Shown here: piece after piece, positions 1-59,476 of the stretch
How the letters are laid out: each line of letters begins with the position of its first letter
Position numbering within the stretch: the stretch's first letter is position 1
IMG/VR virus record: IMGVR_UViG_3300029544_000210
Location: 84,406 to 143,881 of that record
Length of the DNA stretch: 59,476 nt
Strand: one strand, 5' to 3'
Origin: a virus
Taxonomy: Duplodnaviria; Heunggongvirae; Uroviricota; Caudoviricetes
Position numbers and translations under genes: made by a program
Notes under the pieces: model-generated
Database searches by the model: none
What the model was told of the DNA's origin: nothing
Seen by the model: the letters and a program-made list of their open reading frames with translations, nothing else

Positions 1-396
1 ATATAACTCTGCTTCAAATGCAACTCTTTCAGAATCTTCCGTTGGTGCATTTAAGATTAACTGCACCTTTAAATCCTTGTATTTGTCTTTATCAACAATC
101 TGACTTGCAATCCATCTTCCATAACCATCAACTATATATACTTTACCTTCTTCCCAATGTGGTACACCAAGTAAAGGCATAAGTTTCCTTTCATCCCAAT
201 TATTAGTGAGATATTTTAAATCTCTCTCCGTTCTTTCGTCTGTCTGATACCGTGAATCAACTTCCATTAACTCAACAGGTATTCTGATAATTGCAATGTC
301 TTCATGCATATCAGTGTATGCCTTTGTAAGACCTTCTAACTTGTCAACACTTCCCTTTGATTTTCTTCCTGTTACTACTTCAAACATTTTGCACAT
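1..396 (-). CDS. ParB/Srx-like domain protein (partial, runs off window; resembles 8202..9011)
   Basis: Manual translation MCKMFEVVTG...IPVELMEVDSRYQ...KVYIVDGYGRWIA; YQ...DG.(H/G)R pattern of ParB-like N-domains; AGAGGT RBS upstream. Confidence 0.6.
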   Translation of the reverse strand, partial: MCKMFEVVTGRKSKGSVDKLEGLTKAYTDMHEDIAIIRIPVELMEVDSRYQTDERTERDLKYLTNNWDERKLMPLLGVPHWEEGKVYIVDGYGRWIASQIVDKDKYKDLKVQLILNAPTEDSERVAFEAELY

Positions 397-475
397 AATT
401 AACTACCTCTTTCCTTTTAATATTTTTAATATGTATTTTGTGTATAAAAAAACGGCTTGCCTTTCGGTTCGCCGT

Positions 476-640
476 TTAGTTACTAAACTTTTCAAACACC
501 CCTGACTTAAGCATATCTGATTTCCAACACTCAAAGTCTGGATATTCTGCTTTGTTTGCTAAGTCTCTGTAGACTTCATACATCTGCTTTTCTGTGAATG
601 TTTTACCTTTTAGCGGTTCTTCATATGTTATATATTTCAT
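476..640 (-). CDS. small hypothetical protein (54 aa)
   Basis: MKYITYEEPLKGKTFTEKQMYEVY...; GAGGTG RBS, coupled to upstream stop. Confidence 0.6.
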   Translation of the reverse strand: MKYITYEEPLKGKTFTEKQMYEVYRDLANKAEYPDFECWKSDMLKSGVFEKFSN

Positions 641-759
641 TATATTTCACCTCTTTCTATTAAATAATTTCTGTATGCAGTTTCGCTTTCAAACTGCTGA
701 TATTTGCCTATACTTGGCACAAATCCCATATAAGCAAACCCGTTATAATATCCCTTCAT
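640..759 (-). CDS. small hypothetical protein (39 aa)
   Basis: MKGYYNGFAYMGFVPSIGKYQQFESE...; AGGAGG RBS; stop overlaps next start. Confidence 0.55.
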   Translation of the reverse strand: MKGYYNGFAYMGFVPSIGKYQQFESETAYRNYLIERGEI

Positions 760-952
760 GTATTATCCTCCTTGCAAAATGTACTATTCTTACTGTTATC
801 TTTTTGTTCTCTTTAAGCTTTCTCATTTTCTCTTTTATTGCTCTTTCGTGAAGATAATCCTCATCGTCTTTAATAATTTCTGCCTCTGGACGTGTATCTA
901 CTACACAAACTCCGTTACTTGCTATATAGGTTACTGTTGGTAACATTTTCAT
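743..952 (-). CDS. hypothetical protein
   Basis: ORF track; AAGGAGGT RBS; ATGA overlap with upstream gene. Confidence 0.65.
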   Translation of the reverse strand: MKMLPTVTYIASNGVCVVDTRPEAEIIKDDEDYLHERAIKEKMRKLKENKKITVRIVHFARRIIHEGIL

Positions 953-1089
953 ACCTCCTTTAATCTTGCATCACGCATAATCCGTGAGATTTCATTTTCC
1001 GTTTTGGCGTTGGCTATTGCCTGTAATGTACCTTCTGAATACTGTAATTGCTTTGCGATGCGTATAGCATCATATTTTGTTTTACTCAT
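949..1089 (-). CDS. small hypothetical protein (46 aa)
   Basis: MSKTKYDAIRIAKQLQYSE...; GGGAG RBS. Confidence 0.6.
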   Translation of the reverse strand: MSKTKYDAIRIAKQLQYSEGTLQAIANAKTENEISRIMRDARLKEV

Positions 1090-1106
1090 AGTTATATTCT
1101 CCCTTC

Positions 1107-1295
1107 TCATTTTGCTATTATGAAATCATAGCAATCTGTATCTGTGTAGATGGTTATATTATTCCCATTTTGCGTTACTGACGTTACTTTGTTTAAATTT
1201 AAGTAACCGTATTTGCTAGGCATATTTTTGCCTATTAAAAAAGCACTCAATATGAGTGCTAAAGTAATGAGTATATATGCTATTTTGCGTTTCAT
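1107..1295 (-). CDS. small protein with N-terminal membrane anchor
   Basis: MKRKIAYILITLALILSAFLIG hydrophobic helix; AAGGAGGT RBS. Confidence 0.65.
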   Translation of the reverse strand: MKRKIAYILITLALILSAFLIGKNMPSKYGYLNLNKVTSVTQNGNNITIYTDTDCYDFIIAK

Positions 1296-1388
1296 TTTGT
1301 GTTTACCTCCTTAATTTTGGGTATAAAAATAGCACCTAACAGATTTTCATTTCCATTAGATGCTATATAAATATGACACTTTATGAGA

Positions 1389-1706
1389 TTATTTTTTTAC
1401 AAGTTCCATTTTATAACCAAGTGCATCAATAATTTTCACAAATAAAACTAATGATGGACTATGTGTTTTCTTTTCAAACCGTGAGATACTTTGCTGTTTG
1501 CTTTCCGTTAAATCGGCTAATTCCTTTTGAGAAATATTAGACTCTTTCCGTAATTTAACAACATTATCAATTAAGTTGTTCTCTATATCCTCTGCACGAA
1601 AAGTAGTGGCTGGTAAACCACTTACTTCTCGAACTGCAATTTGCTTTTGGTCGATTGCAACAGCTTCTAATAACCCTTGCATTGTATCATCAAAAAATTT
1701 GCTCAT
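1389..1706 (-). CDS. higA: HigA-like HTH (XRE) antitoxin
   Basis: MSKFFDDTMQGLLEAVA N-terminus plus HTH_3 (LRKESNISQKELADL...QQSISRFE), directly downstream of a RelE-type toxin. Confidence 0.75.
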   Translation of the reverse strand: MSKFFDDTMQGLLEAVAIDQKQIAVREVSGLPATTFRAEDIENNLIDNVVKLRKESNISQKELADLTESKQQSISRFEKKTHSPSLVLFVKIIDALGYKMELVKK

Positions 1707-1708
1707 GA

Positions 1709-2044
1709 TTATTCCTCCTTTAAAATTTTTACTACTGCCTTTAGAGCTTTCTTTTCATCAGGTGTTAAGTCTGCCTTTTCATCTTTTGAGTAGACATTGA
1801 CAAGATATACAGTTTCTTTTATATCAACATCTACATAAATTACTCTTGCACCACTTCGTTTCCCTTTTCCTTTATTCTCCATTGGGATACGGATTTTTCT
1901 TAATCCACCTGTATGAGAAATAGTATCTCCTAATTTCGGATTTTCTAATAAAATTTCTTGTAAGTCTTTTAAATTTTTATCAGTTAATCCTAAATCTTGC
2001 CATTTAGCGGTAAAAATTGGTGTTTCAATAAAGGTTCGTGTCAT
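1709..2044 (-). CDS. higB: RelE/HigB-family toxin
   Basis: MTRTFIETPIF...NPKLGDTISHTGGLRKIRI...GKRSGARVIY...YSKDEKADL is the typical HigB-2/RelE signature; start moved to ATG 2044 after AAGGAG. Confidence 0.85.
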   Translation of the reverse strand: MTRTFIETPIFTAKWQDLGLTDKNLKDLQEILLENPKLGDTISHTGGLRKIRIPMENKGKGKRSGARVIYVDVDIKETVYLVNVYSKDEKADLTPDEKKALKAVVKILKEE

Positions 2045-2074
2045 ATTTTTATTTTCTCCTTTGTTTATACACCT

Positions 2075-2104
2075 ATAATACATCAAATTTGTTGTATTTG
2101 TCAA
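2075..2104 (-). promoter_or_regulatory. sigmaA promoter of the TA operon with overlapping palindromic operator
   Basis: TTGACA-18-TATTAT; imperfect palindrome AATACAACAAATTTGATGTATT spans the spacer and -10. Confidence 0.6.
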
Positions 2105-2220
2105 GTCAAAAATAGCACCCTTTGCGTTTGGGTACTTAGTGGATGTTGCTATTATATTTGACGCAGTTAGTCTTCAAAACTATAATTTGCGTCTATGTCT
2201 GCAATTTGCTCATTATAATA

Positions 2221-2397
2221 TTAACGAAGTTCATAGTTACTTCCGTGCGATGGATAGCCTTCAGCTTCGCATTGTTCGGCTATCTCCTGGCATTCTTCTT
2301 GATATGCCTTTTCAAGTTCGCAGATCTTATCTATATCCGCTTTTGTGTAAACATTTGCTTTGAGCATAGAGTTACGCATATCTTCGATTGATGGCAT
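2221..2397 (-). CDS. small hypothetical protein, possibly truncated by premature stop
   Basis: MPSIEDMRNSMLKANVY...GSNYELR* with AGGAGG RBS; frame stays open 17 more codons after the TAA. Confidence 0.5.
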   Translation of the reverse strand: MPSIEDMRNSMLKANVYTKADIDKICELEKAYQEECQEIAEQCEAEGYPSHGSNYELR

Positions 2398-2412
2398 AAT
2401 AATTCCTCCTTT

Positions 2413-2691
2413 TTACATCTGATTTAATTTTGCCTGAAGCTCGGCTATTTGAGCTTCAATAGCTTGTTTCTCAATTTCTTTTGCATTCCATTCCGCATCT
2501 GGAATCCATTCCATGATTTCAAATGGTTGGACACAAAGATATTCACATACTTTATTTATTGTATCAGAACTTATATTTTCGTTTTTTGAAAATCTTGTTG
2601 GCATATTTTGAGACAAACCTGCATTACATAAGTCTTTCCATGTCATATTGCGTATTTTTAAAAGTTGCCCTAATTTATTAAAAACTATCAT
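2413..2691 (-). CDS. Cro/CI-type HTH transcriptional regulator (YozG/HTH_26-like)
   Basis: MIVFNKLGQLLKIRNMTWKDL...NENISSDTINKVCEYLCVQPFEIMEW. Confidence 0.8.
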   Translation of the reverse strand: MIVFNKLGQLLKIRNMTWKDLCNAGLSQNMPTRFSKNENISSDTINKVCEYLCVQPFEIMEWIPDAEWNAKEIEKQAIEAQIAELQAKLNQM

Positions 2692-2767
2692 ATATTATAC
2701 CTCCATCAATTATTAGCACCTCCTATTCTATCACATTATTTTGTAATTTTCAATATGTGTAAAATCC

Positions 2768-2812
2768 ACACTATAAAAGCGGTAAAGTTTCTCTTACCGC
2801 CTCTAACTATAG
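2768..2812 (-). terminator. intrinsic terminator
   Basis: Minus strand GCGGTAAGAG-AAA-CTTTACCGC followed by TTTT. Confidence 0.6.
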
Positions 2813-2819
2813 ATTTTTA

Positions 2820-3659
2820 TTACTTTTCTGCAAAGTAGTGCTTAATTACAATATTGCTAATAGTGCTTGCAAGTCCAGAATAATCATATTCCATCTTGCC
2901 TGTCTTACGATTCTTTTTTGCCTTTACTAATGTATTAATCTGACGCTCTTTGAAGGATATAGTGTCCTTCTTATCATCAATATCAAATTTGTTAGAGAAC
3001 CCCTTTACATAGCAATCATTAAGAAGTTTCTTGTCCTCTGCTGTTAATTTAACTCTTGTCTTTGCTGTGTATGGAGTTTCAAAAGGCAGACTGAAGGTTG
3101 TCTTAATGATTGTTTCAAGTTCTGTACTTGCTTTCTTGTATGCTTCTTTTACTTCATTTGACATTGTTATATTGCCATTTTCTCCTGCCTTAGAATTAAT
3201 ATGAATTGCCTCTAAAGCATTATATAATTCTGGTGACTGAAAAGCAGGAATGATTGCATATTTTACCAATTTAGAGTTATCCCATGAAGCAAGCACCCTA
3301 AGAACTGTACGGACTACGTCCTTATTATTGCCAAAATGGTCTTTGTTCTTATTGGTCAATGAAGCAAATACCTTATTGTAAACCTCAAGAGTTTCTTCTT
3401 TAGATGTTTCAAGGTCAGACTTTTCCTGCTTAACATCCTCAAGTTTCTGGTTAAGGTCATCAAGCTTAACCTTCTTTTTATCCTCAGACATATCCTCATT
3501 TTTCTCAAGGTTTGCTATCTGAGTGTTTAACCGTGAAATATCAGCTTCAGCCATCTGAATGAGCATTGCACACTTTTCATGTTCAACTGCTGTCATTAAT
3601 TCCTGCTTCTTCTCATCCGTGATTTTTTCTGCGTAAAAATTGATTGACAAAGTTCTCAT
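2820..3659 (-). CDS. hypothetical coiled-coil protein (first early gene)
   Basis: 279-aa ORF, AGAGGT RBS. Confidence 0.75.
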   Translation of the reverse strand: MRTLSINFYAEKITDEKKQELMTAVEHEKCAMLIQMAEADISRLNTQIANLEKNEDMSEDKKKVKLDDLNQKLEDVKQEKSDLETSKEETLEVYNKVFASLTNKNKDHFGNNKDVVRTVLRVLASWDNSKLVKYAIIPAFQSPELYNALEAIHINSKAGENGNITMSNEVKEAYKKASTELETIIKTTFSLPFETPYTAKTRVKLTAEDKKLLNDCYVKGFSNKFDIDDKKDTISFKERQINTLVKAKKNRKTGKMEYDYSGLASTISNIVIKHYFAEK

Positions 3660-3736
3660 AATATACCTCTTTCCCCGACTTAACGCAATCGGTGCAATAT
3701 AATATTTTTATTGTATTTATAATTGTAGTGTTATGC

Positions 3737-3790
3737 ACACTATAAAAGGGTAGACTAATTGTGTATAGTCCACCCTTCTAACTATGTATA
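3737..3790 (-). terminator. intrinsic terminator closing the long early leader RNA
   Basis: Minus strand AAGGGTGGACTA...TAGTCTACCCTT followed by TT. Confidence 0.55.
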
Positions 3791-4645
3791 AAACTTTGTA
3801 GGGAACGCCTCACCTACTAGCGTAATGAGCATATTAACATTAAATCCAGTTAAGAGGATAGATACTCCATAAGTATACTTATTGTAGGCATTACCCTGCT
3901 AATAAATAAATGCTTGTAGGTTTTACCCTGCAAACTATGTTATATCTATCATTAACCTTTTATATTTTAGTTGCTATCAGCTTGGTTATCGACTTCACAA
4001 CTTTAACCGTGATTTAATCGGTTAAGATTTTTTATTGACCGTCAACTACTACCTTGTAAACACTCACACCCTGGAATATAAGCTGAAGGGTTCGCACTTG
4101 AGCCTTATGTCTTTTCTGACATCTTCCTCCCATTATTGGCAGGGTAAAGGCACACCACTTTAATATGATGCGAAGATTGTTAATCTTCGGGCTTATGCAC
4201 CTATTTCAAAGTACAATTTGAGCCGTCCTCATAGGATTTTAGAGTAAACCCATAAAACCTATTATTCAATTTGTATAAGGTTAAACTCATTGAGATACAA
4301 CCTTAGAATCTTATATCCTACTATAGTCTTTTGTATCTATTCCAGGGAATAAATACAGTGCCTATATAAGAAATATAAAATTGTTTTTTCCTATGGGGAT
4401 TTACTAATACACTGAATCGTGATAAAATAGACTTGTTCAGGGACTATTTACACAATTACTTGTAATTAGTCGGCTATATATTCAAGATATTCTTGTTCAG
4501 TCGCAAAAAGCATATAACTTTTTGTGGCTGAAATATAGCCATAATACCCATTGGGTACACTGTACCCTTTTGGAATATTATTCACTTTTCAAATATGGCA
4601 CCTCCTATTCTGGTTTTAATGACTTATTCCTTGTCAAGCTGTTGT
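3790..4645 (-). ncRNA. putative long structured non-coding RNA / leader (~850 nt)
   Basis: No ORF >=60 aa in the transcribed direction; many hairpins and a 10-bp long-range helix 4069-4078/4338-4347; lies between triple promoters and a terminator. Confidence 0.45.
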
Positions 4646-4659
4646 TTTATTGTGATTGT

Positions 4660-4866
4660 AGTATATCACAATGTATTGTGTTTGTCAATATGTTGTGTTA
4701 AGTTTTCCCGACCTTACGAGGAAGGTTCGTTTTACAGTACTTTCTTAACTTGGCTATATCTTATCACAATTAATTGTGATTGTCAACAGATTATTTGAAT
4801 TTTTTTAAATCAAATTGTTTATCTGTTGTTGTATCGTATGTTATCACTATTTATTGTCATTGTCAA
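4660..4866 (-). promoter_or_regulatory. three tandem sigmaA early promoters, each with a TCACAAT-N2-ATTGTGA-like operator in the spacer
   Basis: TTGACA-17-TATACT (4688-4660), TTGACA-17-TAAGAT (4786-4758), TTGACA-17-TAACAT (4866-4838); all have TG extended -10. Confidence 0.8.
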
Positions 4867-5049
4867 TAGATTATTTATAATATTTTAAATCTTTTTTAAA
4901 CGATATCAAAATGATATCATATAGCAAATCAAACCATATGACATAGTTTTAAAAACTACATCGAATCTGCTCAAAAGTATCAGTAAAAATAATGGTTAAT
5001 ATATATCTATTAGCCATTGTTTTTATATGTTGGGGGTATTTAAAACCAA

Positions 5050-6120
5050 AATGATAGTCGCATTTTGGCAGCATCCACTTAGCTGGTTATTCTACACACC
5101 AACTCAAAAATCTAACCCTTCCCCAATATTCAAAATCTCCACTAAAATCAAGCAAAATCCCAATTCTTCCCATCCCAACCCCATATCGTACCCCATATCG
5201 CTCAAACCCACTAATCAAGCCACTTTCATTCACTTTACAACCCAAAAATTAAACTTCCATCTTATCAAAAATTCATTCACAAATCCAAAATCTTCCTTAT
5301 TTATAAGTACTTTTACCGATAATCATTTTTAATCCAAAATCTATCATTAATAATTAATCACACAAATCACAACTCTCTCATCTACAATACAAGGGGGTGC
5401 ATAAAAACCACACCAGAAAACCCAAAAAATCGCCTATATGCATCACAAAAACAACCAAAAATATAATACAAACCATCAAAAAATCCCACTATAACAATAC
5501 TAAAGAATCTCATTTCTCATCTAAACCCTCCATCTCGCCAATACACAGCGTTTTCATTTTACCCTACCAATAACACCTAAAATCATTTTTTCCCACCCAA
5601 ATGCTCAAAATACAAGGTCAATTTTTTACATCACCCAAAATTACATTAACTATCTATATACATTCACATACATTTACTATAAATAATATTGTCAATTCTC
5701 ACGCCTATACAAAAATCCACTCTCACAGCTCAAATTTCAATTTTTATCCTCTACCCTAACAACTAACCACCTGACATATAAAAATCCAAAATAGACTCTA
5801 AATCATTAATTTTTCGCCTTATATCCAATGTAAAGAATTTTACATTAACTCTCTTTGTTAATTAACATATTCATACAATACTAAAAATTCATAATTTTAA
5901 ATTCATATAAGAGAATAATCTATTGTGAATAATCATCACACCACTCTCATCAAACAAAAATTAATAAATTTATTAGCGGATAAAATTGCATCTTAATCTA
6001 TTTAGGGAGAAAATCACACCTCACAGAAAAATTAGCCACTTTTATCTCATACCCTTATAAGTTATCACTTAAGACATAAAAATTGAAAATTACTCTCAAA
6101 AACTCATTTTAAACCCACAG
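5050..6120. other. extremely G-poor (A/C-rich on +) non-coding spacer at the transcription divergence point
   Basis: Only 6 G in 5101-5390; bounded by GGGG(G)T...AAAAC motifs. Confidence 0.6.
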
Positions 6121-6284
6121 ATAGGGGTATGAGAAAACTATATACAAGCTCAAAAAAGATATAGTATGTGCGTAAGCACAAGATGTAGCCCTTTGATAAG
6201 GGCGGTCTTTTCGCAGCGTTAGCAGGAAAAGAACATCTCTAGGTAGACAATTGAAGAGAGAATAATATATCAAAGGAGTAATCT

Positions 6285-6656
6285 ATGATACAAGAACATG
6301 AAATACCCAAATATAAAAAATCTAAGAAAAGCAATATCTCAAAAAGCAATCATAAGTCCAAACACAAACATCAATATGAAGAATGCTTGATTCAATATAA
6401 TTCGACATTTGTTGGAAAAACAAATAGACATACAAGATTAACTGGATATTGTACTATTTGTGGAAAAATAGGTTCAGTCAAAAATGGAAAATATGAAACT
6501 GAACTAGAACAACTAAGAAAAGAAAGACAAGGTGATAGTAAATTTTGTGTATTTATATCAGATGAAGAAATATATGAAAAATATCATAATAAGTTACCTG
6601 TGTTTTATATTGATGATCCATTTGCTAATTATGTTGTTTTAGAAAGAGAAAAATAA
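6285..6656 (+). CDS. hypothetical protein with basic N-terminus and HxH/CxxC zinc motif
   Basis: KHKHQYEECL...YCTICGKI; AAGGAG RBS. Confidence 0.7.
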   Translation: MIQEHEIPKYKKSKKSNISKSNHKSKHKHQYEECLIQYNSTFVGKTNRHTRLTGYCTICGKIGSVKNGKYETELEQLRKERQGDSKFCVFISDEEIYEKYHNKLPVFYIDDPFANYVVLEREK

Positions 6657-6853
6657 TTCAGAAGGAAAAAATGATATTATGAAAAAGCCAATTTTATTTA
6701 AAAGAACAAGAAAATCTGTTATAAGAAAGTTATCAAATTCTTATATAAGAGAAAATCTTGAATATTTTGGATATATGTTTTCAACATTAGAAATATGTTA
6801 TATGCTATTTCACTTAAAAGAAATAAATAATATGTTTCAAGGTCAGAAATAAT

Positions 6854-7097
6854 ATAGGTACGTCATATATGTACCCAAATGAAAATATCAATTAAAAAAC
6901 ACCATGTACCTAAAATAACCAATAACAATTAACCAAAAAATTATGGAGTTTGTATGAAGTGAAACGAAATACAAACGGAATATTCTTCTCTTGATAATAT
7001 GAGTCTATATAGATATAGACTGCACAAAATTGATAGCTGAGATGTACCCAAATGAAGTAAATTTTCACTTTTGGGTACATGCTGTATGTACCCAAAT
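6854..7097. repeat. ATGTACCCAAAT direct/inverted repeat cluster (iteron-like)
   Basis: Copies at 6869, 6904 (variant), 7042, 7070-7080 (inverted), 7086. Confidence 0.6.
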
Positions 7098-7235
7098 AAA
7101 TTTTTAACAATTTCATACAAGTGCAATTTTTAATGTTTTGTGAATTCAAATGGAGAATATACTATTGAACCACTTACCACACTCTCATCTCACAAATTGT
7201 AACTGTAAATTATGTTTTAGAAGAAAGGAAAGAAA

Positions 7236-8198
7236 ATGGAACAAAAAGAACTAAAGATTGATCCTGAATTAAGGGATTTATTACCACCACTTACTGATGA
7301 TGAGTACAAACGACTTGAAAAAAATATTGTAGAAAATGGATTTGACAAGAATTTTCCTATTATGGAATGGCATGGTTATATTGTAGATGGTCATAATCGT
7401 TACTCTGTGTGTCAGAAACATAATATTGAATACGTAGTTGGAACGCTTGCTTATGAAACAAAAGAAGAAGTTATGCAATGGATGCTAGATATTCAGCTAG
7501 GAAGACGTAATCTGTCTCCCATACAAAGAATTGCTGTAACTGAGAAGTATAGACCTATTTATGAAAAACAGGCGAAAGAAAATCTTGCAAAGGCTGGGAA
7601 TAATTATGGCGTTGGTAAAAATAAAAAGCCTTTTCAGAAATCTGAAAACCCTATTATTCCAATTAATACAACAAAAAAATTAGCCAACACAGCAGGCGTT
7701 TCTACTGATACATATTCGAAAGGTAAGAAAATTCTTGAATCTGATAACGAGGAATTAAAAAAAGAAGTTTTATCAGGCGAAAAAAGCATAAATGCTGGAT
7801 ATAGAGCATTACAAAATGAAAAGAAAAAAACACAATCATCTGATAATCAAACTAGAGAATATAATATTGATCAACTAACTACATCATCTCCTACTATTCA
7901 AAATTCTCAAAAAAATCAAGTCAGTGATGAAGTCAAACAAATATGCGAAGACCTTAAAACTGAAAAGTCAAAAGAATATCTTGATTCTATTTGGGACTAT
8001 AGAATTTCTATTATTGAATGTATGAATGCTGATTTCCAAATGTATTATGATGGATTTGTTAGTATTCTTAAAGATATGGAAAATAGAGTCAACAAATCAG
8101 AATTAGATGAATGTATTGCAAATGCAGAGAATAATATAACGAAACTATTAACAGCTATTGAATTAGCAAAAAATACAAAATTAAAAATGGAGGATTAA
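7236..8198 (+). CDS. ParB-like N-terminal domain protein with HTH
   Basis: IDPELRDLLPPLTDDEYKRLEKNIVENG...IVDGHNRY...QLGRRNLSP. Confidence 0.8.
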   Translation: MEQKELKIDPELRDLLPPLTDDEYKRLEKNIVENGFDKNFPIMEWHGYIVDGHNRYSVCQKHNIEYVVGTLAYETKEEVMQWMLDIQLGRRNLSPIQRIAVTEKYRPIYEKQAKENLAKAGNNYGVGKNKKPFQKSENPIIPINTTKKLANTAGVSTDTYSKGKKILESDNEELKKEVLSGEKSINAGYRALQNEKKKTQSSDNQTREYNIDQLTTSSPTIQNSQKNQVSDEVKQICEDLKTEKSKEYLDSIWDYRISIIECMNADFQMYYDGFVSILKDMENRVNKSELDECIANAENNITKLLTAIELAKNTKLKMED

Positions 8199-8201
8199 AG
8201 T

Positions 8202-9011
8202 ATGTTAATTAAAAAAGAGTATAAAAACATTCCACTTGATGAATTAGAGTCAATGACAGATTACCAAAGACCACTAAATCATGCATTTATTGAAGAAAAC
8301 AGTAAACCAGGAGTATTTGATAAAGATGCCGTTGAGTGTCCAAAAATTAGTGTGAGAAATGATGGTACTAGAAAAATGGGTGATGGTCAGCATACAGTAG
8401 GTATCGTAAGACGTGTTGGATGGAAATCTATTAGATGTGAATTGCGTTATGGCTTAACTGAACAGGAAGAAAATGATTGGTTTGCTCAAGAAAATACAAA
8501 AAGACAACCACAGAGTAGTAAAAGAATTTTAACGGCTCAAATCAGAGGTACATATAAAAAGAATAAAGATGAGCAAGATTTTTATAATTGTTTAAAATCT
8601 CTTGGATTTAAATTAAATATTTTTGGAGAAGAATCAGGAAGCGATTATAAGATTAATTGTACTGCTTCACTATTAAACTTGTATAAAGAATATGTATCTA
8701 CAAATAAAAAAGAGAAATTTATTGAGTGTATGGATATTCATAAAACTGCTTTTAGTGGAAATCCAATATCTTTACAGTGGAGTTTTATTAGAGGAATGTT
8801 TGATTTTTATGAAACATATAATAAGGAATTTGATAAAAAACGTTTATTAAATGTGTTATCTATCTCAGATCCACTTTCAATTAAGAAAGAAGCAGATAGT
8901 GATACATATACGGATAAAACATCTACAAAATACGCAAAGATTTTTGTATCTAAATATAACTATAAAGTTCCAAAAACAAAACGATTAAAAATGAGTAAAC
9001 TTGAAGATTAG
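8202..9011 (+). CDS. ParB/Srx-like domain protein (DUF6551-like)
   Basis: IPLDEL...DYQRPL...ISVRNDG...GDGQHT. Confidence 0.6.
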   Translation: MLIKKEYKNIPLDELESMTDYQRPLNHAFIEENSKPGVFDKDAVECPKISVRNDGTRKMGDGQHTVGIVRRVGWKSIRCELRYGLTEQEENDWFAQENTKRQPQSSKRILTAQIRGTYKKNKDEQDFYNCLKSLGFKLNIFGEESGSDYKINCTASLLNLYKEYVSTNKKEKFIECMDIHKTAFSGNPISLQWSFIRGMFDFYETYNKEFDKKRLLNVLSISDPLSIKKEADSDTYTDKTSTKYAKIFVSKYNYKVPKTKRLKMSKLED

Positions 9012-9030
9012 CATAGTGAGGTGATACGTC

Positions 9031-9810
9031 TTGCCAAACTATGTAAAAATTCCACGAGAAATCATTTATGATAAAGATCTCTCGTCTAAACGTGTGATAA
9101 TCTTCTCATATCTTTGTGCAAGGCGGTCACTTGATGACACAGTGGCATTTTCCACAACAGAACTTTGCCACTGGTCTAAATTGAAACCTAACTACAGAGA
9201 TGGAAAGATAAATCAGAAATATTATGAAGTTCTATCACTTCTCTCTCATTATGGATACTTTGAATCATGTCCAGATTTTGAGAAAAGTCTAAAAGAAAAG
9301 ACCAATTCGGTCAAATATCAGCAAGTAAAACTTAATATAGAAAAATTTGATGTACCTGATAAATTTGGAATTATTTATTTTGATGAGTTGGATGTAATAT
9401 TAAATTTCAAAGAAGAATTGAAGGATAAAGAGATTGATACTGCAAGAATATCATCAGCTTATATTTTACTTGTACTCTCTTATATTCGTGTTAATTTGAA
9501 TCGAATGGATGGTAAGCCATTATGCTGTTATAGATATTTTAAGACTATTTCAGAAGACATTGGACTTTCTGAAAGATATATTGGTCGTATAGTTGACATT
9601 TTGGAAGAACTTAAAATTGTAAAATGTCAACCTATGAAGAGAGAAAAACATATTAAGGATGGCAAAGAAAAATATACTACTACTCCAAAGGTGTTTGCTG
9701 ATTACAGACATTTTATAACTGATGAACATGGTCAAAGAATTGATAATAAATATGATCCATGTGAGGAAATTAAAAAACAGATAGAACTTTTAGAGAATAT
9801 TAATATGTAA
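9031..9810 (+). CDS. winged-helix protein, possible replication initiator
   Basis: YVKIPREIIYDKDLS N-terminus and CYRYFKTISEDIGLSERYIGRIVDILEELKIV wHTH; TTG start after GAGGTG. Confidence 0.5.
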   Translation: MPNYVKIPREIIYDKDLSSKRVIIFSYLCARRSLDDTVAFSTTELCHWSKLKPNYRDGKINQKYYEVLSLLSHYGYFESCPDFEKSLKEKTNSVKYQQVKLNIEKFDVPDKFGIIYFDELDVILNFKEELKDKEIDTARISSAYILLVLSYIRVNLNRMDGKPLCCYRYFKTISEDIGLSERYIGRIVDILEELKIVKCQPMKREKHIKDGKEKYTTTPKVFADYRHFITDEHGQRIDNKYDPCEEIKKQIELLENINM

Positions 9811-9984
9811 GAACATAAAGAGATACTATCTCCTATGACAATATCTCTTTACCATAAATTTGCGCAATGAGTGTTACACTAAACGCTCCAATTTGCAGTG
9901 AGGCTTCTAATTCACTGGTGAATATATTAAATAAGGTTGCAGCATGAGAATGAATAAAATAGTAAATCACGTACCTATTTTATT

Positions 9985-10176
9985 CTACTTCTCATACGAA
10001 ATACCGTTTTTCGTAACGGTAACACGTTTCTTGCCTGAAGTTACAAGCAGTTTTAATTCTTTGTATTCTGTGAACTTTCTAACACAATACTTAACAAGAT
10101 TTATAACAGCTATGGTAATCCCAGGTGTCAAAATTAAATTAATTATCCTAACCAGACCTCCCTTCTGTGAAAACAT
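9985..10176 (-). CDS. small single-TM protein (moron, toxin-like)
   Basis: IINLILTPGITIAVINLVKYCVRK hydrophobic helix plus basic tail; true start probably just after the internal AGGGAGG. Confidence 0.5.
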   Translation of the reverse strand: MFSQKGGLVRIINLILTPGITIAVINLVKYCVRKFTEYKELKLLVTSGKKRVTVTKNGISYEK

Positions 10177-10469
10177 GTGCAGTCACACAAGAAAACTCTG
10201 ATAGGACATATCAATTTTATGTGCATAATCACGCCTTTCGTACCTGATATAAAATCAGTTGTGACCTTGGTTTACGAGTTACAATTAAAAATCGTGTATA
10301 CACATCAAATTGATTATATCACATATCAGTGAATTAGAAAATCCCCACTTTAATTAACATTAAATCAATTCTCATTTAGAGAATATAAATATGTAACAAA
10401 AACACGTATCACACTAAAAGGAGCGATGATATGGCTAAAAAAATTTATTAACAAGGAGACTAAAAATTA

Positions 10470-10688
10470 ATGACAAAGGAAACAGAAAATCATGTAATGA
10501 CAAGAACTATGGAACTTAAGGCTCGCAACAAGTTAATTTGCTCACCATTGTTATTAAAATCAGGAGCAGATTTTGGTGGAACTGATTTAGATATTGTTGC
10601 AAGAATTTTTACTGATTTGAAATTTGATAATGATAGAAAAAGAGAATGTATTATCAGAGACAATAAAGAAAGCGAGGAAATTGCATAA
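10470..10688 (+). CDS. hypothetical protein
   Basis: ORF track, AAGGAG RBS. Confidence 0.6.
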   Translation: MTKETENHVMTRTMELKARNKLICSPLLLKSGADFGGTDLDIVARIFTDLKFDNDRKRECIIRDNKESEEIA

Positions 10689-11017
10689 TGAGATACGAGA
10701 TAATTGCTGACACAGCTATAACAGTTGATATGAATAATGGATATTCAATACTTGCTATGAGCAGATGGAATAAGGAAAAGAGTTTATATGATACTACTCT
10801 ATTTATTAAGAATAATAGTGTTGATGGGTTTAATTTAATAGATGAGCCTTGTGTTATTGAATTTAATGTGCCAGATAAAAAGGTGCTTTGTATGGAAGTG
10901 ACAAGATATATTGAAAATACTGATTTTACACGTTATATCAATCGCACTAAGTATGAACTTGATTGTTTTGAGCGTGGAAATGCATTATATGAGAAAGAAA
11001 AGTTAAATGTTAAGTAA
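10688..11017 (+). CDS. hypothetical protein
   Basis: ORF track; TAATG coupling. Confidence 0.7.
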   Translation: MRYEIIADTAITVDMNNGYSILAMSRWNKEKSLYDTTLFIKNNSVDGFNLIDEPCVIEFNVPDKKVLCMEVTRYIENTDFTRYINRTKYELDCFERGNALYEKEKLNVK

Positions 11018-11432
11018 AAGTGATTATAAATATTACGAGAAAGCAAAAACGGCTGCCGATTTATCAGATTATAGAAAAACACATATAGGTTGTATAGCCG
11101 TTTATCAAGGAAATGTAATAGGAATTGGTTGTAATACAATTAAAACGCATCCTATACAGAAATATTATAACAGATATAGAAAGTCTTGGAATAAGAACGG
11201 TATTAAACCAACATTACATGCTGAAATTAATTGTCTTAATTCTATTCGTCATTTGAATATAAATTTTTCCAAAGTAAAATTGTATATTTTCAGAACAAGA
11301 TTTGATAAAGAGTTTGGCATGTGTCGTCCTTGCTCTAGTTGTATGGCAGCTATTAAAGATTTAGGAATTAAGCATATCTATTACACTACAGATTATGGAT
11401 TTTGCTATGAGAAAATAAAATGTGAGGTATGA
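11007..11432 (+). CDS. zinc-dependent cytidine/dCMP-type deaminase
   Basis: HIGCIAVYQGNVIGIGCN...LHAE...RPCSSC motifs. Confidence 0.85.
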   Translation: MLSKSDYKYYEKAKTAADLSDYRKTHIGCIAVYQGNVIGIGCNTIKTHPIQKYYNRYRKSWNKNGIKPTLHAEINCLNSIRHLNINFSKVKLYIFRTRFDKEFGMCRPCSSCMAAIKDLGIKHIYYTTDYGFCYEKIKCEV

Positions 11433-11677
11433 AAATGGCTTGTGAATATTGCGGAAGAGATTCTGGACATGCCGAAAGATGTCCATTACACGAAGATAGG
11501 AAAAGTAATTACATATGTTGTTATTGTAAAGAGGGAATATTTAATGGAGATGAATTTATAGTTAATTCTGAAGGTGAGTATCTTCATCGAGATTGTATAT
11601 TTAGCTATGATTTTTTAGTTAATTGGTTAGGTTATGATTTTAACGAAATGGGAAAGGAAGGATATTATGATAGTTAA
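11429..11677 (+). CDS. small zinc-finger protein
   Basis: CEYC...H...CP, CCYC...HRDC. Confidence 0.65.
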   Translation: MKMACEYCGRDSGHAERCPLHEDRKSNYICCYCKEGIFNGDEFIVNSEGEYLHRDCIFSYDFLVNWLGYDFNEMGKEGYYDS

Positions 11678-11939
11678 TAAATTAAGAATATTTTTTGATA
11701 TTGATTATAAAACAAGTATTGAATATTGGATTCCTATTAGTGAAATAAAGATTAAGAATATATTTCTTGCTACTCCACCTAGTTATTTTAAGTATAGAAG
11801 AAAACTTAATAATTTTATTAAGTACGGTGAGCTTAGTCCTATTATCATTGACAGGAATTTTGAATTAGTTGATGGGTATATAAGTTATCTAATTATGAAA
11901 AGATTTAGCGTTGGAAAAGTACCTGTTTATTTTCAATAA
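11667..11939 (+). CDS. minimal ParB-like domain protein
   Basis: IPISEIKI...GELSPIIIDRNFELVDGYISYL...GKVPV. Confidence 0.55.
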   Translation: MIVNKLRIFFDIDYKTSIEYWIPISEIKIKNIFLATPPSYFKYRRKLNNFIKYGELSPIIIDRNFELVDGYISYLIMKRFSVGKVPVYFQ

Positions 11940-12013
11940 TGTGTAAGTAAATAGAAATTTCATTTGGAGAATATAATGGTGGGAAATAATAAAGATAAAA
12001 GGAGGATTTTTAT

Positions 12014-13465
12014 ATGGTCAATTATGAACCAGAGTTAATGTACGCATTGGATTCTAAAAGTGAATATGCTGATTGGAAGAATGTTTACAATGTAAGTGGC
12101 AATGATGTACTTTATTGTCCTATTTGTTTAGGAAGAGTCAAACTTTGGAATGGACAAAATCCAGATAAAACATACAAAAAACAAAGATGTTTTCATCATA
12201 TTGATGGAATGTGTTCACAAGAAAGTAGGATTCATTTTGCTTATAAAACTTGGCTGCTTGATAAAAATAGTAAATTTAAAGTTGGACAAACTATATACGA
12301 GGTTGCTAACTCATGTATTGAAAAGACTTTTCACACCAAATTTGGAGATTATCGTCCTGATATTTTTATAGAAACTACAGAAGGGAAAAGCTTTTATATT
12401 GAAATAGCAGATACAAACAAAAAAACTGATGACTATATTGAAAAATGGGATGAGCTTGGATGCGATGTTTTAGAGTTAGATGTAAATGGGGAGCTTCTTA
12501 AAGTAACGACAGATGATATTCCTAAATTTAAACTTATCTACTCATCTTCTACTGGTGAATGTTTTATAAAACATTATGTTAGACAAGATTATGATGATTT
12601 GATTACTTTAAGAAAAACTTATTGGAAAAGAACGGACTTAATTGAGTATAAAATTCAGTGGGAACGATTAGATTGGTTCTGGACAAAGCTTCAAGAATAT
12701 TATACTAATAAATCAGTACAAGCAGATTTAATTGATGCCTTTCAATTATTAGAACCTGAAGATCAAAGATTTATTTGTAAAAAAATGAATGGAAAACACT
12801 CATCGTTAAGATATATTCTTGAGAAGAATTATATAGATTTAGATGATTATGATAATGCACGATTAAAACATATTGGACTAACCATCAAAAATCTTAACAA
12901 AGAATTTGGTTATAGTAGTAGCAATAAAAAAGAAGATACATACTTATTCAGAAAATATAACCATATAATTTTTAAAGATGCTGTTTATTGGGAAAATCGT
13001 TCTCACTTACTTGTAGATGAGTTTATTACAGACACAGACGTATTTAATTTTTTTCATCCAATAATGGAAAAATATTATAATGAACATACAATACCGCTCA
13101 GAGAGGAAATCAAGAAGAAAAAAGAAAAAGAACACAAAAACGAAAAGTATATAAGTGAATATTTATCTCCATGTATAGACAATATGATAAAACAGATACA
13201 TAGTAGTAAAAAATCGTCATGGAAAATTATTTATGATGTTTACTCTAATGAGGGAAATACATATTTAAATATTAAAATATCTCTTCTTAATCATTGGTTT
13301 GAACACCTTACATTTAATATTAATTTATTGAATAGCATTTCTGAAATTGAAATAACTAATAGCATTGTAAAGGCAATGAATAAGTTATTAGTTCAAGGAA
13401 AGATTGGTGATAATCATTTAAGGATAATGGAATTAAAGGAGAAAAATGCTGATGACAAACAATAA
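12014..13465 (+). CDS. CoiA-like zinc-ribbon / PD-(D/E)xK nuclease
   Basis: YCPIC...FHH...C.ES..H...K, EK...YRPDI...YIEI motifs; overlaps start of the RNAP gene. Confidence 0.6.
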   Translation: MVNYEPELMYALDSKSEYADWKNVYNVSGNDVLYCPICLGRVKLWNGQNPDKTYKKQRCFHHIDGMCSQESRIHFAYKTWLLDKNSKFKVGQTIYEVANSCIEKTFHTKFGDYRPDIFIETTEGKSFYIEIADTNKKTDDYIEKWDELGCDVLELDVNGELLKVTTDDIPKFKLIYSSSTGECFIKHYVRQDYDDLITLRKTYWKRTDLIEYKIQWERLDWFWTKLQEYYTNKSVQADLIDAFQLLEPEDQRFICKKMNGKHSSLRYILEKNYIDLDDYDNARLKHIGLTIKNLNKEFGYSSSNKKEDTYLFRKYNHIIFKDAVYWENRSHLLVDEFITDTDVFNFFHPIMEKYYNEHTIPLREEIKKKKEKEHKNEKYISEYLSPCIDNMIKQIHSSKKSSWKIIYDVYSNEGNTYLNIKISLLNHWFEHLTFNINLLNSISEIEITNSIVKAMNKLLVQGKIGDNHLRIMELKEKNADDKQ

Positions 13466-16319
13466 TATATATATTCCCTCTATTGATGCAAAAGATATTT
13501 ATTTATCAGCACATTACATTGAGGAAAATCCAGAAGGATATAATTTAAAGCTCAAAGATGGACAGTATAATTTACGAAAATTTATCAATACACTTGATTA
13601 TAGCTTAGACCTTATAGAGTTAAAGGATATTTATTATAGAAAATTCAGAAAACATGATTTTTCATTTAGAATTAAAAAACATGATTATTCTGTAAATGTA
13701 ATTAATCTCACGTTTAAGTATTCTGTAAAAGAATGGAATCAGATGAACAAAAATACTTTTGTCAGGCTTGGATATGATTATAGAAATCTGTCTTTTAAAG
13801 ATGGTATTGCTAAAAATAGCGAAGGTGAAATTGTTGGAATTAAGACGAATGAAAAAATTGAAAACCCAACTGATATACCAAAGCCATTTGTTAAAAAGCA
13901 GGTAAATATCTATGATAAAAAGGATAAAACTGTTATTAAAGAGATTCAAACTCAATACCATAAAAAAGGTGAACCGAAGACTATAAAGACAAATGCAGAA
14001 CTTAGAACTGAGTTGTATAAAGATGGATTTATATGTAATGGTATTAAATATTGTCGTATGAAACGTTCTACTGGCTCTGCAAGAGTTGGTAAATGTCTTT
14101 TTATCAGAGAAGATTTATATGAACCGATTATAAAATTCAGTTCAGGTGGTCTTAAATATAACCAAGGAGATCCGATTGATTTAGCTGCATATGAGGGATA
14201 TATTGCTCTCCCATCTAGTAGCATTATTGATACCATTCCAATTAAACCAGAAAATATTCTTTTAATTGATGATTATGACAGCGTGTTTAATGAGGACGTA
14301 ATCGAGACTCATGATGAAGACGGATGGCTTAAAACTACTGAAAAGAATTGTGAAATTACAAATACAATTTGGGATGGTCAGTCTCTTATGGATATATCTC
14401 TATTTGGTGATTATTCAGAATATGGTATGCTTCTACTTAGAAATCTAATGTTCAAATCTTGTTGTTTCAACTGTAATATCCAACAATGGTTCAAAGATAA
14501 TAATATAACGGATGTGTCTCAGCTTAATGGTAAAACAAGAGCTACACGAATTGAAGATGTAAAGTTAATTACCACACCTAACAGTATTAAATATTTGAAA
14601 TTTAGTACATGGGATGAATGGCTTAACCACTTATATCCTGATTTTGGTGTTGTAAAGCATGATAAGAAAACTCATTTCTTTGGAGGTCGCTTAGTACAGA
14701 CTCATTATCAGTTGCTCAATACCCTTCAGATGTCCAAAGATGAAGTAAGAGAATTTTTGCAGGAATCGCTTGACTTTGCACAAATGCTTAGAGATAGACC
14801 AGAAGTTGTACGTTATTACATTAAATATCCTGATATTGATGAAATGTCACCTATGGATAAACCTATGAGTAGCAAGAATGATGTGGTTTATAATTTAATG
14901 TGTGTAAATGATAATTTTACTAAAACTAAATATTATCAAGACTTTTTACATGATTTATTGGCATCATATTACAAAAATCTCAAAAATGGGCATATCTATG
15001 TAAATGGTAACTACTCTACTCTTCTTGGTAATCCAATAGAGATGTTACAGCAATCAATTGGTAAGTTTGAAGGAAAAAGTCAAATTGGAATTGGTAATAT
15101 ACATAGTACACGCTTTGAATATAATAAAACTCTTCTTGCCAGTCGTTCACCTCATGTTACAATCGGAAACATTTGGCTTCCATATAATACGGAGAATAAA
15201 TTGATAGATTGTTATCTTAATCTTACAAATGAGATTGTGTGTATTAATTCTATTGGAGAAAATGTATTGCAGAGGTTATCGGGTGCTGACTTCGATAGTG
15301 ATACAGTAATGTTGACAGATAATGAAAAGCTCATTCGTGCAGCTAAAAGAAATTATCAGTTGTTTAAAACACCAACTGCGAATGTTGATTCTACAAAGAA
15401 AAAAAGATATTATACACCAGAACAGCAAGCAGATCTTGACATTAAAACATCTGTAAATAAAATCGGTGAGATTGTTAATCTATCTCAGGAATTAAATTCT
15501 TTACTTTGGGATAAGATGTATCATGGTGCTACTTATAATGATATTAAGGAGTTATATTATGATATATGTCAATTAGATGTAATGTCTGGAATTGAAATTG
15601 ATAAGGCAAAGAAAGAATTTATTATCAACAACGGTAAAGAGTTAGATAAACTACGTGAAAAGTATGATGAACTTTTGCGTGAGTATGAAGAGAATGAAGA
15701 AGGCGAATTAGTAAGAGGTAAGAAACGTATGCCACACTTCTTCTCTCATATCTCTAAACAAAAAGGATATTACAATCCTGATAAGAAACATTATTGTAAA
15801 TGTCACACTTCAATGGACTATTTACAGACCATTATTAATGGATTCAAAATTAAGAATCCATATAAAAAGGATTGGCTACCATTTGTATCTATATTAGATA
15901 ACTCTTTATTTAGAACAAATCGTGTAAATCAAAAACAAATAAATAAAATTTATAGTATTTTAAAAAGATATATAAATGAAAGAAAAAATATTTACGCTTC
16001 TGACTCAGATACAAAAGAAGATAAAAATGAAAAAGCGAATAAATTAAGAGAAGACCTTATTTCCGACATTGAAGATGAAACAATTGGATTTTCTACATTA
16101 TATCGTCTGCTCTCTTCTCTTGAAGATAAAGAGAATTCTCAAATCAAAAATCTTTTATTAGAAATTATGTATCTCTGTGGCAATGATAGTTTCAATAAAG
16201 CTATTATCCAGTCGAAACATGAAATTTCCCAATTAGAAGAAAATGGTGCTGATGTTAAATTGTTTGATATTGGCTTCAAAATTACAAAAAAACAGGCAAA
16301 ATGCGAAATCGACAGCTAA
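13446..16319 (+). CDS. YonO-like single-subunit DNA-dependent RNA polymerase (two-barrel/RdRP-like)
   Basis: RSTGSAR, WDGQSL, RSPH...GADFDSD catalytic motif, EIDKAK; SPbeta-like synteny. Confidence 0.85.
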   Translation: MLMTNNNIYIPSIDAKDIYLSAHYIEENPEGYNLKLKDGQYNLRKFINTLDYSLDLIELKDIYYRKFRKHDFSFRIKKHDYSVNVINLTFKYSVKEWNQMNKNTFVRLGYDYRNLSFKDGIAKNSEGEIVGIKTNEKIENPTDIPKPFVKKQVNIYDKKDKTVIKEIQTQYHKKGEPKTIKTNAELRTELYKDGFICNGIKYCRMKRSTGSARVGKCLFIREDLYEPIIKFSSGGLKYNQGDPIDLAAYEGYIALPSSSIIDTIPIKPENILLIDDYDSVFNEDVIETHDEDGWLKTTEKNCEITNTIWDGQSLMDISLFGDYSEYGMLLLRNLMFKSCCFNCNIQQWFKDNNITDVSQLNGKTRATRIEDVKLITTPNSIKYLKFSTWDEWLNHLYPDFGVVKHDKKTHFFGGRLVQTHYQLLNTLQMSKDEVREFLQESLDFAQMLRDRPEVVRYYIKYPDIDEMSPMDKPMSSKNDVVYNLMCVNDNFTKTKYYQDFLHDLLASYYKNLKNGHIYVNGNYSTLLGNPIEMLQQSIGKFEGKSQIGIGNIHSTRFEYNKTLLASRSPHVTIGNIWLPYNTENKLIDCYLNLTNEIVCINSIGENVLQRLSGADFDSDTVMLTDNEKLIRAAKRNYQLFKTPTANVDSTKKKRYYTPEQQADLDIKTSVNKIGEIVNLSQELNSLLWDKMYHGATYNDIKELYYDICQLDVMSGIEIDKAKKEFIINNGKELDKLREKYDELLREYEENEEGELVRGKKRMPHFFSHISKQKGYYNPDKKHYCKCHTSMDYLQTIINGFKIKNPYKKDWLPFVSILDNSLFRTNRVNQKQINKIYSILKRYINERKNIYASDSDTKEDKNEKANKLREDLISDIEDETIGFSTLYRLLSSLEDKENSQIKNLLLEIMYLCGNDSFNKAIIQSKHEISQLEENGADVKLFDIGFKITKKQAKCEIDS

Positions 16320-16451
16320 TTACGGCTCTAGCTGTACTGCATATTTTTATTTTACATAGGAGAGGGTAGTTTTCTATCTATTATTTTTTAATTACTGCCC
16401 TACTCTATTGTAAAATTCTATGTCTGCTATTATAGCAAAGGAGGAATTGCA

Positions 16452-16772
16452 ATACAAGAAGAAAAAAAATATTATAATCAAAAAGATATAATAAATAACA
16501 TTTGTGAAGAAACTGGTTGCTCTATACGTGACGTTACGCTTATTTTGAATTCGTTGGGTAGTGTGGTAAAGGATAAGTTTGGTGATAGGAATAATTATGT
16601 AGAAATAAAATTATTTCCAGGACTAAAGGTAACTTCAAGATTTATACCATTTGAGCAAGCTCAGTCTAATTTAAAAGGTTATATAAATAATCACGATATG
16701 TTATTTTTATCTGCTGACTTTAGCAGAAATTTTAAGGATTCTGTAAAAGAATTACATAATAATTTAGAATGA
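16452..16772 (+). CDS. HU/IHF-like DNA-binding protein (probable ATA start)
   Basis: Frame extends to ATA after AAGGAGG: QKDIINNICEETGCSIRDVTLILNSLGSVV...VEIKLFPGLKV. Confidence 0.5.
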   Translation: MQEEKKYYNQKDIINNICEETGCSIRDVTLILNSLGSVVKDKFGDRNNYVEIKLFPGLKVTSRFIPFEQAQSNLKGYINNHDMLFLSADFSRNFKDSVKELHNNLE

Positions 16773-16901
16773 AATCAGCTTTTCTTAATATCCTGCCCTA
16801 TGTGGCATTACATAATATTAAAAGTTTATTTTATAAATTAACCTCTCTTTCTTATATCGGTGGTTGCATTATTTAAAAAATCGTGTAATCACTGATACTC
16901 T

Positions 16902-16973
16902 TCCCATATAGTTCAATGGTAGAGCAACGAACTGTTAATTCGTAAGTTACAGGTTCGAATCCTGTTGTGGGAG
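16902..16973 (+). tRNA. tRNA-Asn(GTT)
   Basis: TCCCATA/TGTGGGA acceptor, CT-GTT-AA loop, GGTTCGAATCC. Confidence 0.9.
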
Positions 16974-17009
16974 TTATCCTATTTTTATAGGACTGGTCGG
17001 TTTCGGATC

Positions 17010-17822
17010 GGAGGATGTTGAATCTTAAAATAAGCGTGGCGACACGTATAAAGTGGTTCTTATCGTATTATAAGGCTGCGACTGTATAATACAGTTTAAC
17101 GGAAAACACATAAAATCTACGCCATATCTAAGGTCAGAGGTCAACTGATAATGACTATTTATGAGTTTATGTAATCAATTGCATTGCATGAGATTCTTAA
17201 ACAAATTGATTTGGTGGGTGTCTCGAAATAGGCACTGTATTAACACAGAAATGTGGGGATGATTTGTGTACTATTGACGGGAATACCGCAAGTATAACTG
17301 TTGATAGGATTTTGATAATATCTCTTAAGTTGAAAAACAGGGATGGAATCAAAAAGCAAGGAGATCGCAATCCGAGCAGGATGGTGATGATTGGGTGGTA
17401 CTCAAAAGGTACTGATGGTCAAATATACACCTCATCGTCCATTTGTAAGTACATACTTTTGGTGAATGAACAGAATTCCTTAATAATAAAAATATTATTT
17501 GATTTACTGATAGAAAAGAACAAGCAAAAGTGTGTATAACCGCAAAGAGACAAACAACTTATTCATCTGTAATATGGTGACATATAGCACTCGCAAGGTA
17601 CTATATGAGAAAGTACAAGTACGTACAACTCTAATAGGCTGCAACCTATGAATCTCGCAAGGAAGAATGTGCAGAAAGAAAATCTATAATACTTTGTGGT
17701 AAGAGTTTGCCGATTATGTCAAAATCGGTGTTGTTGCTAACTACAAGTTAATCGCTTGTGTGATAAACTGTGTCCAACCACAGTAGATGTTAGTGTATTG
17801 AGTCAAATATCTCAGCTCATAT
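17010..17822 (+). ncRNA. large structured RNA, GOLLD-like
   Basis: ~800 nt with no credible CDS between two tRNAs; many helices and GNRA-type loops (GCAA, GCGA, GAAA); ends ATCTCAGCTC before a terminator. Confidence 0.55.
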
Positions 17823-17829
17823 TAAGTAA

Positions 17830-17858
17830 GGATCTCATACTTCGGTATGGGATTTTTT
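17830..17858 (+). terminator. intrinsic terminator
   Basis: ATCTCATAC-TTCG-GTATGGGAT followed by T tract. Confidence 0.8.
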
Positions 17859-17862
17859 ATTT

Positions 17863-17937
17863 TGGGAATTAGTTCAGCTTGGCTAGAACGCTTGATTTGG
17901 GATCAAGAGGTCGCAGGTTCAAATCCTACATTTCCAA
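17863..17937 (+). tRNA. tRNA-Pro(TGG)
   Basis: CTTGA-TT-TGG-GA-TCAAG arm, GGTTCAAATCC. Confidence 0.85.
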
Positions 17938-17973
17938 CTACTATCCTACTTTGTAGGAAATAAATCAAAGGAT

Positions 17974-18138
17974 GTGAAAATTATTAAACAGATTTCTAAA
18001 AGTGAAATTGAAAAATTATTATCTGAAGGTGTAATCAGAAACACAAGACGAGGATATGTAGATCGTAGAGGCGAACACATAGGTTATTACAAGACTTGTA
18101 GTGGAAAGCGTTACATCGAAGATAAATTCGTCAAGTAG
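17974..18138 (+). CDS. small hypothetical protein
   Basis: KQISKSEIEKLLSEGVIRNTRRGY...; start GTG 17974 or ATT 17983. Confidence 0.5.
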   Translation: MKIIKQISKSEIEKLLSEGVIRNTRRGYVDRRGEHIGYYKTCSGKRYIEDKFVK

Positions 18139-18147
18139 GTGCTGGCT

Positions 18148-18459
18148 ATGAAAAATCGAATAGAATATAAAGATTTTTATATTGACAAGACTGAAAACGG
18201 CTATCGTATATGCAGAAAAGATGACACAGAAAAACATACTCATCTTTCAAATCTTAATCCATCGTATAAGCTTATAGACAATGTATTATCAAATAAAATT
18301 CCTACTCGTTGTGGGTGTTATTATTTAGAATCACATGCTAGATTAAGCTATGATGAAAATTATATTAGGAAGATTCGTGAGTATATTAAAGTAAAGCAGA
18401 ATAAAAGTAAACAAATGTATTACAATCCTGGCAGAAAGCGTTCTGGTGGGAATTTTTAA
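18148..18459 (+). CDS. hypothetical protein
   Basis: ORF track; HTHL motif. Confidence 0.7.
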   Translation: MKNRIEYKDFYIDKTENGYRICRKDDTEKHTHLSNLNPSYKLIDNVLSNKIPTRCGCYYLESHARLSYDENYIRKIREYIKVKQNKSKQMYYNPGRKRSGGNF

Positions 18460-18463
18460 TTTT

Positions 18464-18661
18464 ATGGAGGAAAATATTTTGTTTGTATGCAAAAGCAAAC
18501 GATTAGCAAATTACCTTATTGACAATGGCTCACAACTTAAAAGAATAGATACAGACCAGAAGTCAAAAGGATTTTTGGTATTTTTATTTGAGAAAAATGA
18601 GTTGCTTAATAAAAATTTAGGAAATTGGAGGATAGATAAAGAGACATATCTAATTTTTTAA
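18464..18661 (+). CDS. small protein (DUF5659-like)
   Basis: FVCKSKRLANYLIDNG...GFLVFLFEKNELL. Confidence 0.55.
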   Translation: MEENILFVCKSKRLANYLIDNGSQLKRIDTDQKSKGFLVFLFEKNELLNKNLGNWRIDKETYLIF

Positions 18662-18688
18662 ATTATGTTACGAAGGAGATGTTACAAA

Positions 18689-19585
18689 ATGCCTAAAAAG
18701 AAAACACATGAAGAATTTATTGAAGAATATTCAAAATTAAATATGCCAGTGGAAATATTAGGGTCTTATACTGGTTCAAAAAATAAAATACTATGTATGT
18801 GTAAAATATGTGGACAAACTTTTGAAACCACTCCATCATATTTACTAATGGGACGCATTCATAAACCTTGTGCAATAAGACAAGCAAGAGGAAAAACTGA
18901 TGCTCAATTTAAAAGAGAATTTGATAACGAAGATATAATAGTAGATGGCACATATACAGGTGCGTTAAATCCAATAGATGTTCATTGTAGAATATGTGGA
19001 TATAAATGGAGTCCAATCGCTTCAAGTATATTACATGGGCATGGTTGTCCTGTATGTAAAAAAACATATCATTATACAACTGAAGAATTTATTGAAAAAG
19101 TAAATACTTGTCCGTATGGAGAAGATTACAAAGTTTTGTCGGAATATACAAAATCTTCTAATAAAATTCTATTTCTACATAAAAAATGTAATAATTCTTT
19201 TAAAATGATTGCAAATAATTTTTTGCGTGGTCAAAGATGCCCATTTTGTAATGAATCAAAAGGCGAACAAAAAATTAGACAATTGCTTTATAATAACAAT
19301 ATAGATTATATACCACAACAGAATTATGACAATTTGTTAGGTGTTAATAACGGCTTATTATCATATGATTTTTATTTGCCTCAATACAATCTTTTAATTG
19401 AATATCAAGGTGAATTCCATGACGGCAAAGCAAGAATACAAAGTAAAAAGAAATATCAAATCCAACAAGAACATGATATGCGAAAACGTAAGTATGCCAA
19501 AAAACATAATATTCAATTGTTGGAAATTTGGTATTGGGATTATGAAAATATAGAAGAAATATTAAAAAAGGAGCTAAATTTATGA
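18689..19585 (+). CDS. free-standing zinc-ribbon repeat / Vsr-like (DUF559-type) homing endonuclease
   Basis: Repeated CxxCG..W/F...GCPxC modules, then ESKGE...YDFYLP...LIEYQGEFH...HD..K..YA...LLEIWYWD. Confidence 0.75.
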   Translation: MPKKKTHEEFIEEYSKLNMPVEILGSYTGSKNKILCMCKICGQTFETTPSYLLMGRIHKPCAIRQARGKTDAQFKREFDNEDIIVDGTYTGALNPIDVHCRICGYKWSPIASSILHGHGCPVCKKTYHYTTEEFIEKVNTCPYGEDYKVLSEYTKSSNKILFLHKKCNNSFKMIANNFLRGQRCPFCNESKGEQKIRQLLYNNNIDYIPQQNYDNLLGVNNGLLSYDFYLPQYNLLIEYQGEFHDGKARIQSKKKYQIQQEHDMRKRKYAKKHNIQLLEIWYWDYENIEEILKKELNL

Positions 19586-19788
19586 ATTTTGTTTATAAAC
19601 GTACCGAGACAACCGCAATGAAGATTGCAGGTATCATTGACACAGATAATATGACTGTTGAAGTAGATGGTGGAGAAAAGAAACTTGCTACTCTTCTATC
19701 AGTATTTAATGGTGGTAGTGTTGAAATAAATGTGAAGGTAAAAGAGGAAAGTGAACTCGATGAACCTGTTGAATCTAATGAAGAATAG
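19582..19788 (+). CDS. YonK-like small protein
   Basis: GIIDTDNMTVEV...LATLLSVFNGGSVEINVKVKEE; precedes the phosphoesterase as in SPbeta. Confidence 0.55.
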   Translation: MNFVYKRTETTAMKIAGIIDTDNMTVEVDGGEKKLATLLSVFNGGSVEINVKVKEESELDEPVESNEE

Positions 19789-19795
19789 AGAGTAG

Positions 19796-21031
19796 GTGAA
19801 CTATATTTATAATTTCGAAGAAGAATTAAAAAAATATGGGCTAACCCCATCAACTTATGAACAGGTTTTACAAGAAATTTCGAATAAAATGTCTGGTATT
19901 TCAGATATAGATTGGAAAGAAATTGTAGATAAATATGATATAAAATGTCATTATGATAGCGTTAGAAAGGCTAGTCAGACCATATTTGGCAATTATTTTG
20001 TTAGAGAATATTTAAAAGCTAAAAACATAACAGAAAAAAGTAGTACTCTTGATGATGCTAAAGAAGTACTAGGTGAACAATATATTGTTAAACAGCAAAT
20101 ACATAATGATAGATTGAAACTTAATAAACTTAAACGAGATTTAGTTCCTTGCATTACTGTTGCTGATGAATTAAAACAATATATGAAAGATAATAATTTC
20201 TCAATGGAAATTCCTACATATATGTACTCTTCTGTTGAAGAAGAATCTGATTACACTATGATATGTCATATTACTGATTGGCATATTGGCTATATAATTA
20301 ACAATTGTAATGGTAATAATTTTAATTGGGAAATTGCTAATGAAAGAATAGATAAATATATTTCTGAATGTAAGAAGTATATTGAATTATATAATATCCG
20401 TCAGGTTCTGGTTATATCAACAGGTGATATGATCGAGAATTCATATATGAGAGAAACACAAGCACATAATTGTGAATTTTTACAATCTATGCAGATACAT
20501 AAGGCTACTAAACTAATATATAGATTATTAGTCGCTTTAGCTGAAGATTGCAATGTTGTATTTGGTGGTATTGCTGGAAATCATGATCGTATGTCAGGTG
20601 ACAAGAAAAAGAATTATGAGGGCGACAACGCAAATGTGCTTATTACTGAACATATTAAAGATTTGGTTGATGTAAGTGGCTGTGAACGCATTTCTATATT
20701 AGATACAAATTATAATGATTCTGAGATAAATATTACTGTTTGTGGTTTATCTTGTAAATTTATTCATGGTGATAAATATAAAAATGATAGATATAATCTT
20801 GCAAAAATTATTTCTAGTGATAATCAGTTCTATGATTTAATCTTTAGTGGACATCTCCACAATTTTTCCATTCAGTCAGAAAATCATGGTAGATATGCTA
20901 TATCTACAGGCTGCTTAAGCGGATTCAATGATTTTTCCAAAAATTTTTATTGCAGTAGTGTAGCATCTCAAACAATAGCAATTTTAAAAGATAACGAAGT
21001 TGAAATGATAAAAGATATTCAGCTTAGTTAA
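19796..21031 (+). CDS. calcineurin-like metallophosphoesterase (YonJ-like)
   Basis: DWH, GD, GNHDR, HGD, GHLH motifs. Confidence 0.85.
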   Translation: MNYIYNFEEELKKYGLTPSTYEQVLQEISNKMSGISDIDWKEIVDKYDIKCHYDSVRKASQTIFGNYFVREYLKAKNITEKSSTLDDAKEVLGEQYIVKQQIHNDRLKLNKLKRDLVPCITVADELKQYMKDNNFSMEIPTYMYSSVEEESDYTMICHITDWHIGYIINNCNGNNFNWEIANERIDKYISECKKYIELYNIRQVLVISTGDMIENSYMRETQAHNCEFLQSMQIHKATKLIYRLLVALAEDCNVVFGGIAGNHDRMSGDKKKNYEGDNANVLITEHIKDLVDVSGCERISILDTNYNDSEINITVCGLSCKFIHGDKYKNDRYNLAKIISSDNQFYDLIFSGHLHNFSIQSENHGRYAISTGCLSGFNDFSKNFYCSSVASQTIAILKDNEVEMIKDIQLS

Positions 21032-21108
21032 TTATATTTTGTTCTTATGAGGATAGTTTTATACTACCCTCTTTTATTTTTATTTATTTTGTATAGGAGG
21101 AATATAAA

Positions 21109-22164
21109 ATGGCTACATATAATGTACATGCAGGTCACTGTCCACAGGATCAGGGTGCTTATGGTGCAGTTGGTATTTTACAGGAGTCTGTTGAAGACAG
21201 AATCGTCAAGAATGCTGTAATTGCAAAGTTAGAAGCACTTGGACATACAGTTTATGATTGTACGTGTGATGAAAACACGTCACAGAATGGTTGTTTAGCA
21301 GCGATTGTTGCTAAATGTAATTCACATAATGTTGATTTAGATATATCTATACATCTTAACTCTGGTAGAGATGATTACGAAGGCGATGATTCTACTGGTG
21401 GTACAGAAGTTTACGGATATGACACTGGAACAGAAGAAATTGGTTCGAAGATTTGTGAGGCAATTTCAGAAAAACTTAATATTAGGAACAGAGGATTTAA
21501 AACCAATTCAGGACTTTATGTTCTTAGAAACACAAAAGCCCCTGCTATCTTAATTGAATGTTGCTTCGTGGATGATAGAGACGATGCTAACAGATGGGAT
21601 GCTGAAGCCTGTGCGAATGCTATAGTCGAAGCCTTAACAGGCGAAGTAGTATCAGAAGATTCAAGTGAAGATTGTTCTGACAATGATAGTTCGGATAATA
21701 ATGAAACTACAGGTGGTAGAACTAATGATTTAGGTCATGTTGATGTTTATTATAGGGCTAAGTCAAATAATCGTTGGTGGGATGAAGTTCATGATAGAGA
21801 TGATTGGGCTGGTGCTAGTGATGATCAGGCAATTACAGGTATTGCCATTGGTGTTAGTGAAGGTTATGTAAGATATCAGGTTCACTTACTTAACGGCGAT
21901 TGGCTTCCAGAAGTTGATGGCTATGACATTAATGATGACGAAAATGGTTACGCAGGTAACGGTAGAACACCTATTGACGCATTAAAAGCAGTATTCTATA
22001 CACCTGATGGTTATGAATACAAGTGTCTATATATACAGGTATCGCCACAGGGTATGGACGAATATTACCCTGTTCAGATAGATGATCAAACTGTAAATGG
22101 ACAGGACGGATATGCTGGTTGTTTTGGTAGATATATTGATAAGGTTCAGCTTTGGGTTGAATAA
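21109..22164 (+). CDS. N-acetylmuramoyl-L-alanine amidase (Amidase_3) with C-terminal cell-wall-binding repeats
   Basis: HAGH...E...SIHLN...GTEV...LYVLRNTKAPAILIECCFVD; C-terminal YQVH...WLP...YAG..ID repeats. Confidence 0.9.
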   Translation: MATYNVHAGHCPQDQGAYGAVGILQESVEDRIVKNAVIAKLEALGHTVYDCTCDENTSQNGCLAAIVAKCNSHNVDLDISIHLNSGRDDYEGDDSTGGTEVYGYDTGTEEIGSKICEAISEKLNIRNRGFKTNSGLYVLRNTKAPAILIECCFVDDRDDANRWDAEACANAIVEALTGEVVSEDSSEDCSDNDSSDNNETTGGRTNDLGHVDVYYRAKSNNRWWDEVHDRDDWAGASDDQAITGIAIGVSEGYVRYQVHLLNGDWLPEVDGYDINDDENGYAGNGRTPIDALKAVFYTPDGYEYKCLYIQVSPQGMDEYYPVQIDDQTVNGQDGYAGCFGRYIDKVQLWVE

Positions 22165-22272
22165 GATTTTTTTGAGGGAGTAGATCGTATTGACTACTAC
22201 CCTCTTTTATTAAATCAGCATTTATTATATTAAAAGTGCAAAAACATTATAGATTAAAAGGAGATTTTTTTT

Positions 22273-22557
22273 ATGAATAAGACAGAATTAGTTGCAAAGA
22301 CACAGGAAAATATTGATATAAATGTATCAAAGAAGGATTTAACTACTATTGTTGATGGTGTAATAAAATCAATAACTGATGAACTTATAGCAGGTGGCAA
22401 GGTTCAGTTAGTTGGTTTTGGTACATTTGAAGTAGTTGAAAGAGCTGCTAGAGAAGGTAGAAACCCACTTACAGGTGAGTCACTTCACATAGAAGCTTCA
22501 AAAGCACCTAAGTTTAAAGCAGGTAAGGCACTTAAAGATGCCGTAAAGAACGCTTAA
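22273..22557 (+). CDS. hup: HU DNA-binding protein
   Basis: MNKTELV...VQLVGFGTFEVVERAAREGRNPLTGE...PKFKAGKALKDAV. Confidence 0.95.
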   Translation: MNKTELVAKTQENIDINVSKKDLTTIVDGVIKSITDELIAGGKVQLVGFGTFEVVERAAREGRNPLTGESLHIEASKAPKFKAGKALKDAVKNA

Positions 22558-22568
22558 TTTGAAAGGTT

Positions 22569-23165
22569 GTGATTATTATAAAAACATTACATTTTGAAGA
22601 CTATGAAGATTTTGCTTGTGTTGTTTCAAATACATACGACAGAATAAAATCTGATGACAAATACAACTCAATAGACGTTGTTGCTAAATATGAAGATGCA
22701 AAAGAGATTATTCGTGAACTTATTGGAATTGGATACGGTATTGCATTTATTGATAAGTTTGGTAATCCAGAATGGGATGGGTATGACGATGCTTTCGTTA
22801 TTAGCTTATTAGATGATGAAATCTGGTGCGAACCAGTTAAGAGAGATAATGGATACATCTTTATTGAAGCCGATGTTGTATACATCTTTGATGATTGTAA
22901 TTCCAAGATTATTCCAAAGATTGAAGCTGATGAGGTATATGAAGTAGGAATTGGCAATGAATATGATGATTGCGATGGTGATTGTGAAAACTGTCCTGCG
23001 CATGATGAAACTTATTTACATACTTCTGAAGACGAAGATGGAAATACTCACGGATTTACTGCTAGTAGATCAGATGGCGACTCTTATATGAGTTATTCTT
23101 ACTACTCTAGCAATGAGTTAAGTCATGAAGATATTCAGAAGATGTTAAAGGCTTTTGGATTTTAG
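22569..23165 (+). CDS. acidic hypothetical protein with CDGDCENC motif
   Basis: ORF track; start uncertain. Confidence 0.7.
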   Translation: MIIIKTLHFEDYEDFACVVSNTYDRIKSDDKYNSIDVVAKYEDAKEIIRELIGIGYGIAFIDKFGNPEWDGYDDAFVISLLDDEIWCEPVKRDNGYIFIEADVVYIFDDCNSKIIPKIEADEVYEVGIGNEYDDCDGDCENCPAHDETYLHTSEDEDGNTHGFTASRSDGDSYMSYSYYSSNELSHEDIQKMLKAFGF

Positions 23166-23208
23166 ATTATTTGGAGTGTGTGGCGTATGTTGCACGCTCT
23201 TTTTGTAT

Positions 23209-23288
23209 GGGTAGGTCGTATAGCGGCAATTACACCTGACTGTAAATCAGGCGCTTCGGCTTCGTTGGTTCGAGTCCAACCCTACCCA
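23209..23288 (+). tRNA. tRNA-Tyr(GTA)
   Basis: GGGTAGG/CCTACCC acceptor, CT-GTA-AA, variable arm. Confidence 0.9.
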
Positions 23289-23452
23289 CTAATTTAATGT
23301 TTTCTGTGAATGGAAACAGAGAATAAATATATGTTCTCATGATTAGTGGCATAGCTGATTATGGGATTTATGATGAATATATAAAAATGCGACAAGAAGC
23401 GGTTAGTTAATGATACTACTGCTTCTTTTTGTTTGAAAGGAAGTGAGATTTT

Positions 23453-24487
23453 ATGGGTAGAAAAATACAACACAATAATATTGTTACCGATGAGTTATTG
23501 ACTCAGTGTAATAAAGAAAATATAGAATTAGGAAATGACTTTTTGGATTATCTTCGTTCAGTGGATAGATCTCCGAATACAATTAATGCGTATAGGCGTG
23601 ACCTTTTTATTTTTTGGGTTTATCTACTTAAGCATTGTGACAACAAATTCTTTATTGATTTATCTAAGAGGGATATTGCTCGTTATCAGAGTTTTTGCCT
23701 TACTGAATATAAATGGTCGCCAGCTAGAATGCGTAGAGTAAAATCTACTCTCTCATCGCTTTCAAATTATGTAGAAGCTATATTGGATGATGAGTATGAA
23801 AATTTTAAACCAATTATACGCAAAATTGAAAATCCTGCAAATGAGAAAGTATTTACTAAAACTGTATTATCTGATGAGCAAGTACAGGGAATGCTTGATT
23901 ATTGGGTTGAAAAAGGCAAGTATGACAAGGCTTGTATTTTAGCATTAGCTGCATTTAGCGGTAGACGTAAGAGTGAATTACCACGATTCAAAGTGTCTTA
24001 TTTTGATGACGAAAATATTATATATGGTTCTTTATATAAGACACCTGAAAAAATCCAAACAAAAGGAAGAGGATCTCGTGGAAAAATGTTAGTGGTGTAT
24101 ACACTTGCAAAACCGTTTAAGCCATATTTTGATTTGTGGATGAATTATAGAAAAGAACACGGAATTGAATCAGAATGGTTATTTCCAAAGAAAGTAAATG
24201 GAGAATATATAGATGAACCTATGGATTCAAGCACTCTTGACAGTTGGGCTGATACATTCACCAAACATTTAGGAGAAGACTTTTATTTCCACAGTCTTCG
24301 TCACTTCTTTACAACTTCTTGTTCTCGAAGTGGTCTTCCTGATGATGTAATTCAAATGCTAGTAGGTTGGAGTTCCCTTGATATGGTTTCAGTGTACAAG
24401 GACATTGATGCAGATGAGCAATTCGCAAAATATTTTGCAGATGGAGAAATTAAACAAGTAGAACAAAAATCACTCTCTGATTTGTAG
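23453..24487 (+). CDS. tyrosine recombinase (YomM-like)
   Basis: SAM-like N-domain; GRRKSE, TKG, HSLRH, GW, Y catalytic residues. Confidence 0.9.
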   Translation: MGRKIQHNNIVTDELLTQCNKENIELGNDFLDYLRSVDRSPNTINAYRRDLFIFWVYLLKHCDNKFFIDLSKRDIARYQSFCLTEYKWSPARMRRVKSTLSSLSNYVEAILDDEYENFKPIIRKIENPANEKVFTKTVLSDEQVQGMLDYWVEKGKYDKACILALAAFSGRRKSELPRFKVSYFDDENIIYGSLYKTPEKIQTKGRGSRGKMLVVYTLAKPFKPYFDLWMNYRKEHGIESEWLFPKKVNGEYIDEPMDSSTLDSWADTFTKHLGEDFYFHSLRHFFTTSCSRSGLPDDVIQMLVGWSSLDMVSVYKDIDADEQFAKYFADGEIKQVEQKSLSDL

Positions 24488-24587
24488 ACAATCCCGATGA
24501 AGCTTTCATCTAACCCTTGACAAATTCAAAAATATGCATTCTTAAAACAAAAGAATAAATAAATACAACAACTTATCTATAGGTAGA

Positions 24588-24960
24588 AAATGGTTCTCTA
24601 CACACTCTTCGGAGTATCTGAGATGATGGATACACCGCCCATCATAGATAAGTTAAATAAGCTGCTCACATCCAAAAGAAGTGAGGGCGGTCTATCAATC
24701 CGTTGATAGATTTTTACAAGTGAGCTGTCACTGACCGATATGTGACATAAATATAAAGGTCGGTTTGCGAAATTATTGACCTTTGGAATGGTCTAAAACT
24801 TCCCACTGCTACTGCTTATTGGCGGTGTTATGGAGAGGTCTTGCCTTAGTAGACGATTAACATATTTTGGCATTTACTATTCATATAGCATTGTAAGTCC
24901 TAAAACGGTCAATATCAACCATAGAAGTGATCGTGCTTCTCTGCGTTAATGAGAACCATT
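24588..24960 (+). ncRNA. putative ~370-nt structured RNA of unknown class
   Basis: Closing helix AATGGTTCTC/GAGAACCATT, at least 6 internal helices and a possible H-type pseudoknot. Confidence 0.5.
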
Positions 24961-25322
24961 AAATTCAAGTTTGTACTACAGTGTCTTTCGAGCTTGTGGT
25001 CTAAATATTAAAAACCAATGTCTATTAGGCTTTTATATGAAATGAAATTATCGCTAGTTTCTTTTCTGAATTTTTGAGATAGACAATAGCGAATGACTAC
25101 TGGGCGGTCTGACATCTGGAAAGACAGATAAATATGGAGTGTCACTATATAAGTGCAATATATTTTGGGTGACACAGGTAGTAATCTCCTTCTCGTGCGT
25201 TAGTTAGCGAGTAAATCTGATTAAAGTGATTTTGAAAAGCATGGATACCTAGTGTGTCTAATTTATAAACTGGATGTGTACAGTCCAATATCAGCTAGTT
25301 AGTGCTTTATGCTGATTATCAT

Positions 25323-25396
25323 AGCGGAATGACGAGCAATGGAAGCTCACTTGGCTCATAACCAAGAGTATGCAGGTTCGAGTCCTGCTTCCGCAA
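25323..25396 (+). tRNA. tRNA-Met(CAT), initiator-like
   Basis: CT-CAT-AA; 1:72 A-A mismatch; GGTTCGAGTCC. Confidence 0.85.
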
Positions 25397-25444
25397 TTCA
25401 ATGATTAAAAGGAAAACGAAAAATAAAAGAAAGGAGTATGTATT

Positions 25445-25741
25445 ATGGCAAGTAGATTGATTATTGAGCAAGAGCCATTAAAAGTTGGACAGGTTCGTAA
25501 AGTTACATCCAACAATGGTGAAAAAATAGATTCTATTACTTTACTCTTGAACAATAACGTGGAAATTTTGTTCGTGCCACGGAATGACGGAACATTAGAT
25601 TTTTCAGTAAGTGATCCACAGTTTGATACGTCAAATTTAGATTGCTCTATTGATAAAGAAGTATTGCGTGATTTATTTATGGCTATTAGAGACGGATATA
25701 AACAAGTAATTGCAAACGAAAGCGAGGGTACAAATTCATGA
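25445..25741 (+). CDS. hypothetical protein
   Basis: ORF track, AAGGAG RBS. Confidence 0.7.
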   Translation: MASRLIIEQEPLKVGQVRKVTSNNGEKIDSITLLLNNNVEILFVPRNDGTLDFSVSDPQFDTSNLDCSIDKEVLRDLFMAIRDGYKQVIANESEGTNS

Positions 25742-26214
25742 AATTAAATATTAGTAAAACTATTGATGAAAACGTTATTAGTGTAGATATTTCTGTCGCA
25801 GAATTAGGTACATCAGATACCGATGCTGCTACTGAAAAAGATATGTTGCATAATTTTGTTAGAACAATCGAATATTCTAAGATATCCTTTAAATCTAATA
25901 TGAAAGCTGATTCTAATGGAGATCCAGTTACAACTGATAGTGAAGTTGATGATTCAACTATTATTTCTGTTGAGTTAAAAGATATTATTAACCAGTCATT
26001 TGTTGTAGATGAAAATCTTCATATTACATTCTCTGTAGATGTTACAAAGATTCCAGAATCAGAAGTTAAAGCGCCTTTTGATAGTGTCGAAAAGATTGGT
26101 AAGGCAAAGGTTGAACTTTTCGCTACTAAGATTCAGGAAGAAATTGGTAAAAAACTTGCTGAGATTCGTGCTTTAAATACTAAGTTTGAAGGTGAAACAG
26201 AAGTTATTCTGTAA
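25738..26214 (+). CDS. hypothetical protein
   Basis: ORF track, ATGA overlap. Confidence 0.7.
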   Translation: MKLNISKTIDENVISVDISVAELGTSDTDAATEKDMLHNFVRTIEYSKISFKSNMKADSNGDPVTTDSEVDDSTIISVELKDIINQSFVVDENLHITFSVDVTKIPESEVKAPFDSVEKIGKAKVELFATKIQEEIGKKLAEIRALNTKFEGETEVIL

Positions 26215-26245
26215 AAATAATGGGTGGTACTCTTCCACCCTACAA

Positions 26246-26318
26246 GGTCTGTTCGTCTAGCGGTCTAGGACATCGCCCTTTCACGGCGGCAACAGGAGTC
26301 CGAATCTCCTACAGATCA
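26246..26318 (+). tRNA. tRNA-Glu(TTC)
   Basis: GGTCTGT/ACAGATC acceptor, CT-TTC-AC; T-loop TCCGAAT variant. Confidence 0.85.
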
Positions 26319-26407
26319 TTAAATAGCTGATACTTAAATGGACATCGAGGCTATACATTTTTTGTATAGTAACAGAGAGTCGCTTCATGAGGTGACTCTT
26401 TTATTAT

Positions 26408-26495
26408 GTAGTATTGGCAGAGTTGGTATTACACCTGATTGCTAATCAGAGGTCATCGTTTATTCGGTGCATAGGTTCAAGTCCTATATACTACG
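26408..26495 (+). tRNA. tRNA-Ser(GCT)
   Basis: GTAGTAT/ATACTAC acceptor, TT-GCT-AA, long variable arm. Confidence 0.8.
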
Positions 26496-26500
26496 CTCAT

Positions 26501-26584
26501 GCCGTGTGTCCGATTGGTCGAGGGTGCTGTCTTGAAAACAGTCTGGATGTAAAAGTCTTTGGGGTTCGAATCCCTAACACGGCG
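26501..26584 (+). tRNA. tRNA-Ser(TGA)
   Basis: GCCGTGT/ACACGGC acceptor, CT-TGA-AA, variable arm, GGTTCGAATCC. Confidence 0.8.
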
Positions 26585-26587
26585 TAT

Positions 26588-26655
26588 GCACCTATCTTTT
26601 GGCAAGAATGAAGTCTCCAAAACTTCTAACCTGTGTTCGATGCGCAGTGGGTGTG
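26588..26655 (+). tRNA. tRNA-Trp(CCA), shortened D-arm
   Basis: GCACCTA/TGGGTGT acceptor, GAAGT-CT-CCA-AA-ACTTC, TTCGATG T-loop. Confidence 0.65.
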
Positions 26656-26767
26656 CTAAGTGAAGTGAATTGCACTTTCATAGTGTTTTATAAGTTGAAT
26701 TTTTATGAGAAGTGGTATTGCTACTGCTTCTCTTTTTTATTGGAATAAAAAGAAAGAAGGTGAAACA

Positions 26768-27844
26768 ATGGCTAATTTAAGACAAGCCAAAACTGATGAT
26801 GAGGTCAAAAAGTTAACAGTAAATAATGTAAAAGGTGCGTATCATGATTTAGCCATTGACTACAACCATTTACTAGATTTGGATTATATCTATTGTCCTC
26901 ATTGTGGAAAATGGAAATCAACTAAAGGTAATGGAAACTTTTATAAATCTAACAAAAGTAAAAGCGGATTTGAGCATTTTGCATGTAAGGCTTGTATTTT
27001 AGATTTGTGTACTGACGTAGATCCTAAAACTGGCATTAGAACAGACAATAGAGAAAAAACAATTAACACTTTTAGACAGCTTGATTGGAAATTTAGCGAA
27101 AGTGATTATAACGCACAGTTACAAGCTATTAATGAAGGTGTTGGTGAAAAAGTTCGTGGAACGGCTGTTCAAAATCTTATTGTAATGGTAGCTTCTCTTC
27201 CACAGTACAATAACACTTCTTATAAAGATTCTGAATTTTCTATTGATGATATAGATAATAATCCAGAAACAAATACGAAAATTGTTCAAAAAACTCTCAA
27301 GTCTGCTAAGAAACGTTTTGGAAATAACTATAATAATGAAGAACTTATGTATCTTGAGACGGAATACCAAGACTGGACGACACGTTATCCTTGTGAAAAT
27401 AAATCTCAGGAACTTTTATTTAAACGAGTATGTTGTAAAGAACTTGAAATAGATAATGCTCAGAAAAATGGCAAGGATACAAAAGATTTAGATGCTACTT
27501 TACAGAATCTGCTAGGAAGTTTAAATATCAAACCTAATCAGAAAACTGCATCTGAATTAACTGATAATCTTACATTTGGGCAGCTTATTGATAAATGGGA
27601 ACAAGAAAAACCAATTCCAGAACCAGAAGGTGAATTTAAAGATCCTGATAAAATTGGACTCTTAATTGATGTATTCTTTAAGGGGCATCTCTCTAAAATG
27701 ATGGGATTGAAAAATGCATTTTCTTCTACTTATGAGAAGTTCATTTCTAAATATACTGTCAAAAAGCCTGAGTATGATGAAGATACTGATTCAGAAGCAT
27801 TATTTGATAAAATCTTTGGTCAGAAAGCTGAAGAGGAGGTATAA
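26768..27844 (+). CDS. zinc-finger protein upstream of TerL, probable terminase small subunit
   Basis: CPHCG...NFYKS...CKAC; position immediately before TerL as in SPbeta-like phages. Confidence 0.6.
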   Translation: MANLRQAKTDDEVKKLTVNNVKGAYHDLAIDYNHLLDLDYIYCPHCGKWKSTKGNGNFYKSNKSKSGFEHFACKACILDLCTDVDPKTGIRTDNREKTINTFRQLDWKFSESDYNAQLQAINEGVGEKVRGTAVQNLIVMVASLPQYNNTSYKDSEFSIDDIDNNPETNTKIVQKTLKSAKKRFGNNYNNEELMYLETEYQDWTTRYPCENKSQELLFKRVCCKELEIDNAQKNGKDTKDLDATLQNLLGSLNIKPNQKTASELTDNLTFGQLIDKWEQEKPIPEPEGEFKDPDKIGLLIDVFFKGHLSKMMGLKNAFSSTYEKFISKYTVKKPEYDEDTDSEALFDKIFGQKAEEEV

Positions 27845-27847
27845 TTT

Positions 27848-29602
27848 ATGCCTCAATTAAAAACTCAGACTGAGATAGAAAAAGATAAACAACAAAAGAT
27901 AATGGAAACTGTTGCTTGGAGAGCAGGATATTATCGCAGCAATCCACATAGATATGTTATTGACGTGTTGGGACTATCTTTAAAATGGTTTCAACAAATT
28001 TTGTTATGGTGCATGATGCACTATAATTTCGTTATGTATTTGGCAGCGAGGGGACAAGGTAAGACATACCTAACTGCCCTCTTCTGTTGTGTAAGATGTA
28101 TCTTATTTCCTGGAACAAAAATCGTTGTAAGTTCTGGAACTTTAAAACAGGCAAACGAAGTCTTACTAAAAATACAAGATGATTTTATGAAACAATCTTC
28201 TATATTACGTTCTGAAATTGAGAAATGTAATATAGGTCAAAATGATGCTTCTATTTATTTCAAAAATGGTTCATGGATAAAAACAAGAACCAGTTCAGAA
28301 AATTCAAGATCAGCCAGGGCAAATTGCATAGTCGTGGATGAATTTCGTATGGTCGATGAAACAGTTATCAATACTGTATTGCGTAAATTCTTAACAAGTC
28401 CAAGACAGCCAAAATATTTACAAAAACCTGAATATGCTCATATGCAGGAAAGAAACAAAGAAATATATATGTCCAGTGCATATTTTAAAAGCTCATGGGC
28501 TTATAGAAAAGCACAAAGTTACACTCTTAATTTCTTTGATGACACAAAAAAATATTTTATATGTGGATTACCTTATCAGGTATCAGTGCGTGAAGGGCTA
28601 CTCTCTCGTTCTCAGCTTGAAGATGAAATGAGTGAAGCTGATTACAATGAACTTGTTCAGCAGATGGAAATGGAATGTTTGTGGTTTGGTGATACAGATG
28701 GTAGTTTGTTTAAATTTGATGAATTAACCGCTCGTAGAAGATTACGCAAAGCATTTCCACCATTGAGTTTCTGCAATGACAAAATATCAATTCCGAAATT
28801 AACAGCTACTGGTAAAAGAATACTATCTATTGACGTTGCTCTTATGCAATCTACGAAAAAGAAAAAGAATGATGCCTCTGCTATTTTTATCAACGACTTA
28901 ATTCAAGTAAATGATACTGCATATCAATCAAATTTCGTATATGGTGAAACTTTTGAAGGTTTGAAAACAGATGAATTAGGAATGATTGTTATGAAATATT
29001 TTTATGAGTATCAATGTACAGATTTAGTTTTAGATACAAACGGAATCGGCTTGGGAGTATATGATTTTATCACCAAGGAACAAATTTGCCAAGAAAACGG
29101 TAAAAGATACCAAGCAATGACTTGTATAAATGATAAAGATATGGCTGAACGATGCAAAGTTCGTGATGCTAATAAGGTTGTTTGGTCTGTAAAAGCTAAT
29201 GCTAATTTTAATAATGAGATATGCGTATTACTTAGAAATGGTATACAGAATGGAAAAATTAATTTTCTTATTCCTGAACAGGATGCAGATAGTTCATTAA
29301 AAGAAACATATAAGGGATATTTCAAAATGTCTCCAACAGAGCAAGCAAAATTGAAAATGTCTTATATACAAACAACGTTTGCCGTTTACGAATTGATTAA
29401 ATTGGATCATGAAGTTAAAAACGGAAATATCAAGGTTAAAGAAGTTGAAGGTATGAGGAAAGATAGGTATTCTTCTATTGCCTATTCTTATTGGTGTGCT
29501 TGTCAATTGGAATTAAAATTAAAACCTAAGACACAAGATACACAATCATTAGTCAACAAGCTTCCAATCCGTCAATCAAAACGATTTAGCCTATACAATT
29601 AA
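27848..29602 (+). CDS. terL: terminase large subunit
   Basis: AARGQGKT Walker A, VVDE Walker B, SIDVA, DTNGIG, KDRYSS nuclease motifs. Confidence 0.95.
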   Translation: MPQLKTQTEIEKDKQQKIMETVAWRAGYYRSNPHRYVIDVLGLSLKWFQQILLWCMMHYNFVMYLAARGQGKTYLTALFCCVRCILFPGTKIVVSSGTLKQANEVLLKIQDDFMKQSSILRSEIEKCNIGQNDASIYFKNGSWIKTRTSSENSRSARANCIVVDEFRMVDETVINTVLRKFLTSPRQPKYLQKPEYAHMQERNKEIYMSSAYFKSSWAYRKAQSYTLNFFDDTKKYFICGLPYQVSVREGLLSRSQLEDEMSEADYNELVQQMEMECLWFGDTDGSLFKFDELTARRRLRKAFPPLSFCNDKISIPKLTATGKRILSIDVALMQSTKKKKNDASAIFINDLIQVNDTAYQSNFVYGETFEGLKTDELGMIVMKYFYEYQCTDLVLDTNGIGLGVYDFITKEQICQENGKRYQAMTCINDKDMAERCKVRDANKVVWSVKANANFNNEICVLLRNGIQNGKINFLIPEQDADSSLKETYKGYFKMSPTEQAKLKMSYIQTTFAVYELIKLDHEVKNGNIKVKEVEGMRKDRYSSIAYSYWCACQLELKLKPKTQDTQSLVNKLPIRQSKRFSLYN

Positions 29603-29623
29603 AAAGGAGGTGTGCTATCAAAT

Positions 29624-31165
29624 ATGGCGCAAACAAAAAGTAAGGTGTCAAGCACACCTACTCGTACTGCCGCAGAAATTAAAGAGTGGTATGAGAAAAA
29701 TGAAAAAAATATATCAAATTTTGCAAAGGCACAAAATGCCTTGAAGCAGTTGGTAGATCCAACAAAATCTACAACAAGAACTTATTCAACCTTTGATAAA
29801 ACAAAACTTCGTACATATATGAAGAATCCACCAGCTCAGTATAAAAACTTACGAAATCTGAGTAGATATCTTTATTATCGAAGTAGTGTTTATAGGAGGT
29901 TGGTTTGGTTTAACGCAACAATGATTGATACAAATGCTCGTGCAGTAATTCCAATCATTGATATTAATAAGGGTGGAGATAAAGCAAAGGTACTAAAAAG
30001 TTATTATGATACACTGTCTGTATTAAATAATATGAATTTAGCACTTGAATTTCTCAAAGCATATATAATTGCTTGGCGAGAAGATGTATTTTTCGGAATG
30101 GCTTTTTATGATGATACAGGATATTTTATTCTTCCTGTTGATCCAGATTATGCAAAAGTAAATGGTGCTTATATGACAGGTGATTTATCTTATGTAATGG
30201 ATATGTCGTATTATTCAAGACATGAGGATATGGTTGAATGGATTGGAGAACCACTCACTTCTATGTATCGTCAGTATCAGAACAATTCAACGGAAAATCG
30301 TTGGCAACAAATGCCAGATGAATACTGTGTATGTTTCAAAGTGAATATAGATGATTATGAAATTCCACTTCCACCTTATATGAATCTATTCAATTCTCTT
30401 ATAAATCTTGCTGACCTCGAAGATATTCAAGCTGTAGCTGACGAAGCTAATATTTATAAATTGGTTACTGCTACTATTCCATTATCAAATGACCAAGATG
30501 GTGTAGACCAATTTTTAGTAGATCCAGATACTGCTATAGAATATTATAATAAATTTGTTGATTCATTGCCTGATTATATAGCTGCTGCTATTACGCCTAT
30601 TCCATTAGATGTACTTACATTTGGTGATGATCAAGCAACAGATGTTAATAAAATTGAAAACGCCACAAAAACAGTATTCAATACTTCTGGTGGTGCACAG
30701 TTACTAAATTCAAGCTCTATCTCAGGAACTACTGCCTGGCAGGGAGCAATTAAATTCGATGAGAAATATGCAACATCTTCTCTTCTACCTCAAACACAGG
30801 CATATCTAAATAGATTTTTATCTTATCAAGTTTCTAATCCAGCAAAAGTTAAAATGCTAGAAACGTCCCCATATACAAAAAGTACATTAAAAAAAGAAAT
30901 GCTTGAGGATGCTACTTATGGTCTTCCTACTGCATTAGTTGTAAATAATTTAAATGGATTTAATGAATTGGAGACACTAAGTATGAATTTCTTATTGCAT
31001 GATACATTGGACATCACATCTTCTTTTGTTCCACTTCAGTCGAGCCACACCCAATCTTCTTCGGATAATCAAGGTGGCGGTCAAACCAAGGATATTGGTG
31101 GAGCTGATTCTATTACAGACGATGGGGAAGCTTCGCAGGATAAGAGAGATCAGAGTAATGGATAA
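29624..31165 (+). CDS. portal protein
   Basis: LRNLSRYLYYRSSVYRR; follows TerL; size ~510 aa. Confidence 0.8.
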   Translation: MAQTKSKVSSTPTRTAAEIKEWYEKNEKNISNFAKAQNALKQLVDPTKSTTRTYSTFDKTKLRTYMKNPPAQYKNLRNLSRYLYYRSSVYRRLVWFNATMIDTNARAVIPIIDINKGGDKAKVLKSYYDTLSVLNNMNLALEFLKAYIIAWREDVFFGMAFYDDTGYFILPVDPDYAKVNGAYMTGDLSYVMDMSYYSRHEDMVEWIGEPLTSMYRQYQNNSTENRWQQMPDEYCVCFKVNIDDYEIPLPPYMNLFNSLINLADLEDIQAVADEANIYKLVTATIPLSNDQDGVDQFLVDPDTAIEYYNKFVDSLPDYIAAAITPIPLDVLTFGDDQATDVNKIENATKTVFNTSGGAQLLNSSSISGTTAWQGAIKFDEKYATSSLLPQTQAYLNRFLSYQVSNPAKVKMLETSPYTKSTLKKEMLEDATYGLPTALVVNNLNGFNELETLSMNFLLHDTLDITSSFVPLQSSHTQSSSDNQGGGQTKDIGGADSITDDGEASQDKRDQSNG

Positions 31166-31175
31166 GGAGAAAAGG

Positions 31176-31361
31176 ATGAATGACAAAAAACTAATTTGTA
31201 CGGCAGATGAAGATACTGCTTCTGCTTTACGCAAATCTGGTTTCAGAGAAATGAAAACAGGTAATAAAAACATCTACACGTTTCTGAATAATACAACATT
31301 AAAATTTTCAGAAGGTGTTGATATAAACAAAATCAAGTATAGCAATATGCTTACATTCTAG
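31176..31361 (+). CDS. small hypothetical protein
   Basis: KLICTADEDTASALRKSGF...YTFLN...KYSNMLTF; AAGGAG RBS. Confidence 0.6.
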   Translation: MNDKKLICTADEDTASALRKSGFREMKTGNKNIYTFLNNTTLKFSEGVDINKIKYSNMLTF

Positions 31362-31413
31362 TTGTCCTCTTTGGGCAACTTTTATTTTGTAAAAATTTAG
31401 AAAAGGAGGAGAC

Positions 31414-32742
31414 ATGGATAAAAAGCATACTTCGCTAAAATTTAAGGCAAAAGTCACGCCTATTGAAAAAATAAATGATGAATTCACATTATGCAAGTGT
31501 TATGTACAGGGTGTTGGAAAGAATAGAAATTTTTCTTATATGAGCAAAGAAAATATTCAGAGATGTTTACCAACTCTATCATACGCACCTGTTGTTGGTC
31601 ATTTAATTGACAAATTAGATGAAGATGGAAATCCAACTGGTGAAAAGTACATGGGTGGTCATGATTACTATATTGATGATGACTGGAATTTAAAAAGTGC
31701 TTGTGTTCCTTATGGTGTTGTAAAAGCAGATTCATTTGACTTTGAAACCGTAAAAGAATATGAAGACGAAATCGAAACAGAATATCTTACTGCCGAAATT
31801 GTTCTTTGGACTGGTAGATATCCTGAGTTAATGGAAGCTATTTATTCCGATGACTTTTATTTTAATGAATCAATGGAAATTTCTGTATCAGAATACAGAC
31901 CTTATGAGGAAGATAGTAACTATACAGAATTAACAGACTTTACATATTCTGCTCTTTGTCTTTTAGGCAAGGCAGATGACAAAACAAGTCCAGAACATAC
32001 AGAACCATGTTTTGTAGAATCAAAAGTAATTCCTGTTCAGTATTCACTTGAAAGAGAAGAATTTTCAAAAGTAATGGGCGAACTCAAAAATGAATTAGCC
32101 TTTTATTTTAATAAAGACAACACTGACGGAAAGGAGGATGAAGTTGTGGAAAACGAAAACGAAAACGAAGAAGTAATTGAAACTGTTGAGGAAGTAAATG
32201 AAGAGTCCACAGAGGAAGTTGTTGAAAATACAACTGAGGAAACTCCTGACGCAGAAGTAAATGAAGACACAAATACTGAATCTGAAAATGAAGAAGTACA
32301 GGAGGATGAAACTGTTATTGAGGCTTCTGTAGAAGAAACTGTTGAAGAGACTGTAGAAATGTCAGAACTTGATTCTTTAAAAGCTAAGTACGAAGAGTAT
32401 AAGAATTCTCACTCTCACACAAACGAGGAATTTGATGAGTTACAGAGATATTATGATAAAGCTGAATTTGAAAAGATTCATGCAGAACGTGATGCTATGT
32501 TATCTGATGAAAAATACTCTGTATTAGCTGAGAACGAAGCTTTTACTGAGTTAAAGAAAAATATGGACAACTACTCTCTTGCTGATCTTGAAAAAGAAGC
32601 AAAGGTTATTTTTGCTGACTATGTATCTTCTGTTGGAACATTTTCTATGAATGATTCTAATAAGAAATCTACTTCAAAGATTAGATTTAGTATGAAGAAA
32701 GATACTGGCAAGACAAAGGCTTATTCAACATTATTTAAGTAA
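31414..32742 (+). CDS. prohead protease/scaffold protein
   Basis: GKNRN, APVVG, GH, LWTGRY, SMEI, ALCLLG, EPCF; long acidic scaffold tail. Confidence 0.8.
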   Translation: MDKKHTSLKFKAKVTPIEKINDEFTLCKCYVQGVGKNRNFSYMSKENIQRCLPTLSYAPVVGHLIDKLDEDGNPTGEKYMGGHDYYIDDDWNLKSACVPYGVVKADSFDFETVKEYEDEIETEYLTAEIVLWTGRYPELMEAIYSDDFYFNESMEISVSEYRPYEEDSNYTELTDFTYSALCLLGKADDKTSPEHTEPCFVESKVIPVQYSLEREEFSKVMGELKNELAFYFNKDNTDGKEDEVVENENENEEVIETVEEVNEESTEEVVENTTEETPDAEVNEDTNTESENEEVQEDETVIEASVEETVEETVEMSELDSLKAKYEEYKNSHSHTNEEFDELQRYYDKAEFEKIHAERDAMLSDEKYSVLAENEAFTELKKNMDNYSLADLEKEAKVIFADYVSSVGTFSMNDSNKKSTSKIRFSMKKDTGKTKAYSTLFK

Positions 32743-32822
32743 AAAAGAATATAAACACATTTTTTGAGAGCGTCATAAGACGTTCTTTTTTATTGCACAA
32801 AAATATTAAGGAGGAAATTAAA

Positions 32823-33302
32823 ATGGCAACAAGTTTTATTGATTTTAGTACAAAACATGCCGTAGCTGAGTCTACAAAGCTCAAGGCTACTCAGATTGGA
32901 AATATCTGGAACATCGAAGCAAAAGCAGATATTGATAACGGAACTATTGTTAAAAAAGGGGCGTATCTCAGACCAGAGGTTTATGAGGAAGATACTGCTG
33001 TTACTTTCGCAGGAAAGATTATTGAAAAAGCAGCCAATGGTGGATTCAGAGTAGAAGTTACTGCTATTGGTGACGGTGAAGGATTAGTTCTTTCCGTACC
33101 TCTTATTTATGAGGAGTACACAACAAAAATGCAGGAAGAGTCAAATTTCTTCAATGCAAAAGGAGACATTCTCAGAGTGTACGAGCTTTATGTCGGTGAC
33201 GTGTTTACTGTTTCTGCCGAAGCATTCACTACTGATAAAGCACCCGCTGTAACTGACACTGTTGCTGTTTCTGCTAAGAAATTAAAGGCTACTGCGGTTT
33301 AA
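32823..33302 (+). CDS. capsid decoration / head protein
   Basis: DIDNG...RVYELYVGDVFTVS; between scaffold and major capsid genes. Confidence 0.6.
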   Translation: MATSFIDFSTKHAVAESTKLKATQIGNIWNIEAKADIDNGTIVKKGAYLRPEVYEEDTAVTFAGKIIEKAANGGFRVEVTAIGDGEGLVLSVPLIYEEYTTKMQEESNFFNAKGDILRVYELYVGDVFTVSAEAFTTDKAPAVTDTVAVSAKKLKATAV

Positions 33303-33323
33303 TCGAAAGGAGGATAAAGAATA

Positions 33324-34403
33324 ATGAAGAAATTAACATTTAGCAATGCTGATACTAGAGAAGTATTTGCTGATAAGGATTATACTGAATTTTCTCAGTT
33401 AATGATTGATACTGCTTGCGGAAAGCAGAAAGATGTATCTAAGGAAGATGCAGATGCTAAAATTCGTGAAGTTATGTTTGAGATTCTTGGTGTAGATGAG
33501 GAATGTTCTCGCAAGGATTTACATAAGGCAATTCGTAGACATAAGGTTGATGTCTTCGAAGTTATTGAAGAGACAGTTGAGAATTTACTTGTTTCTGGTT
33601 GGGGAGATAACCCATTCTTCAACGAATTCGTAGAAGTTAAGTCTATGAATACAGGTGATACAAATGAGTTCTATGTTCCTGATGAGACTGTATTAACTGT
33701 ATCTGAATTAAGTGGAAACCACCACAACCTCTTCCGTCAGAGACTTGGTGCTGGTAGTACATTCTCTGTAAAGACATCTTGGTACGGGGTTAAGATTTAT
33801 GCCGAGTACGAGCTGTTTATGGCTGGTAAGGTTGACTGGGCAGGATTTATCAATAAGATTTATGAAGCTTTCGACAAGAAAGTAAACGATATGGTTTATG
33901 CTGCTGTTATGGCTGCTGGCGACAAGGTTCTTCCTACAAGCCAGTTTACAAAGACAGGTACATTAAATAAGGATACTCTTATTACTCTTGTTGAGGACGT
34001 ACAGACAGCAAACGGTGTCGAAGCTGTAATTATGGGTACTAAGACAGCACTTTCTAAGCTTAATGCTCTTGCTGATACACAGTGGATTTCAGACTCTATG
34101 AAAGAGGAAAGACATACTACTGGTCGTCTTGGTATCTGGGAAGGAATTCGTCTTGTAGAGATTCCTCAGAGTTTTGCTCCAAATGATACTTCTAAGAAGT
34201 TAGTAGCAAATGACGTTCTCCTTGTTATGCCTGTTGCAGACAACAAATTCATCAAGATTTATGATGAGGGTGAGGCACAGGTTAAGGAAGTATCTGATGG
34301 CAACACAAATATGGATAAGACAATTGAATACGAATACCAGCAGAAAATGGGTGTAGCAACTGTACTTCAGAGAAAGTTTGGTTTCTACAAGAACATTGCC
34401 TAG
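33324..34403 (+). CDS. major capsid protein
   Basis: FEVIEETV...GDTNEF...RQRL...IMGTKTAL...GRLGIWEG; optimised codon usage; synteny. Confidence 0.85.
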   Translation: MKKLTFSNADTREVFADKDYTEFSQLMIDTACGKQKDVSKEDADAKIREVMFEILGVDEECSRKDLHKAIRRHKVDVFEVIEETVENLLVSGWGDNPFFNEFVEVKSMNTGDTNEFYVPDETVLTVSELSGNHHNLFRQRLGAGSTFSVKTSWYGVKIYAEYELFMAGKVDWAGFINKIYEAFDKKVNDMVYAAVMAAGDKVLPTSQFTKTGTLNKDTLITLVEDVQTANGVEAVIMGTKTALSKLNALADTQWISDSMKEERHTTGRLGIWEGIRLVEIPQSFAPNDTSKKLVANDVLLVMPVADNKFIKIYDEGEAQVKEVSDGNTNMDKTIEYEYQQKMGVATVLQRKFGFYKNIA

Positions 34404-34472
34404 TATTCTGTGTATATTTTATGGAGAGTGTATTATGCACTCTCCTATTTTAATGCAAGGAGATAAAAGGAA

Positions 34473-35018
34473 ATGGCATATACAAAAAAGACCAATACAG
34501 AAGAAAAGACCGTAAAGACTACTACTGAAAAAACAACATCAAAAACTGTTGAACCAGTAAAGGTAAAGGAATACAAGTCTGATGACCTGATCCCATGTCG
34601 TTCTATGACAAAGGGAGAACTTATTTATGTAGGAAAGAAAAGTGGCGAAGTTTACACTTGGGAAGATTATGGTGATATTACAGAGATTGAATATCAGGAT
34701 TTACTTGGATTAAGAGCTAAAAAGTCACCATTTATTTTTGAGACATTGTTTGTAATTGAAGATGAAGAACTGTTGGAAGATCCTAAGTGGAAAGATGTAA
34801 AAGCACTTTACGAAAAGATTTATTCAGAAGATGTAGAAACACTTATAGATATGAATCTTAATGACTTTAAGCGTATATTCCCTACCCTTCCAAACGGATT
34901 ACAGAGAGCTGTATGTGCAGAAGTTGCTACTGAAATGGAAGCAGGAACTTTTGATTCATTACAGAAAATCAAAGTAATTGATGAGGTTTGCGGTACAGAC
35001 TTATCTTCTATTTTATAA
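34473..35018 (+). CDS. virion-module hypothetical protein
   Basis: ORF track; synteny after capsid. Confidence 0.7.
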   Translation: MAYTKKTNTEEKTVKTTTEKTTSKTVEPVKVKEYKSDDLIPCRSMTKGELIYVGKKSGEVYTWEDYGDITEIEYQDLLGLRAKKSPFIFETLFVIEDEELLEDPKWKDVKALYEKIYSEDVETLIDMNLNDFKRIFPTLPNGLQRAVCAEVATEMEAGTFDSLQKIKVIDEVCGTDLSSIL

Positions 35019-35033
35019 TAAAGGAGGCTCACA

Positions 35034-35489
35034 ATGACGCTTCCATATGAAACAATTTTTTCACGAACAAGAGGACGAATTTCAGATCCGAAAGAACTCT
35101 CTCTTGACGAAAACGATTTGCTTGAAATATATACAGAGCGATTAAGCAATGTAATTTCTAATCCAAGGGTGCGTAGACTATTCTCTTCTCTCACACTCGA
35201 TGATGAAATTCAACAGTTGGATTTCACACTGAATAATTCAGTAGATGAAACGGCTGATATGAATTTTGTCGTAGGAATTCTTGTACTTGGAATGACGATT
35301 GAGTGGTTACAGCCACAGGTTGATTCTATTATGCACACATCAGTAATGATAGGTGGAAAGGAAGAAAAGAAGCTACTTGACAATCATAAAAATATGATTG
35401 ACCGTCTGGATTCCATGAAAACTGAATTGAATAAACGTATTCGTGATTACGGATATATGTATAATTCCTATATTAACACGGAGTCCTAA
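35034..35489 (+). CDS. probable head-tail adaptor
   Basis: TLPYETIFSR...FTLN...GMTIEWL; synteny. Confidence 0.55.
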   Translation: MTLPYETIFSRTRGRISDPKELSLDENDLLEIYTERLSNVISNPRVRRLFSSLTLDDEIQQLDFTLNNSVDETADMNFVVGILVLGMTIEWLQPQVDSIMHTSVMIGGKEEKKLLDNHKNMIDRLDSMKTELNKRIRDYGYMYNSYINTES

Positions 35490-35490
35490 T

Positions 35491-35856
35491 ATGCAATACA
35501 TATATGGTGACTTTACAGACAAGCAAATCAATGAAGCAGTTCGTGCGATGCACGGTGATATTCACAAACTACTGCTCTATAAAGACAAGACAATTGAAGA
35601 GAAAATATTTGAAGATGATGAAGCGTTTCTCGTCTTCTTTGAAAACGTTATGTTTAAATTAGGTGGAACAAAAACATTATTTAACGATAACGGGCTTATG
35701 GTAACTCTTATGGCGACTTTACAAGGTGCTATGGATAATTTCAAGAGCGACCATTTCAGTTACAAAAAATTCCGTAGGGCAATCTTAGATTCTCATGGAT
35801 ATATAAAAGCAATGTTTGAGGGAGGTGTAAGCGATGCCGAGTCTACAAACAGCTAG
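35491..35856 (+). CDS. hypothetical protein
   Basis: MQYIYGDFTDKQI...FRRAILD. Confidence 0.65.
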   Translation: MQYIYGDFTDKQINEAVRAMHGDIHKLLLYKDKTIEEKIFEDDEAFLVFFENVMFKLGGTKTLFNDNGLMVTLMATLQGAMDNFKSDHFSYKKFRRAILDSHGYIKAMFEGGVSDAESTNS

Positions 35857-37096
35857 GCGTGTCGCAAACGCCAAGAACAACGAAGCTAAAACGATTGGTC
35901 AGATATATAAGGAACAGTCTGATTGGGCGATGGAACAGACATTTGAAAACGACATAGCTACAAGGACTTGTTATATCTATGACTATTTTCATGATGACTT
36001 CTTCACAGACGAGTATGGAATTACACGTTCTCTCGCTGAAGGTATGACATATGAAAATACCAATAAGACAAAGATAGATGCAAAGTTCATTATCAAATCT
36101 TATCAGTCAATGGACAAAGATCAAGTAGAATACTATCTTATGTTTCGTCCAAGTCAGCCTGTAAGATTCAACGAAGGTGATGACCTTTATTATTATGAGG
36201 TTGATTTTAGGAAACGCTATGGGGCAACATTTCCGATAGGGCTTTTCGTGGACGTTCCAGATGATAGAGGAATTTATCATAAGTGGATTGTCTGTCGTGA
36301 TGAACCTGCAAATCAGTTTCCAAAGTATCTAATTTTACCAGTAAATTACGAACTTACATGGATTGAAAAATCTAATGATAAGCGTATCAAGAGACGTATG
36401 TGGTGTTGTTTAAGACAACAGAATTCCTACACGATCGGAACTTACACAGACCGATATTTTACACATACAGATAATCAGGATAAGATATGGTTGCCAATGA
36501 ACTCTATTACAGAGAAGTTTTGGTACACTTCTGAAGATTCTAAAAATATGCGTGTTGTAGTAAGTGCTTTAACAGAACATCCTACAGTATGGACAGTGAC
36601 CAAGGTTGAAAATTCAATGCCATTTGGTATTCAAAAACTTACTATATATACGGCATTTTGGAACGAGCATACGGATTATGTCAATCTTGAAACGGGCGAA
36701 ATGTATGCGAACTATTTCGATTCAGAAATTGCCCCAACTGATCCATCTACTCCAACCACTCCCCCATCTTCTATTACAGCAAGAATTTCAGCATCCACTT
36801 CAACTATTAAAGTTGGTGGCAGCTATAAAAATCTCACAGTAAATCTATTTAATGATTCCAATGAAGATATTACAACTGAATATGTTGATGCAACCTTTAC
36901 ATGGACTTGCTCTATTGATAATGAAAATTGGACTGATAAAGTTACATGGCGAGCTGGCACAGAGTACAACCAAAAGAAAGTAAAGTTTCCTAATGACGCT
37001 TCTACTATCGGCAAAATACTGTCTATTAAGTGCGAAATTGTTAAGGATAATTTACCGATTGAATCCGAAATTTTGTCGTTAGAATTAACTGAATAG
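35834..37096 (+). CDS. head-closure/virion protein with C-terminal Ig-like domain
   Basis: FPIGLFVDVPD...WIV; C-terminal IKVGGSYKNLTV...TWT. Confidence 0.6.
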   Translation: MPSLQTARRVANAKNNEAKTIGQIYKEQSDWAMEQTFENDIATRTCYIYDYFHDDFFTDEYGITRSLAEGMTYENTNKTKIDAKFIIKSYQSMDKDQVEYYLMFRPSQPVRFNEGDDLYYYEVDFRKRYGATFPIGLFVDVPDDRGIYHKWIVCRDEPANQFPKYLILPVNYELTWIEKSNDKRIKRRMWCCLRQQNSYTIGTYTDRYFTHTDNQDKIWLPMNSITEKFWYTSEDSKNMRVVVSALTEHPTVWTVTKVENSMPFGIQKLTIYTAFWNEHTDYVNLETGEMYANYFDSEIAPTDPSTPTTPPSSITARISASTSTIKVGGSYKNLTVNLFNDSNEDITTEYVDATFTWTCSIDNENWTDKVTWRAGTEYNQKKVKFPNDASTIGKILSIKCEIVKDNLPIESEILSLELTE

Positions 37097-37106
37097 GAGG
37101 TGTTTT

Positions 37107-37757
37107 ATGGCAGAAAAATTAGTTACAAAAAATGATTTGTTAAATAAGCTTCGTGCATATAAGACTACTCCTGATGATGAAAATATTCAGTATAAGAAAA
37201 AGATTGAAAAAGCACTTATGCTTAATCCATGTCTTTTATATGCACTTAATGAAAAATCATTAGAATCTGAACTTTTTGACGATGATGGTAATATCAACTG
37301 GGAATGGAACGAAGATACAAAAGAGTATGAACCTCTTGGGGAATGGGATAGATATTTTGGTGGAACATCTAATATTCGTCCTTATTTATTTATTCCTGAT
37401 ACTCAGACTGAAGTAAAACATTATATCTGTTACCAAGTATCTTTTGATGAAATGCCTCGCTATCAGGATACATTAAAGTATACAAATGTTACATTTACTA
37501 TTTTTGTTCATGGTAATGACAGAAATGATAAATTAACTGGTGTTCCAAGACACGATCTTATTGCTTCTATTATAAGAGAGCGATTTAATTGGTCAAATAT
37601 CTTTGGTATGCAGACTCATCTCATATCTTCTAAGGAATCTACAACAGATAATAATTATCTTGTTCGCACTCTCGTATTCCAAGTTGTTGATACTAATGGA
37701 ATTCATAAAACAACAGATAAAAAGTCTTCTATTATGAATTACGGTATAAGGCGGTGA
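37107..37757 (+). CDS. probable tail terminator/completion protein
   Basis: IRPYLFIPDTQ...HYICY...RHDLIASII...FNWS; synteny. Confidence 0.55.
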   Translation: MAEKLVTKNDLLNKLRAYKTTPDDENIQYKKKIEKALMLNPCLLYALNEKSLESELFDDDGNINWEWNEDTKEYEPLGEWDRYFGGTSNIRPYLFIPDTQTEVKHYICYQVSFDEMPRYQDTLKYTNVTFTIFVHGNDRNDKLTGVPRHDLIASIIRERFNWSNIFGMQTHLISSKESTTDNNYLVRTLVFQVVDTNGIHKTTDKKSSIMNYGIRR

Positions 37758-37761
37758 TTAT

Positions 37762-38595
37762 TTGGATGTATTAGAGACATTAAATAATCTTCAATCTGCT
37801 GCTGAAGAAGATATAAAAAAGAAACAAGAAAAAAGTAATAATCCAGAATACCATTTTGACAAACTTAAAATGTATTTTGGTGAAGATTATACAATAAATG
37901 GTATAACTATTTCAATTCCAACCATAGGAGATATTTTAAATATTGGCGAATCAAAATTTTACCATGCAATCTCTCCTTTTCTTAGTAATTCTACTTCCAT
38001 TCGAGTTCTTCTTTATGATGTATTTAAAAAGGATTGGAACAAAACAAAAGATATTGAAGTGTTTTATATCTTATATCAATTGCTCGAAGATAAAGAGCCG
38101 TTAAAGCTACTATTCAAAGATTTTAGTTTTGATGGATTTGAACTAATTCAAGCAAGAAAAAATGTTGACGATCCAGAATACAATCATCTTGCGCTTTTAA
38201 ATCAAGATAAAAATATGATTATTTATGATGATGAATATATGGAAATTGCTGAATTTATTCGAGCGATGATGAATGTTCATCCAAAGGTTGAAAAGGCAAA
38301 AGGTAAAACAACAAAACAATGGATTTTACAAGAAGATAGAATGAAAGCAGAACAGGATGATAAAAAGAAAGGCGCATCGACTCTTTTACCACTTGTTTCG
38401 AGTTGTATAAATCATCCTGGGTTTAAATATAAGTTGGAAGAATTAAAACAAGTGAATATATGTCAGTTTATGGATTCTGTAAACAGAATTCAAAAATACG
38501 AACAGGGAACGGCTGCTTTACACGGAATTTACGGTGGTATGGTGTCAGCCAAAGACATTCCTGAAGATTTAATCAATTTTATGGGCGATATTTAA
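37762..38595 (+). CDS. virion-module hypothetical protein (tail chaperone-like)
   Basis: PTIGDI...ICQFMDSVNRIQK...GIYGG. Confidence 0.6.
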   Translation: MDVLETLNNLQSAAEEDIKKKQEKSNNPEYHFDKLKMYFGEDYTINGITISIPTIGDILNIGESKFYHAISPFLSNSTSIRVLLYDVFKKDWNKTKDIEVFYILYQLLEDKEPLKLLFKDFSFDGFELIQARKNVDDPEYNHLALLNQDKNMIIYDDEYMEIAEFIRAMMNVHPKVEKAKGKTTKQWILQEDRMKAEQDDKKKGASTLLPLVSSCINHPGFKYKLEELKQVNICQFMDSVNRIQKYEQGTAALHGIYGGMVSAKDIPEDLINFMGDI

Positions 38596-38646
38596 TCGCT
38601 CATTTTTATTGCATAAAAATAACAATTTTAAAGGAGGAAAATAATT

Positions 38647-39483
38647 ATGGCATTTAAATTAGGTGACGTAATCGTAGATAGACTTCAGTTTGGTTACGGT
38701 GCAAAGTCTAATGGTACACCTCTGTATGCTTTAACACAGCTTACACAGGCAAATATTGATATTACGGCTGACTCAACAGATATCAATGATAAGGATGGAA
38801 ACCTTGTATATCGTAAGTATACAGGTAAGAAAGGTGAGGTTACTGCAACTAACGCATTCCTTAACCTTGCTGTTGTAGAGACTATTTCTGCTACTGATGC
38901 TGAGATTGCAACCGCAGATAAGGGTATTGTTATGCCGATGATTCAGATCGTAAAAGCTGGCGAAACATTAGATGTTACGGGATTTGTTGAAGGTTCTATC
39001 CATGTAAATGCTCTTTCTACAAAGGGTTCTATGGGTAAGGACGAATTTAAGAAAGGATCTGCCGCTTCTGCTACTGAATATGCAATTAAGCACACCGAAG
39101 CTTCGGGTGAACCAGACAATACACCTGCGAGTGATGTATTAACACCGCCTATCGCAGATGGTGAAACTCAGTATATTGTCAAGTATAAGAAGACAATTAA
39201 GAGCGGAGCAAAGATTACTAATTCTGGTAAAAAGTTCCCAAAATCTCATGAGTTGTTCTTCAAGGCACTTGTAGTAGATAAGTGTGAGACTGATGTATTA
39301 AAAGCAGCTATCATTCACATCCCTTCATTTATGCCAAGTCCTGAGTTTTCACTTGCATTACAGGGTGGTGATTCTCAGACGATGGATTATAAGGGTTCTA
39401 TGATGCTAAATGCTTGCTCTACAGATGGAGAACTTTTCTCTATTTATTACATTGACGAGGAAGAGGACGATATCGAATTATAA
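38647..39483 (+). CDS. major tail tube protein
   Basis: LYALTQLTQANIDIT...KKGEVTATNA; optimised codons, strong RBS, synteny. Confidence 0.7.
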   Translation: MAFKLGDVIVDRLQFGYGAKSNGTPLYALTQLTQANIDITADSTDINDKDGNLVYRKYTGKKGEVTATNAFLNLAVVETISATDAEIATADKGIVMPMIQIVKAGETLDVTGFVEGSIHVNALSTKGSMGKDEFKKGSAASATEYAIKHTEASGEPDNTPASDVLTPPIADGETQYIVKYKKTIKSGAKITNSGKKFPKSHELFFKALVVDKCETDVLKAAIIHIPSFMPSPEFSLALQGGDSQTMDYKGSMMLNACSTDGELFSIYYIDEEEDDIEL

Positions 39484-39532
39484 GAACACGCAGGGCAGTT
39501 AAACTACTGCCCTATTCTTACAAGGAGGAATA

Positions 39533-39907
39533 ATGTCAAAGAAAGAATTGAGAACTTGTGTGCTTTGCGGTAAGACTTATTCATTTTGTCCAGTTTGTAA
39601 TCCAGAAGATCGTTTGAAACCAACATGGTATTTTTGTTGGTGTTCAGATAATTGCCATGAAATTGATGAAGTGACTTCTGCATTTGAAGATGGACGCACG
39701 ACAGATATTGAAGCAAAACCAAAATTAGAAAAATTAGATTTGAGCAGAAAAGAATACTTTGGCGAAAGTTATAAGAATTCTATTACCTCTATCATGAAGG
39801 CAAAAGCACAAGTTATTAAGAAAGAAAATAAAAAGACAGAGGCTAAATCTGTCAAAAAGGATATTGTTACAAAAGTCGAAAATGAGGCTGAAAGTAATGT
39901 TGAATAG
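39533..39907 (+). CDS. zinc-finger hypothetical protein
   Basis: CVLCGKTYSFCPVC...CSDNC. Confidence 0.7.
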   Translation: MSKKELRTCVLCGKTYSFCPVCNPEDRLKPTWYFCWCSDNCHEIDEVTSAFEDGRTTDIEAKPKLEKLDLSRKEYFGESYKNSITSIMKAKAQVIKKENKKTEAKSVKKDIVTKVENEAESNVE

Positions 39908-39994
39908 TGATTTTTAAATAAGGGATTATAACATATTACTATTCAATGTTGTAATCCCTATTTTTTACGCTATTACGGATTGAAAGGAAAATAT

Positions 39995-40222
39995 ATGATA
40001 GAAACTAATCTACATAACGCACGAAACTATTCAGAGCATGAAGTGAATAGAATCTGCAATGTAAAACAGCAAATCTTTTATATGAGTTCTGGTGCATATC
40101 CTATCGACATTTATCCTAGCTATGATAATAAGAATGACAGGAAAATTATTGTGATGATATTTGATCGAAAAGACACTAAAGAATTATATCAAAGATGGAA
40201 AAATTATGATACGGAGGATTAA
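39995..40222 (+). CDS. small hypothetical protein (DUF5659-like pattern)
   Basis: RICNVKQQIFYMSSGAYPIDIY...IVMIFDRKDTKELYQRW. Confidence 0.55.
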   Translation: MIETNLHNARNYSEHEVNRICNVKQQIFYMSSGAYPIDIYPSYDNKNDRKIIVMIFDRKDTKELYQRWKNYDTED

Positions 40223-40226
40223 AATT

Positions 40227-40487
40227 ATGACAGATTTATCATTTTTAACAAATTTTGCAGTACCGATTATCGTTGGTATTTGCTTATGTATTGGCTATGT
40301 ATTAAAAAATATTGTAACAACAGATGCAGTTAATAAGTATATTCCTGCAATTATGGGTGCATTGGGTGTAATCCTTAATATATGGATGAATATGACCTTT
40401 ACACCTGAAATACTGCTCGGTGGTCTTGTCTCTGGTCTTGCTTCTACAGGTTTATATGAAGCTTTTAAGAATTTTTTGAAGAAGTAA
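40227..40487 (+). CDS. holin
   Basis: Three TM helices; VPIIVGICLCIGYVLK...NKYIP...GLVSGLASTGLYEAFK. Confidence 0.85.
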   Translation: MTDLSFLTNFAVPIIVGICLCIGYVLKNIVTTDAVNKYIPAIMGALGVILNIWMNMTFTPEILLGGLVSGLASTGLYEAFKNFLKK

Positions 40488-40506
40488 GAAGGGATGGTAC
40501 ATATGA

Positions 40507-40980
40507 GTGGTTTCTATAGAAAAACTTGCACAAATTGATTATTTATTAGTCATTCTTGGTTTTTTTGCCATCTTATTTGCTGCTAAGGAAATTCTTGAAA
40601 TATTCGGTTATTTTAAAAAGAAATTCCGATTAAAGACAGGCATTGACGAAGATAGAGAAACTGTTGAAACTCGAATTAAAACGCTTGAAAAACATGATAA
40701 TTGGCAGTACCAAGAAATTCAAAAAATATCCAGAGGCATTGATGATATTAAAGATAATCTCATAAAGAAAGAAATTAAAGATAAAGAAAAAACAGTTGCT
40801 ACTCTCAGAGGACAACTATATGGGTTACATGAAAAATTTGTAACCAAAGGGTATATTGATAAATCAGGGTTAAAAACATTTATTGAACTTGGAAAGATCT
40901 ATGAAGCTGCAGGAGGCGATGATATTTATCACGACAAATTATATCCTGAAATTATGGCTTTGCCAATTAAAGAAGATTAA
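40507..40980 (+). CDS. single-TM coiled-coil protein (lysis-module associated)
   Basis: N-terminal TM; KGYI...YEAAGGD...LPIK C-terminus. Confidence 0.6.
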   Translation: MVSIEKLAQIDYLLVILGFFAILFAAKEILEIFGYFKKKFRLKTGIDEDRETVETRIKTLEKHDNWQYQEIQKISRGIDDIKDNLIKKEIKDKEKTVATLRGQLYGLHEKFVTKGYIDKSGLKTFIELGKIYEAAGGDDIYHDKLYPEIMALPIKED

Positions 40981-41067
40981 TTTTTATAATATCACATATT
41001 TGGTAAACTTTGCTTAACATATATTTATGTATAATACTCATATAAAATAAATTATTGGAAATACTTT

Positions 41068-41271
41068 ATGTATATGAAGAACAAAGTTGATGAATATCGT
41101 TGTAAACAAAATATGACATTACAGCAATTATCAGAAAGAACAGGTATTTCAAGAACCACTCTTTCAAAAATTGTAAATAATCAAACAAATGATATTTTAT
41201 TAAGTCATGCAATCACCTTATCTCGTGTACTTAAAGTAAATCTATATGAATTATTCTGTATACAGAAATAA
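41068..41271 (+). CDS. Cro/XRE HTH regulator
   Basis: MTLQQLSERTGISRTTLSKIVN...LYELF. Confidence 0.8.
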   Translation: MYMKNKVDEYRCKQNMTLQQLSERTGISRTTLSKIVNNQTNDILLSHAITLSRVLKVNLYELFCIQK

Positions 41272-41284
41272 TGGAGGAATGTTT

Positions 41285-41455
41285 ATGACATATTTTAATT
41301 TAATTTGCGAAGAATTATGTATAACGGGAGGAAAGGTTATATATATTGATACAAATGTTAGAACTCTTGAAGAAGTACATAAGATAGTAACTGATAATGC
41401 TGAAAAATATCCAAATGGCAAATGGGAATTATATCCTATGCAATTAGCGATGTAA
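41285..41455 (+). CDS. small hypothetical protein
   Basis: GGAGG RBS; ORF track. Confidence 0.55.
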   Translation: MTYFNLICEELCITGGKVIYIDTNVRTLEEVHKIVTDNAEKYPNGKWELYPMQLAM

Positions 41456-41631
41456 ATAACAATTAAATATTATTAAAAGAGTGATTTCTTCGGAAGTCAC
41501 TCTTTTTATTTATAACACATTTAAAGTGTCTTTACTACTATCTAGCCATGTAGTAAGGGCATTTTTTATTTTACGGAGAGTGTGTGGCTAGACCACTCTT
41601 CTACCCTTAATCAAGAAAGGAATGAATAGTT

Positions 41632-42144
41632 ATAGCAAAAAATATAGGCAAAATTTTTGAACAGAACTTCAAAAATTCATGCCCAGAAGATGTATTAATT
41701 TATAGACCGCCTGATGCTGCTCAATCATTTGATATGAGTTTAAAGTTAAGATTTAGTCAACATAGTCCATGTGACTTTATGATTTTTAGTGGCAATAGAA
41801 ATACATTTTGGACATTGGAATTAAAAACTTTTGAAGGATCTTGTTCATTTGAACGAACCAAGGAAGATAAAGGAATTATACACTACTATCAAGTAGAATC
41901 GTTAAAGAAGTTTTCTACTTATAAAAATGTATGTAGTGGTTTTATTTTGGATTTCAGAAAAACAAGTAATACCTATTTTCTTATGATAGATGAATGGGAT
42001 AATTTAATAAATTCTATATCTAAGAAAAGTTTCAATGAAGATGATTTATTGAAATATTGTAACCCAATATTGATTAATAAGAAAAAATTAAAAGTGAATT
42101 ATCGTTATGATATAAATAAGTTTCTTAACGATACAAGATTATAA
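41632..42144 (+). CDS. recU: RecU-like Holliday junction resolvase (probable ATA start)
   Basis: N-terminal extension NIGKIFEQNF...IYRPPD, then PCDF, LELKT, HYYQ..L, GFILDF. Confidence 0.75.
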   Translation: MAKNIGKIFEQNFKNSCPEDVLIYRPPDAAQSFDMSLKLRFSQHSPCDFMIFSGNRNTFWTLELKTFEGSCSFERTKEDKGIIHYYQVESLKKFSTYKNVCSGFILDFRKTSNTYFLMIDEWDNLINSISKKSFNEDDLLKYCNPILINKKKLKVNYRYDINKFLNDTRL

Positions 42145-42154
42145 AGGAGAATAT

Positions 42155-42556
42155 TTGAATATGAAGAAAATAATGAAGCTTTACGAAGCAACAAACATAT
42201 ATGAGATAACAAAAGGCATTATAGAGAACAACGACTCTAACATTACATCTCTTTCTAAGTTTAAGCTACTTGGCATAATAAGAAGTTTTTCTGGTATCTA
42301 TACAGATTACGATCAGACAAGACAGGATCTTATTAGGAAATATGGTGAGCCAGTTCTTGATGATGAAGGCAATAAGACAGGAAATATAGAAATCAAGAAA
42401 GACTCCGAAAATATGGATAAGTTTGTTGAAGAGATGAATATACTCAGAAACCAGAATATTGATGTGGAATTTACTTCAATGACCGTTGATGAATTGTTTA
42501 GTTTAGGACTTAGCGCAGAATTATATACTATATTTATGCCTATTGTAGAAGAATGA
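42155..42556 (+). CDS. hypothetical protein
   Basis: YDQTRQDLIRKYGE motif; AAGGAG RBS. Confidence 0.7.
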   Translation: MNMKKIMKLYEATNIYEITKGIIENNDSNITSLSKFKLLGIIRSFSGIYTDYDQTRQDLIRKYGEPVLDDEGNKTGNIEIKKDSENMDKFVEEMNILRNQNIDVEFTSMTVDELFSLGLSAELYTIFMPIVEE

Positions 42557-42578
42557 TTTATAAAGGAGAAAAAGGATT

Positions 42579-43223
42579 ATGAATAAAATAACAGTTAAAG
42601 AATTTGTTGAAGGATATATAAATTGTACAGATTCATTAAAGAAAAGATATATACAAGAAAAGTTAAAGGTTATATCTTATATTCCTATAAATGTTAAAGA
42701 TGCTATTGCAATAGTTATTACAGATAGAACTATGTTTGAACAGGAAAAATATACAGATAAAGATGGCGAAACGAAGTTCCGAAAAACTGACAATATACAT
42801 GTTAATTCATTTGTTCAGTATATGTTATTTGTTAGAGAAGTTATTGAGAAGTATACAAATCTTATTTGTAGTGATGATGCTAATTTTATGACAGATTATG
42901 ACTTATTAAAGTCTTCTGGGTTACTTGATAAATTAATGATTGGTGAAGTTATAGATAGAAAAGATATTCCATCACTTATTCCTGCAAGTGAAATATCTGA
43001 AATAAAAACTCTTATTGATATGCACAAGTCTGATATTATGCAGAATATGTATGAACCACACGCATATGTTAGTCGTCAGGTCGAAAGATTTGGAGCTTTA
43101 ATTAATACCCTCGTTGAACCTTTTATGGAAGCTGTGCAGAAGAAAATTGCAGATATTCCACAAGAAGATGTACAGAAGGTCGTTGAATTTGCTAAAGCTG
43201 GTGGATTTAAGGAAGTGGAATAA
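42579..43223 (+). CDS. probable tail assembly chaperone
   Basis: VISYIP...IEKYTNL...YDLLKSSGLLD; upstream of tape measure. Confidence 0.5.
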   Translation: MNKITVKEFVEGYINCTDSLKKRYIQEKLKVISYIPINVKDAIAIVITDRTMFEQEKYTDKDGETKFRKTDNIHVNSFVQYMLFVREVIEKYTNLICSDDANFMTDYDLLKSSGLLDKLMIGEVIDRKDIPSLIPASEISEIKTLIDMHKSDIMQNMYEPHAYVSRQVERFGALINTLVEPFMEAVQKKIADIPQEDVQKVVEFAKAGGFKEVE

Positions 43224-43396
43224 TGATAGGTGGAATATTATACGGACTTCTATGCGGATGGATTCTTACCTTATTCAATGTAGATGAAATTTGTATTGAA
43301 GTGTTGCAACCAATTATTCCATTTGTATTAACTATTGCACATTACTATTTTGTGTTTGGATTAGTTGGTATGATATATGGAATAATACATAATTAA
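43223..43396 (+). CDS. small membrane protein
   Basis: MIGGILYGLLCGWILTLF...HYYFVFGLVGMIYGIIHN; TAATG coupling. Confidence 0.6.
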   Translation: MIGGILYGLLCGWILTLFNVDEICIEVLQPIIPFVLTIAHYYFVFGLVGMIYGIIHN

Positions 43397-43402
43397 TAAA
43401 AG

Positions 43403-43561
43403 AAAAATAGCACCGTATTTCTACGATGCTATTTCCCTTCCATAAACATAACCCTTCTTTGGTAAATAGATAAATGTTATTTATTTAAGAAGTTACAATT
43501 AGCCAAATTGCAATGTCTTTTTAGATAGGATAAAATGTAATGGATTTTGTTTGCTTGTTCT
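43403..43561 (-). ncRNA. putative small RNA (candidate antitoxin)
   Basis: Perfect TTGACA-17-TATAAT promoter at 43597-43569, no ORF, terminator AAATAGCATCGTA...TACGGTGCTATTTTT. Confidence 0.5.
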
Positions 43562-43764
43562 GAATCCAATTATATACACTATATGTAGTGTTGTCAAGAA
43601 AGAAAATACTTTCTCTACTTGTTTTATTATACCTCAAGAACCTATGTAAATATAGGGTTTATAATTATAGTTTTGTGTAGAAGAAGGTGGCTAATCTTCT
43701 TCACGTTCTATCAAATTCACAATTCAAGTAGGTACTTGTATTTTTGTAATATATTTAAACCATA

Positions 43765-43851
43765 TTACTTTTTCTTATTGTCTCTGTAGACTGTATATGC
43801 AAATCCTAAGACTACAACACAGGCAGAAACTAATGAACACGCAAACTCCAT
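43765..43851 (-). CDS. type I toxin-like peptide (28 aa)
   Basis: MEFACSLVSACVVVLGFAYTVYRDNKKK: TM helix plus lysine tail; AAGGAG RBS; upstream TGATATAAT. Confidence 0.55.
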   Translation of the reverse strand: MEFACSLVSACVVVLGFAYTVYRDNKKK

Positions 43852-44057
43852 TTCAGTTTCTCCTTATCTACCTATACTTACCACAGATGTTAGTATGATT
43901 ATATCATAAATACAATAAAATAAAAAGTAATAATTTAATTTTAGGCTCTATACGTGTCATAGCGTATAGAGCTTTTCTTATGGAGAGTGGTTATACTGCT
44001 CTCCTATTTTAGTGTAAAAATAGTGAAATTATAGTGAAATTTTTGGAGGTGATTAGA

Positions 44058-44480
44058 TTGGGACTAAATAAAGACACTATTAAATATTTGGAGAAACAGG
44101 CTCAGAAAAAAGCTTCCGAATTGGCACACGAAGCTCAACAGAGATTAACAGATGGTTATGTGTCGTTTATTGATTTATATTATAGCGATTACACACCACA
44201 ACAGTATGTAAGAACACATAACTTATACAGGTCTTATAACAAATTTTATAAAAATAGCCACGGTACTATTTTTTATGGTGGCGTTGAAGTAACACCTGAA
44301 AGAATGTTTGATAACTATGACCAAATTACACCTTCAGATCTTATATCGGAATTTATTTACAATCCGAAAGGTACTTATCATGGTTGGTATAACATTCCTG
44401 CTAGTTTCAGTGTGTATAGAGAAATACATAAATATCATGAACGGTTAAAGGATGAATATAGAAAGCGTTGTACAGTTTAG
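44058..44480 (+). CDS. tail-module protein (HK97 gp10-like position)
   Basis: FIDLYYSDYTPQQYVRTHNLY motif; TTG start after GGAGGTG. Confidence 0.55.
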   Translation: MGLNKDTIKYLEKQAQKKASELAHEAQQRLTDGYVSFIDLYYSDYTPQQYVRTHNLYRSYNKFYKNSHGTIFYGGVEVTPERMFDNYDQITPSDLISEFIYNPKGTYHGWYNIPASFSVYREIHKYHERLKDEYRKRCTV

Positions 44481-44495
44481 AAAGGATGTGAATAA

Positions 44496-47435
44496 ATGGC
44501 TAATTCAGATATTATTAAGATTGGTTTTGATTATAGAGCTAGTCTTGCACAATTTGAAAAGGAAACAAATGGTGTATTCGATGGTATTAGTAATAAAGCT
44601 GGTAAACAAAAAATCACAATTCAATTAGATGCAAAAGATGATAAAGTAATTGATAAAATTAAGGAATTGCAGAAACTCAAATTAGACAAGTTCACATTCG
44701 AGTTTGGTAATTCTGGATTAAAAGAACAGCTACAGACATTTGATAAATTAGAGAATAAGATTAATGAGATTATTAGTTTATCAAAAGGAATTGACTTATC
44801 ATTTAATACCAAAAATAAGACAGATGCTTATAACCAGTTAAAAAAATATGCAGATGCTTTTAAAGACTATTATGGTAATGAAGAAGCAATGGCTACCAAT
44901 GCAGGTGCAAAGGCTGGTTATGCGTACTACAAAGCCTATGAAGAAGCATTGCGAAAAGGTGTCGCACAAAGTAAATTAGAAAAAGTAACTATTGATTTTG
45001 ATGTAAACGATTCATTTTTCAGTAAAGAGAGAATCGTAGGAAATAGAATTAAAGACTTTGAAAATTTTCAAAAGTATGGTAATGCAGATGAAAGTAATTT
45101 AATTGCAGAAATCACATCACTAGAGAATCGGCTTTTGAAATTTAATTCTGCTTATTCTAAAGTGAAGGCTAATTTAGGCGATGCGCCAATTACACCTGAA
45201 ATCACAAAAAACATTGAAGAATATGTTAGGATGTTAGAAGTTGCAGAAAGCAGAGCAAAAGATGCAGAATTATTTGGATATTCAAGCGAAGATATCAATT
45301 CGGATAAAGACCTTGCAAATATGTATCTTGACTTTGCAAAAGAAGATGCTATTGCCGAAAATAAAAAATATATTGAATCATTAAAACAAGAAGAGACACA
45401 GGCTATTGCTACTGCTGAAGCAGAACAGAAATTAGCAGAAGCTCAAAAGGAAACAGTTTCTAATACTTCTAATTCAAATAATTCTCAAATTGAAGAGTTA
45501 AAATCTGATATTCAAGAGGTAAAAACTGAACTTGGTGATGTAAAAGATAGAATTTCTTCTATTGAATCGAATGGTTTTGAAAATGTACGAGATGATGTTG
45601 AAAAGACAAAGGAATCTGTAAAAGAACTTAACAGTGAATTTGCAGAAATGAAATCCAACCTCTCCTCTACTCCACAAGAATCGAATATTTCATCTGGAAA
45701 TACAAACCCACCTAATCCACCTAAAAAGGATAGATACGCAAAACGAAGGAAAATATCTGAAGAAGATTTCTTAAATTACTCTCCTAATAGAATTAATGAA
45801 AAATTATCAAATTCTGGATATACAATTCTTGGTGAAACTGTAAACACAGAGCTTGTTGATGGTCTTGTAAAGGTAAGTGCAAAAATAAAAGATGCTGATG
45901 GCGCATGGAAATCGTTTTCCGCAAAAGTCGATGCTGATGGTAATATTTTTGAACAGCGTTTTAAGACTGTAACAAATGGTGTAGATAAATTAGAAACGGC
46001 ATTACAGAATTTTGGTCGTGAAACTGCTCCTGCTCTTACATATCAAGAAACCTTAGATAAGGCTCAGAAAATCAAGAATAGTTTAAATCTTGGTGATGAG
46101 TATTCTATCAAGGTTGATAGTAGTGAATTTGTAACCATTACTAAAAAGTTGACAGATGTTGAGAACGCAGGTTCTTCTGTTACTCAGACCTTTAAATCTG
46201 CACAAGATGCCATTGATAACTTTGGTAAAGCTACATCTAATTCTGCCGAAAAAACAAGCGTTGCGTTAAAGAGTGTCAAAAGTAATGTCAAAGAAGTAGT
46301 TGATGAAACCGAAAAACTTGCAAACGCTCAAAAAGAACAGAATGCCAATGTAAACCTTAATAAATATGATAAACAGTTAGATTCTTACAATGGTAAGGTT
46401 GATAAATATCAAGCCACTATTGCAAGGTTTAATGATGGTGGTTGGACAAGTGATACATATTTAAAAAATGTGCAAGCTGTACATGATGCGGTTAAACAGT
46501 ACGCAACTCTTCTGGACAATATAAAGACTAATCAAAATGGTATCGCTAGTGATGAGGATATTCAGAACTTAGATAAGTATGAAAAGAAAATAAAAGATAC
46601 TATCGCTACTGTTACTAATATGTCGGCTTCTGAGAAGGGATATAACTTTGTATCGGCTCAGAAAGAATTAGACAAGATTCACAAGCTTCTCAATGAAAAT
46701 AGTAAAATGTCTTCTGAAGCAAAAGCTAAGATTAAATCTTACTATGCAGAAATTGAAAGTGGTAATCCTAGCATGAGTTTGGATAGAATTCATGGCGAAA
46801 TCATGAAGATTTATAATGCTGAAGTCGAAGCTGGTCGTGCTGGTAAAAGTTTCTTTGACACTTTAAAGAATAGCGGATTCCATCAGATTGCTGCTCAGAT
46901 GGCAGGAATGTTTGGTGTTTATGATGTTATTAATGGATTGAAACAGGTTGCTTCTACTGTTAGAGAATTAGATACTGCATATACCGAAATGCGTAAAGTG
47001 TCAAATGAATCTGCACAGTCATTAAAGAATTTTCAGAAAGAAAGTTTTTCTACCGCTGACTCGGTTGGTACTACTGCTCTCGCATTACAGGATGCCACAG
47101 CAACATGGATGCGTCTTGGTGAGTCATTAGATGAAGCCAAGGAATCGGCAAAAGATGCAACAGTTTTATTAAATGTATCAGAATTTGAAAATATTGATGA
47201 AGCAACGGATTCATTAGTTGCAATGTCACAAGCTTATAAAGAGCTTGACAAAATGGAAATTATTGATGTCCTGGATAAAATCGGCAACGAGTATAGTATC
47301 AGTACCAATGAACTTTCAACAGCATTGAAAGATTCGGCTGCTGTATTAAAAACTCAAGGCAACGATCTTGCTGAAAGTGTAGCTCTTATTACTGCTGGTA
47401 ATGCCATAACACAGGACGTTTCTAAAACCGCAGGT
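44496..47435 (+). CDS. tape measure protein, exon 1 (980 codons)
   Basis: TP901-type core ELDTAYTEMRKVS...WMRLG...GNEYSIST...ITAGNAITQDVSKTAG stops mid-domain at a group I 5' splice site. Confidence 0.85.
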
Positions 47436-47854
47436 GAAACATTGCCTGAAAGATATAGAAATATATTTTATAGAACATATTTAACTGCAAGGGCAGCCTA
47501 AAGCTCTATGCCACAATATAGAGGAAACTACTATATGATGGATTCAAAAATTAGAGATATTACAATGGCTTGTTTGCAACGAAGTACCCTAACGTATCCC
47601 GTAGACCATACGGTACTTGAGTCGAGGGTAAACGCTCAACGATCATTCTCCGATGAGGAGATTCAGACTTGTGAATAAAGGTGGAAATCCTGAATATCTG
47701 AATCATAAGAAGTACGGCTTAATCGCAAATGAAGTCGGTGAGAACCCGTCAAATGGAAAAGGTATGTTCCCTAATGCATAGCAAGGGAATAAGACATGAT
47801 CTGTTACTCTTCCGAAAGGTAGAGAGATACTATTATACATGAGGAATAAAAGGA

Positions 47855-48022
47855 ATGAAGAAATTCGATAAGGAGTATTCAACTCAATTTTCTCCTGAAA
47901 AGGAGTATTTATTACAACATGGTATTAAACCATCTTTTGTAAAAGAAATAAATGAAGTAACTACATATAAGTATACGAAAACGTCAGAGTTATTTAAACT
48001 ACTGGCGATTTTTTATGCGTAA
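47855..48022 (+). CDS. intron-encoded small protein (55 aa)
   Basis: MKKFDKEYSTQFSPEKEYLLQHGIKPSFVKEINEVTTYKYTKTSELF; GAGG/AAGG RBS. Confidence 0.55.
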   Translation: MKKFDKEYSTQFSPEKEYLLQHGIKPSFVKEINEVTTYKYTKTSELFKLLAIFYA

Positions 48023-48045
48023 AATTAGAAAGGAACAGATAATAT

Positions 48046-49617
48046 ATGGGTGATAGTAAATTGAAATATACAACAGAATATTTAAAAGAATTATGTAATG
48101 AAAAAGATTTAATTTTAGTTGGAATAGATAATAAAGAAGTAAACGGTAAAAATAGACGTTGTGCTTGTATTTTATGTAATAAACATAAAGAAAAAGGAGT
48201 ACAATGGATTCCTGTTGAAAAAATAGGTAAGAATAAAAAGCCATGTCAATATTGTAATCATTCAAAATTAAAAGAGACATTTAAAGAGGAAATGACTATT
48301 ATAAATCCAGATATTGAAATATTATCTGAGTATAAGAATTGGAACACAAAGGTAAAATGTAAATGTAAGGTATGTGGTCACATATGGGATGGCACTGTTT
48401 CATGTTTATTATATGGTAATGGATGTAAGATATGCGGACATGTAAAACGATGGGATTCGAGAGGTAGAAAAACAACCCAAGATATCATAAATGAAGTTTT
48501 AGAAGTATCCCCTGAAATTGAAGTGTTAGGTGAATATACAGGAAGTAATAATAAAATTTTATGCCGTTGTAAAAAACATGATACAAAATGGAAAATTCAA
48601 ATACATACATTATTAAAAGGTGCTACCAATTGTGAAGAATGCCAATTAGAGAAAGCCAGAGAAAAGTTTGGGTTAAACAAGGAAGATGTGTATGCAAAAA
48701 TCAATGAGATAAATCCTAATATTAATATATTGTCTGAATATATAAATATTAAAGAAAAAATGAAGTTTTATTGTAAAAAACATAATTATGAATTTGAAGC
48801 AGCTCCTTCTTCTTTTCTATATAAAGAATCGTTATGTTGTCCAATGTGTATGTATGAAAATGATAGATGCACAAAATTAATTGATGATGATTTATATAAA
48901 TATTATGTAGAAGATGTTCATGGGTATATTTATAAAGATAGAGAAGTTGTCAATGGGCATACAGTAATATCTTTCTTGTGTAAAAATCATATTGATAAAG
49001 GTATCCAAAAAGTACCATTTCATAATATAAAATCTTCAAAATGTTGTTGTAGATATTGTAACGGATATTTTAGAACTACAGATGAATTTAAAGAAATTAT
49101 AAAAGAGAAATTACCAAATATTGAAATTACAGGCGAATACACATTAGCTGGTGAACGAATTGAATGCAGATGTAGAACTTGTGGACATGAATGGACACCG
49201 CTTGCATATAACTTGATGACTGGATTTGGTTGTCCAAATTGCAATGCTTCCAATTCTGAAAACAATGTAGGAAAAATATTGGATAAATTTCAGCTTAAAT
49301 ATGAACGTCAAAAAAGATTTGATGATTGCAAGGATATAAATACTCTTCCATTTGATTTTTATCTTAATGACTATAATGTTGCCATAGAATACGATGGTGA
49401 ACAACACTATATGCCTGTTAATTGGAATGGTAAAATGTCAGACGAAGAACTAAATAGAGCATTTGAATTAGTTCAATCCCACGACAAAATAAAAACTGAA
49501 TATTGTAAAGAACAAAACATTCAATTAATTCGTATTCCATATTGGGAAAAGAATAATATTGAATGTTTTTTATTTGATAACTTATTAGACTTAAATATAT
49601 TACAAGAAGTATCATAA
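48046..49617 (+). CDS. intron-encoded zinc-ribbon repeat / Vsr-like homing endonuclease
   Basis: Multiple CxxH/CxxC repeats; C-terminal SNSE...LPFDFYL...IEYDGEQHY...HDKIK..YC...LIRIPYW. Confidence 0.8.
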   Translation: MGDSKLKYTTEYLKELCNEKDLILVGIDNKEVNGKNRRCACILCNKHKEKGVQWIPVEKIGKNKKPCQYCNHSKLKETFKEEMTIINPDIEILSEYKNWNTKVKCKCKVCGHIWDGTVSCLLYGNGCKICGHVKRWDSRGRKTTQDIINEVLEVSPEIEVLGEYTGSNNKILCRCKKHDTKWKIQIHTLLKGATNCEECQLEKAREKFGLNKEDVYAKINEINPNINILSEYINIKEKMKFYCKKHNYEFEAAPSSFLYKESLCCPMCMYENDRCTKLIDDDLYKYYVEDVHGYIYKDREVVNGHTVISFLCKNHIDKGIQKVPFHNIKSSKCCCRYCNGYFRTTDEFKEIIKEKLPNIEITGEYTLAGERIECRCRTCGHEWTPLAYNLMTGFGCPNCNASNSENNVGKILDKFQLKYERQKRFDDCKDINTLPFDFYLNDYNVAIEYDGEQHYMPVNWNGKMSDEELNRAFELVQSHDKIKTEYCKEQNIQLIRIPYWEKNNIECFLFDNLLDLNILQEVS

Positions 49618-49676
49618 AAAAGAGAATAATATAATAGTATCTGATACAAGAGTTGCGACTTGTATCAAACATAAAG

Positions 49677-50315
49677 GGTGTTCGTACAATTAGTCTGCGA
49701 CTCGCAGGAACTGAAGAAGCGAAAGATGAATTAGCTTCTTTAGGCGAAGATGTAGATGATTTTGTTGTACAAACCAGTTCAAAAACACAGCAAATAATCA
49801 AAGATTATACTGCTGTTGCGTCTAATGCATATCAAGGTGTAGATGTTTTAGATGCTAACGGAAATCTCCGTAATACATATGATATCCTTTTAGACATCGC
49901 CAAGGTCTATAAAGAGATTCAAGAAGAAGATAAAAAGGCTGGAACAAACCGAGCAAATGCTTTAGTAGAGGCTATTGCAGGTAAGAACAGATCCAACATT
50001 GCTTCTAGTATCCTGCTCAACCCAGAAATGTTAGAGTCTGTGTACAATTCTGCACTTGACGCAGACGGAGCGGCAATGAAGGAACTTGACTCTTACATGG
50101 AATCTCTTGATGCCAAGGTAGCACAATTCCAGAATAGACTTCAAGAACTTGAGTCTGACTTGGTAAGCTCTGATTTTCTGAAGGGTATAGTTGATTTTGG
50201 TACAGGAGCAATCCATGTACTAGATCAACTTATTGACAAATTTGGTGTATTACCAACTGTTATCGGTATCGGTGGTGCTGGTACAGGTATCTTTAAATTT
50301 ATTAAGAATTTTGAT
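49677..50315 (+). CDS. tape measure protein, exon 2 (213 codons)
   Basis: GVRTISLRLAG...LRNTYDILLDIA...IAGKNRSN...FIKNFD; no own start; bounded by two splice sites. Confidence 0.85.
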
Positions 50316-50907
50316 TGGGTTTTCAAACCTTATATAAAAACTCTCTCCAACAGTTTTTAGTTGGTCAATCATAGATAAGAGAATAACATAATGGCGTTAC
50401 AATCAAATCTATGGATACATGGGATTCTTAATAAAAACTCTGCAAACACTTTAGCGGAGTATAAACTATTACATGGAGGAGTAAATGCTTGAATGCTTGG
50501 TAGCTTAACAAACTACCCACGGATCACATAACAAACCGTAATCCATATGGTTATATTGGATGAGGTTGCGAAAGCAGAAAAAATTGTATATGTGGATATA
50601 TGAAAATATCGAGGAGACTTGATAGGTGTCTAAGTATCATTAATAACGGGCAACGAGCAGGACGGTACTCTACATTTTTAATGTTGACCATATATAGAAA
50701 TGAAAGGTCATATATAGAGAATAACTATATAAGAGAGCAATCCCCAACGACATACCCATCCTCTAAGTGAGTCATCGCCTTAAGTATGACATTCGCTTAT
50801 AATGCATAGTGTACATTGCGATTTCGGAATTCAGTAATGTATTTGAGTGTGTGTTTAACTCAACTAGAAAATTCCAAAAAATAACTTAAAATTTTTAGTT
50901 CAGAGTA

Positions 50908-50936
50908 TTGACAACTAACTTGCGACATTATATAAT
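50908..50936 (+). promoter_or_regulatory. consensus sigmaA promoter inside intron 2
   Basis: TTGACA-17-TATAAT upstream of 50964 ORF. Confidence 0.8.
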
Positions 50937-50963
50937 TAGACTTGTAATAAAGGAGGTATATAG

Positions 50964-51152
50964 ATGTCAGATGTTAGAGAAGTCTATGTTACTGCCGAGG
51001 TTGCAAAAATATTAGACATTACACCTGCTTATCTTATTAGATTGGCTAAAAATCTTAATCTTAATGAAAGTCAATTTAGAGAAGCTGGAAAACGTAATTA
51101 TCTTTTTAGCAAAGAATCGGTAGAATTAATTAAAGGAAATTTAAAAAGATAA
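50964..51152 (+). CDS. small MerR/excisionase-like HTH protein (intron cargo)
   Basis: VYVTAEVAKILDITPAYLIRLAK...RNYLFSKESVE; AAGGAGGT RBS. Confidence 0.7.
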   Translation: MSDVREVYVTAEVAKILDITPAYLIRLAKNLNLNESQFREAGKRNYLFSKESVELIKGNLKR

Positions 51153-51262
51153 AAGACATCCATCGCTCCGACCAAAGAACAAATGGATGTCTTACATATG
51201 AGATTTCTCTCAATTTCTATTCTACTATACTTTCAAAATTTTATCAAATAAATTTTGGAGGA

Positions 51263-52048
51263 ATGCTTATGAATGAATTAAATTTCATTAAACGATTTGA
51301 AACTATTGATGTGGAATGTTTTAATTTTAATGGTAAAGCATTATTTAATCCATATCACGTTGGAAAATGTTTGGAAATTAGCGACAGTAATGTAAGAAAT
51401 TATCTCGCTAAAATGAACGAAAATCAGGCGGTTATATTAAAAAATTCAGAAGTCCGTAATATGGACTTCCGAAAATTAAATAATCGTGGTGAAAAATTCA
51501 TTACAAAAAGCGGAGTATATAAACTTATTTTTAAGTCACAAACGGATAAGGCAGAAAAATTTCAAGATTGGGTTACTGACGAAGTGTTGCCTTCTATTGA
51601 AATGACTGGTGGTTATATTCCTATTAAAGAAGATGAACCAGATGAATTAATAATGGCAAGAGCTGTCCAGATTGCTAATGAAACAATCAAACACAAAGAT
51701 GAAATTATTGCTAATCAGAAAAAGAGAATTGCATCATTAGAAGAAACTGAAAAAGATTGGAAACTTCTAATGGATACCAAAGGCACTTTTTCGATAAACG
51801 AGATTGCACATTTTATAGGAATTGGCGAATATAGACTCTTCTCTTATATGAGAAATATTGGATTACTTTTCAAGAATGAAAACGGAGACAATGTTCCATA
51901 TGAAAATGTAGTAAATAAAACTAAATTTATATCTGTTCCTGCTATTGCACCTGATGGAACTGCTCATATACAAACACGAGTTAAACCTGAAGGCATCTCT
52001 TACATAACAAAGCTACTTCGTAAATATGGATATTTGGAGGTGGCATAA
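51263..52048 (+). CDS. BRO-N / KilAC phage antirepressor (intron cargo)
   Basis: FITKSGVYKLIFKS...AEKFQDWVTDEVLPSIEMTGGY; C-terminal ANT/KilAC QTRVKPEG. Confidence 0.85.
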   Translation: MLMNELNFIKRFETIDVECFNFNGKALFNPYHVGKCLEISDSNVRNYLAKMNENQAVILKNSEVRNMDFRKLNNRGEKFITKSGVYKLIFKSQTDKAEKFQDWVTDEVLPSIEMTGGYIPIKEDEPDELIMARAVQIANETIKHKDEIIANQKKRIASLEETEKDWKLLMDTKGTFSINEIAHFIGIGEYRLFSYMRNIGLLFKNENGDNVPYENVVNKTKFISVPAIAPDGTAHIQTRVKPEGISYITKLLRKYGYLEVA

Positions 52049-52221
52049 TGAAATACATAAAGCTTATAGCATTAAAAGTTAATGACTTCTCTTCTACTAT
52101 TTTCTTTGAAAATAATTATAAATTAAGTGATAAGGAAATATTAGAAGTTGATAAGAAATGTTGTGAAAATGACGGATGCACTTGTGTTATATTACATATA
52201 AATAGTAACATTCAAGCATAA
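52048..52221 (+). CDS. small hypothetical protein (intron cargo)
   Basis: MKYIKLIALKVNDFSSTIFFE...; TAATG coupling and GGAGGTG RBS. Confidence 0.5.
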   Translation: MKYIKLIALKVNDFSSTIFFENNYKLSDKEILEVDKKCCENDGCTCVILHINSNIQA

Positions 52222-52307
52222 TTCGCAACAGAGAATAACAAAATAGGACTGTCGTGAGACAGCCCTACTGATGAAATAAAGGAGAATAAATATATAAATG
52301 AAGAACA

Positions 52308-52493
52308 TTAATGATGAAGATTGATATTGATATCCTTAGAAGTCATTTCTGCTAAACTTCCAGTTTTGGAATCACTGTAGTCTTTGCAGATTTTTGCAAT
52401 GTAACATTTGCCAACGATTGAAGCTATGTGGCATATTACATAACATATTCCAAGAATTATTGAACCGATTATCTCGGCATATAATATATTCAA
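52308..52493 (-). CDS. small membrane protein (intron cargo, antisense)
   Basis: IIGSIILGICYVICHIASIVG TM; GGGAGGTG RBS. Confidence 0.6.
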   Translation of the reverse strand: MNILYAEIIGSIILGICYVICHIASIVGKCYIAKICKDYSDSKTGSLAEMTSKDININLHH

Positions 52494-52710
52494 TATGTAT
52501 TTTCACCTCCCTTCTTAGTAAGAATATAAATAAGTAGGGAATATTCTTTTAGCCCAGAATGGGCAGATATTTATTCCGAATGCCACAAAAATAGACATTG
52601 GGACAACCTTCGGTTATAGAGTGTTATGGCACACATCTATGTTGTTTCTCCAATGTCTATATTTTACCATTGTACAAAACTAAATACAATCCAGAACAGC
52701 AGTTTGTATT

Positions 52711-52887
52711 TTATAAAACAATGTGTTTCGATATATATTCTTTTCTTTCAACTTCATTCATTGAGAAGAATTCTTCAAAATCAATATCGAGTTTTATGCA
52801 ATTACAATTGCATACTCGGCATACATTTGTAAGATAATGTGTATATGTAACTCTGTGACAATTTGGACAATAATGAATTTTTAGCAT
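52711..52887 (-). CDS. small zinc-ribbon protein (intron cargo, antisense)
   Basis: MLKIHYCPNCHRV...CRVCN...; AAGAG RBS. Confidence 0.5.
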   Translation of the reverse strand: MLKIHYCPNCHRVTYTHYLTNVCRVCNCNCIKLDIDFEEFFSMNEVERKEYISKHIVL

Positions 52888-52962
52888 AATTGACTACTCT
52901 TTTATTATATCTATTTATTTGGACGGAATAACCTAAATTATTATGATGTGAGGTATAAAATA

Positions 52963-53103
52963 ATGACAAATTTAAATATTAAAATTAAAATCAACGAATT
53001 AGAGGAATTAAAACCAGCTATTGAATATATAAAGGCTCTTGATCTTAATAAAATACCCGAACTCAATACAGAAGTGATAATTGAATTCGGGTATGGTAAT
53101 TAA
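52963..53103 (+). CDS. small hypothetical protein (intron cargo)
   Basis: MTNLNIKIKINELEELKPAIEYIK...; GAGGT RBS. Confidence 0.5.
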   Translation: MTNLNIKIKINELEELKPAIEYIKALDLNKIPELNTEVIIEFGYGN

Positions 53104-53327
53104 TTTTCTTTTACCACTTCTATAACTGAAATTTCTGACCTAGCGATGGTAAATGCATTATTCTCAGAATATAAATGTAAATCATATCCCGTAGAGTATT
53201 GATGATTGAATATTTCATCACCTTCAAGAGTATGTTCGGATATACCCTTATGTCCATAATATACTTTTTTGATATGTTCATACTCTTGAACTTTACCATC
53301 TTTGTTTTTAATTTTAAATGTGTACAT
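53100..53327 (-). CDS. hypothetical protein (intron cargo, antisense)
   Basis: ORF track; GGAGGAG RBS. Confidence 0.65.
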   Translation of the reverse strand: MYTFKIKNKDGKVQEYEHIKKVYYGHKGISEHTLEGDEIFNHQYSTGYDLHLYSENNAFTIARSEISVIEVVKEN

Positions 53328-53408
53328 TGTGATACTCCTCCGTAATTTGATAACACCATCATACTACTTTGAGGAATATTTTACCATTCGGAACATTAGT
53401 TCCCATTC

Positions 53409-53819
53409 TTAAAAATCACTCTTACAATTATTACAGTGCCATTGTTTTTTAACCTTTTGTGAGAATATACCGAACATTGCTACTGATGTCGCTTTTGATA
53501 CTCCTGATATTTTCTTACAATTTGTTGAATTACAATATGGACAATGAACCTTGTTTAATAACTCCTGTGCTTGTGCGTTGGCTTGGGCGATTTGCTGTGG
53601 GGTAAGGTCGGGAATCGCAGGATTGTTTTCTTTAGTTCCATATTGTTTACTTAATTCACACCATAGTTGTTGAGCATCGTCATCTGAACAATTTGTTAAT
53701 TCTTGAATAAACTTCATTCCTTTTAATGTTTGATTTTGAGCAATTATCATCAACATTTTTGTTGCTTCCGTGCTTTCAATTTGATTATCAAAATAATATT
53801 TTGCTTCTTCGTAATTCAT
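53409..53819 (-). CDS. protein with C-terminal zinc ribbon and hydrophobic hairpin (intron cargo, antisense)
   Basis: VHCPYCNSTNCKKIS...AMFGIFS...WHCNNCKSDF; AAGGGG RBS; TGATATAAT -10 just inside the 3' splice site. Confidence 0.7.
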   Translation of the reverse strand: MNYEEAKYYFDNQIESTEATKMLMIIAQNQTLKGMKFIQELTNCSDDDAQQLWCELSKQYGTKENNPAIPDLTPQQIAQANAQAQELLNKVHCPYCNSTNCKKISGVSKATSVAMFGIFSQKVKKQWHCNNCKSDF

Positions 53820-53867
53820 AATAAACCCCTTTTTTGTTTTTATTATATCAGACAACACATAAATACG

Positions 53868-56800
53868 CAATTAAAGACTGTTGGAGAGTCTGTTAGCGTT
53901 ATATCAAAACTTGAAGAAGCTTTAAAAGAAATAGACAATATTGGTACTGTTGGTATGCCTAGAATGGCACAGGTAAACAGATTGTTAAAAGAAACTTTTG
54001 CTGACTGTTCCATTGAAGCTGCAAAAATGGCAATTTCGCAAAGTACATTAAATAAAGAGCAAATAGAATTGATTTTATCCTCAAAAGGTCTTACAGGTAA
54101 TATTCTTGAAACTACTACTGCTGAACTTGCTAATACTACTGCTACTAATGCTATGGCTGCGACTGAGGGTACTGCTACTACTGCCACTGTTGGATTTGGT
54201 ACGGCTATCAAAGGTCTTGGTGCATCATTAAAAGCACTTGCAGTTGCACATCCGATATTACTTGCTATAACAGTAACTTTAGGTGCTATTGCAGGAGCAG
54301 TTAAGATAGTAGATGCGTTAACAACATCTATGAAAAAACAGCGTGAAGCATTTGAAAATGCACAACAGGACTATACGGATGCTTGTACAAAGCTTGATGA
54401 GTTAAAAAATAAGCTATCAGAGACTACAAGTAGAATAGCTGAATTAATCGAAAAGTCTAATAATGGTACTATTACATTAGTAGAACAGGCTGAACTTGAT
54501 AAGTTGAAACTTACTAATGAAGAGTTAAGACTTATGATACAGAACCAGGAAGAGGTTAAAAAGCAGAAAGCAAAAGAAGCCTCTGACGAAGCATATAAAA
54601 CATACACAAGAGAAAATCGCATGGAAACTGACGATACTGCTAGTAAACAGGAACAGTATTATCAAGCATCAAGTGATGCAGATGGTTTCCACGTTGGTTC
54701 ATTCTTGGATAGAGCGAGTGAATTATCTGATTTTGATTATGCTATTAAAGCTAATGAACAGAAATTAGAGGAATTCCAGAAACAGAATGAAGAATTACAG
54801 GCACAATTAAATGCTACTTCTGATGAAAGTCTTAAAGCTCAATACCAACATAGTATTGACCTCAATAACAATCTTATATCTAATTATACAAATTCCAATG
54901 AAAAGTTAAAAGAATCTGCTGAAAAGATGGCAGAGGAAACCTTCTCAGATAAGATAGAGAAGTATGAAGCATTCAAGCAGACATTGATGAATTCTATGAA
55001 TTCTGATGGTACATTTGACAATCCACAATATCAAGCTATGTGGGATGATATGCAGAAGAAGGAAATGGACTTATACCGATATACTGGTAGGTCTGCTGAA
55101 TGGAATACAGTTAAACTAGATTCTATTATAGATGATAAAAGTTATCAGGCAATAGTTGATAAGCTTAAAACAGCACTTAATGAAGGTACTCTTACTGAGG
55201 ATGATATTAAGGGGATTGATGTTCTTAATGATAAGCTGAATGATACTGATTTAATCTTAGAAGATGGACAATCAGCAGCAGATGTATTTATTAAGTATCT
55301 TAATAAGCTTAAAGAAACTGGAACTGATGCTGCACAATCTATATCTGGTGCATTTACTGACTTAACTTCTCTTCTCACAGAATCAGATGATAAGTCACAA
55401 ACAGCCAATCTTGCAGACCTTCAATCAGAAGCAGACCTATTATCTACAATCCAAAAAGAATTAGATGATAATGGACGTATAGGTGTATCATCTATGCAAA
55501 GCATTATCAAGAAATATCCAGAAGCAAAGGCAGCACTTTCGGATTATATGCAAGGCATAATATCTGAACAAGAGTTATTTTCACAGCTTGAAACTGTCTA
55601 TGAGAATGACAAAAATCAGTACATACAATCTGTAGTAGATAAGTCACAGACTGATGAAGAATTCTTCAATGCAGTTATGACTAATTACCCAGAGTTATAT
55701 AATGAACTTTCTAGTTTGTATGGCAATGACGTTGATAACTGGTCAAATATGGAACAGGCTAAGCTGGAAATTACCAATAAAGCTATTAAGGAATTAGCAG
55801 GTGTCTGGTCTGACTATTTCAAAGTTGTTCAGGATGCAAATGGTAAATTGATGGTACAGACAACTGGCTGGTATGATGCAGGTATGTATTCGGCAGATCC
55901 AGATGAAGTAGAAGCTATGGATGAAGAATACAACAATATGTACAACCATTTCCAAAGTATTGTTGATGGTGCTAATGCTGCGGTAGATGCTTTAGATAAT
56001 TATAGCTTTAAACAGGTTAGTTCAAGTATCAACCTTGATTGGAAAGGATTGGGTAAAGATTCCTCATCTTCATCTAGTGGAAGTGATTCATCTTCATCAT
56101 CTGAGCCATCGCCACAGGACTTCAACTGGGTAGAACGTCTCTTATCCAAAATTTCCAAAGCATATGACCGTTTAAAGAATAAAGTATCTGATACAACACG
56201 TACATGGCTTAATCGTAATAATGCCCTCTCCGATTCAATGGAAACATTGTTATCAGAGATTAACGCACAATCAGATGCTTATGATTTTTATATGGATAGA
56301 TTTAATTCATATGACTTAAGCGATTATTACAAAGATCAGATTGCAAATGGCTCATTTAATATAGAAATTATTTATGATGATGACCTTAAAGATGCAATTT
56401 CAGATTGCCAGGATTTATATGATAAGGCTCAAGATGCTGCTGATGCTGTACAATCATTAAACATAGAGATAAGACAGCTTGCTAAGAGTAGATTTGATAA
56501 TATTCAATCACAGTTTGAAGAAGTTCTTGGGAAAGTAAATTCTATTAAGGATTTATATAGCAAGGATAATGACCTCTTAGAAGAACAGGGCTGGTTTGCT
56601 TCTACTCTGCTTAATAATTCTATGATTGAACAAGAACAGAAGAATCTTGAAAAGCTTGAACAGGAAAGAGATGCACTTACAAAGGCACTTAATTCTGCTA
56701 TGGCATCTGGTAAAATTGAAGCTGAATCTGAGGATTGGTATTCTATGCAGTCTGCCATAGATGATTGTACTTCAAGTATATATGATGCTAAAAAGGCATT

Positions 56801-58568
56801 AGTTGAGTATGATAATGCTATCAGACAGATTAATTGGGATGCTTTCGATAGGACTAGAGATGATGTCAGTAACCTTATAGACGAAACTCAGTTCCTTGTT
56901 GACTTACTAAAGGATGAAGATATTACTGATGATAATGGTAATATGAATGACAATGGTAAGGCTGCACAAGCATTAATTGCACAGAAGTATCAATTATATC
57001 TTAATCAGGCTAAAGCTTATAAGGATGAGATACTTAAGATTAATGAAGAGTTAGCTAATGATCCTTATGATAAGGAGTTGCTTGATAGAAAACAGGAACT
57101 TATTAATGCTCAACAGGAGGCTATTAATTCAAGTATATCTGAAAAGGATGCCCTTAAGGACTTGGTTCAAGAGGGCTATGATACATTTCTTGATAAGCTT
57201 GATGAAGTTATACAAAAGTACAAAGATCTTATGAATCAGCAAAAGGATGCTTATGATTATGAGAAATCTATAGCTGAGAAAACAAAAGCTCTTAACGCTT
57301 TAGAAAAACAATACTCTGCCGTTCAAGGAGATAATTCTGAGGAAGGTAAGAAGAATATCCAGCAGCTTAAAGATCAGATTAATACTGCCAAAGATGATTT
57401 GAAAGATACTGAGTATGAAAAGCTTATAAGCGATACTCAAGCTATCCTTGATAATCTTGCCGATACTACAAAAACGTGGCTTGATGAGCGACTTGATTCA
57501 TTTGATATAACTATGCAGGAAATTATTGACCAGTCTAATGAAAATGCTTCTAATATCTCACAGACTATCACTGATACTGCTGAGAACTATGGTTATAAGC
57601 TTAGTGAATCTATGTCAAATATATGGAGTACAAACGCTAGTAATATAACAAATGGTATTAATAGTGTATTAGGTGACTTCAGTAACAAGTTTGTTGAAGG
57701 CAACAACGCTATTAATAAGGTTTGTGGTGACATTAATGCTGCTGTACAAGGTTTATTGAAGAATAGTAATGATGAAGCACAAAGAGTTGCTGATGAGATT
57801 GCTAGACAGCAGGCAGAACAGAATGCTAATACCGATGGTGGTTATTCTGATGGCGGTAGTTCGTCTGGTGGTGATGATTGGTCTGATAATTGGGATAACT
57901 CTGATAGTGGCTCATCTGATGATGGTGGTGGCTCTTGGGGTGATTGGTTCTATCATTTGGAAGACGATTATCCGAAGGACTTACTTGAAATTGATACAAG
58001 TATTGTAGACCGTTTAAAATATAATGATATAGACAGTTCATTTGGTGCAAGAGCTGATTACTACTCTGCTATGGGTGGTGACGGAGAATATTATGGTAGT
58101 TCAGATCAGAATATTTGGATGTTAGACCAGCTCAAATCTCATGGCTATAAAAATGGTACTAAATCAGCAATAGCAGGTATACACCGCACAGATGAGCAAG
58201 GTCTTGGTTCAGAAGTTATCTTCTCTAAGAAATATGGTACTCTTCGTAAATTAGATGCTGGCGATATGGTATTTAATGCAGACCAAGTTGAAAAGCTTTG
58301 GAATCTTTCTAAGGGTATTACTGCTCCAAATATGTATATGGATAATTTGGGTGCTAAGTTACCAGATATTCCTAATATATCGAATAACTTGGCTAATAAG
58401 GTTGATGTAGAATTTGGAGATGTCACATTATCATTACCAAATGTTCACAATTATGAAGACTTTATGAAACAAGCACAACAAGATCCTAAATTTGAAAAGA
58501 TGGTTCAGAATATGACTCTTGGACAGACTTTAGGTAGAAATTCACTTAGTAAACTGACCTTTAGATAA
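53868..58568 (+). CDS. tape measure protein, exon 3 (1566 aa)
   Basis: Coiled-coil with TM segment, DFNWVER, HGYKNGTK...DEQGLGSEV tape-measure C-terminus; no credible RBS/start, begins after intron terminal G. Confidence 0.85.
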   Translation, partial: QLKTVGESVSVISKLEEALKEIDNIGTVGMPRMAQVNRLLKETFADCSIEAAKMAISQSTLNKEQIELILSSKGLTGNILETTTAELANTTATNAMAATEGTATTATVGFGTAIKGLGASLKALAVAHPILLAITVTLGAIAGAVKIVDALTTSMKKQREAFENAQQDYTDACTKLDELKNKLSETTSRIAELIEKSNNGTITLVEQAELDKLKLTNEELRLMIQNQEEVKKQKAKEASDEAYKTYTRENRMETDDTASKQEQYYQASSDADGFHVGSFLDRASELSDFDYAIKANEQKLEEFQKQNEELQAQLNATSDESLKAQYQHSIDLNNNLISNYTNSNEKLKESAEKMAEETFSDKIEKYEAFKQTLMNSMNSDGTFDNPQYQAMWDDMQKKEMDLYRYTGRSAEWNTVKLDSIIDDKSYQAIVDKLKTALNEGTLTEDDIKGIDVLNDKLNDTDLILEDGQSAADVFIKYLNKLKETGTDAAQSISGAFTDLTSLLTESDDKSQTANLADLQSEADLLSTIQKELDDNGRIGVSSMQSIIKKYPEAKAALSDYMQGIISEQELFSQLETVYENDKNQYIQSVVDKSQTDEEFFNAVMTNYPELYNELSSLYGNDVDNWSNMEQAKLEITNKAIKELAGVWSDYFKVVQDANGKLMVQTTGWYDAGMYSADPDEVEAMDEEYNNMYNHFQSIVDGANAAVDALDNYSFKQVSSSINLDWKGLGKDSSSSSSGSDSSSSSEPSPQDFNWVERLLSKISKAYDRLKNKVSDTTRTWLNRNNALSDSMETLLSEINAQSDAYDFYMDRFNSYDLSDYYKDQIANGSFNIEIIYDDDLKDAISDCQDLYDKAQDAADAVQSLNIEIRQLAKSRFDNIQSQFEEVLGKVNSIKDLYSKDNDLLEEQGWFASTLLNNSMIEQEQKNLEKLEQERDALTKALNSAMASGKIEAESEDWYSMQSAIDDCTSSIYDAKKALVEYDNAIRQINWDAFDRTRDDVSNLIDETQFLVDLLKDEDITDDNGNMNDNGKAAQALIAQKYQLYLNQAKAYKDEILKINEELANDPYDKELLDRKQELINAQQEAINSSISEKDALKDLVQEGYDTFLDKLDEVIQKYKDLMNQQKDAYDYEKSIAEKTKALNALEKQYSAVQGDNSEEGKKNIQQLKDQINTAKDDLKDTEYEKLISDTQAILDNLADTTKTWLDERLDSFDITMQEIIDQSNENASNISQTITDTAENYGYKLSESMSNIWSTNASNITNGINSVLGDFSNKFVEGNNAINKVCGDINAAVQGLLKNSNDEAQRVADEIARQQAEQNANTDGGYSDGGSSSGGDDWSDNWDNSDSGSSDDGGGSWGDWFYHLEDDYPKDLLEIDTSIVDRLKYNDIDSSFGARADYYSAMGGDGEYYGSSDQNIWMLDQLKSHGYKNGTKSAIAGIHRTDEQGLGSEVIFSKKYGTLRKLDAGDMVFNADQVEKLWNLSKGITAPNMYMDNLGAKLPDIPNISNNLANKVDVEFGDVTLSLPNVHNYEDFMKQAQQDPKFEKMVQNMTLGQTLGRNSLSKLTFR

Positions 58569-58710
58569 GGTTTATGGGCGTACTGACATTGTGTTGGTAT
58601 GCCCGTGATATTGATTAATAAATCAGATTTACGAATGTATGTTTCTGTGGTATTCTGTCGATTATTGGTATATAATATTGTATTGTATATTGATAATTGG
58701 GGGATATATT

Positions 58711-59382
58711 ATGAGTATAATACAAGCTGTAATAACAGATAATTTTTGTTTAATGTCAGGCGATAGTCGTGCAACATATAGTAACAATAATACGTGTAGA
58801 AGTGGCTTTAATAAGGTGATTAAATTAAATAATCAAATATTATTCGGGGTTACGGGAAATCCAATACATTGTTTTAAATTATTTGATGGCTATTGTTTTT
58901 ATGATACAAAAAAGGGATTTGTAAATTCAGATAAAGAGTTTGATGATCTATCCTATATAGAATTTATAGGTATTATTACATCAAAATTTTATAAAATGCT
59001 TAAAGAACATATAGAAGGAATTAGCAAATATGAATTTGGAGTTATAATATGTGGATATAATGGTAAACGATTTGAAATAACAAGTTTTTCTATTGGTTCT
59101 AAATTTGGAGTTCCCAATGGAATAAATATAATACATAAAGCAGATGATTTTCCATATAAATGCGCAATGGTAGGATTACCAAAACATATTAATAAATTCG
59201 AGATTTTAACAAATGAATTACATGAAAAATATTTATCTGAAAATTTTTCAATTAGACAATTTAAAAATATAATGCAAGAAGTGGTGGATGATGGTTCGAA
59301 ATTTGATTATACAATAGATAATAAATTAAATTTTGAAACCATTAGGAAATTAAATAAAAATGATGATATTATTTTCAAATGA
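58711..59382 (+). CDS. Ntn-hydrolase / proteasome beta-subunit-like protein (moron)
   Basis: M-S-IIQAV...MSGDSRAT...NKVIKLNNQILFGVTG matches the HslV/beta-subunit N-terminal pattern with Ser1; own TGGTATAAT -10 and GGGGG RBS. Confidence 0.55.
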   Translation: MSIIQAVITDNFCLMSGDSRATYSNNNTCRSGFNKVIKLNNQILFGVTGNPIHCFKLFDGYCFYDTKKGFVNSDKEFDDLSYIEFIGIITSKFYKMLKEHIEGISKYEFGVIICGYNGKRFEITSFSIGSKFGVPNGINIIHKADDFPYKCAMVGLPKHINKFEILTNELHEKYLSENFSIRQFKNIMQEVVDDGSKFDYTIDNKLNFETIRKLNKNDDIIFK

Positions 59383-59476
59383 TTATTGGATGGGGTGTAA
59401 AACAAATACATATAATTTAGAACGTATGCGATATGATTTATTCATTAAAAAATATCCTGTTTTTAAAGATATATTA

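Follow-up and report, generated by a model that had tools for sequence, protein, structure and literature searches.

Organization of the tape-measure locus

The DNA analysed here, a stretch of 59,476 nt referred to as the window, belongs to a gut prophage whose tail-length (tape-measure) gene appears to comprise three exons and two introns between 44496 and 58568 on the plus strand:

44496..47435, plus strand: tape-measure exon 1 (980 codons; PF10145 and phrog_4211 positions 559-774; boundary from the P1/P10 search)
47436..49676, plus strand: intron 1, an ordinary group I intron with a canonical P7 and a 6-bp P10
48046..49617, plus strand: homing endonuclease gene of intron 1 (523 aa; phrog_559 at E 4.7e-85, phrog_9084 and phrog_7140)
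49677..50315, plus strand: tape-measure exon 2 (213 codons; phrog_4211 positions 775-953)
50316..53867, plus strand: intron 2, putatively group I-type (3,552 nt; last base G)
53868..58568, plus strand: tape-measure exon 3 (1,566 codons; phrog_4211 from position 956)

As an earlier note on this DNA had read it, the tape-measure frame ends in ...FIKNFD at 50315 and restarts in the same frame with QLKTVGE at 53868. Colinearity with the intronless tape-measure family was likewise borne out, as the phrog_4211 match proceeds from position 953 to 956 over the insert; identity to intronless tape-measure proteins is 23-32%, and this colinearity is mostly owed to exon 2. The 3.55-kb insert is likely an intron that excises itself from RNA (group I). 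Relatives are uninterrupted at the intron 1 position, and in the phiCD211 tape-measure gene a group I intron is annotated at roughly that site.

Ribozyme core and guanosine site of intron 2

The group I fold from P1 to P9.1 spans 50311-50863 and precedes about 3 kb of cargo. Its elements, all on the plus strand, are as follows:

50370..50863: ribozyme core (P2, P2.1, P3, P4, P5 arms, P6, P8, P9, P9.1)
50475-80/50759-64: P3, part of the core
50486-91/50654-59: P4, part of the core
50660-62/50741-43: P6, part of the core
50747-54 and 50807-12 (within 50747..50812): P7 strands, four conserved pairs and an additional A in the 5' strand
50765-98: P8, part of the core
50811-42: P9, part of the core
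50843-63: P9.1, part of the core

The helix order, P4-P5-P6 plus P3-P8-P9 with the P3 pseudoknot, is canonical. Among 10 aligned copies 98.4% of 770 cells are paired, and double changes occur in 22 of 77 pairs, a level reached by none of 500 shuffles; for P4 and P6, both nearly invariant, the support is pairing and not covariation. The R and S segments are unchanged across family copies that are merely ~75-85% alike. The earlier note had placed a core in the first ~550 nt, and this holds in that P4, P6, P3, P8, P9 and P9.1 are present within a covarying fold, whereas the P7.1 that it listed was not found and P7 is non-canonical.

The canonical guanosine site of group I introns in P7 consists of a G264-C311 pair and a single bulge (PMC10020454). 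With the P7 register set from a canonical relative (L391), position 311 of intron 2 is G where C is expected; in 10/10 aligned copies this position is G or A, so that G264-C311 is unable to pair, and all aligned copies have the additional A in the 5' strand. The canonical P7 is found in L391 and in 16/16 sibling intron families with a hand-located P7. Because the G264-C311 pair is missing, the intron 2 family is classed as a variant that descends from group I introns and not as a canonical member, and it offers a natural test of the textbook rule that this pair is required. A permuted core with the P7 3' strand upstream in P5 was rejected, as that segment is not kept in L393 and L394. Rfam group I models, at gathering and E-value thresholds, returned no match for intron 2; they equally missed intron 1, which is canonical, as well as eight sibling loci, and their null result is therefore uninformative.

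Splice-site pairings

Two further elements lie between the 5' splice site and the core:

50343..50363, plus strand: P10 strand, 21 nt pairing with exon 3 bases 1-21 (53868-53888; 19 Watson-Crick pairs, 2 G.U)
50364..50368, plus strand: internal guide pairing with 50311-50315, placing a G.U on the 5' splice site

The 5' strand of P1 is formed by the final five bases of exon 2 (50311-50315), and the U.G pair previously proposed for the 5' splice site is U50315.G50364. All five P1 pairs are kept in 10/10 aligned copies, with double changes at two of them and the U.G retained. Adjoining this U.G-closed helix is the 21-bp P10, and together the two mark both splice sites. P10, which the earlier note did not contain, is the strongest single piece of evidence. 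Its partner is the unique best match in the 154.8-kb genome (runner-up 16/21), and pairing at the exon 3 start is worth -29.8 kcal/mol, whereas the second-ranking site of the transcript reaches -16.5. The helix is rewritten on both strands in L393 (21/21 pairs) and also in L394, there with one bulge as read by eye, and in distant copies the guide still matches the opening 21 nt of exon 3 by complementarity, whereas the remainder drops to 30% identity. In 24 of 53 loci, a search with P1 and P10 that imposed no constraints recovered a site that is in frame and preceded by G. An internal P10-like site at 50861 was rejected as a splice site, being preceded by U and worth -8.5 kcal/mol.

The final base of the intron is G (G53867), as had been claimed. 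The same holds for 28/28 complete copies of the family, which are 2.2-5.8 kb long and represent about nine unrelated 3' ends with ~6% G upstream. The terminal G is not wholly independent evidence, because in 11 of 17 family rows its complementary C belongs to a predicted antisense -35 box; it is nonetheless retained in L033, L035 and L394, where the antisense promoter overlap is absent. Neither a conserved P9.0 nor conserved 3' intron sequence was found in the family, which constitutes a natural test of 3' splice-site choice over kilobases without P9.0.

Cargo genes of intron 2

Phage group I introns are usually described as empty or as carrying a homing endonuclease. The region that follows the core in intron 2 contains:

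50908..50936, plus strand: predicted sigma-A promoter (12/12 match, 17-nt spacer) preceding the first cargo operon
50964..51152, plus strand: 62-aa helix-turn-helix protein, excisionase/MerR-like (PF12728, HTH_17-like, E 0.0015, below cut-off; phrog_2655, E 0.0014; both weak)
51263..52048, plus strand: BRO-N/KilAC antirepressor (PF02498 and PF03374 above cut-off; phrog_130)
52048..52221, plus strand: 57-aa ORF, no family
52242..52269, minus strand: predicted terminator-like hairpin serving the antisense genes
52308..52493, minus strand: 61-aa hydrophobic peptide with a strong ribosome-binding site, recurring in relatives
52711..52887, minus strand: 58-aa Cys-rich (zinc-ribbon-like) ORF, no family match
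52948..53103, plus strand: 51-aa ORF, no family
53100..53327, minus strand: 75-aa ORF, no family
53409..53819, minus strand: 136-aa zinc-ribbon protein with a constant C-terminal domain and a variable N-terminus
53842..53870, minus strand: predicted antisense promoter of the zinc-ribbon gene (9/12 match; -35 box overlapping the 3' splice site)

The eight ORFs on both strands and the BRO-KilAC antirepressor that had been noted are confirmed, the latter by BRO-N and ANT/KilAC domains above cut-off. The MerR-like assignment has a weak HTH_17-like match that falls below cut-off. The proposed absence of a homing endonuclease also stands: comparison with Pfam, PHROGs, NCBIfam and PADLOC assigned none of the eight ORFs to an endonuclease family (HNH, GIY-YIG, LAGLIDADG and PD-(D/E)xK genes, 0 of 8), whereas intron 1 has its endonuclease. 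PADLOC defence matches were likewise 0/8. The cargo had further been credited with its own promoters; this applies to the perfect sigma-A match, while other promoter-like matches occur at chance level (21 found vs 24 +/- 4.3 expected). The offset of the antisense promoter is shared by 11 of 17 family rows, a count made without shuffle control. The window's copy of intron 2 holds no strong sense terminator.

The 136-aa zinc-ribbon gene, adjoining the 3' splice site, is the most frequent cargo gene (46 of 62 intron loci). Its product belongs to no named family and has 702 relatives, none with a tested function. The gene was not found among the intronless loci tested; it is also present in intron families with a canonical P7 and missing from others.

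Distribution in related phages

Among 96 related tape-measure loci, 88 are interrupted at the intron 2 site, by about 20 intron families (20 sequence clusters). All viral matches with a full core lie at this same site, with a single copy in the genome; GenBank phages yielded no DNA relative of the core, and only two loci from a loose pattern scan of metagenomes were true. The comparison of relatives suggested by the earlier note showed that the core and the splice sites are conserved and that the cargo varies: 62 loci hold 400 ORFs in 155 clusters. Toxin-antitoxin toxins, TIR, DUF262 and antirepressor genes are swappable among relatives, whose known defence-type genes include AbiQ/ToxN, TIR, DUF262, NYN, MazF-like and CptN. 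Sibling families with a P10 of 7-16 bp bear cargo just as long. An expected depletion of sense terminators failed to appear, as terminator-like hairpins number 50 in sense and 62 in antisense orientation, and 39 of 62 introns have them on the sense strand. Sense promoters within the cargo are near chance (48 vs 38 expected) with no fixed place, and no conserved sense promoter was found upstream of exon 3.

Variable cargo at a conserved site supports the earlier picture of a landing pad where accessory genes gather in a splice-out intron. That picture needs two additions, namely the non-canonical guanosine site and the sense-strand terminators in many copies. No published description of such cargo introns was found.

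Proposed splicing mechanism and alternative explanations

Intron 2 is probably a group I-type intron, guided by P1, P10 and the terminal G, that is removed by cis-like splicing to give one tape-measure protein and is tolerant of cargo. Within the late tail transcript, pairing of the guide to the final five exon 2 bases would place U.G at the cut, and the 21-bp P10 would pair the guide region with the first exon 3 bases, bringing the distant halves of the gene together. The 3' splice site would be located by P10 and the terminal G alone, and ligation by a catalytic core would produce a single tape-measure protein of ~2,759 aa. The region between P9.1 and the terminal G may be dispensable for splicing; if nothing is needed there, genes can come and go. 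The cargo, likely expressed in the lysogen from its own sigma-A promoters, may be of benefit. Because the guanosine site is non-canonical and many copies have sense-strand terminators, simple read-through cis-splicing is something that we infer and do not observe.

Trans-splicing appears unlikely. It supposes that an RNA with exon 2 and the ribozyme ends at a cargo terminator, and that a second RNA from within the cargo brings the terminal G and exon 3, the long P10 holding both. The position of the entire core 5' of the cargo, the sense terminators in 39 of 62 loci, and a P10 of 21 bp, against only 6 bp in intron 1 of the same gene and nucleotides 2-8 in ordinary cis introns according to the cited part of PMC6155759, would all suit it; that part also states that engineered trans-splicers gain from a stronger P10 (PMC6155759). 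However, the window's own copy lacks a strong sense terminator, sense promoters in the cargo are about as frequent as chance predicts and occupy no fixed place, and equally long cargo accompanies the shorter P10 of sibling families. Partial read-through, moreover, may be enough for a low-copy protein. Quite unlikely, too, is a catalytically impaired ribozyme, with splicing dependent on a protein helper (a host chaperone or the zinc-ribbon cargo protein) or on the active site of another intron. The change of C311 to G or A with the additional A in all aligned copies would fit this, as would the position of the zinc-ribbon gene, which in 46 of 62 loci neighbours the 3' splice site, and the gene's absence from the intronless loci tested, and certain phage introns are described in the cited section of PMC11878797 as splicing in vivo only. 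The invariance of R and S in copies ~75-85% alike points instead to a working core, and the zinc-ribbon gene accompanies canonical P7 families while missing from others.

It is very improbable that the insert is an unspliced accessory island dividing the tape-measure into two genes, with the core as a relic. Direct junction evidence was not found: an empty-site or spliced allele had no match in IMG/VR, a weak search returned 13 proteins of which none spans the junction, and no skipping joint occurs in four low-cover contig sets, which reach neither junction. The non-canonical P7 and a promoter that partly accounts for the terminal G would also agree with a relic. Yet exon 3, checked as the earlier note had suggested, lacks a conserved start of its own (a start codon or ribosome-binding site of any kind in 2 of 17 loci), P1 and P10 covary, the start of exon 3 remains guide-complementary where the remainder has diverged, and the G persists in the three copies without promoter overlap. 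In 3 of 17 loci the 3' splice site is immediately preceded by a stop codon. The two P10 arms flank the cargo in inverted orientation, but that this 21-nt inverted repeat is a DNA recombination site for island inversion or excision is barely credible. Two of its pairs are G.U, an RNA feature; a stop codon within its left arm (50358-60) would keep the frame closed after inversion; the IMG/VR search gave no empty site; and no serine recombinase was found in the genome.

If these introns do splice, a common gut prophage group uses an intron of an essential structural gene as a lasting hotspot for accessory genes and a new place to mine for defence genes, and the annotation of these tape-measure genes in pieces would be explained. 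A ribozyme directed by a long guide and able to accommodate an arbitrary 5-kb insert would be directly useful for RNA engineering. A more far-reaching and doubtful possibility is that phages across the whole lineage share a "cargo intron" system whose guanosine site has been rebuilt (no G264-C311). In it the 3' exon would be found only via the 21-bp guide, separately transcribed halves might be joined in trans, and the locus would act as a conserved hub that reshuffles defence cargo and the N- and C-terminal alleles of the tape-measure independently.

Comparison with known systems

Phage morons and accessory hotspots in the tail region place self-promoted accessory and defence-like genes within the late operon. 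Morons sit between genes, whereas the intron 2 cargo sits within an essential reading frame.

TMP-IVS1/2/3 are group I introns in tape-measure genes of Bacillus cereus-group prophages (PMC2504315). As far as the cited descriptions extend, these and the phiCD211 intron resemble intron 2 in being group I introns placed in frame in a prophage tape-measure gene, in having a stop codon soon past the 5' splice site, and in that different introns are fitted to one site. They have no ORF or one homing endonuclease, unlike intron 2, in which both strands of a 3-kb region encode unrelated genes, P10 measures 21 bp and the 3' end is not conserved. Group I introns of Bastillevirinae phages likewise reside in essential genes of Bacillota phages and have a non-coding part of ~350 nt; in the cited sections they differ in a mean length of 802 +/- 342 nt and in internal ORFs that are homing nucleases, and none is reported there in a tape-measure gene (PMC11878797).

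The IStrons CdISt1 and BcISt1, in the cited part of PMC4227781, are also bacterial group I introns with protein genes past domain 9, just ahead of the 3' splice site. Their IS200/605 or IS607 cargo moves the unit to many sites, whereas intron 2 occupies one fixed site with changing accessory cargo and, in the window's copy, has no such transposase or TnpB; among 98 cargo representatives TnpB occurs in relative L018 only. The hexacoral mitochondrial ND5-717 intron, according to the cited portions of PMC6545197 and PMC3073962, similarly houses ordinary genes (2 to 16) in the periphery of a group I intron. This obligatory intron lacks the terminal G of the catalytic set and splices nonetheless, and intron 2, whose splicing is predicted, also departs from that set. 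ND5-717 carries fixed core mitochondrial genes in P8 under vertical inheritance, as opposed to variable accessory phage DNA after P9.1, and its giant forms back-splice and have no terminal G, whereas intron 2 keeps the terminal G and has lost C311.

Tape-measure gene and its introns

The source record (154,808 nt, provirus class, 94% complete) has the gene order terminase, portal, capsid, tail tube and tape measure, which resembles that of large temperate Bacillota siphophages and which we take to be like that of SPbeta. Its tape-measure gene is in three pieces, and the phrog_4211 match in the third starts ~78 residues in.

Pieces of the tape-measure gene, with matching phrog_4211 profile positions
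44496-47435, exon 1, profile positions 559-774
47436-49676, intron 1
49677-50315, exon 2, profile positions 775-953
50316-53867 (+), intron 2, 3,552 nt
53868-58568, exon 3, profile positions 956-1557

Intron 2 is well supported as a real group I-derived intron with variable cargo, of which splicing is predicted from sequence. Prophage tape-measure genes are already known to contain group I introns (excerpts of PMC2504315), the phiCD211 record being one case. Introns holding ordinary genes occur in coral mitochondria (parts of PMC6545197 and PMC3073962), and IStrons are described as well (PMC4227781, in part). According to portions of the respective texts, surveyed phage introns average 802 nt and carry nuclease ORFs (PMC11878797), group I introns are split into ORF-less and endonuclease-bearing ones (PMC3984707), and short introns have been reported (PMC12880540). 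A search of main texts in mostly open-access literature, to which supplementary intron tables could add, turned up no description of a phage group I intron that carries several accessory genes as cargo.

Intron 1 is of the ordinary group I type: it has a 6-bp P10 and carries a homing endonuclease, the product of a 523-aa zinc-finger/endonuclease gene. A free-standing zinc-finger/endonuclease-like ORF among tRNA genes (18665-19585) resembles this gene by eye. Exon 2 is 98-100% identical among relatives whose second introns belong to three different families, which would fit co-conversion with intron 1. Several database alleles of exon 3 (P0128-P0135) stop ~150 residues in with a common tail, which suggests one more interruption in the relatives' gene.

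Predicted splice sites and guide

The tape-measure frame reaches a stop 14 codons past 50315 and resumes at 53868. Positions 50343-50363 can pair with the 21 bases that open exon 3 (19 Watson-Crick and 2 G.U pairs, -29.8 kcal/mol versus -16.5 for the next-best transcript site), and this guide forms at most 16 Watson-Crick pairs at any other place in the genome. The five bases after these pair with the 3' end of exon 2 (its final five bases), G facing U at the cut, and the two segments together make up a group I P10-P1 guide. At 21 bp this P10 is far longer than that of natural cis introns, given as nucleotides 2-8 in the relevant part of PMC6155759. Where P9.1 ends, a conserved stretch of 10 nt (50861-50871), preceded by U, can pair with the P10 strand and might keep the guide bound once the intron is excised.

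The same ~600-nt core is present in 27 of 39 first-search loci, 26 at 94.5-98% identity and one at 85%. From 69 distinct rows over all loci, 28 were kept for the 3' splice site; the 41 left out comprised sequences ending before exon 3 and locus L394, where the best site lies a single base off register. In each of the 28, a strong P10 has a G just before it and an open frame following, and the introns are 2,226-5,835 nt long. P9.0 is not conserved in these complete copies, because their last 30 intron bases are of about nine unrelated kinds, with ~6% G. At locus L393 both P10 strands have changed and 21/21 pairs are kept; at L394, read by eye, the P10 differs entirely, with ~19 pairs and one bulge, and is in frame and G-preceded. 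Conservation of the terminal G is qualified by an overlap: together with the first exon bases, it also supplies the -35 box of an antisense promoter predicted in 11 of 17 family rows, a count made without shuffle control; three loci (L033, L035, L394) keep the G without this overlap. On the two sides of the constant core, identity varies independently, over 23-100% for exon 2 and 30-98% for the start of exon 3 (100/42 in L001, 23/76 in L115); recombination in the core, or its homing, is the probable cause.

Predicted ribozyme core

RNAalifold recovered P4, the P5 arms, P6, P9 and P9.1 unprompted from 12 close copies. When 77 pairs drawn from the window were applied to 10 copies, including distant L152, L158, L393 and L394, 98.4% of 770 cells were paired, against 34-45% in slid controls. 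Changes on both sides were found at 22 of the 77 pairs (0/500 shuffles as high), mostly from four distant copies, and both kinds of control leave relatedness in. Such double changes occur in P1, P3, P5c, P8, P9 and P9.1 and in neither P4 nor P6. Rfam gave no group I match for intron 2 and likewise missed intron 1 as well as those at eight sibling loci.

The G264-C311 pair is where the terminal G docks in Tetrahymena (PMC10020454, in part). The P7 of the intron 2 family has four conserved pairs and an extra A in its 5' strand; position 311 is G in nine of ten copies and A in one, and G264-C311 never forms, whereas it is present in all 16 sibling cores with hand-located P7. The register was set by these 16 cores and by L391, which has the same P4 variant and a canonical P7. 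Because this pair is absent, the family is classed as a variant and not as a canonical group I member. Its P7 segments (R and S) are invariant among copies 75-85% alike and the terminal G is kept, from which we infer a working but rebuilt guanosine site. A search of main texts in mostly open-access literature gave no report of C311 being lost in nature. In the L007, L057 and L119 families, P7 departs in a second way at the same site, with an extra U after G264.

Insertion site in relatives

Among the matches listed, 96 distinct IMG/VR contigs were surveyed; as the window exon was the seed, the shares are not a census. The tape-measure frame stops within 40 codons of the site in 88 (one at the contig end); six others run through, one runs through under code 15 and one is broken elsewhere. 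The intronless gene of L016/L050 needs TAG as a sense codon (code 15) to stay open over its 2,949 codons. Clustering grouped the 65 distinct 5' regions into 20. Searched without frame or G constraint, 24 of 53 loci gave an in-frame, G-preceded site, of which two look spurious and were later dropped; four intron 2 family members with mismatched P10 failed this search. In one sibling family (L006, L008, L054, L059, L062) the 5' splice site is C.A, not U.G, with C as the last exon position and A as the guide base opposite.

Joined in silico, the window segment aligns across the junction with six of eight intronless proteins at only 23-32% identity, which is weakly suggestive of colinearity. Exon 3 has no conserved start in 17 rows; a ribosome-binding site lies near a start within its first 120 codons in two of them, and a stop directly precedes the splice site in three.

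In the favoured reading, the late transcript would be spliced in cis, with the 3' splice site chosen by P10 and the terminal G, and the cargo would be expressed in the lysogen from its own promoters. Terminator-like hairpins on the sense strand in 39 of 62 introns (totals of 50 sense and 62 antisense) count against simple read-through; the window's intron 2 has no sense-strand hairpin of note. Leaky termination or antitermination could account for these terminators, as could trans-splicing; no fixed sense promoter that would feed a second RNA was found. Low-coverage contig sets, IMG/VR and the proteins compared showed no exon 2-exon 3 junction, and these data are too sparse to weigh against splicing.

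Cargo genes

The window's intron 2 holds eight ORFs, none with an endonuclease or PADLOC match, and a 12/12 promoter at 50908. Across 62 loci, 400 cargo ORFs fall into 155 clusters, several common to different intron families, and 28 of 98 representatives scanned have a Pfam match. These include four MazF/PemK-like proteins, ToxN/AbiQ, GmrSD-N, TIR, NYN, three DUF3800, BRO, Rha, one TnpB and one endonuclease-like DUF4379 protein; the L394 cargo has a CptN toxin above its cut-off. In 46 of the 62 loci the region near the 3' splice site carries an antisense zinc-ribbon gene, which is nearly the sole cargo of the shortest introns.

Within the intron 2 family, a TnpB gene directly follows the ribozyme core at L018:9194-10300, an IStron-like layout. 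Elsewhere in the window, a RelE/HigB-like gene adjoining a helix-turn-helix gene (1389-2104, labelled by eye) is likely a toxin-antitoxin pair, and a skipping-rope RNA at 24573-24651 has another copy in the intron cargo of locus L055 (L055:12762-12842).

Follow-up and report, generated by a model that had tools for sequence, protein, structure and literature searches.

A putative cis-spliced group I intron with a long P10 guide in a prophage tape-measure gene

Overall organization of the split tape-measure gene

We found that a prophage tape-measure (TMP) gene carries a ~3.5 kb group I intron, predicted to be self-splicing, at positions 50316-53867 of the window, that is, of the whole 59,476-nucleotide stretch of DNA analysed. 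The most probable reading, to which we give about 0.68, is that the intron is spliced in cis, that a long guide P10 and the omega-G together define its 3' splice site, and that the intron serves as a cargo island and exchange hinge. The phage is a provirus with integrases. The gene is laid out as follows.

44496..47435, plus strand: TMP exon 1 (PF10145, phrog_4211)
47436..49676, plus strand: intron 1, group I, with a canonical-looking P7 and a 6-bp P10 (read from the sequence)
48046-49617, plus strand: endonuclease ORF inside intron 1 (phrog_559/681)
49677..50315, plus strand: TMP exon 2, whose last base is the U in the U.G pair predicted at the 5' splice site
53868..58568, plus strand: TMP exon 3, 1566 aa (phrog_4211), beginning with the 21-nt P10 target

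Ligation of exon 2 to exon 3 is in frame without an internal stop, with GAT/CAA as the predicted junction. Homologues of the TMP without an interruption occur at loci L015, L018, L075, L076 and others, and full-length exon-3 frames span 1297-1575 aa. Exon 3 was also considered as a stand-alone gene; an ATG ending at the omega-G is present in several relatives and absent from the window, and this candidate was rejected.

The group I core and a putative split P7

50364..50368, plus strand: IGS, 3' strand of P1 (GTCAA, pairing with TTGAT 50311-50315 at the end of exon 2)
50476..50811, plus strand: group I core, assigned by hand and checked in 13 lineages
50476-80/50759-63, plus strand: P3, hand-assigned
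50486-91/50654-59, plus strand: P4, hand-assigned
50494-99/50647-52, plus strand: P5, hand-assigned
50660-62/50741-43, plus strand: P6, hand-assigned
50747-54 with 50807-10, plus strand: P7, with the G264 equivalent at 50749
50764-99, plus strand: P8, followed by J8/7 at 50800-06, hand-assigned
50812..50862, plus strand: two hairpins inserted into the P7 3' strand
50864..50865, plus strand: displaced equivalents of C311/U312, with which the guanosine-binding site is predicted to be complete

The entire core lies in one piece within the first ~550 nt of the intron, 5' of the cargo. P1 (TTGAT/GTCAA) places a U.G pair at the 5' splice site, as is characteristic of group I introns, and co-varies among relatives as GAU/GUC, GGU/GCC and GCU/GGC (read by eye). 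The group I helices P3, P4, P5, P6 and P8 are all present, and P4, P8 and the hairpins co-vary across the 13 lineages; in this hand assignment, L217 did not yield the P3/P4 motif. An Rfam search returned no group I match at the gathering score or at E<=5 and missed the canonical-looking intron 1 as well, and a search of GenBank phages with the core DNA gave chance matches only. In four sparsely covered contig sets presumed to be RNA-derived, scattered pieces of the region were present and no exon joint was found.

In the canonical guanosine-binding site of P7, G264 pairs with C311 (Tetrahymena numbering) and position 262 pairs with 312. Here, P7 looks split, with the guanosine-binding C and its neighbour placed after the two inserted hairpins, which part C311 and 312 from the rest of the helix by 46-68 nt. 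The contiguous P7 position is a G, and a G264-C311 pair would form only under the split-P7 reading. An initial reading as a G.G guanosine site gave way to the split P7. The displaced pair co-varies with position 262: it is CT with A262 in 37 loci and CC with G262 in 38 loci. This agreement in 75/75 loci probably reflects few events; the loci are related rather than independent, and every A262/U312 case belongs to one clade. The G264 equivalent, the bulged 263, the A/U or G/C combination at 262/312 and the omega-G are shared with the canonical arrangement, whereas the hairpins that split off C311/312 and an additional bulged A in P7 are not. A split guanosine-binding helix, if true, would mean revising a part of the group I core that is nearly invariant.

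The guide duplex and the 3' splice site

50343..50363, plus strand: guide of the extended P10, located in the P1 loop and pairing with 53868-53888
53867, plus strand: omega-G, the base just 5' of exon 3

The guide lies directly 5' of the IGS GTCAA (50364-50368). An earlier note on this DNA had pointed to 21 bp of complementarity between the guide and exon 3 and to a short P10 in intron 1, and both are borne out: the guide forms 21 consecutive pairs (19 Watson-Crick and 2 G.U) with the exon-3 head, and the P10 of intron 1, as read from the sequence, measures 6 bp (AACATT 47438-47443 with GGTGTT from 49677). The duplex has an energy of -32.8 kcal/mol vs -23.8 at the next-best site of a scan of the window; across the 154.8-kb genome, the values are -31.3 and -25.3, the guide's own complement excepted, and the exon-3 head is the best match of the guide in the phage genome.

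The omega-G is a G in 30/30 loci, as group I introns require, with intron lengths of 2.2-5.8 kb; the loci in these conservation counts are related to one another. It is the only conserved base at the intron's 3' end: positions -2 to -12 are not conserved (identity 0.41), and neither a P9.0 nor a conserved 3' intron domain was found. Nine exon-3 alleles have the 21-nt head in common and diverge directly after it, with identities of 0.86 over nt 1-21, 0.49 over nt 22-42 and 0.41 upstream. Among the 189 tag cells of these alleles, 181 are paired and 8 unpaired, including a mismatch at position 1 in L033/L052, and 11/19 departures from Watson-Crick pairing retain G.U. At the Val/Leu, Gly and Glu codons, the third position is the same in 9/9 alleles.

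The complementarity co-varies in distant phages. For 13 guide/exon pairs picked by eye (L072 and L089 were left out, their guide not being assigned), the mean energy was -14.4 for cognate vs -5.6 for non-cognate pairs, a value reached in 0/100,000 permutations; the cognate partner was the best in its own row for just 6/13 pairs, and some guides are weak (L019, -3.2). The conservation of the omega-G, the G.U-tolerant variation and the cross-lineage co-variation support the proposal, also made in that note, that the 21-bp pairing forms an extended P10 by which the distant 3' splice site would be tethered.

Cargo, promoters and terminators

50908..52221, plus strand: inserted sense module, lacking in L001-L005 and most relatives
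50908-50936, plus strand: sigma-70 site (12/12) in the sense module
50964-51152, plus strand: HTH gene of the sense module
51263-52048, plus strand: Bro-N/ANT antirepressor of the sense module, which also holds a 57-aa ORF
52242..52269, minus strand: terminator-like hairpin at which the antisense cargo transcript ends, adjoining the core in many relatives
52308..53822, mainly minus strand: small-gene cargo of 61, 58, 75 and 136 aa (Zn-ribbon), with one 51-aa sense ORF
53842..53870, minus strand: promoter-like TTGCGT-17-TATAAT, its -35 box overlapping the 3' splice site

The intron contains convergent transcription units, and its small-gene cargo at 52308..53822 varies among relatives. The hairpins that had been flagged inside the intron exist, with both looking like antisense terminators: 52242-52269 scores as a minus-strand terminator, and 51154-51193 is flagged on the antisense strand only and has no sense U-tract. 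As for internal promoter-like motifs, the sigma-70 site at 50908-50936 stands at 12/12; promoter-like sites overall are not above chance (35 found vs 39.6 expected).

A strict terminator scan, used in place of a permissive one that was overly loose, detected sense terminators in 24/27 distinct cargos vs 0.0 in shuffles and none in the window's own cargo. Splicing in cis therefore needs read-through in those relatives. At 31379, 34445, 38602 and 44004, strict sense terminators also precede the next late gene by 28-45 nt, gaps in which a promoter would hardly fit, and terminators in the late operon seem to be read through. Neither an antiterminator nor a phage polymerase was identified; a YonO-like polymerase was rejected, as PF05183 was empty and a 957-aa ORF lacked DxDGD as well as any Pfam or PDB support. 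GAGAATA, a candidate internal phage promoter, is common in intergenic sense positions, is partly Shine-Dalgarno and has no clear upstream box.

Splicing in cis and the alternatives

From the pairing, core elements, omega-G and co-variation observed, we propose the following route. Late transcription would read through the cargo, as it seemingly does at terminators elsewhere in the late operon. A guanosine bound at the split P7 would attack the U.G site at 50315, and the guide would pair with the exon-3 head in place of the absent P9.0 and 3' intron structure, so that the omega-G and the 21-nt tag would suffice. Ligation would yield a TMP of ~2,760 aa (…KNFD/QLKTVGE…). The stretch from the core to the omega-G would be unconstrained, and the intron could therefore be both a cargo island and a hinge where the 3' module (cargo and C-terminal TMP) exchanges between phages.

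The earlier note had also raised the joining in trans of separately transcribed pieces. On this reading, a 5' RNA (exons 1-2 and the ribozyme) would end in the cargo and, by way of the long P10, capture a separately initiated omega-G/exon-3 RNA. The 3' RNA need supply only the omega-G and the tag, as with engineered 3'-splice-site ribozymes (PMC6155759), sense terminators are present in the 24/27 cargos, and in the window the 12/12 sense promoter follows the core and no strict sense terminator comes after it. However, that promoter sits in the module that most relatives are without, the flagged hairpins look antisense, the window cargo has no strict sense terminator, and just 3/9 alleles have a sense sigma-70 site of at least 10/12 no more than 800 nt from the 3' site. 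Exon 3 is collinear at every locus where it was found, never inverted or moved (same strand and downstream in L006, L059 and L046, 3/3), and the core is in one piece, not the separate loci or strands or the split ribozyme of trans-spliced group I introns; exon 3 was not found in L215, a fragmentary record searched with a distant query, or in five incomplete, truncated records (0/5). A cargo-free 523-nt intron keeps the long guide, of ~20 bp (L210/L240/L249, one lineage), and terminators in the late operon suggest read-through. As the main route, trans-splicing is therefore not supported and we regard it as unlikely.

A bolder version, likewise unlikely, is a new group I subclass (split P7, no P9.0, 12-21-nt P10), a natural ribozyme that would capture 3' exons, splice in trans over cargo with terminators and be able to join any tagged C-terminal allele. 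If true, the N-terminal TMP of one phage could be joined even to the allele of a co-infecting relative, shuffling tail length at the RNA level.

Improbable, too, is the reading of the intron as a checkpoint, where the timing of cis-splicing of the TMP mRNA would be set by antisense cargo transcription or terminator read-through. It would fit the convergent units, the provirus with its integrases and a -10-like hexamer (TATAAT or TACAAT) 17-18 nt from the splice-site TTGC in 6/9 alleles, but the antisense site reaches 10/12 consensus in only 1/9 alleles and the antisense RNA would start within the intron, leaving the tag uncovered. Very improbable is a reading of the 21-bp inverted repeat at the DNA level, as transposon ends or invertase sites, or as a dead-intron relic: it does flank a variable segment, and cargo looks mobile in some relatives (L022, read by eye), but departures favour G.U on the RNA strand, no inversion was seen in 30 loci, the window cargo has no transposase or recombinase family match, P1, core and omega-G are conserved, and the TMP exons remain open and in frame.

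The preferred cis-spliced intron, if real, would be a natural group I intron in which a long guide and the omega-G alone set the 3' splice site. Accessory genes would thereby gain kilobases of room within an essential late gene, and phages could swap the C-terminal part of the tape measure. The split TMP gene would account for fragmented tape-measure annotations in gut prophages, and the compact 523-nt relative may serve as a scaffold for RNA editing through 3'-site capture.

Comparison with known systems

In the literature covered, outside which lie most subscription journals and all figures and supplements, tape-measure introns were found, but a natural long P10 with cargo or a split P7 was not. 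TMP-IVS1/2/3 are group I introns, described as IA1/IA2, in the tape-measure genes of Bacillus cereus-group prophages (PMC2504315). Like the present intron, they sit in a prophage TMP gene, with P1 and P10 adapted to the site; the parts of its text covered, figures aside, make no mention of multi-kb cargo, an extended P10 or a split P7 (PMC2504315).

Engineered trans-splicing and trans-excision ribozymes are described as using P10 and P9.0 at the 3' splice site, and natural P10 is stated as exon nt 2-8 (PMC6155759). Base pairing recognises the 3' splice site in both cases, and a stronger P10 aids capture; unlike those ribozymes as described, the P10 here is ~21 bp and natural, has no conserved P9.0 beside it and probably acts in cis (PMC6155759).

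Trans-spliced group I introns are reported as natural in placozoan and Gigaspora mitochondria, and the removal of a giant corallimorpharian intron is attributed to back-splicing (PMC8393795). Distant exons or gene-carrying introns are common to these cases and ours. However, those systems, as described there, reassemble flanking intron parts, whereas here a one-piece core lies 5' of the cargo between collinear exons (PMC8393795).

The split tape-measure gene

The window comes from a record of 154.8 kb that is classified as proviral and contains two integrase matches. The genes for terminase, portal and one structural protein come before the tape-measure (TMP) gene, which is divided into three pieces:

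44496-47435, TMP gene, first piece
49677-50315, TMP gene, second piece (exon 2)
53868-58568, TMP gene, third piece (exon 3)

Joined by script, the pieces read as one open frame that would encode about 2,760 aa, including one surplus codon at the intron-1 junction, and TMP homologues with an unbroken frame were found. Six tRNA genes are located within 16902-26495 and a skipping-rope RNA at 24573-24651. Among related loci (L-numbers), L016/L074, L236 and L237 show in-frame stops in the TMP frame, downstream of either the exon-2 match or the head of exon 3, which are possibly assembly errors, recoding or decay. Further group I-like insertions occupy other TMP positions in L017, L019 and L099. In L006 and L010-L012 an intron of another type lies a few codons off, and its 5' splice site, as judged by eye, seems to have C in place of U, facing A.

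The guide duplex and the 3' splice site

The 21-bp pairing proposed in the earlier note, between a guide (50343-50363) in the P1 loop immediately 5' of the internal guide sequence and the head of exon 3 (the tag, 53868-53888), is borne out, with 19 Watson-Crick and 2 G.U pairs; the base before exon 3 is G (omega-G, 53867). The exon-3 head is the guide's best partner both within the window (-32.8 vs -23.8 kcal/mol for the next) and genome-wide (-31.3 vs -25.3, the guide's own complement excluded). We examined the 3' ends of 42 loci (41 plus the window), of which 30 have exon 3 downstream, 7 are truncated, 4 are chance matches and 1 (L059), a real locus with G and tag 7.1 kb beyond P7, was missed by the search pattern. 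Omega-G is present in 30/30, with intron lengths of 2.2-5.8 kb. Across nine exon-3 alleles (<60% identity over residues 8-67; one seems to derive from the window's allele by deletion), identity is 0.86 at nt 1-21, compared with 0.49 immediately downstream and 0.41 immediately upstream. The guide pairs with 181 of the 189 tag cells; G.U is kept in 11 of the 19 departures and pairing is broken in 8. On the intron side of the site, omega-G is the only conserved base in the 30 loci, and hence there is no conserved P9.0. In L033 and L052, exon 3 starts GAA after GG, leaving the first P10 pair mismatched. Frequently, an in-frame ATG supplies omega-G as its last base (L067, L068, L069, L017, L081, L034, L053, L234, L236, L237). 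An antisense promoter predicted at 53842-53870 has a -35 box that shares bases with both omega-G and the first codon of exon 3, as also in L020, L022, L025, L043 and L051.

The co-variation of guide and exon-3 head that the earlier note proposed as a check was found, both changing together in more distant phages. We selected 13 guide/exon pairs by visual inspection, drawing on this intron type and on others inserted at nearby TMP sites; several of the pairs are related. The mean energy is -14.4 for cognate vs -5.6 for non-cognate pairs, and 0/100,000 permutations reach the cognate value; the cognate pair is best in its own row in only 6/13. L072 and L089, whose guides were not assignable, were left out. 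The duplex is a real, conserved feature, and it is very improbable that the 21-bp match is a repeat acting at the DNA level.

The intron core

The Rfam search returned no group I match for the intron; P3, P4, P5, P6, P7 and P8 were assignable by hand inside 50476-50811, and P4, P8 and the two hairpins after them co-vary across 13 lineages. In a contiguous P7, G, not C, lies opposite the base that we take as equivalent to Tetrahymena G264. Among 88 oriented loci, the P7 pattern (262/263 fixed, displaced bases left free) occurs in 76, or 75 after removal of one chance match, and in 75/75 an A-C-Y-A motif lies 46-68 nt further along, past the second hairpin. Displaced CT accompanies A262 in 37 loci and displaced CC accompanies G262 in 38; all A/U (262/312) cases are from one clade, so this co-variation may represent a single evolutionary event. 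P7 is probably split by the inserted hairpins. The intron is best read as a group I variant that has an extended P10, lacks a conserved 3' domain and carries swappable cargo genes ahead of swappable TMP C-terminal alleles.

Splicing in cis or in trans

The long duplex had been read as either a cis tether or a means of joining separate RNAs in trans. Cis is the likelier, and we assign plain cis-splicing a probability of about 0.68. Exon 3 is collinear at every locus where it was found, and L210, L240 and L249 (one lineage) have a 523-nt intron without cargo that retains a guide of ~20 bp; therefore, the long P10 is a property of the ribozyme type, not an answer to separation.

Capture of exon 3 from a separate RNA, possible but unlikely, would fit the strict sense terminators in 24/27 distinct cargos (0.0 in shuffles), the failure of searches for an antiterminator and a phage polymerase to identify either, and L215, whose record, itself only a fragment, lacks exon 3. 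A 12/12 promoter at 50908-50936 also fits, but belongs to a module absent from most relatives. Against trans-splicing, besides the collinearity and the cargo-free lineage, the strict scan found no sense terminator in the window's own cargo, and the hairpin at 52242-52269, listed in the earlier note among the reasons why a continuous pre-mRNA may be rare, scores as a minus-strand terminator. Moreover, strict sense terminators at 31379, 34445, 38602 and 44004 each stand 28-45 nt before a late gene, which suggests general read-through. Strong intrinsic-terminator-like sites in the late operon are at 31379, 32785, 34445, 38602, 41502, 43972 and 44004. Regulated cis-splicing ranks next after trans-splicing and is improbable.

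The motif GAGAATA occurs at 49621, 50378, 50716 and 52230 and on the minus strand of the G000 left arm, within ribozyme loops and ahead of terminator hairpins; 57 of 98 minus-strand copies are at sense intergenic positions. It is in part a Shine-Dalgarno sequence and may otherwise be a promoter or antitermination signal. One conserved protein lacks a DxDGD motif and matches no PDB sequence:

13446-16319, 957-aa protein, phrog_8308

Comparison with known systems

Our literature search, covering mainly the text of openly accessible papers, returned no report of this architecture (long natural P10 with cargo, split P7). In the portion of PMC6155759 available, natural P10 involves exon nt 2-8, and engineered trans ribozymes employ stronger P10/P9.0. 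The natural group I introns described in PMC8393795 as trans-spliced or giant come from mitochondria. The TMP introns of B. cereus prophages, as described in the available part of PMC2504315, resemble the window's intron in being group I and in interrupting the same type of gene.
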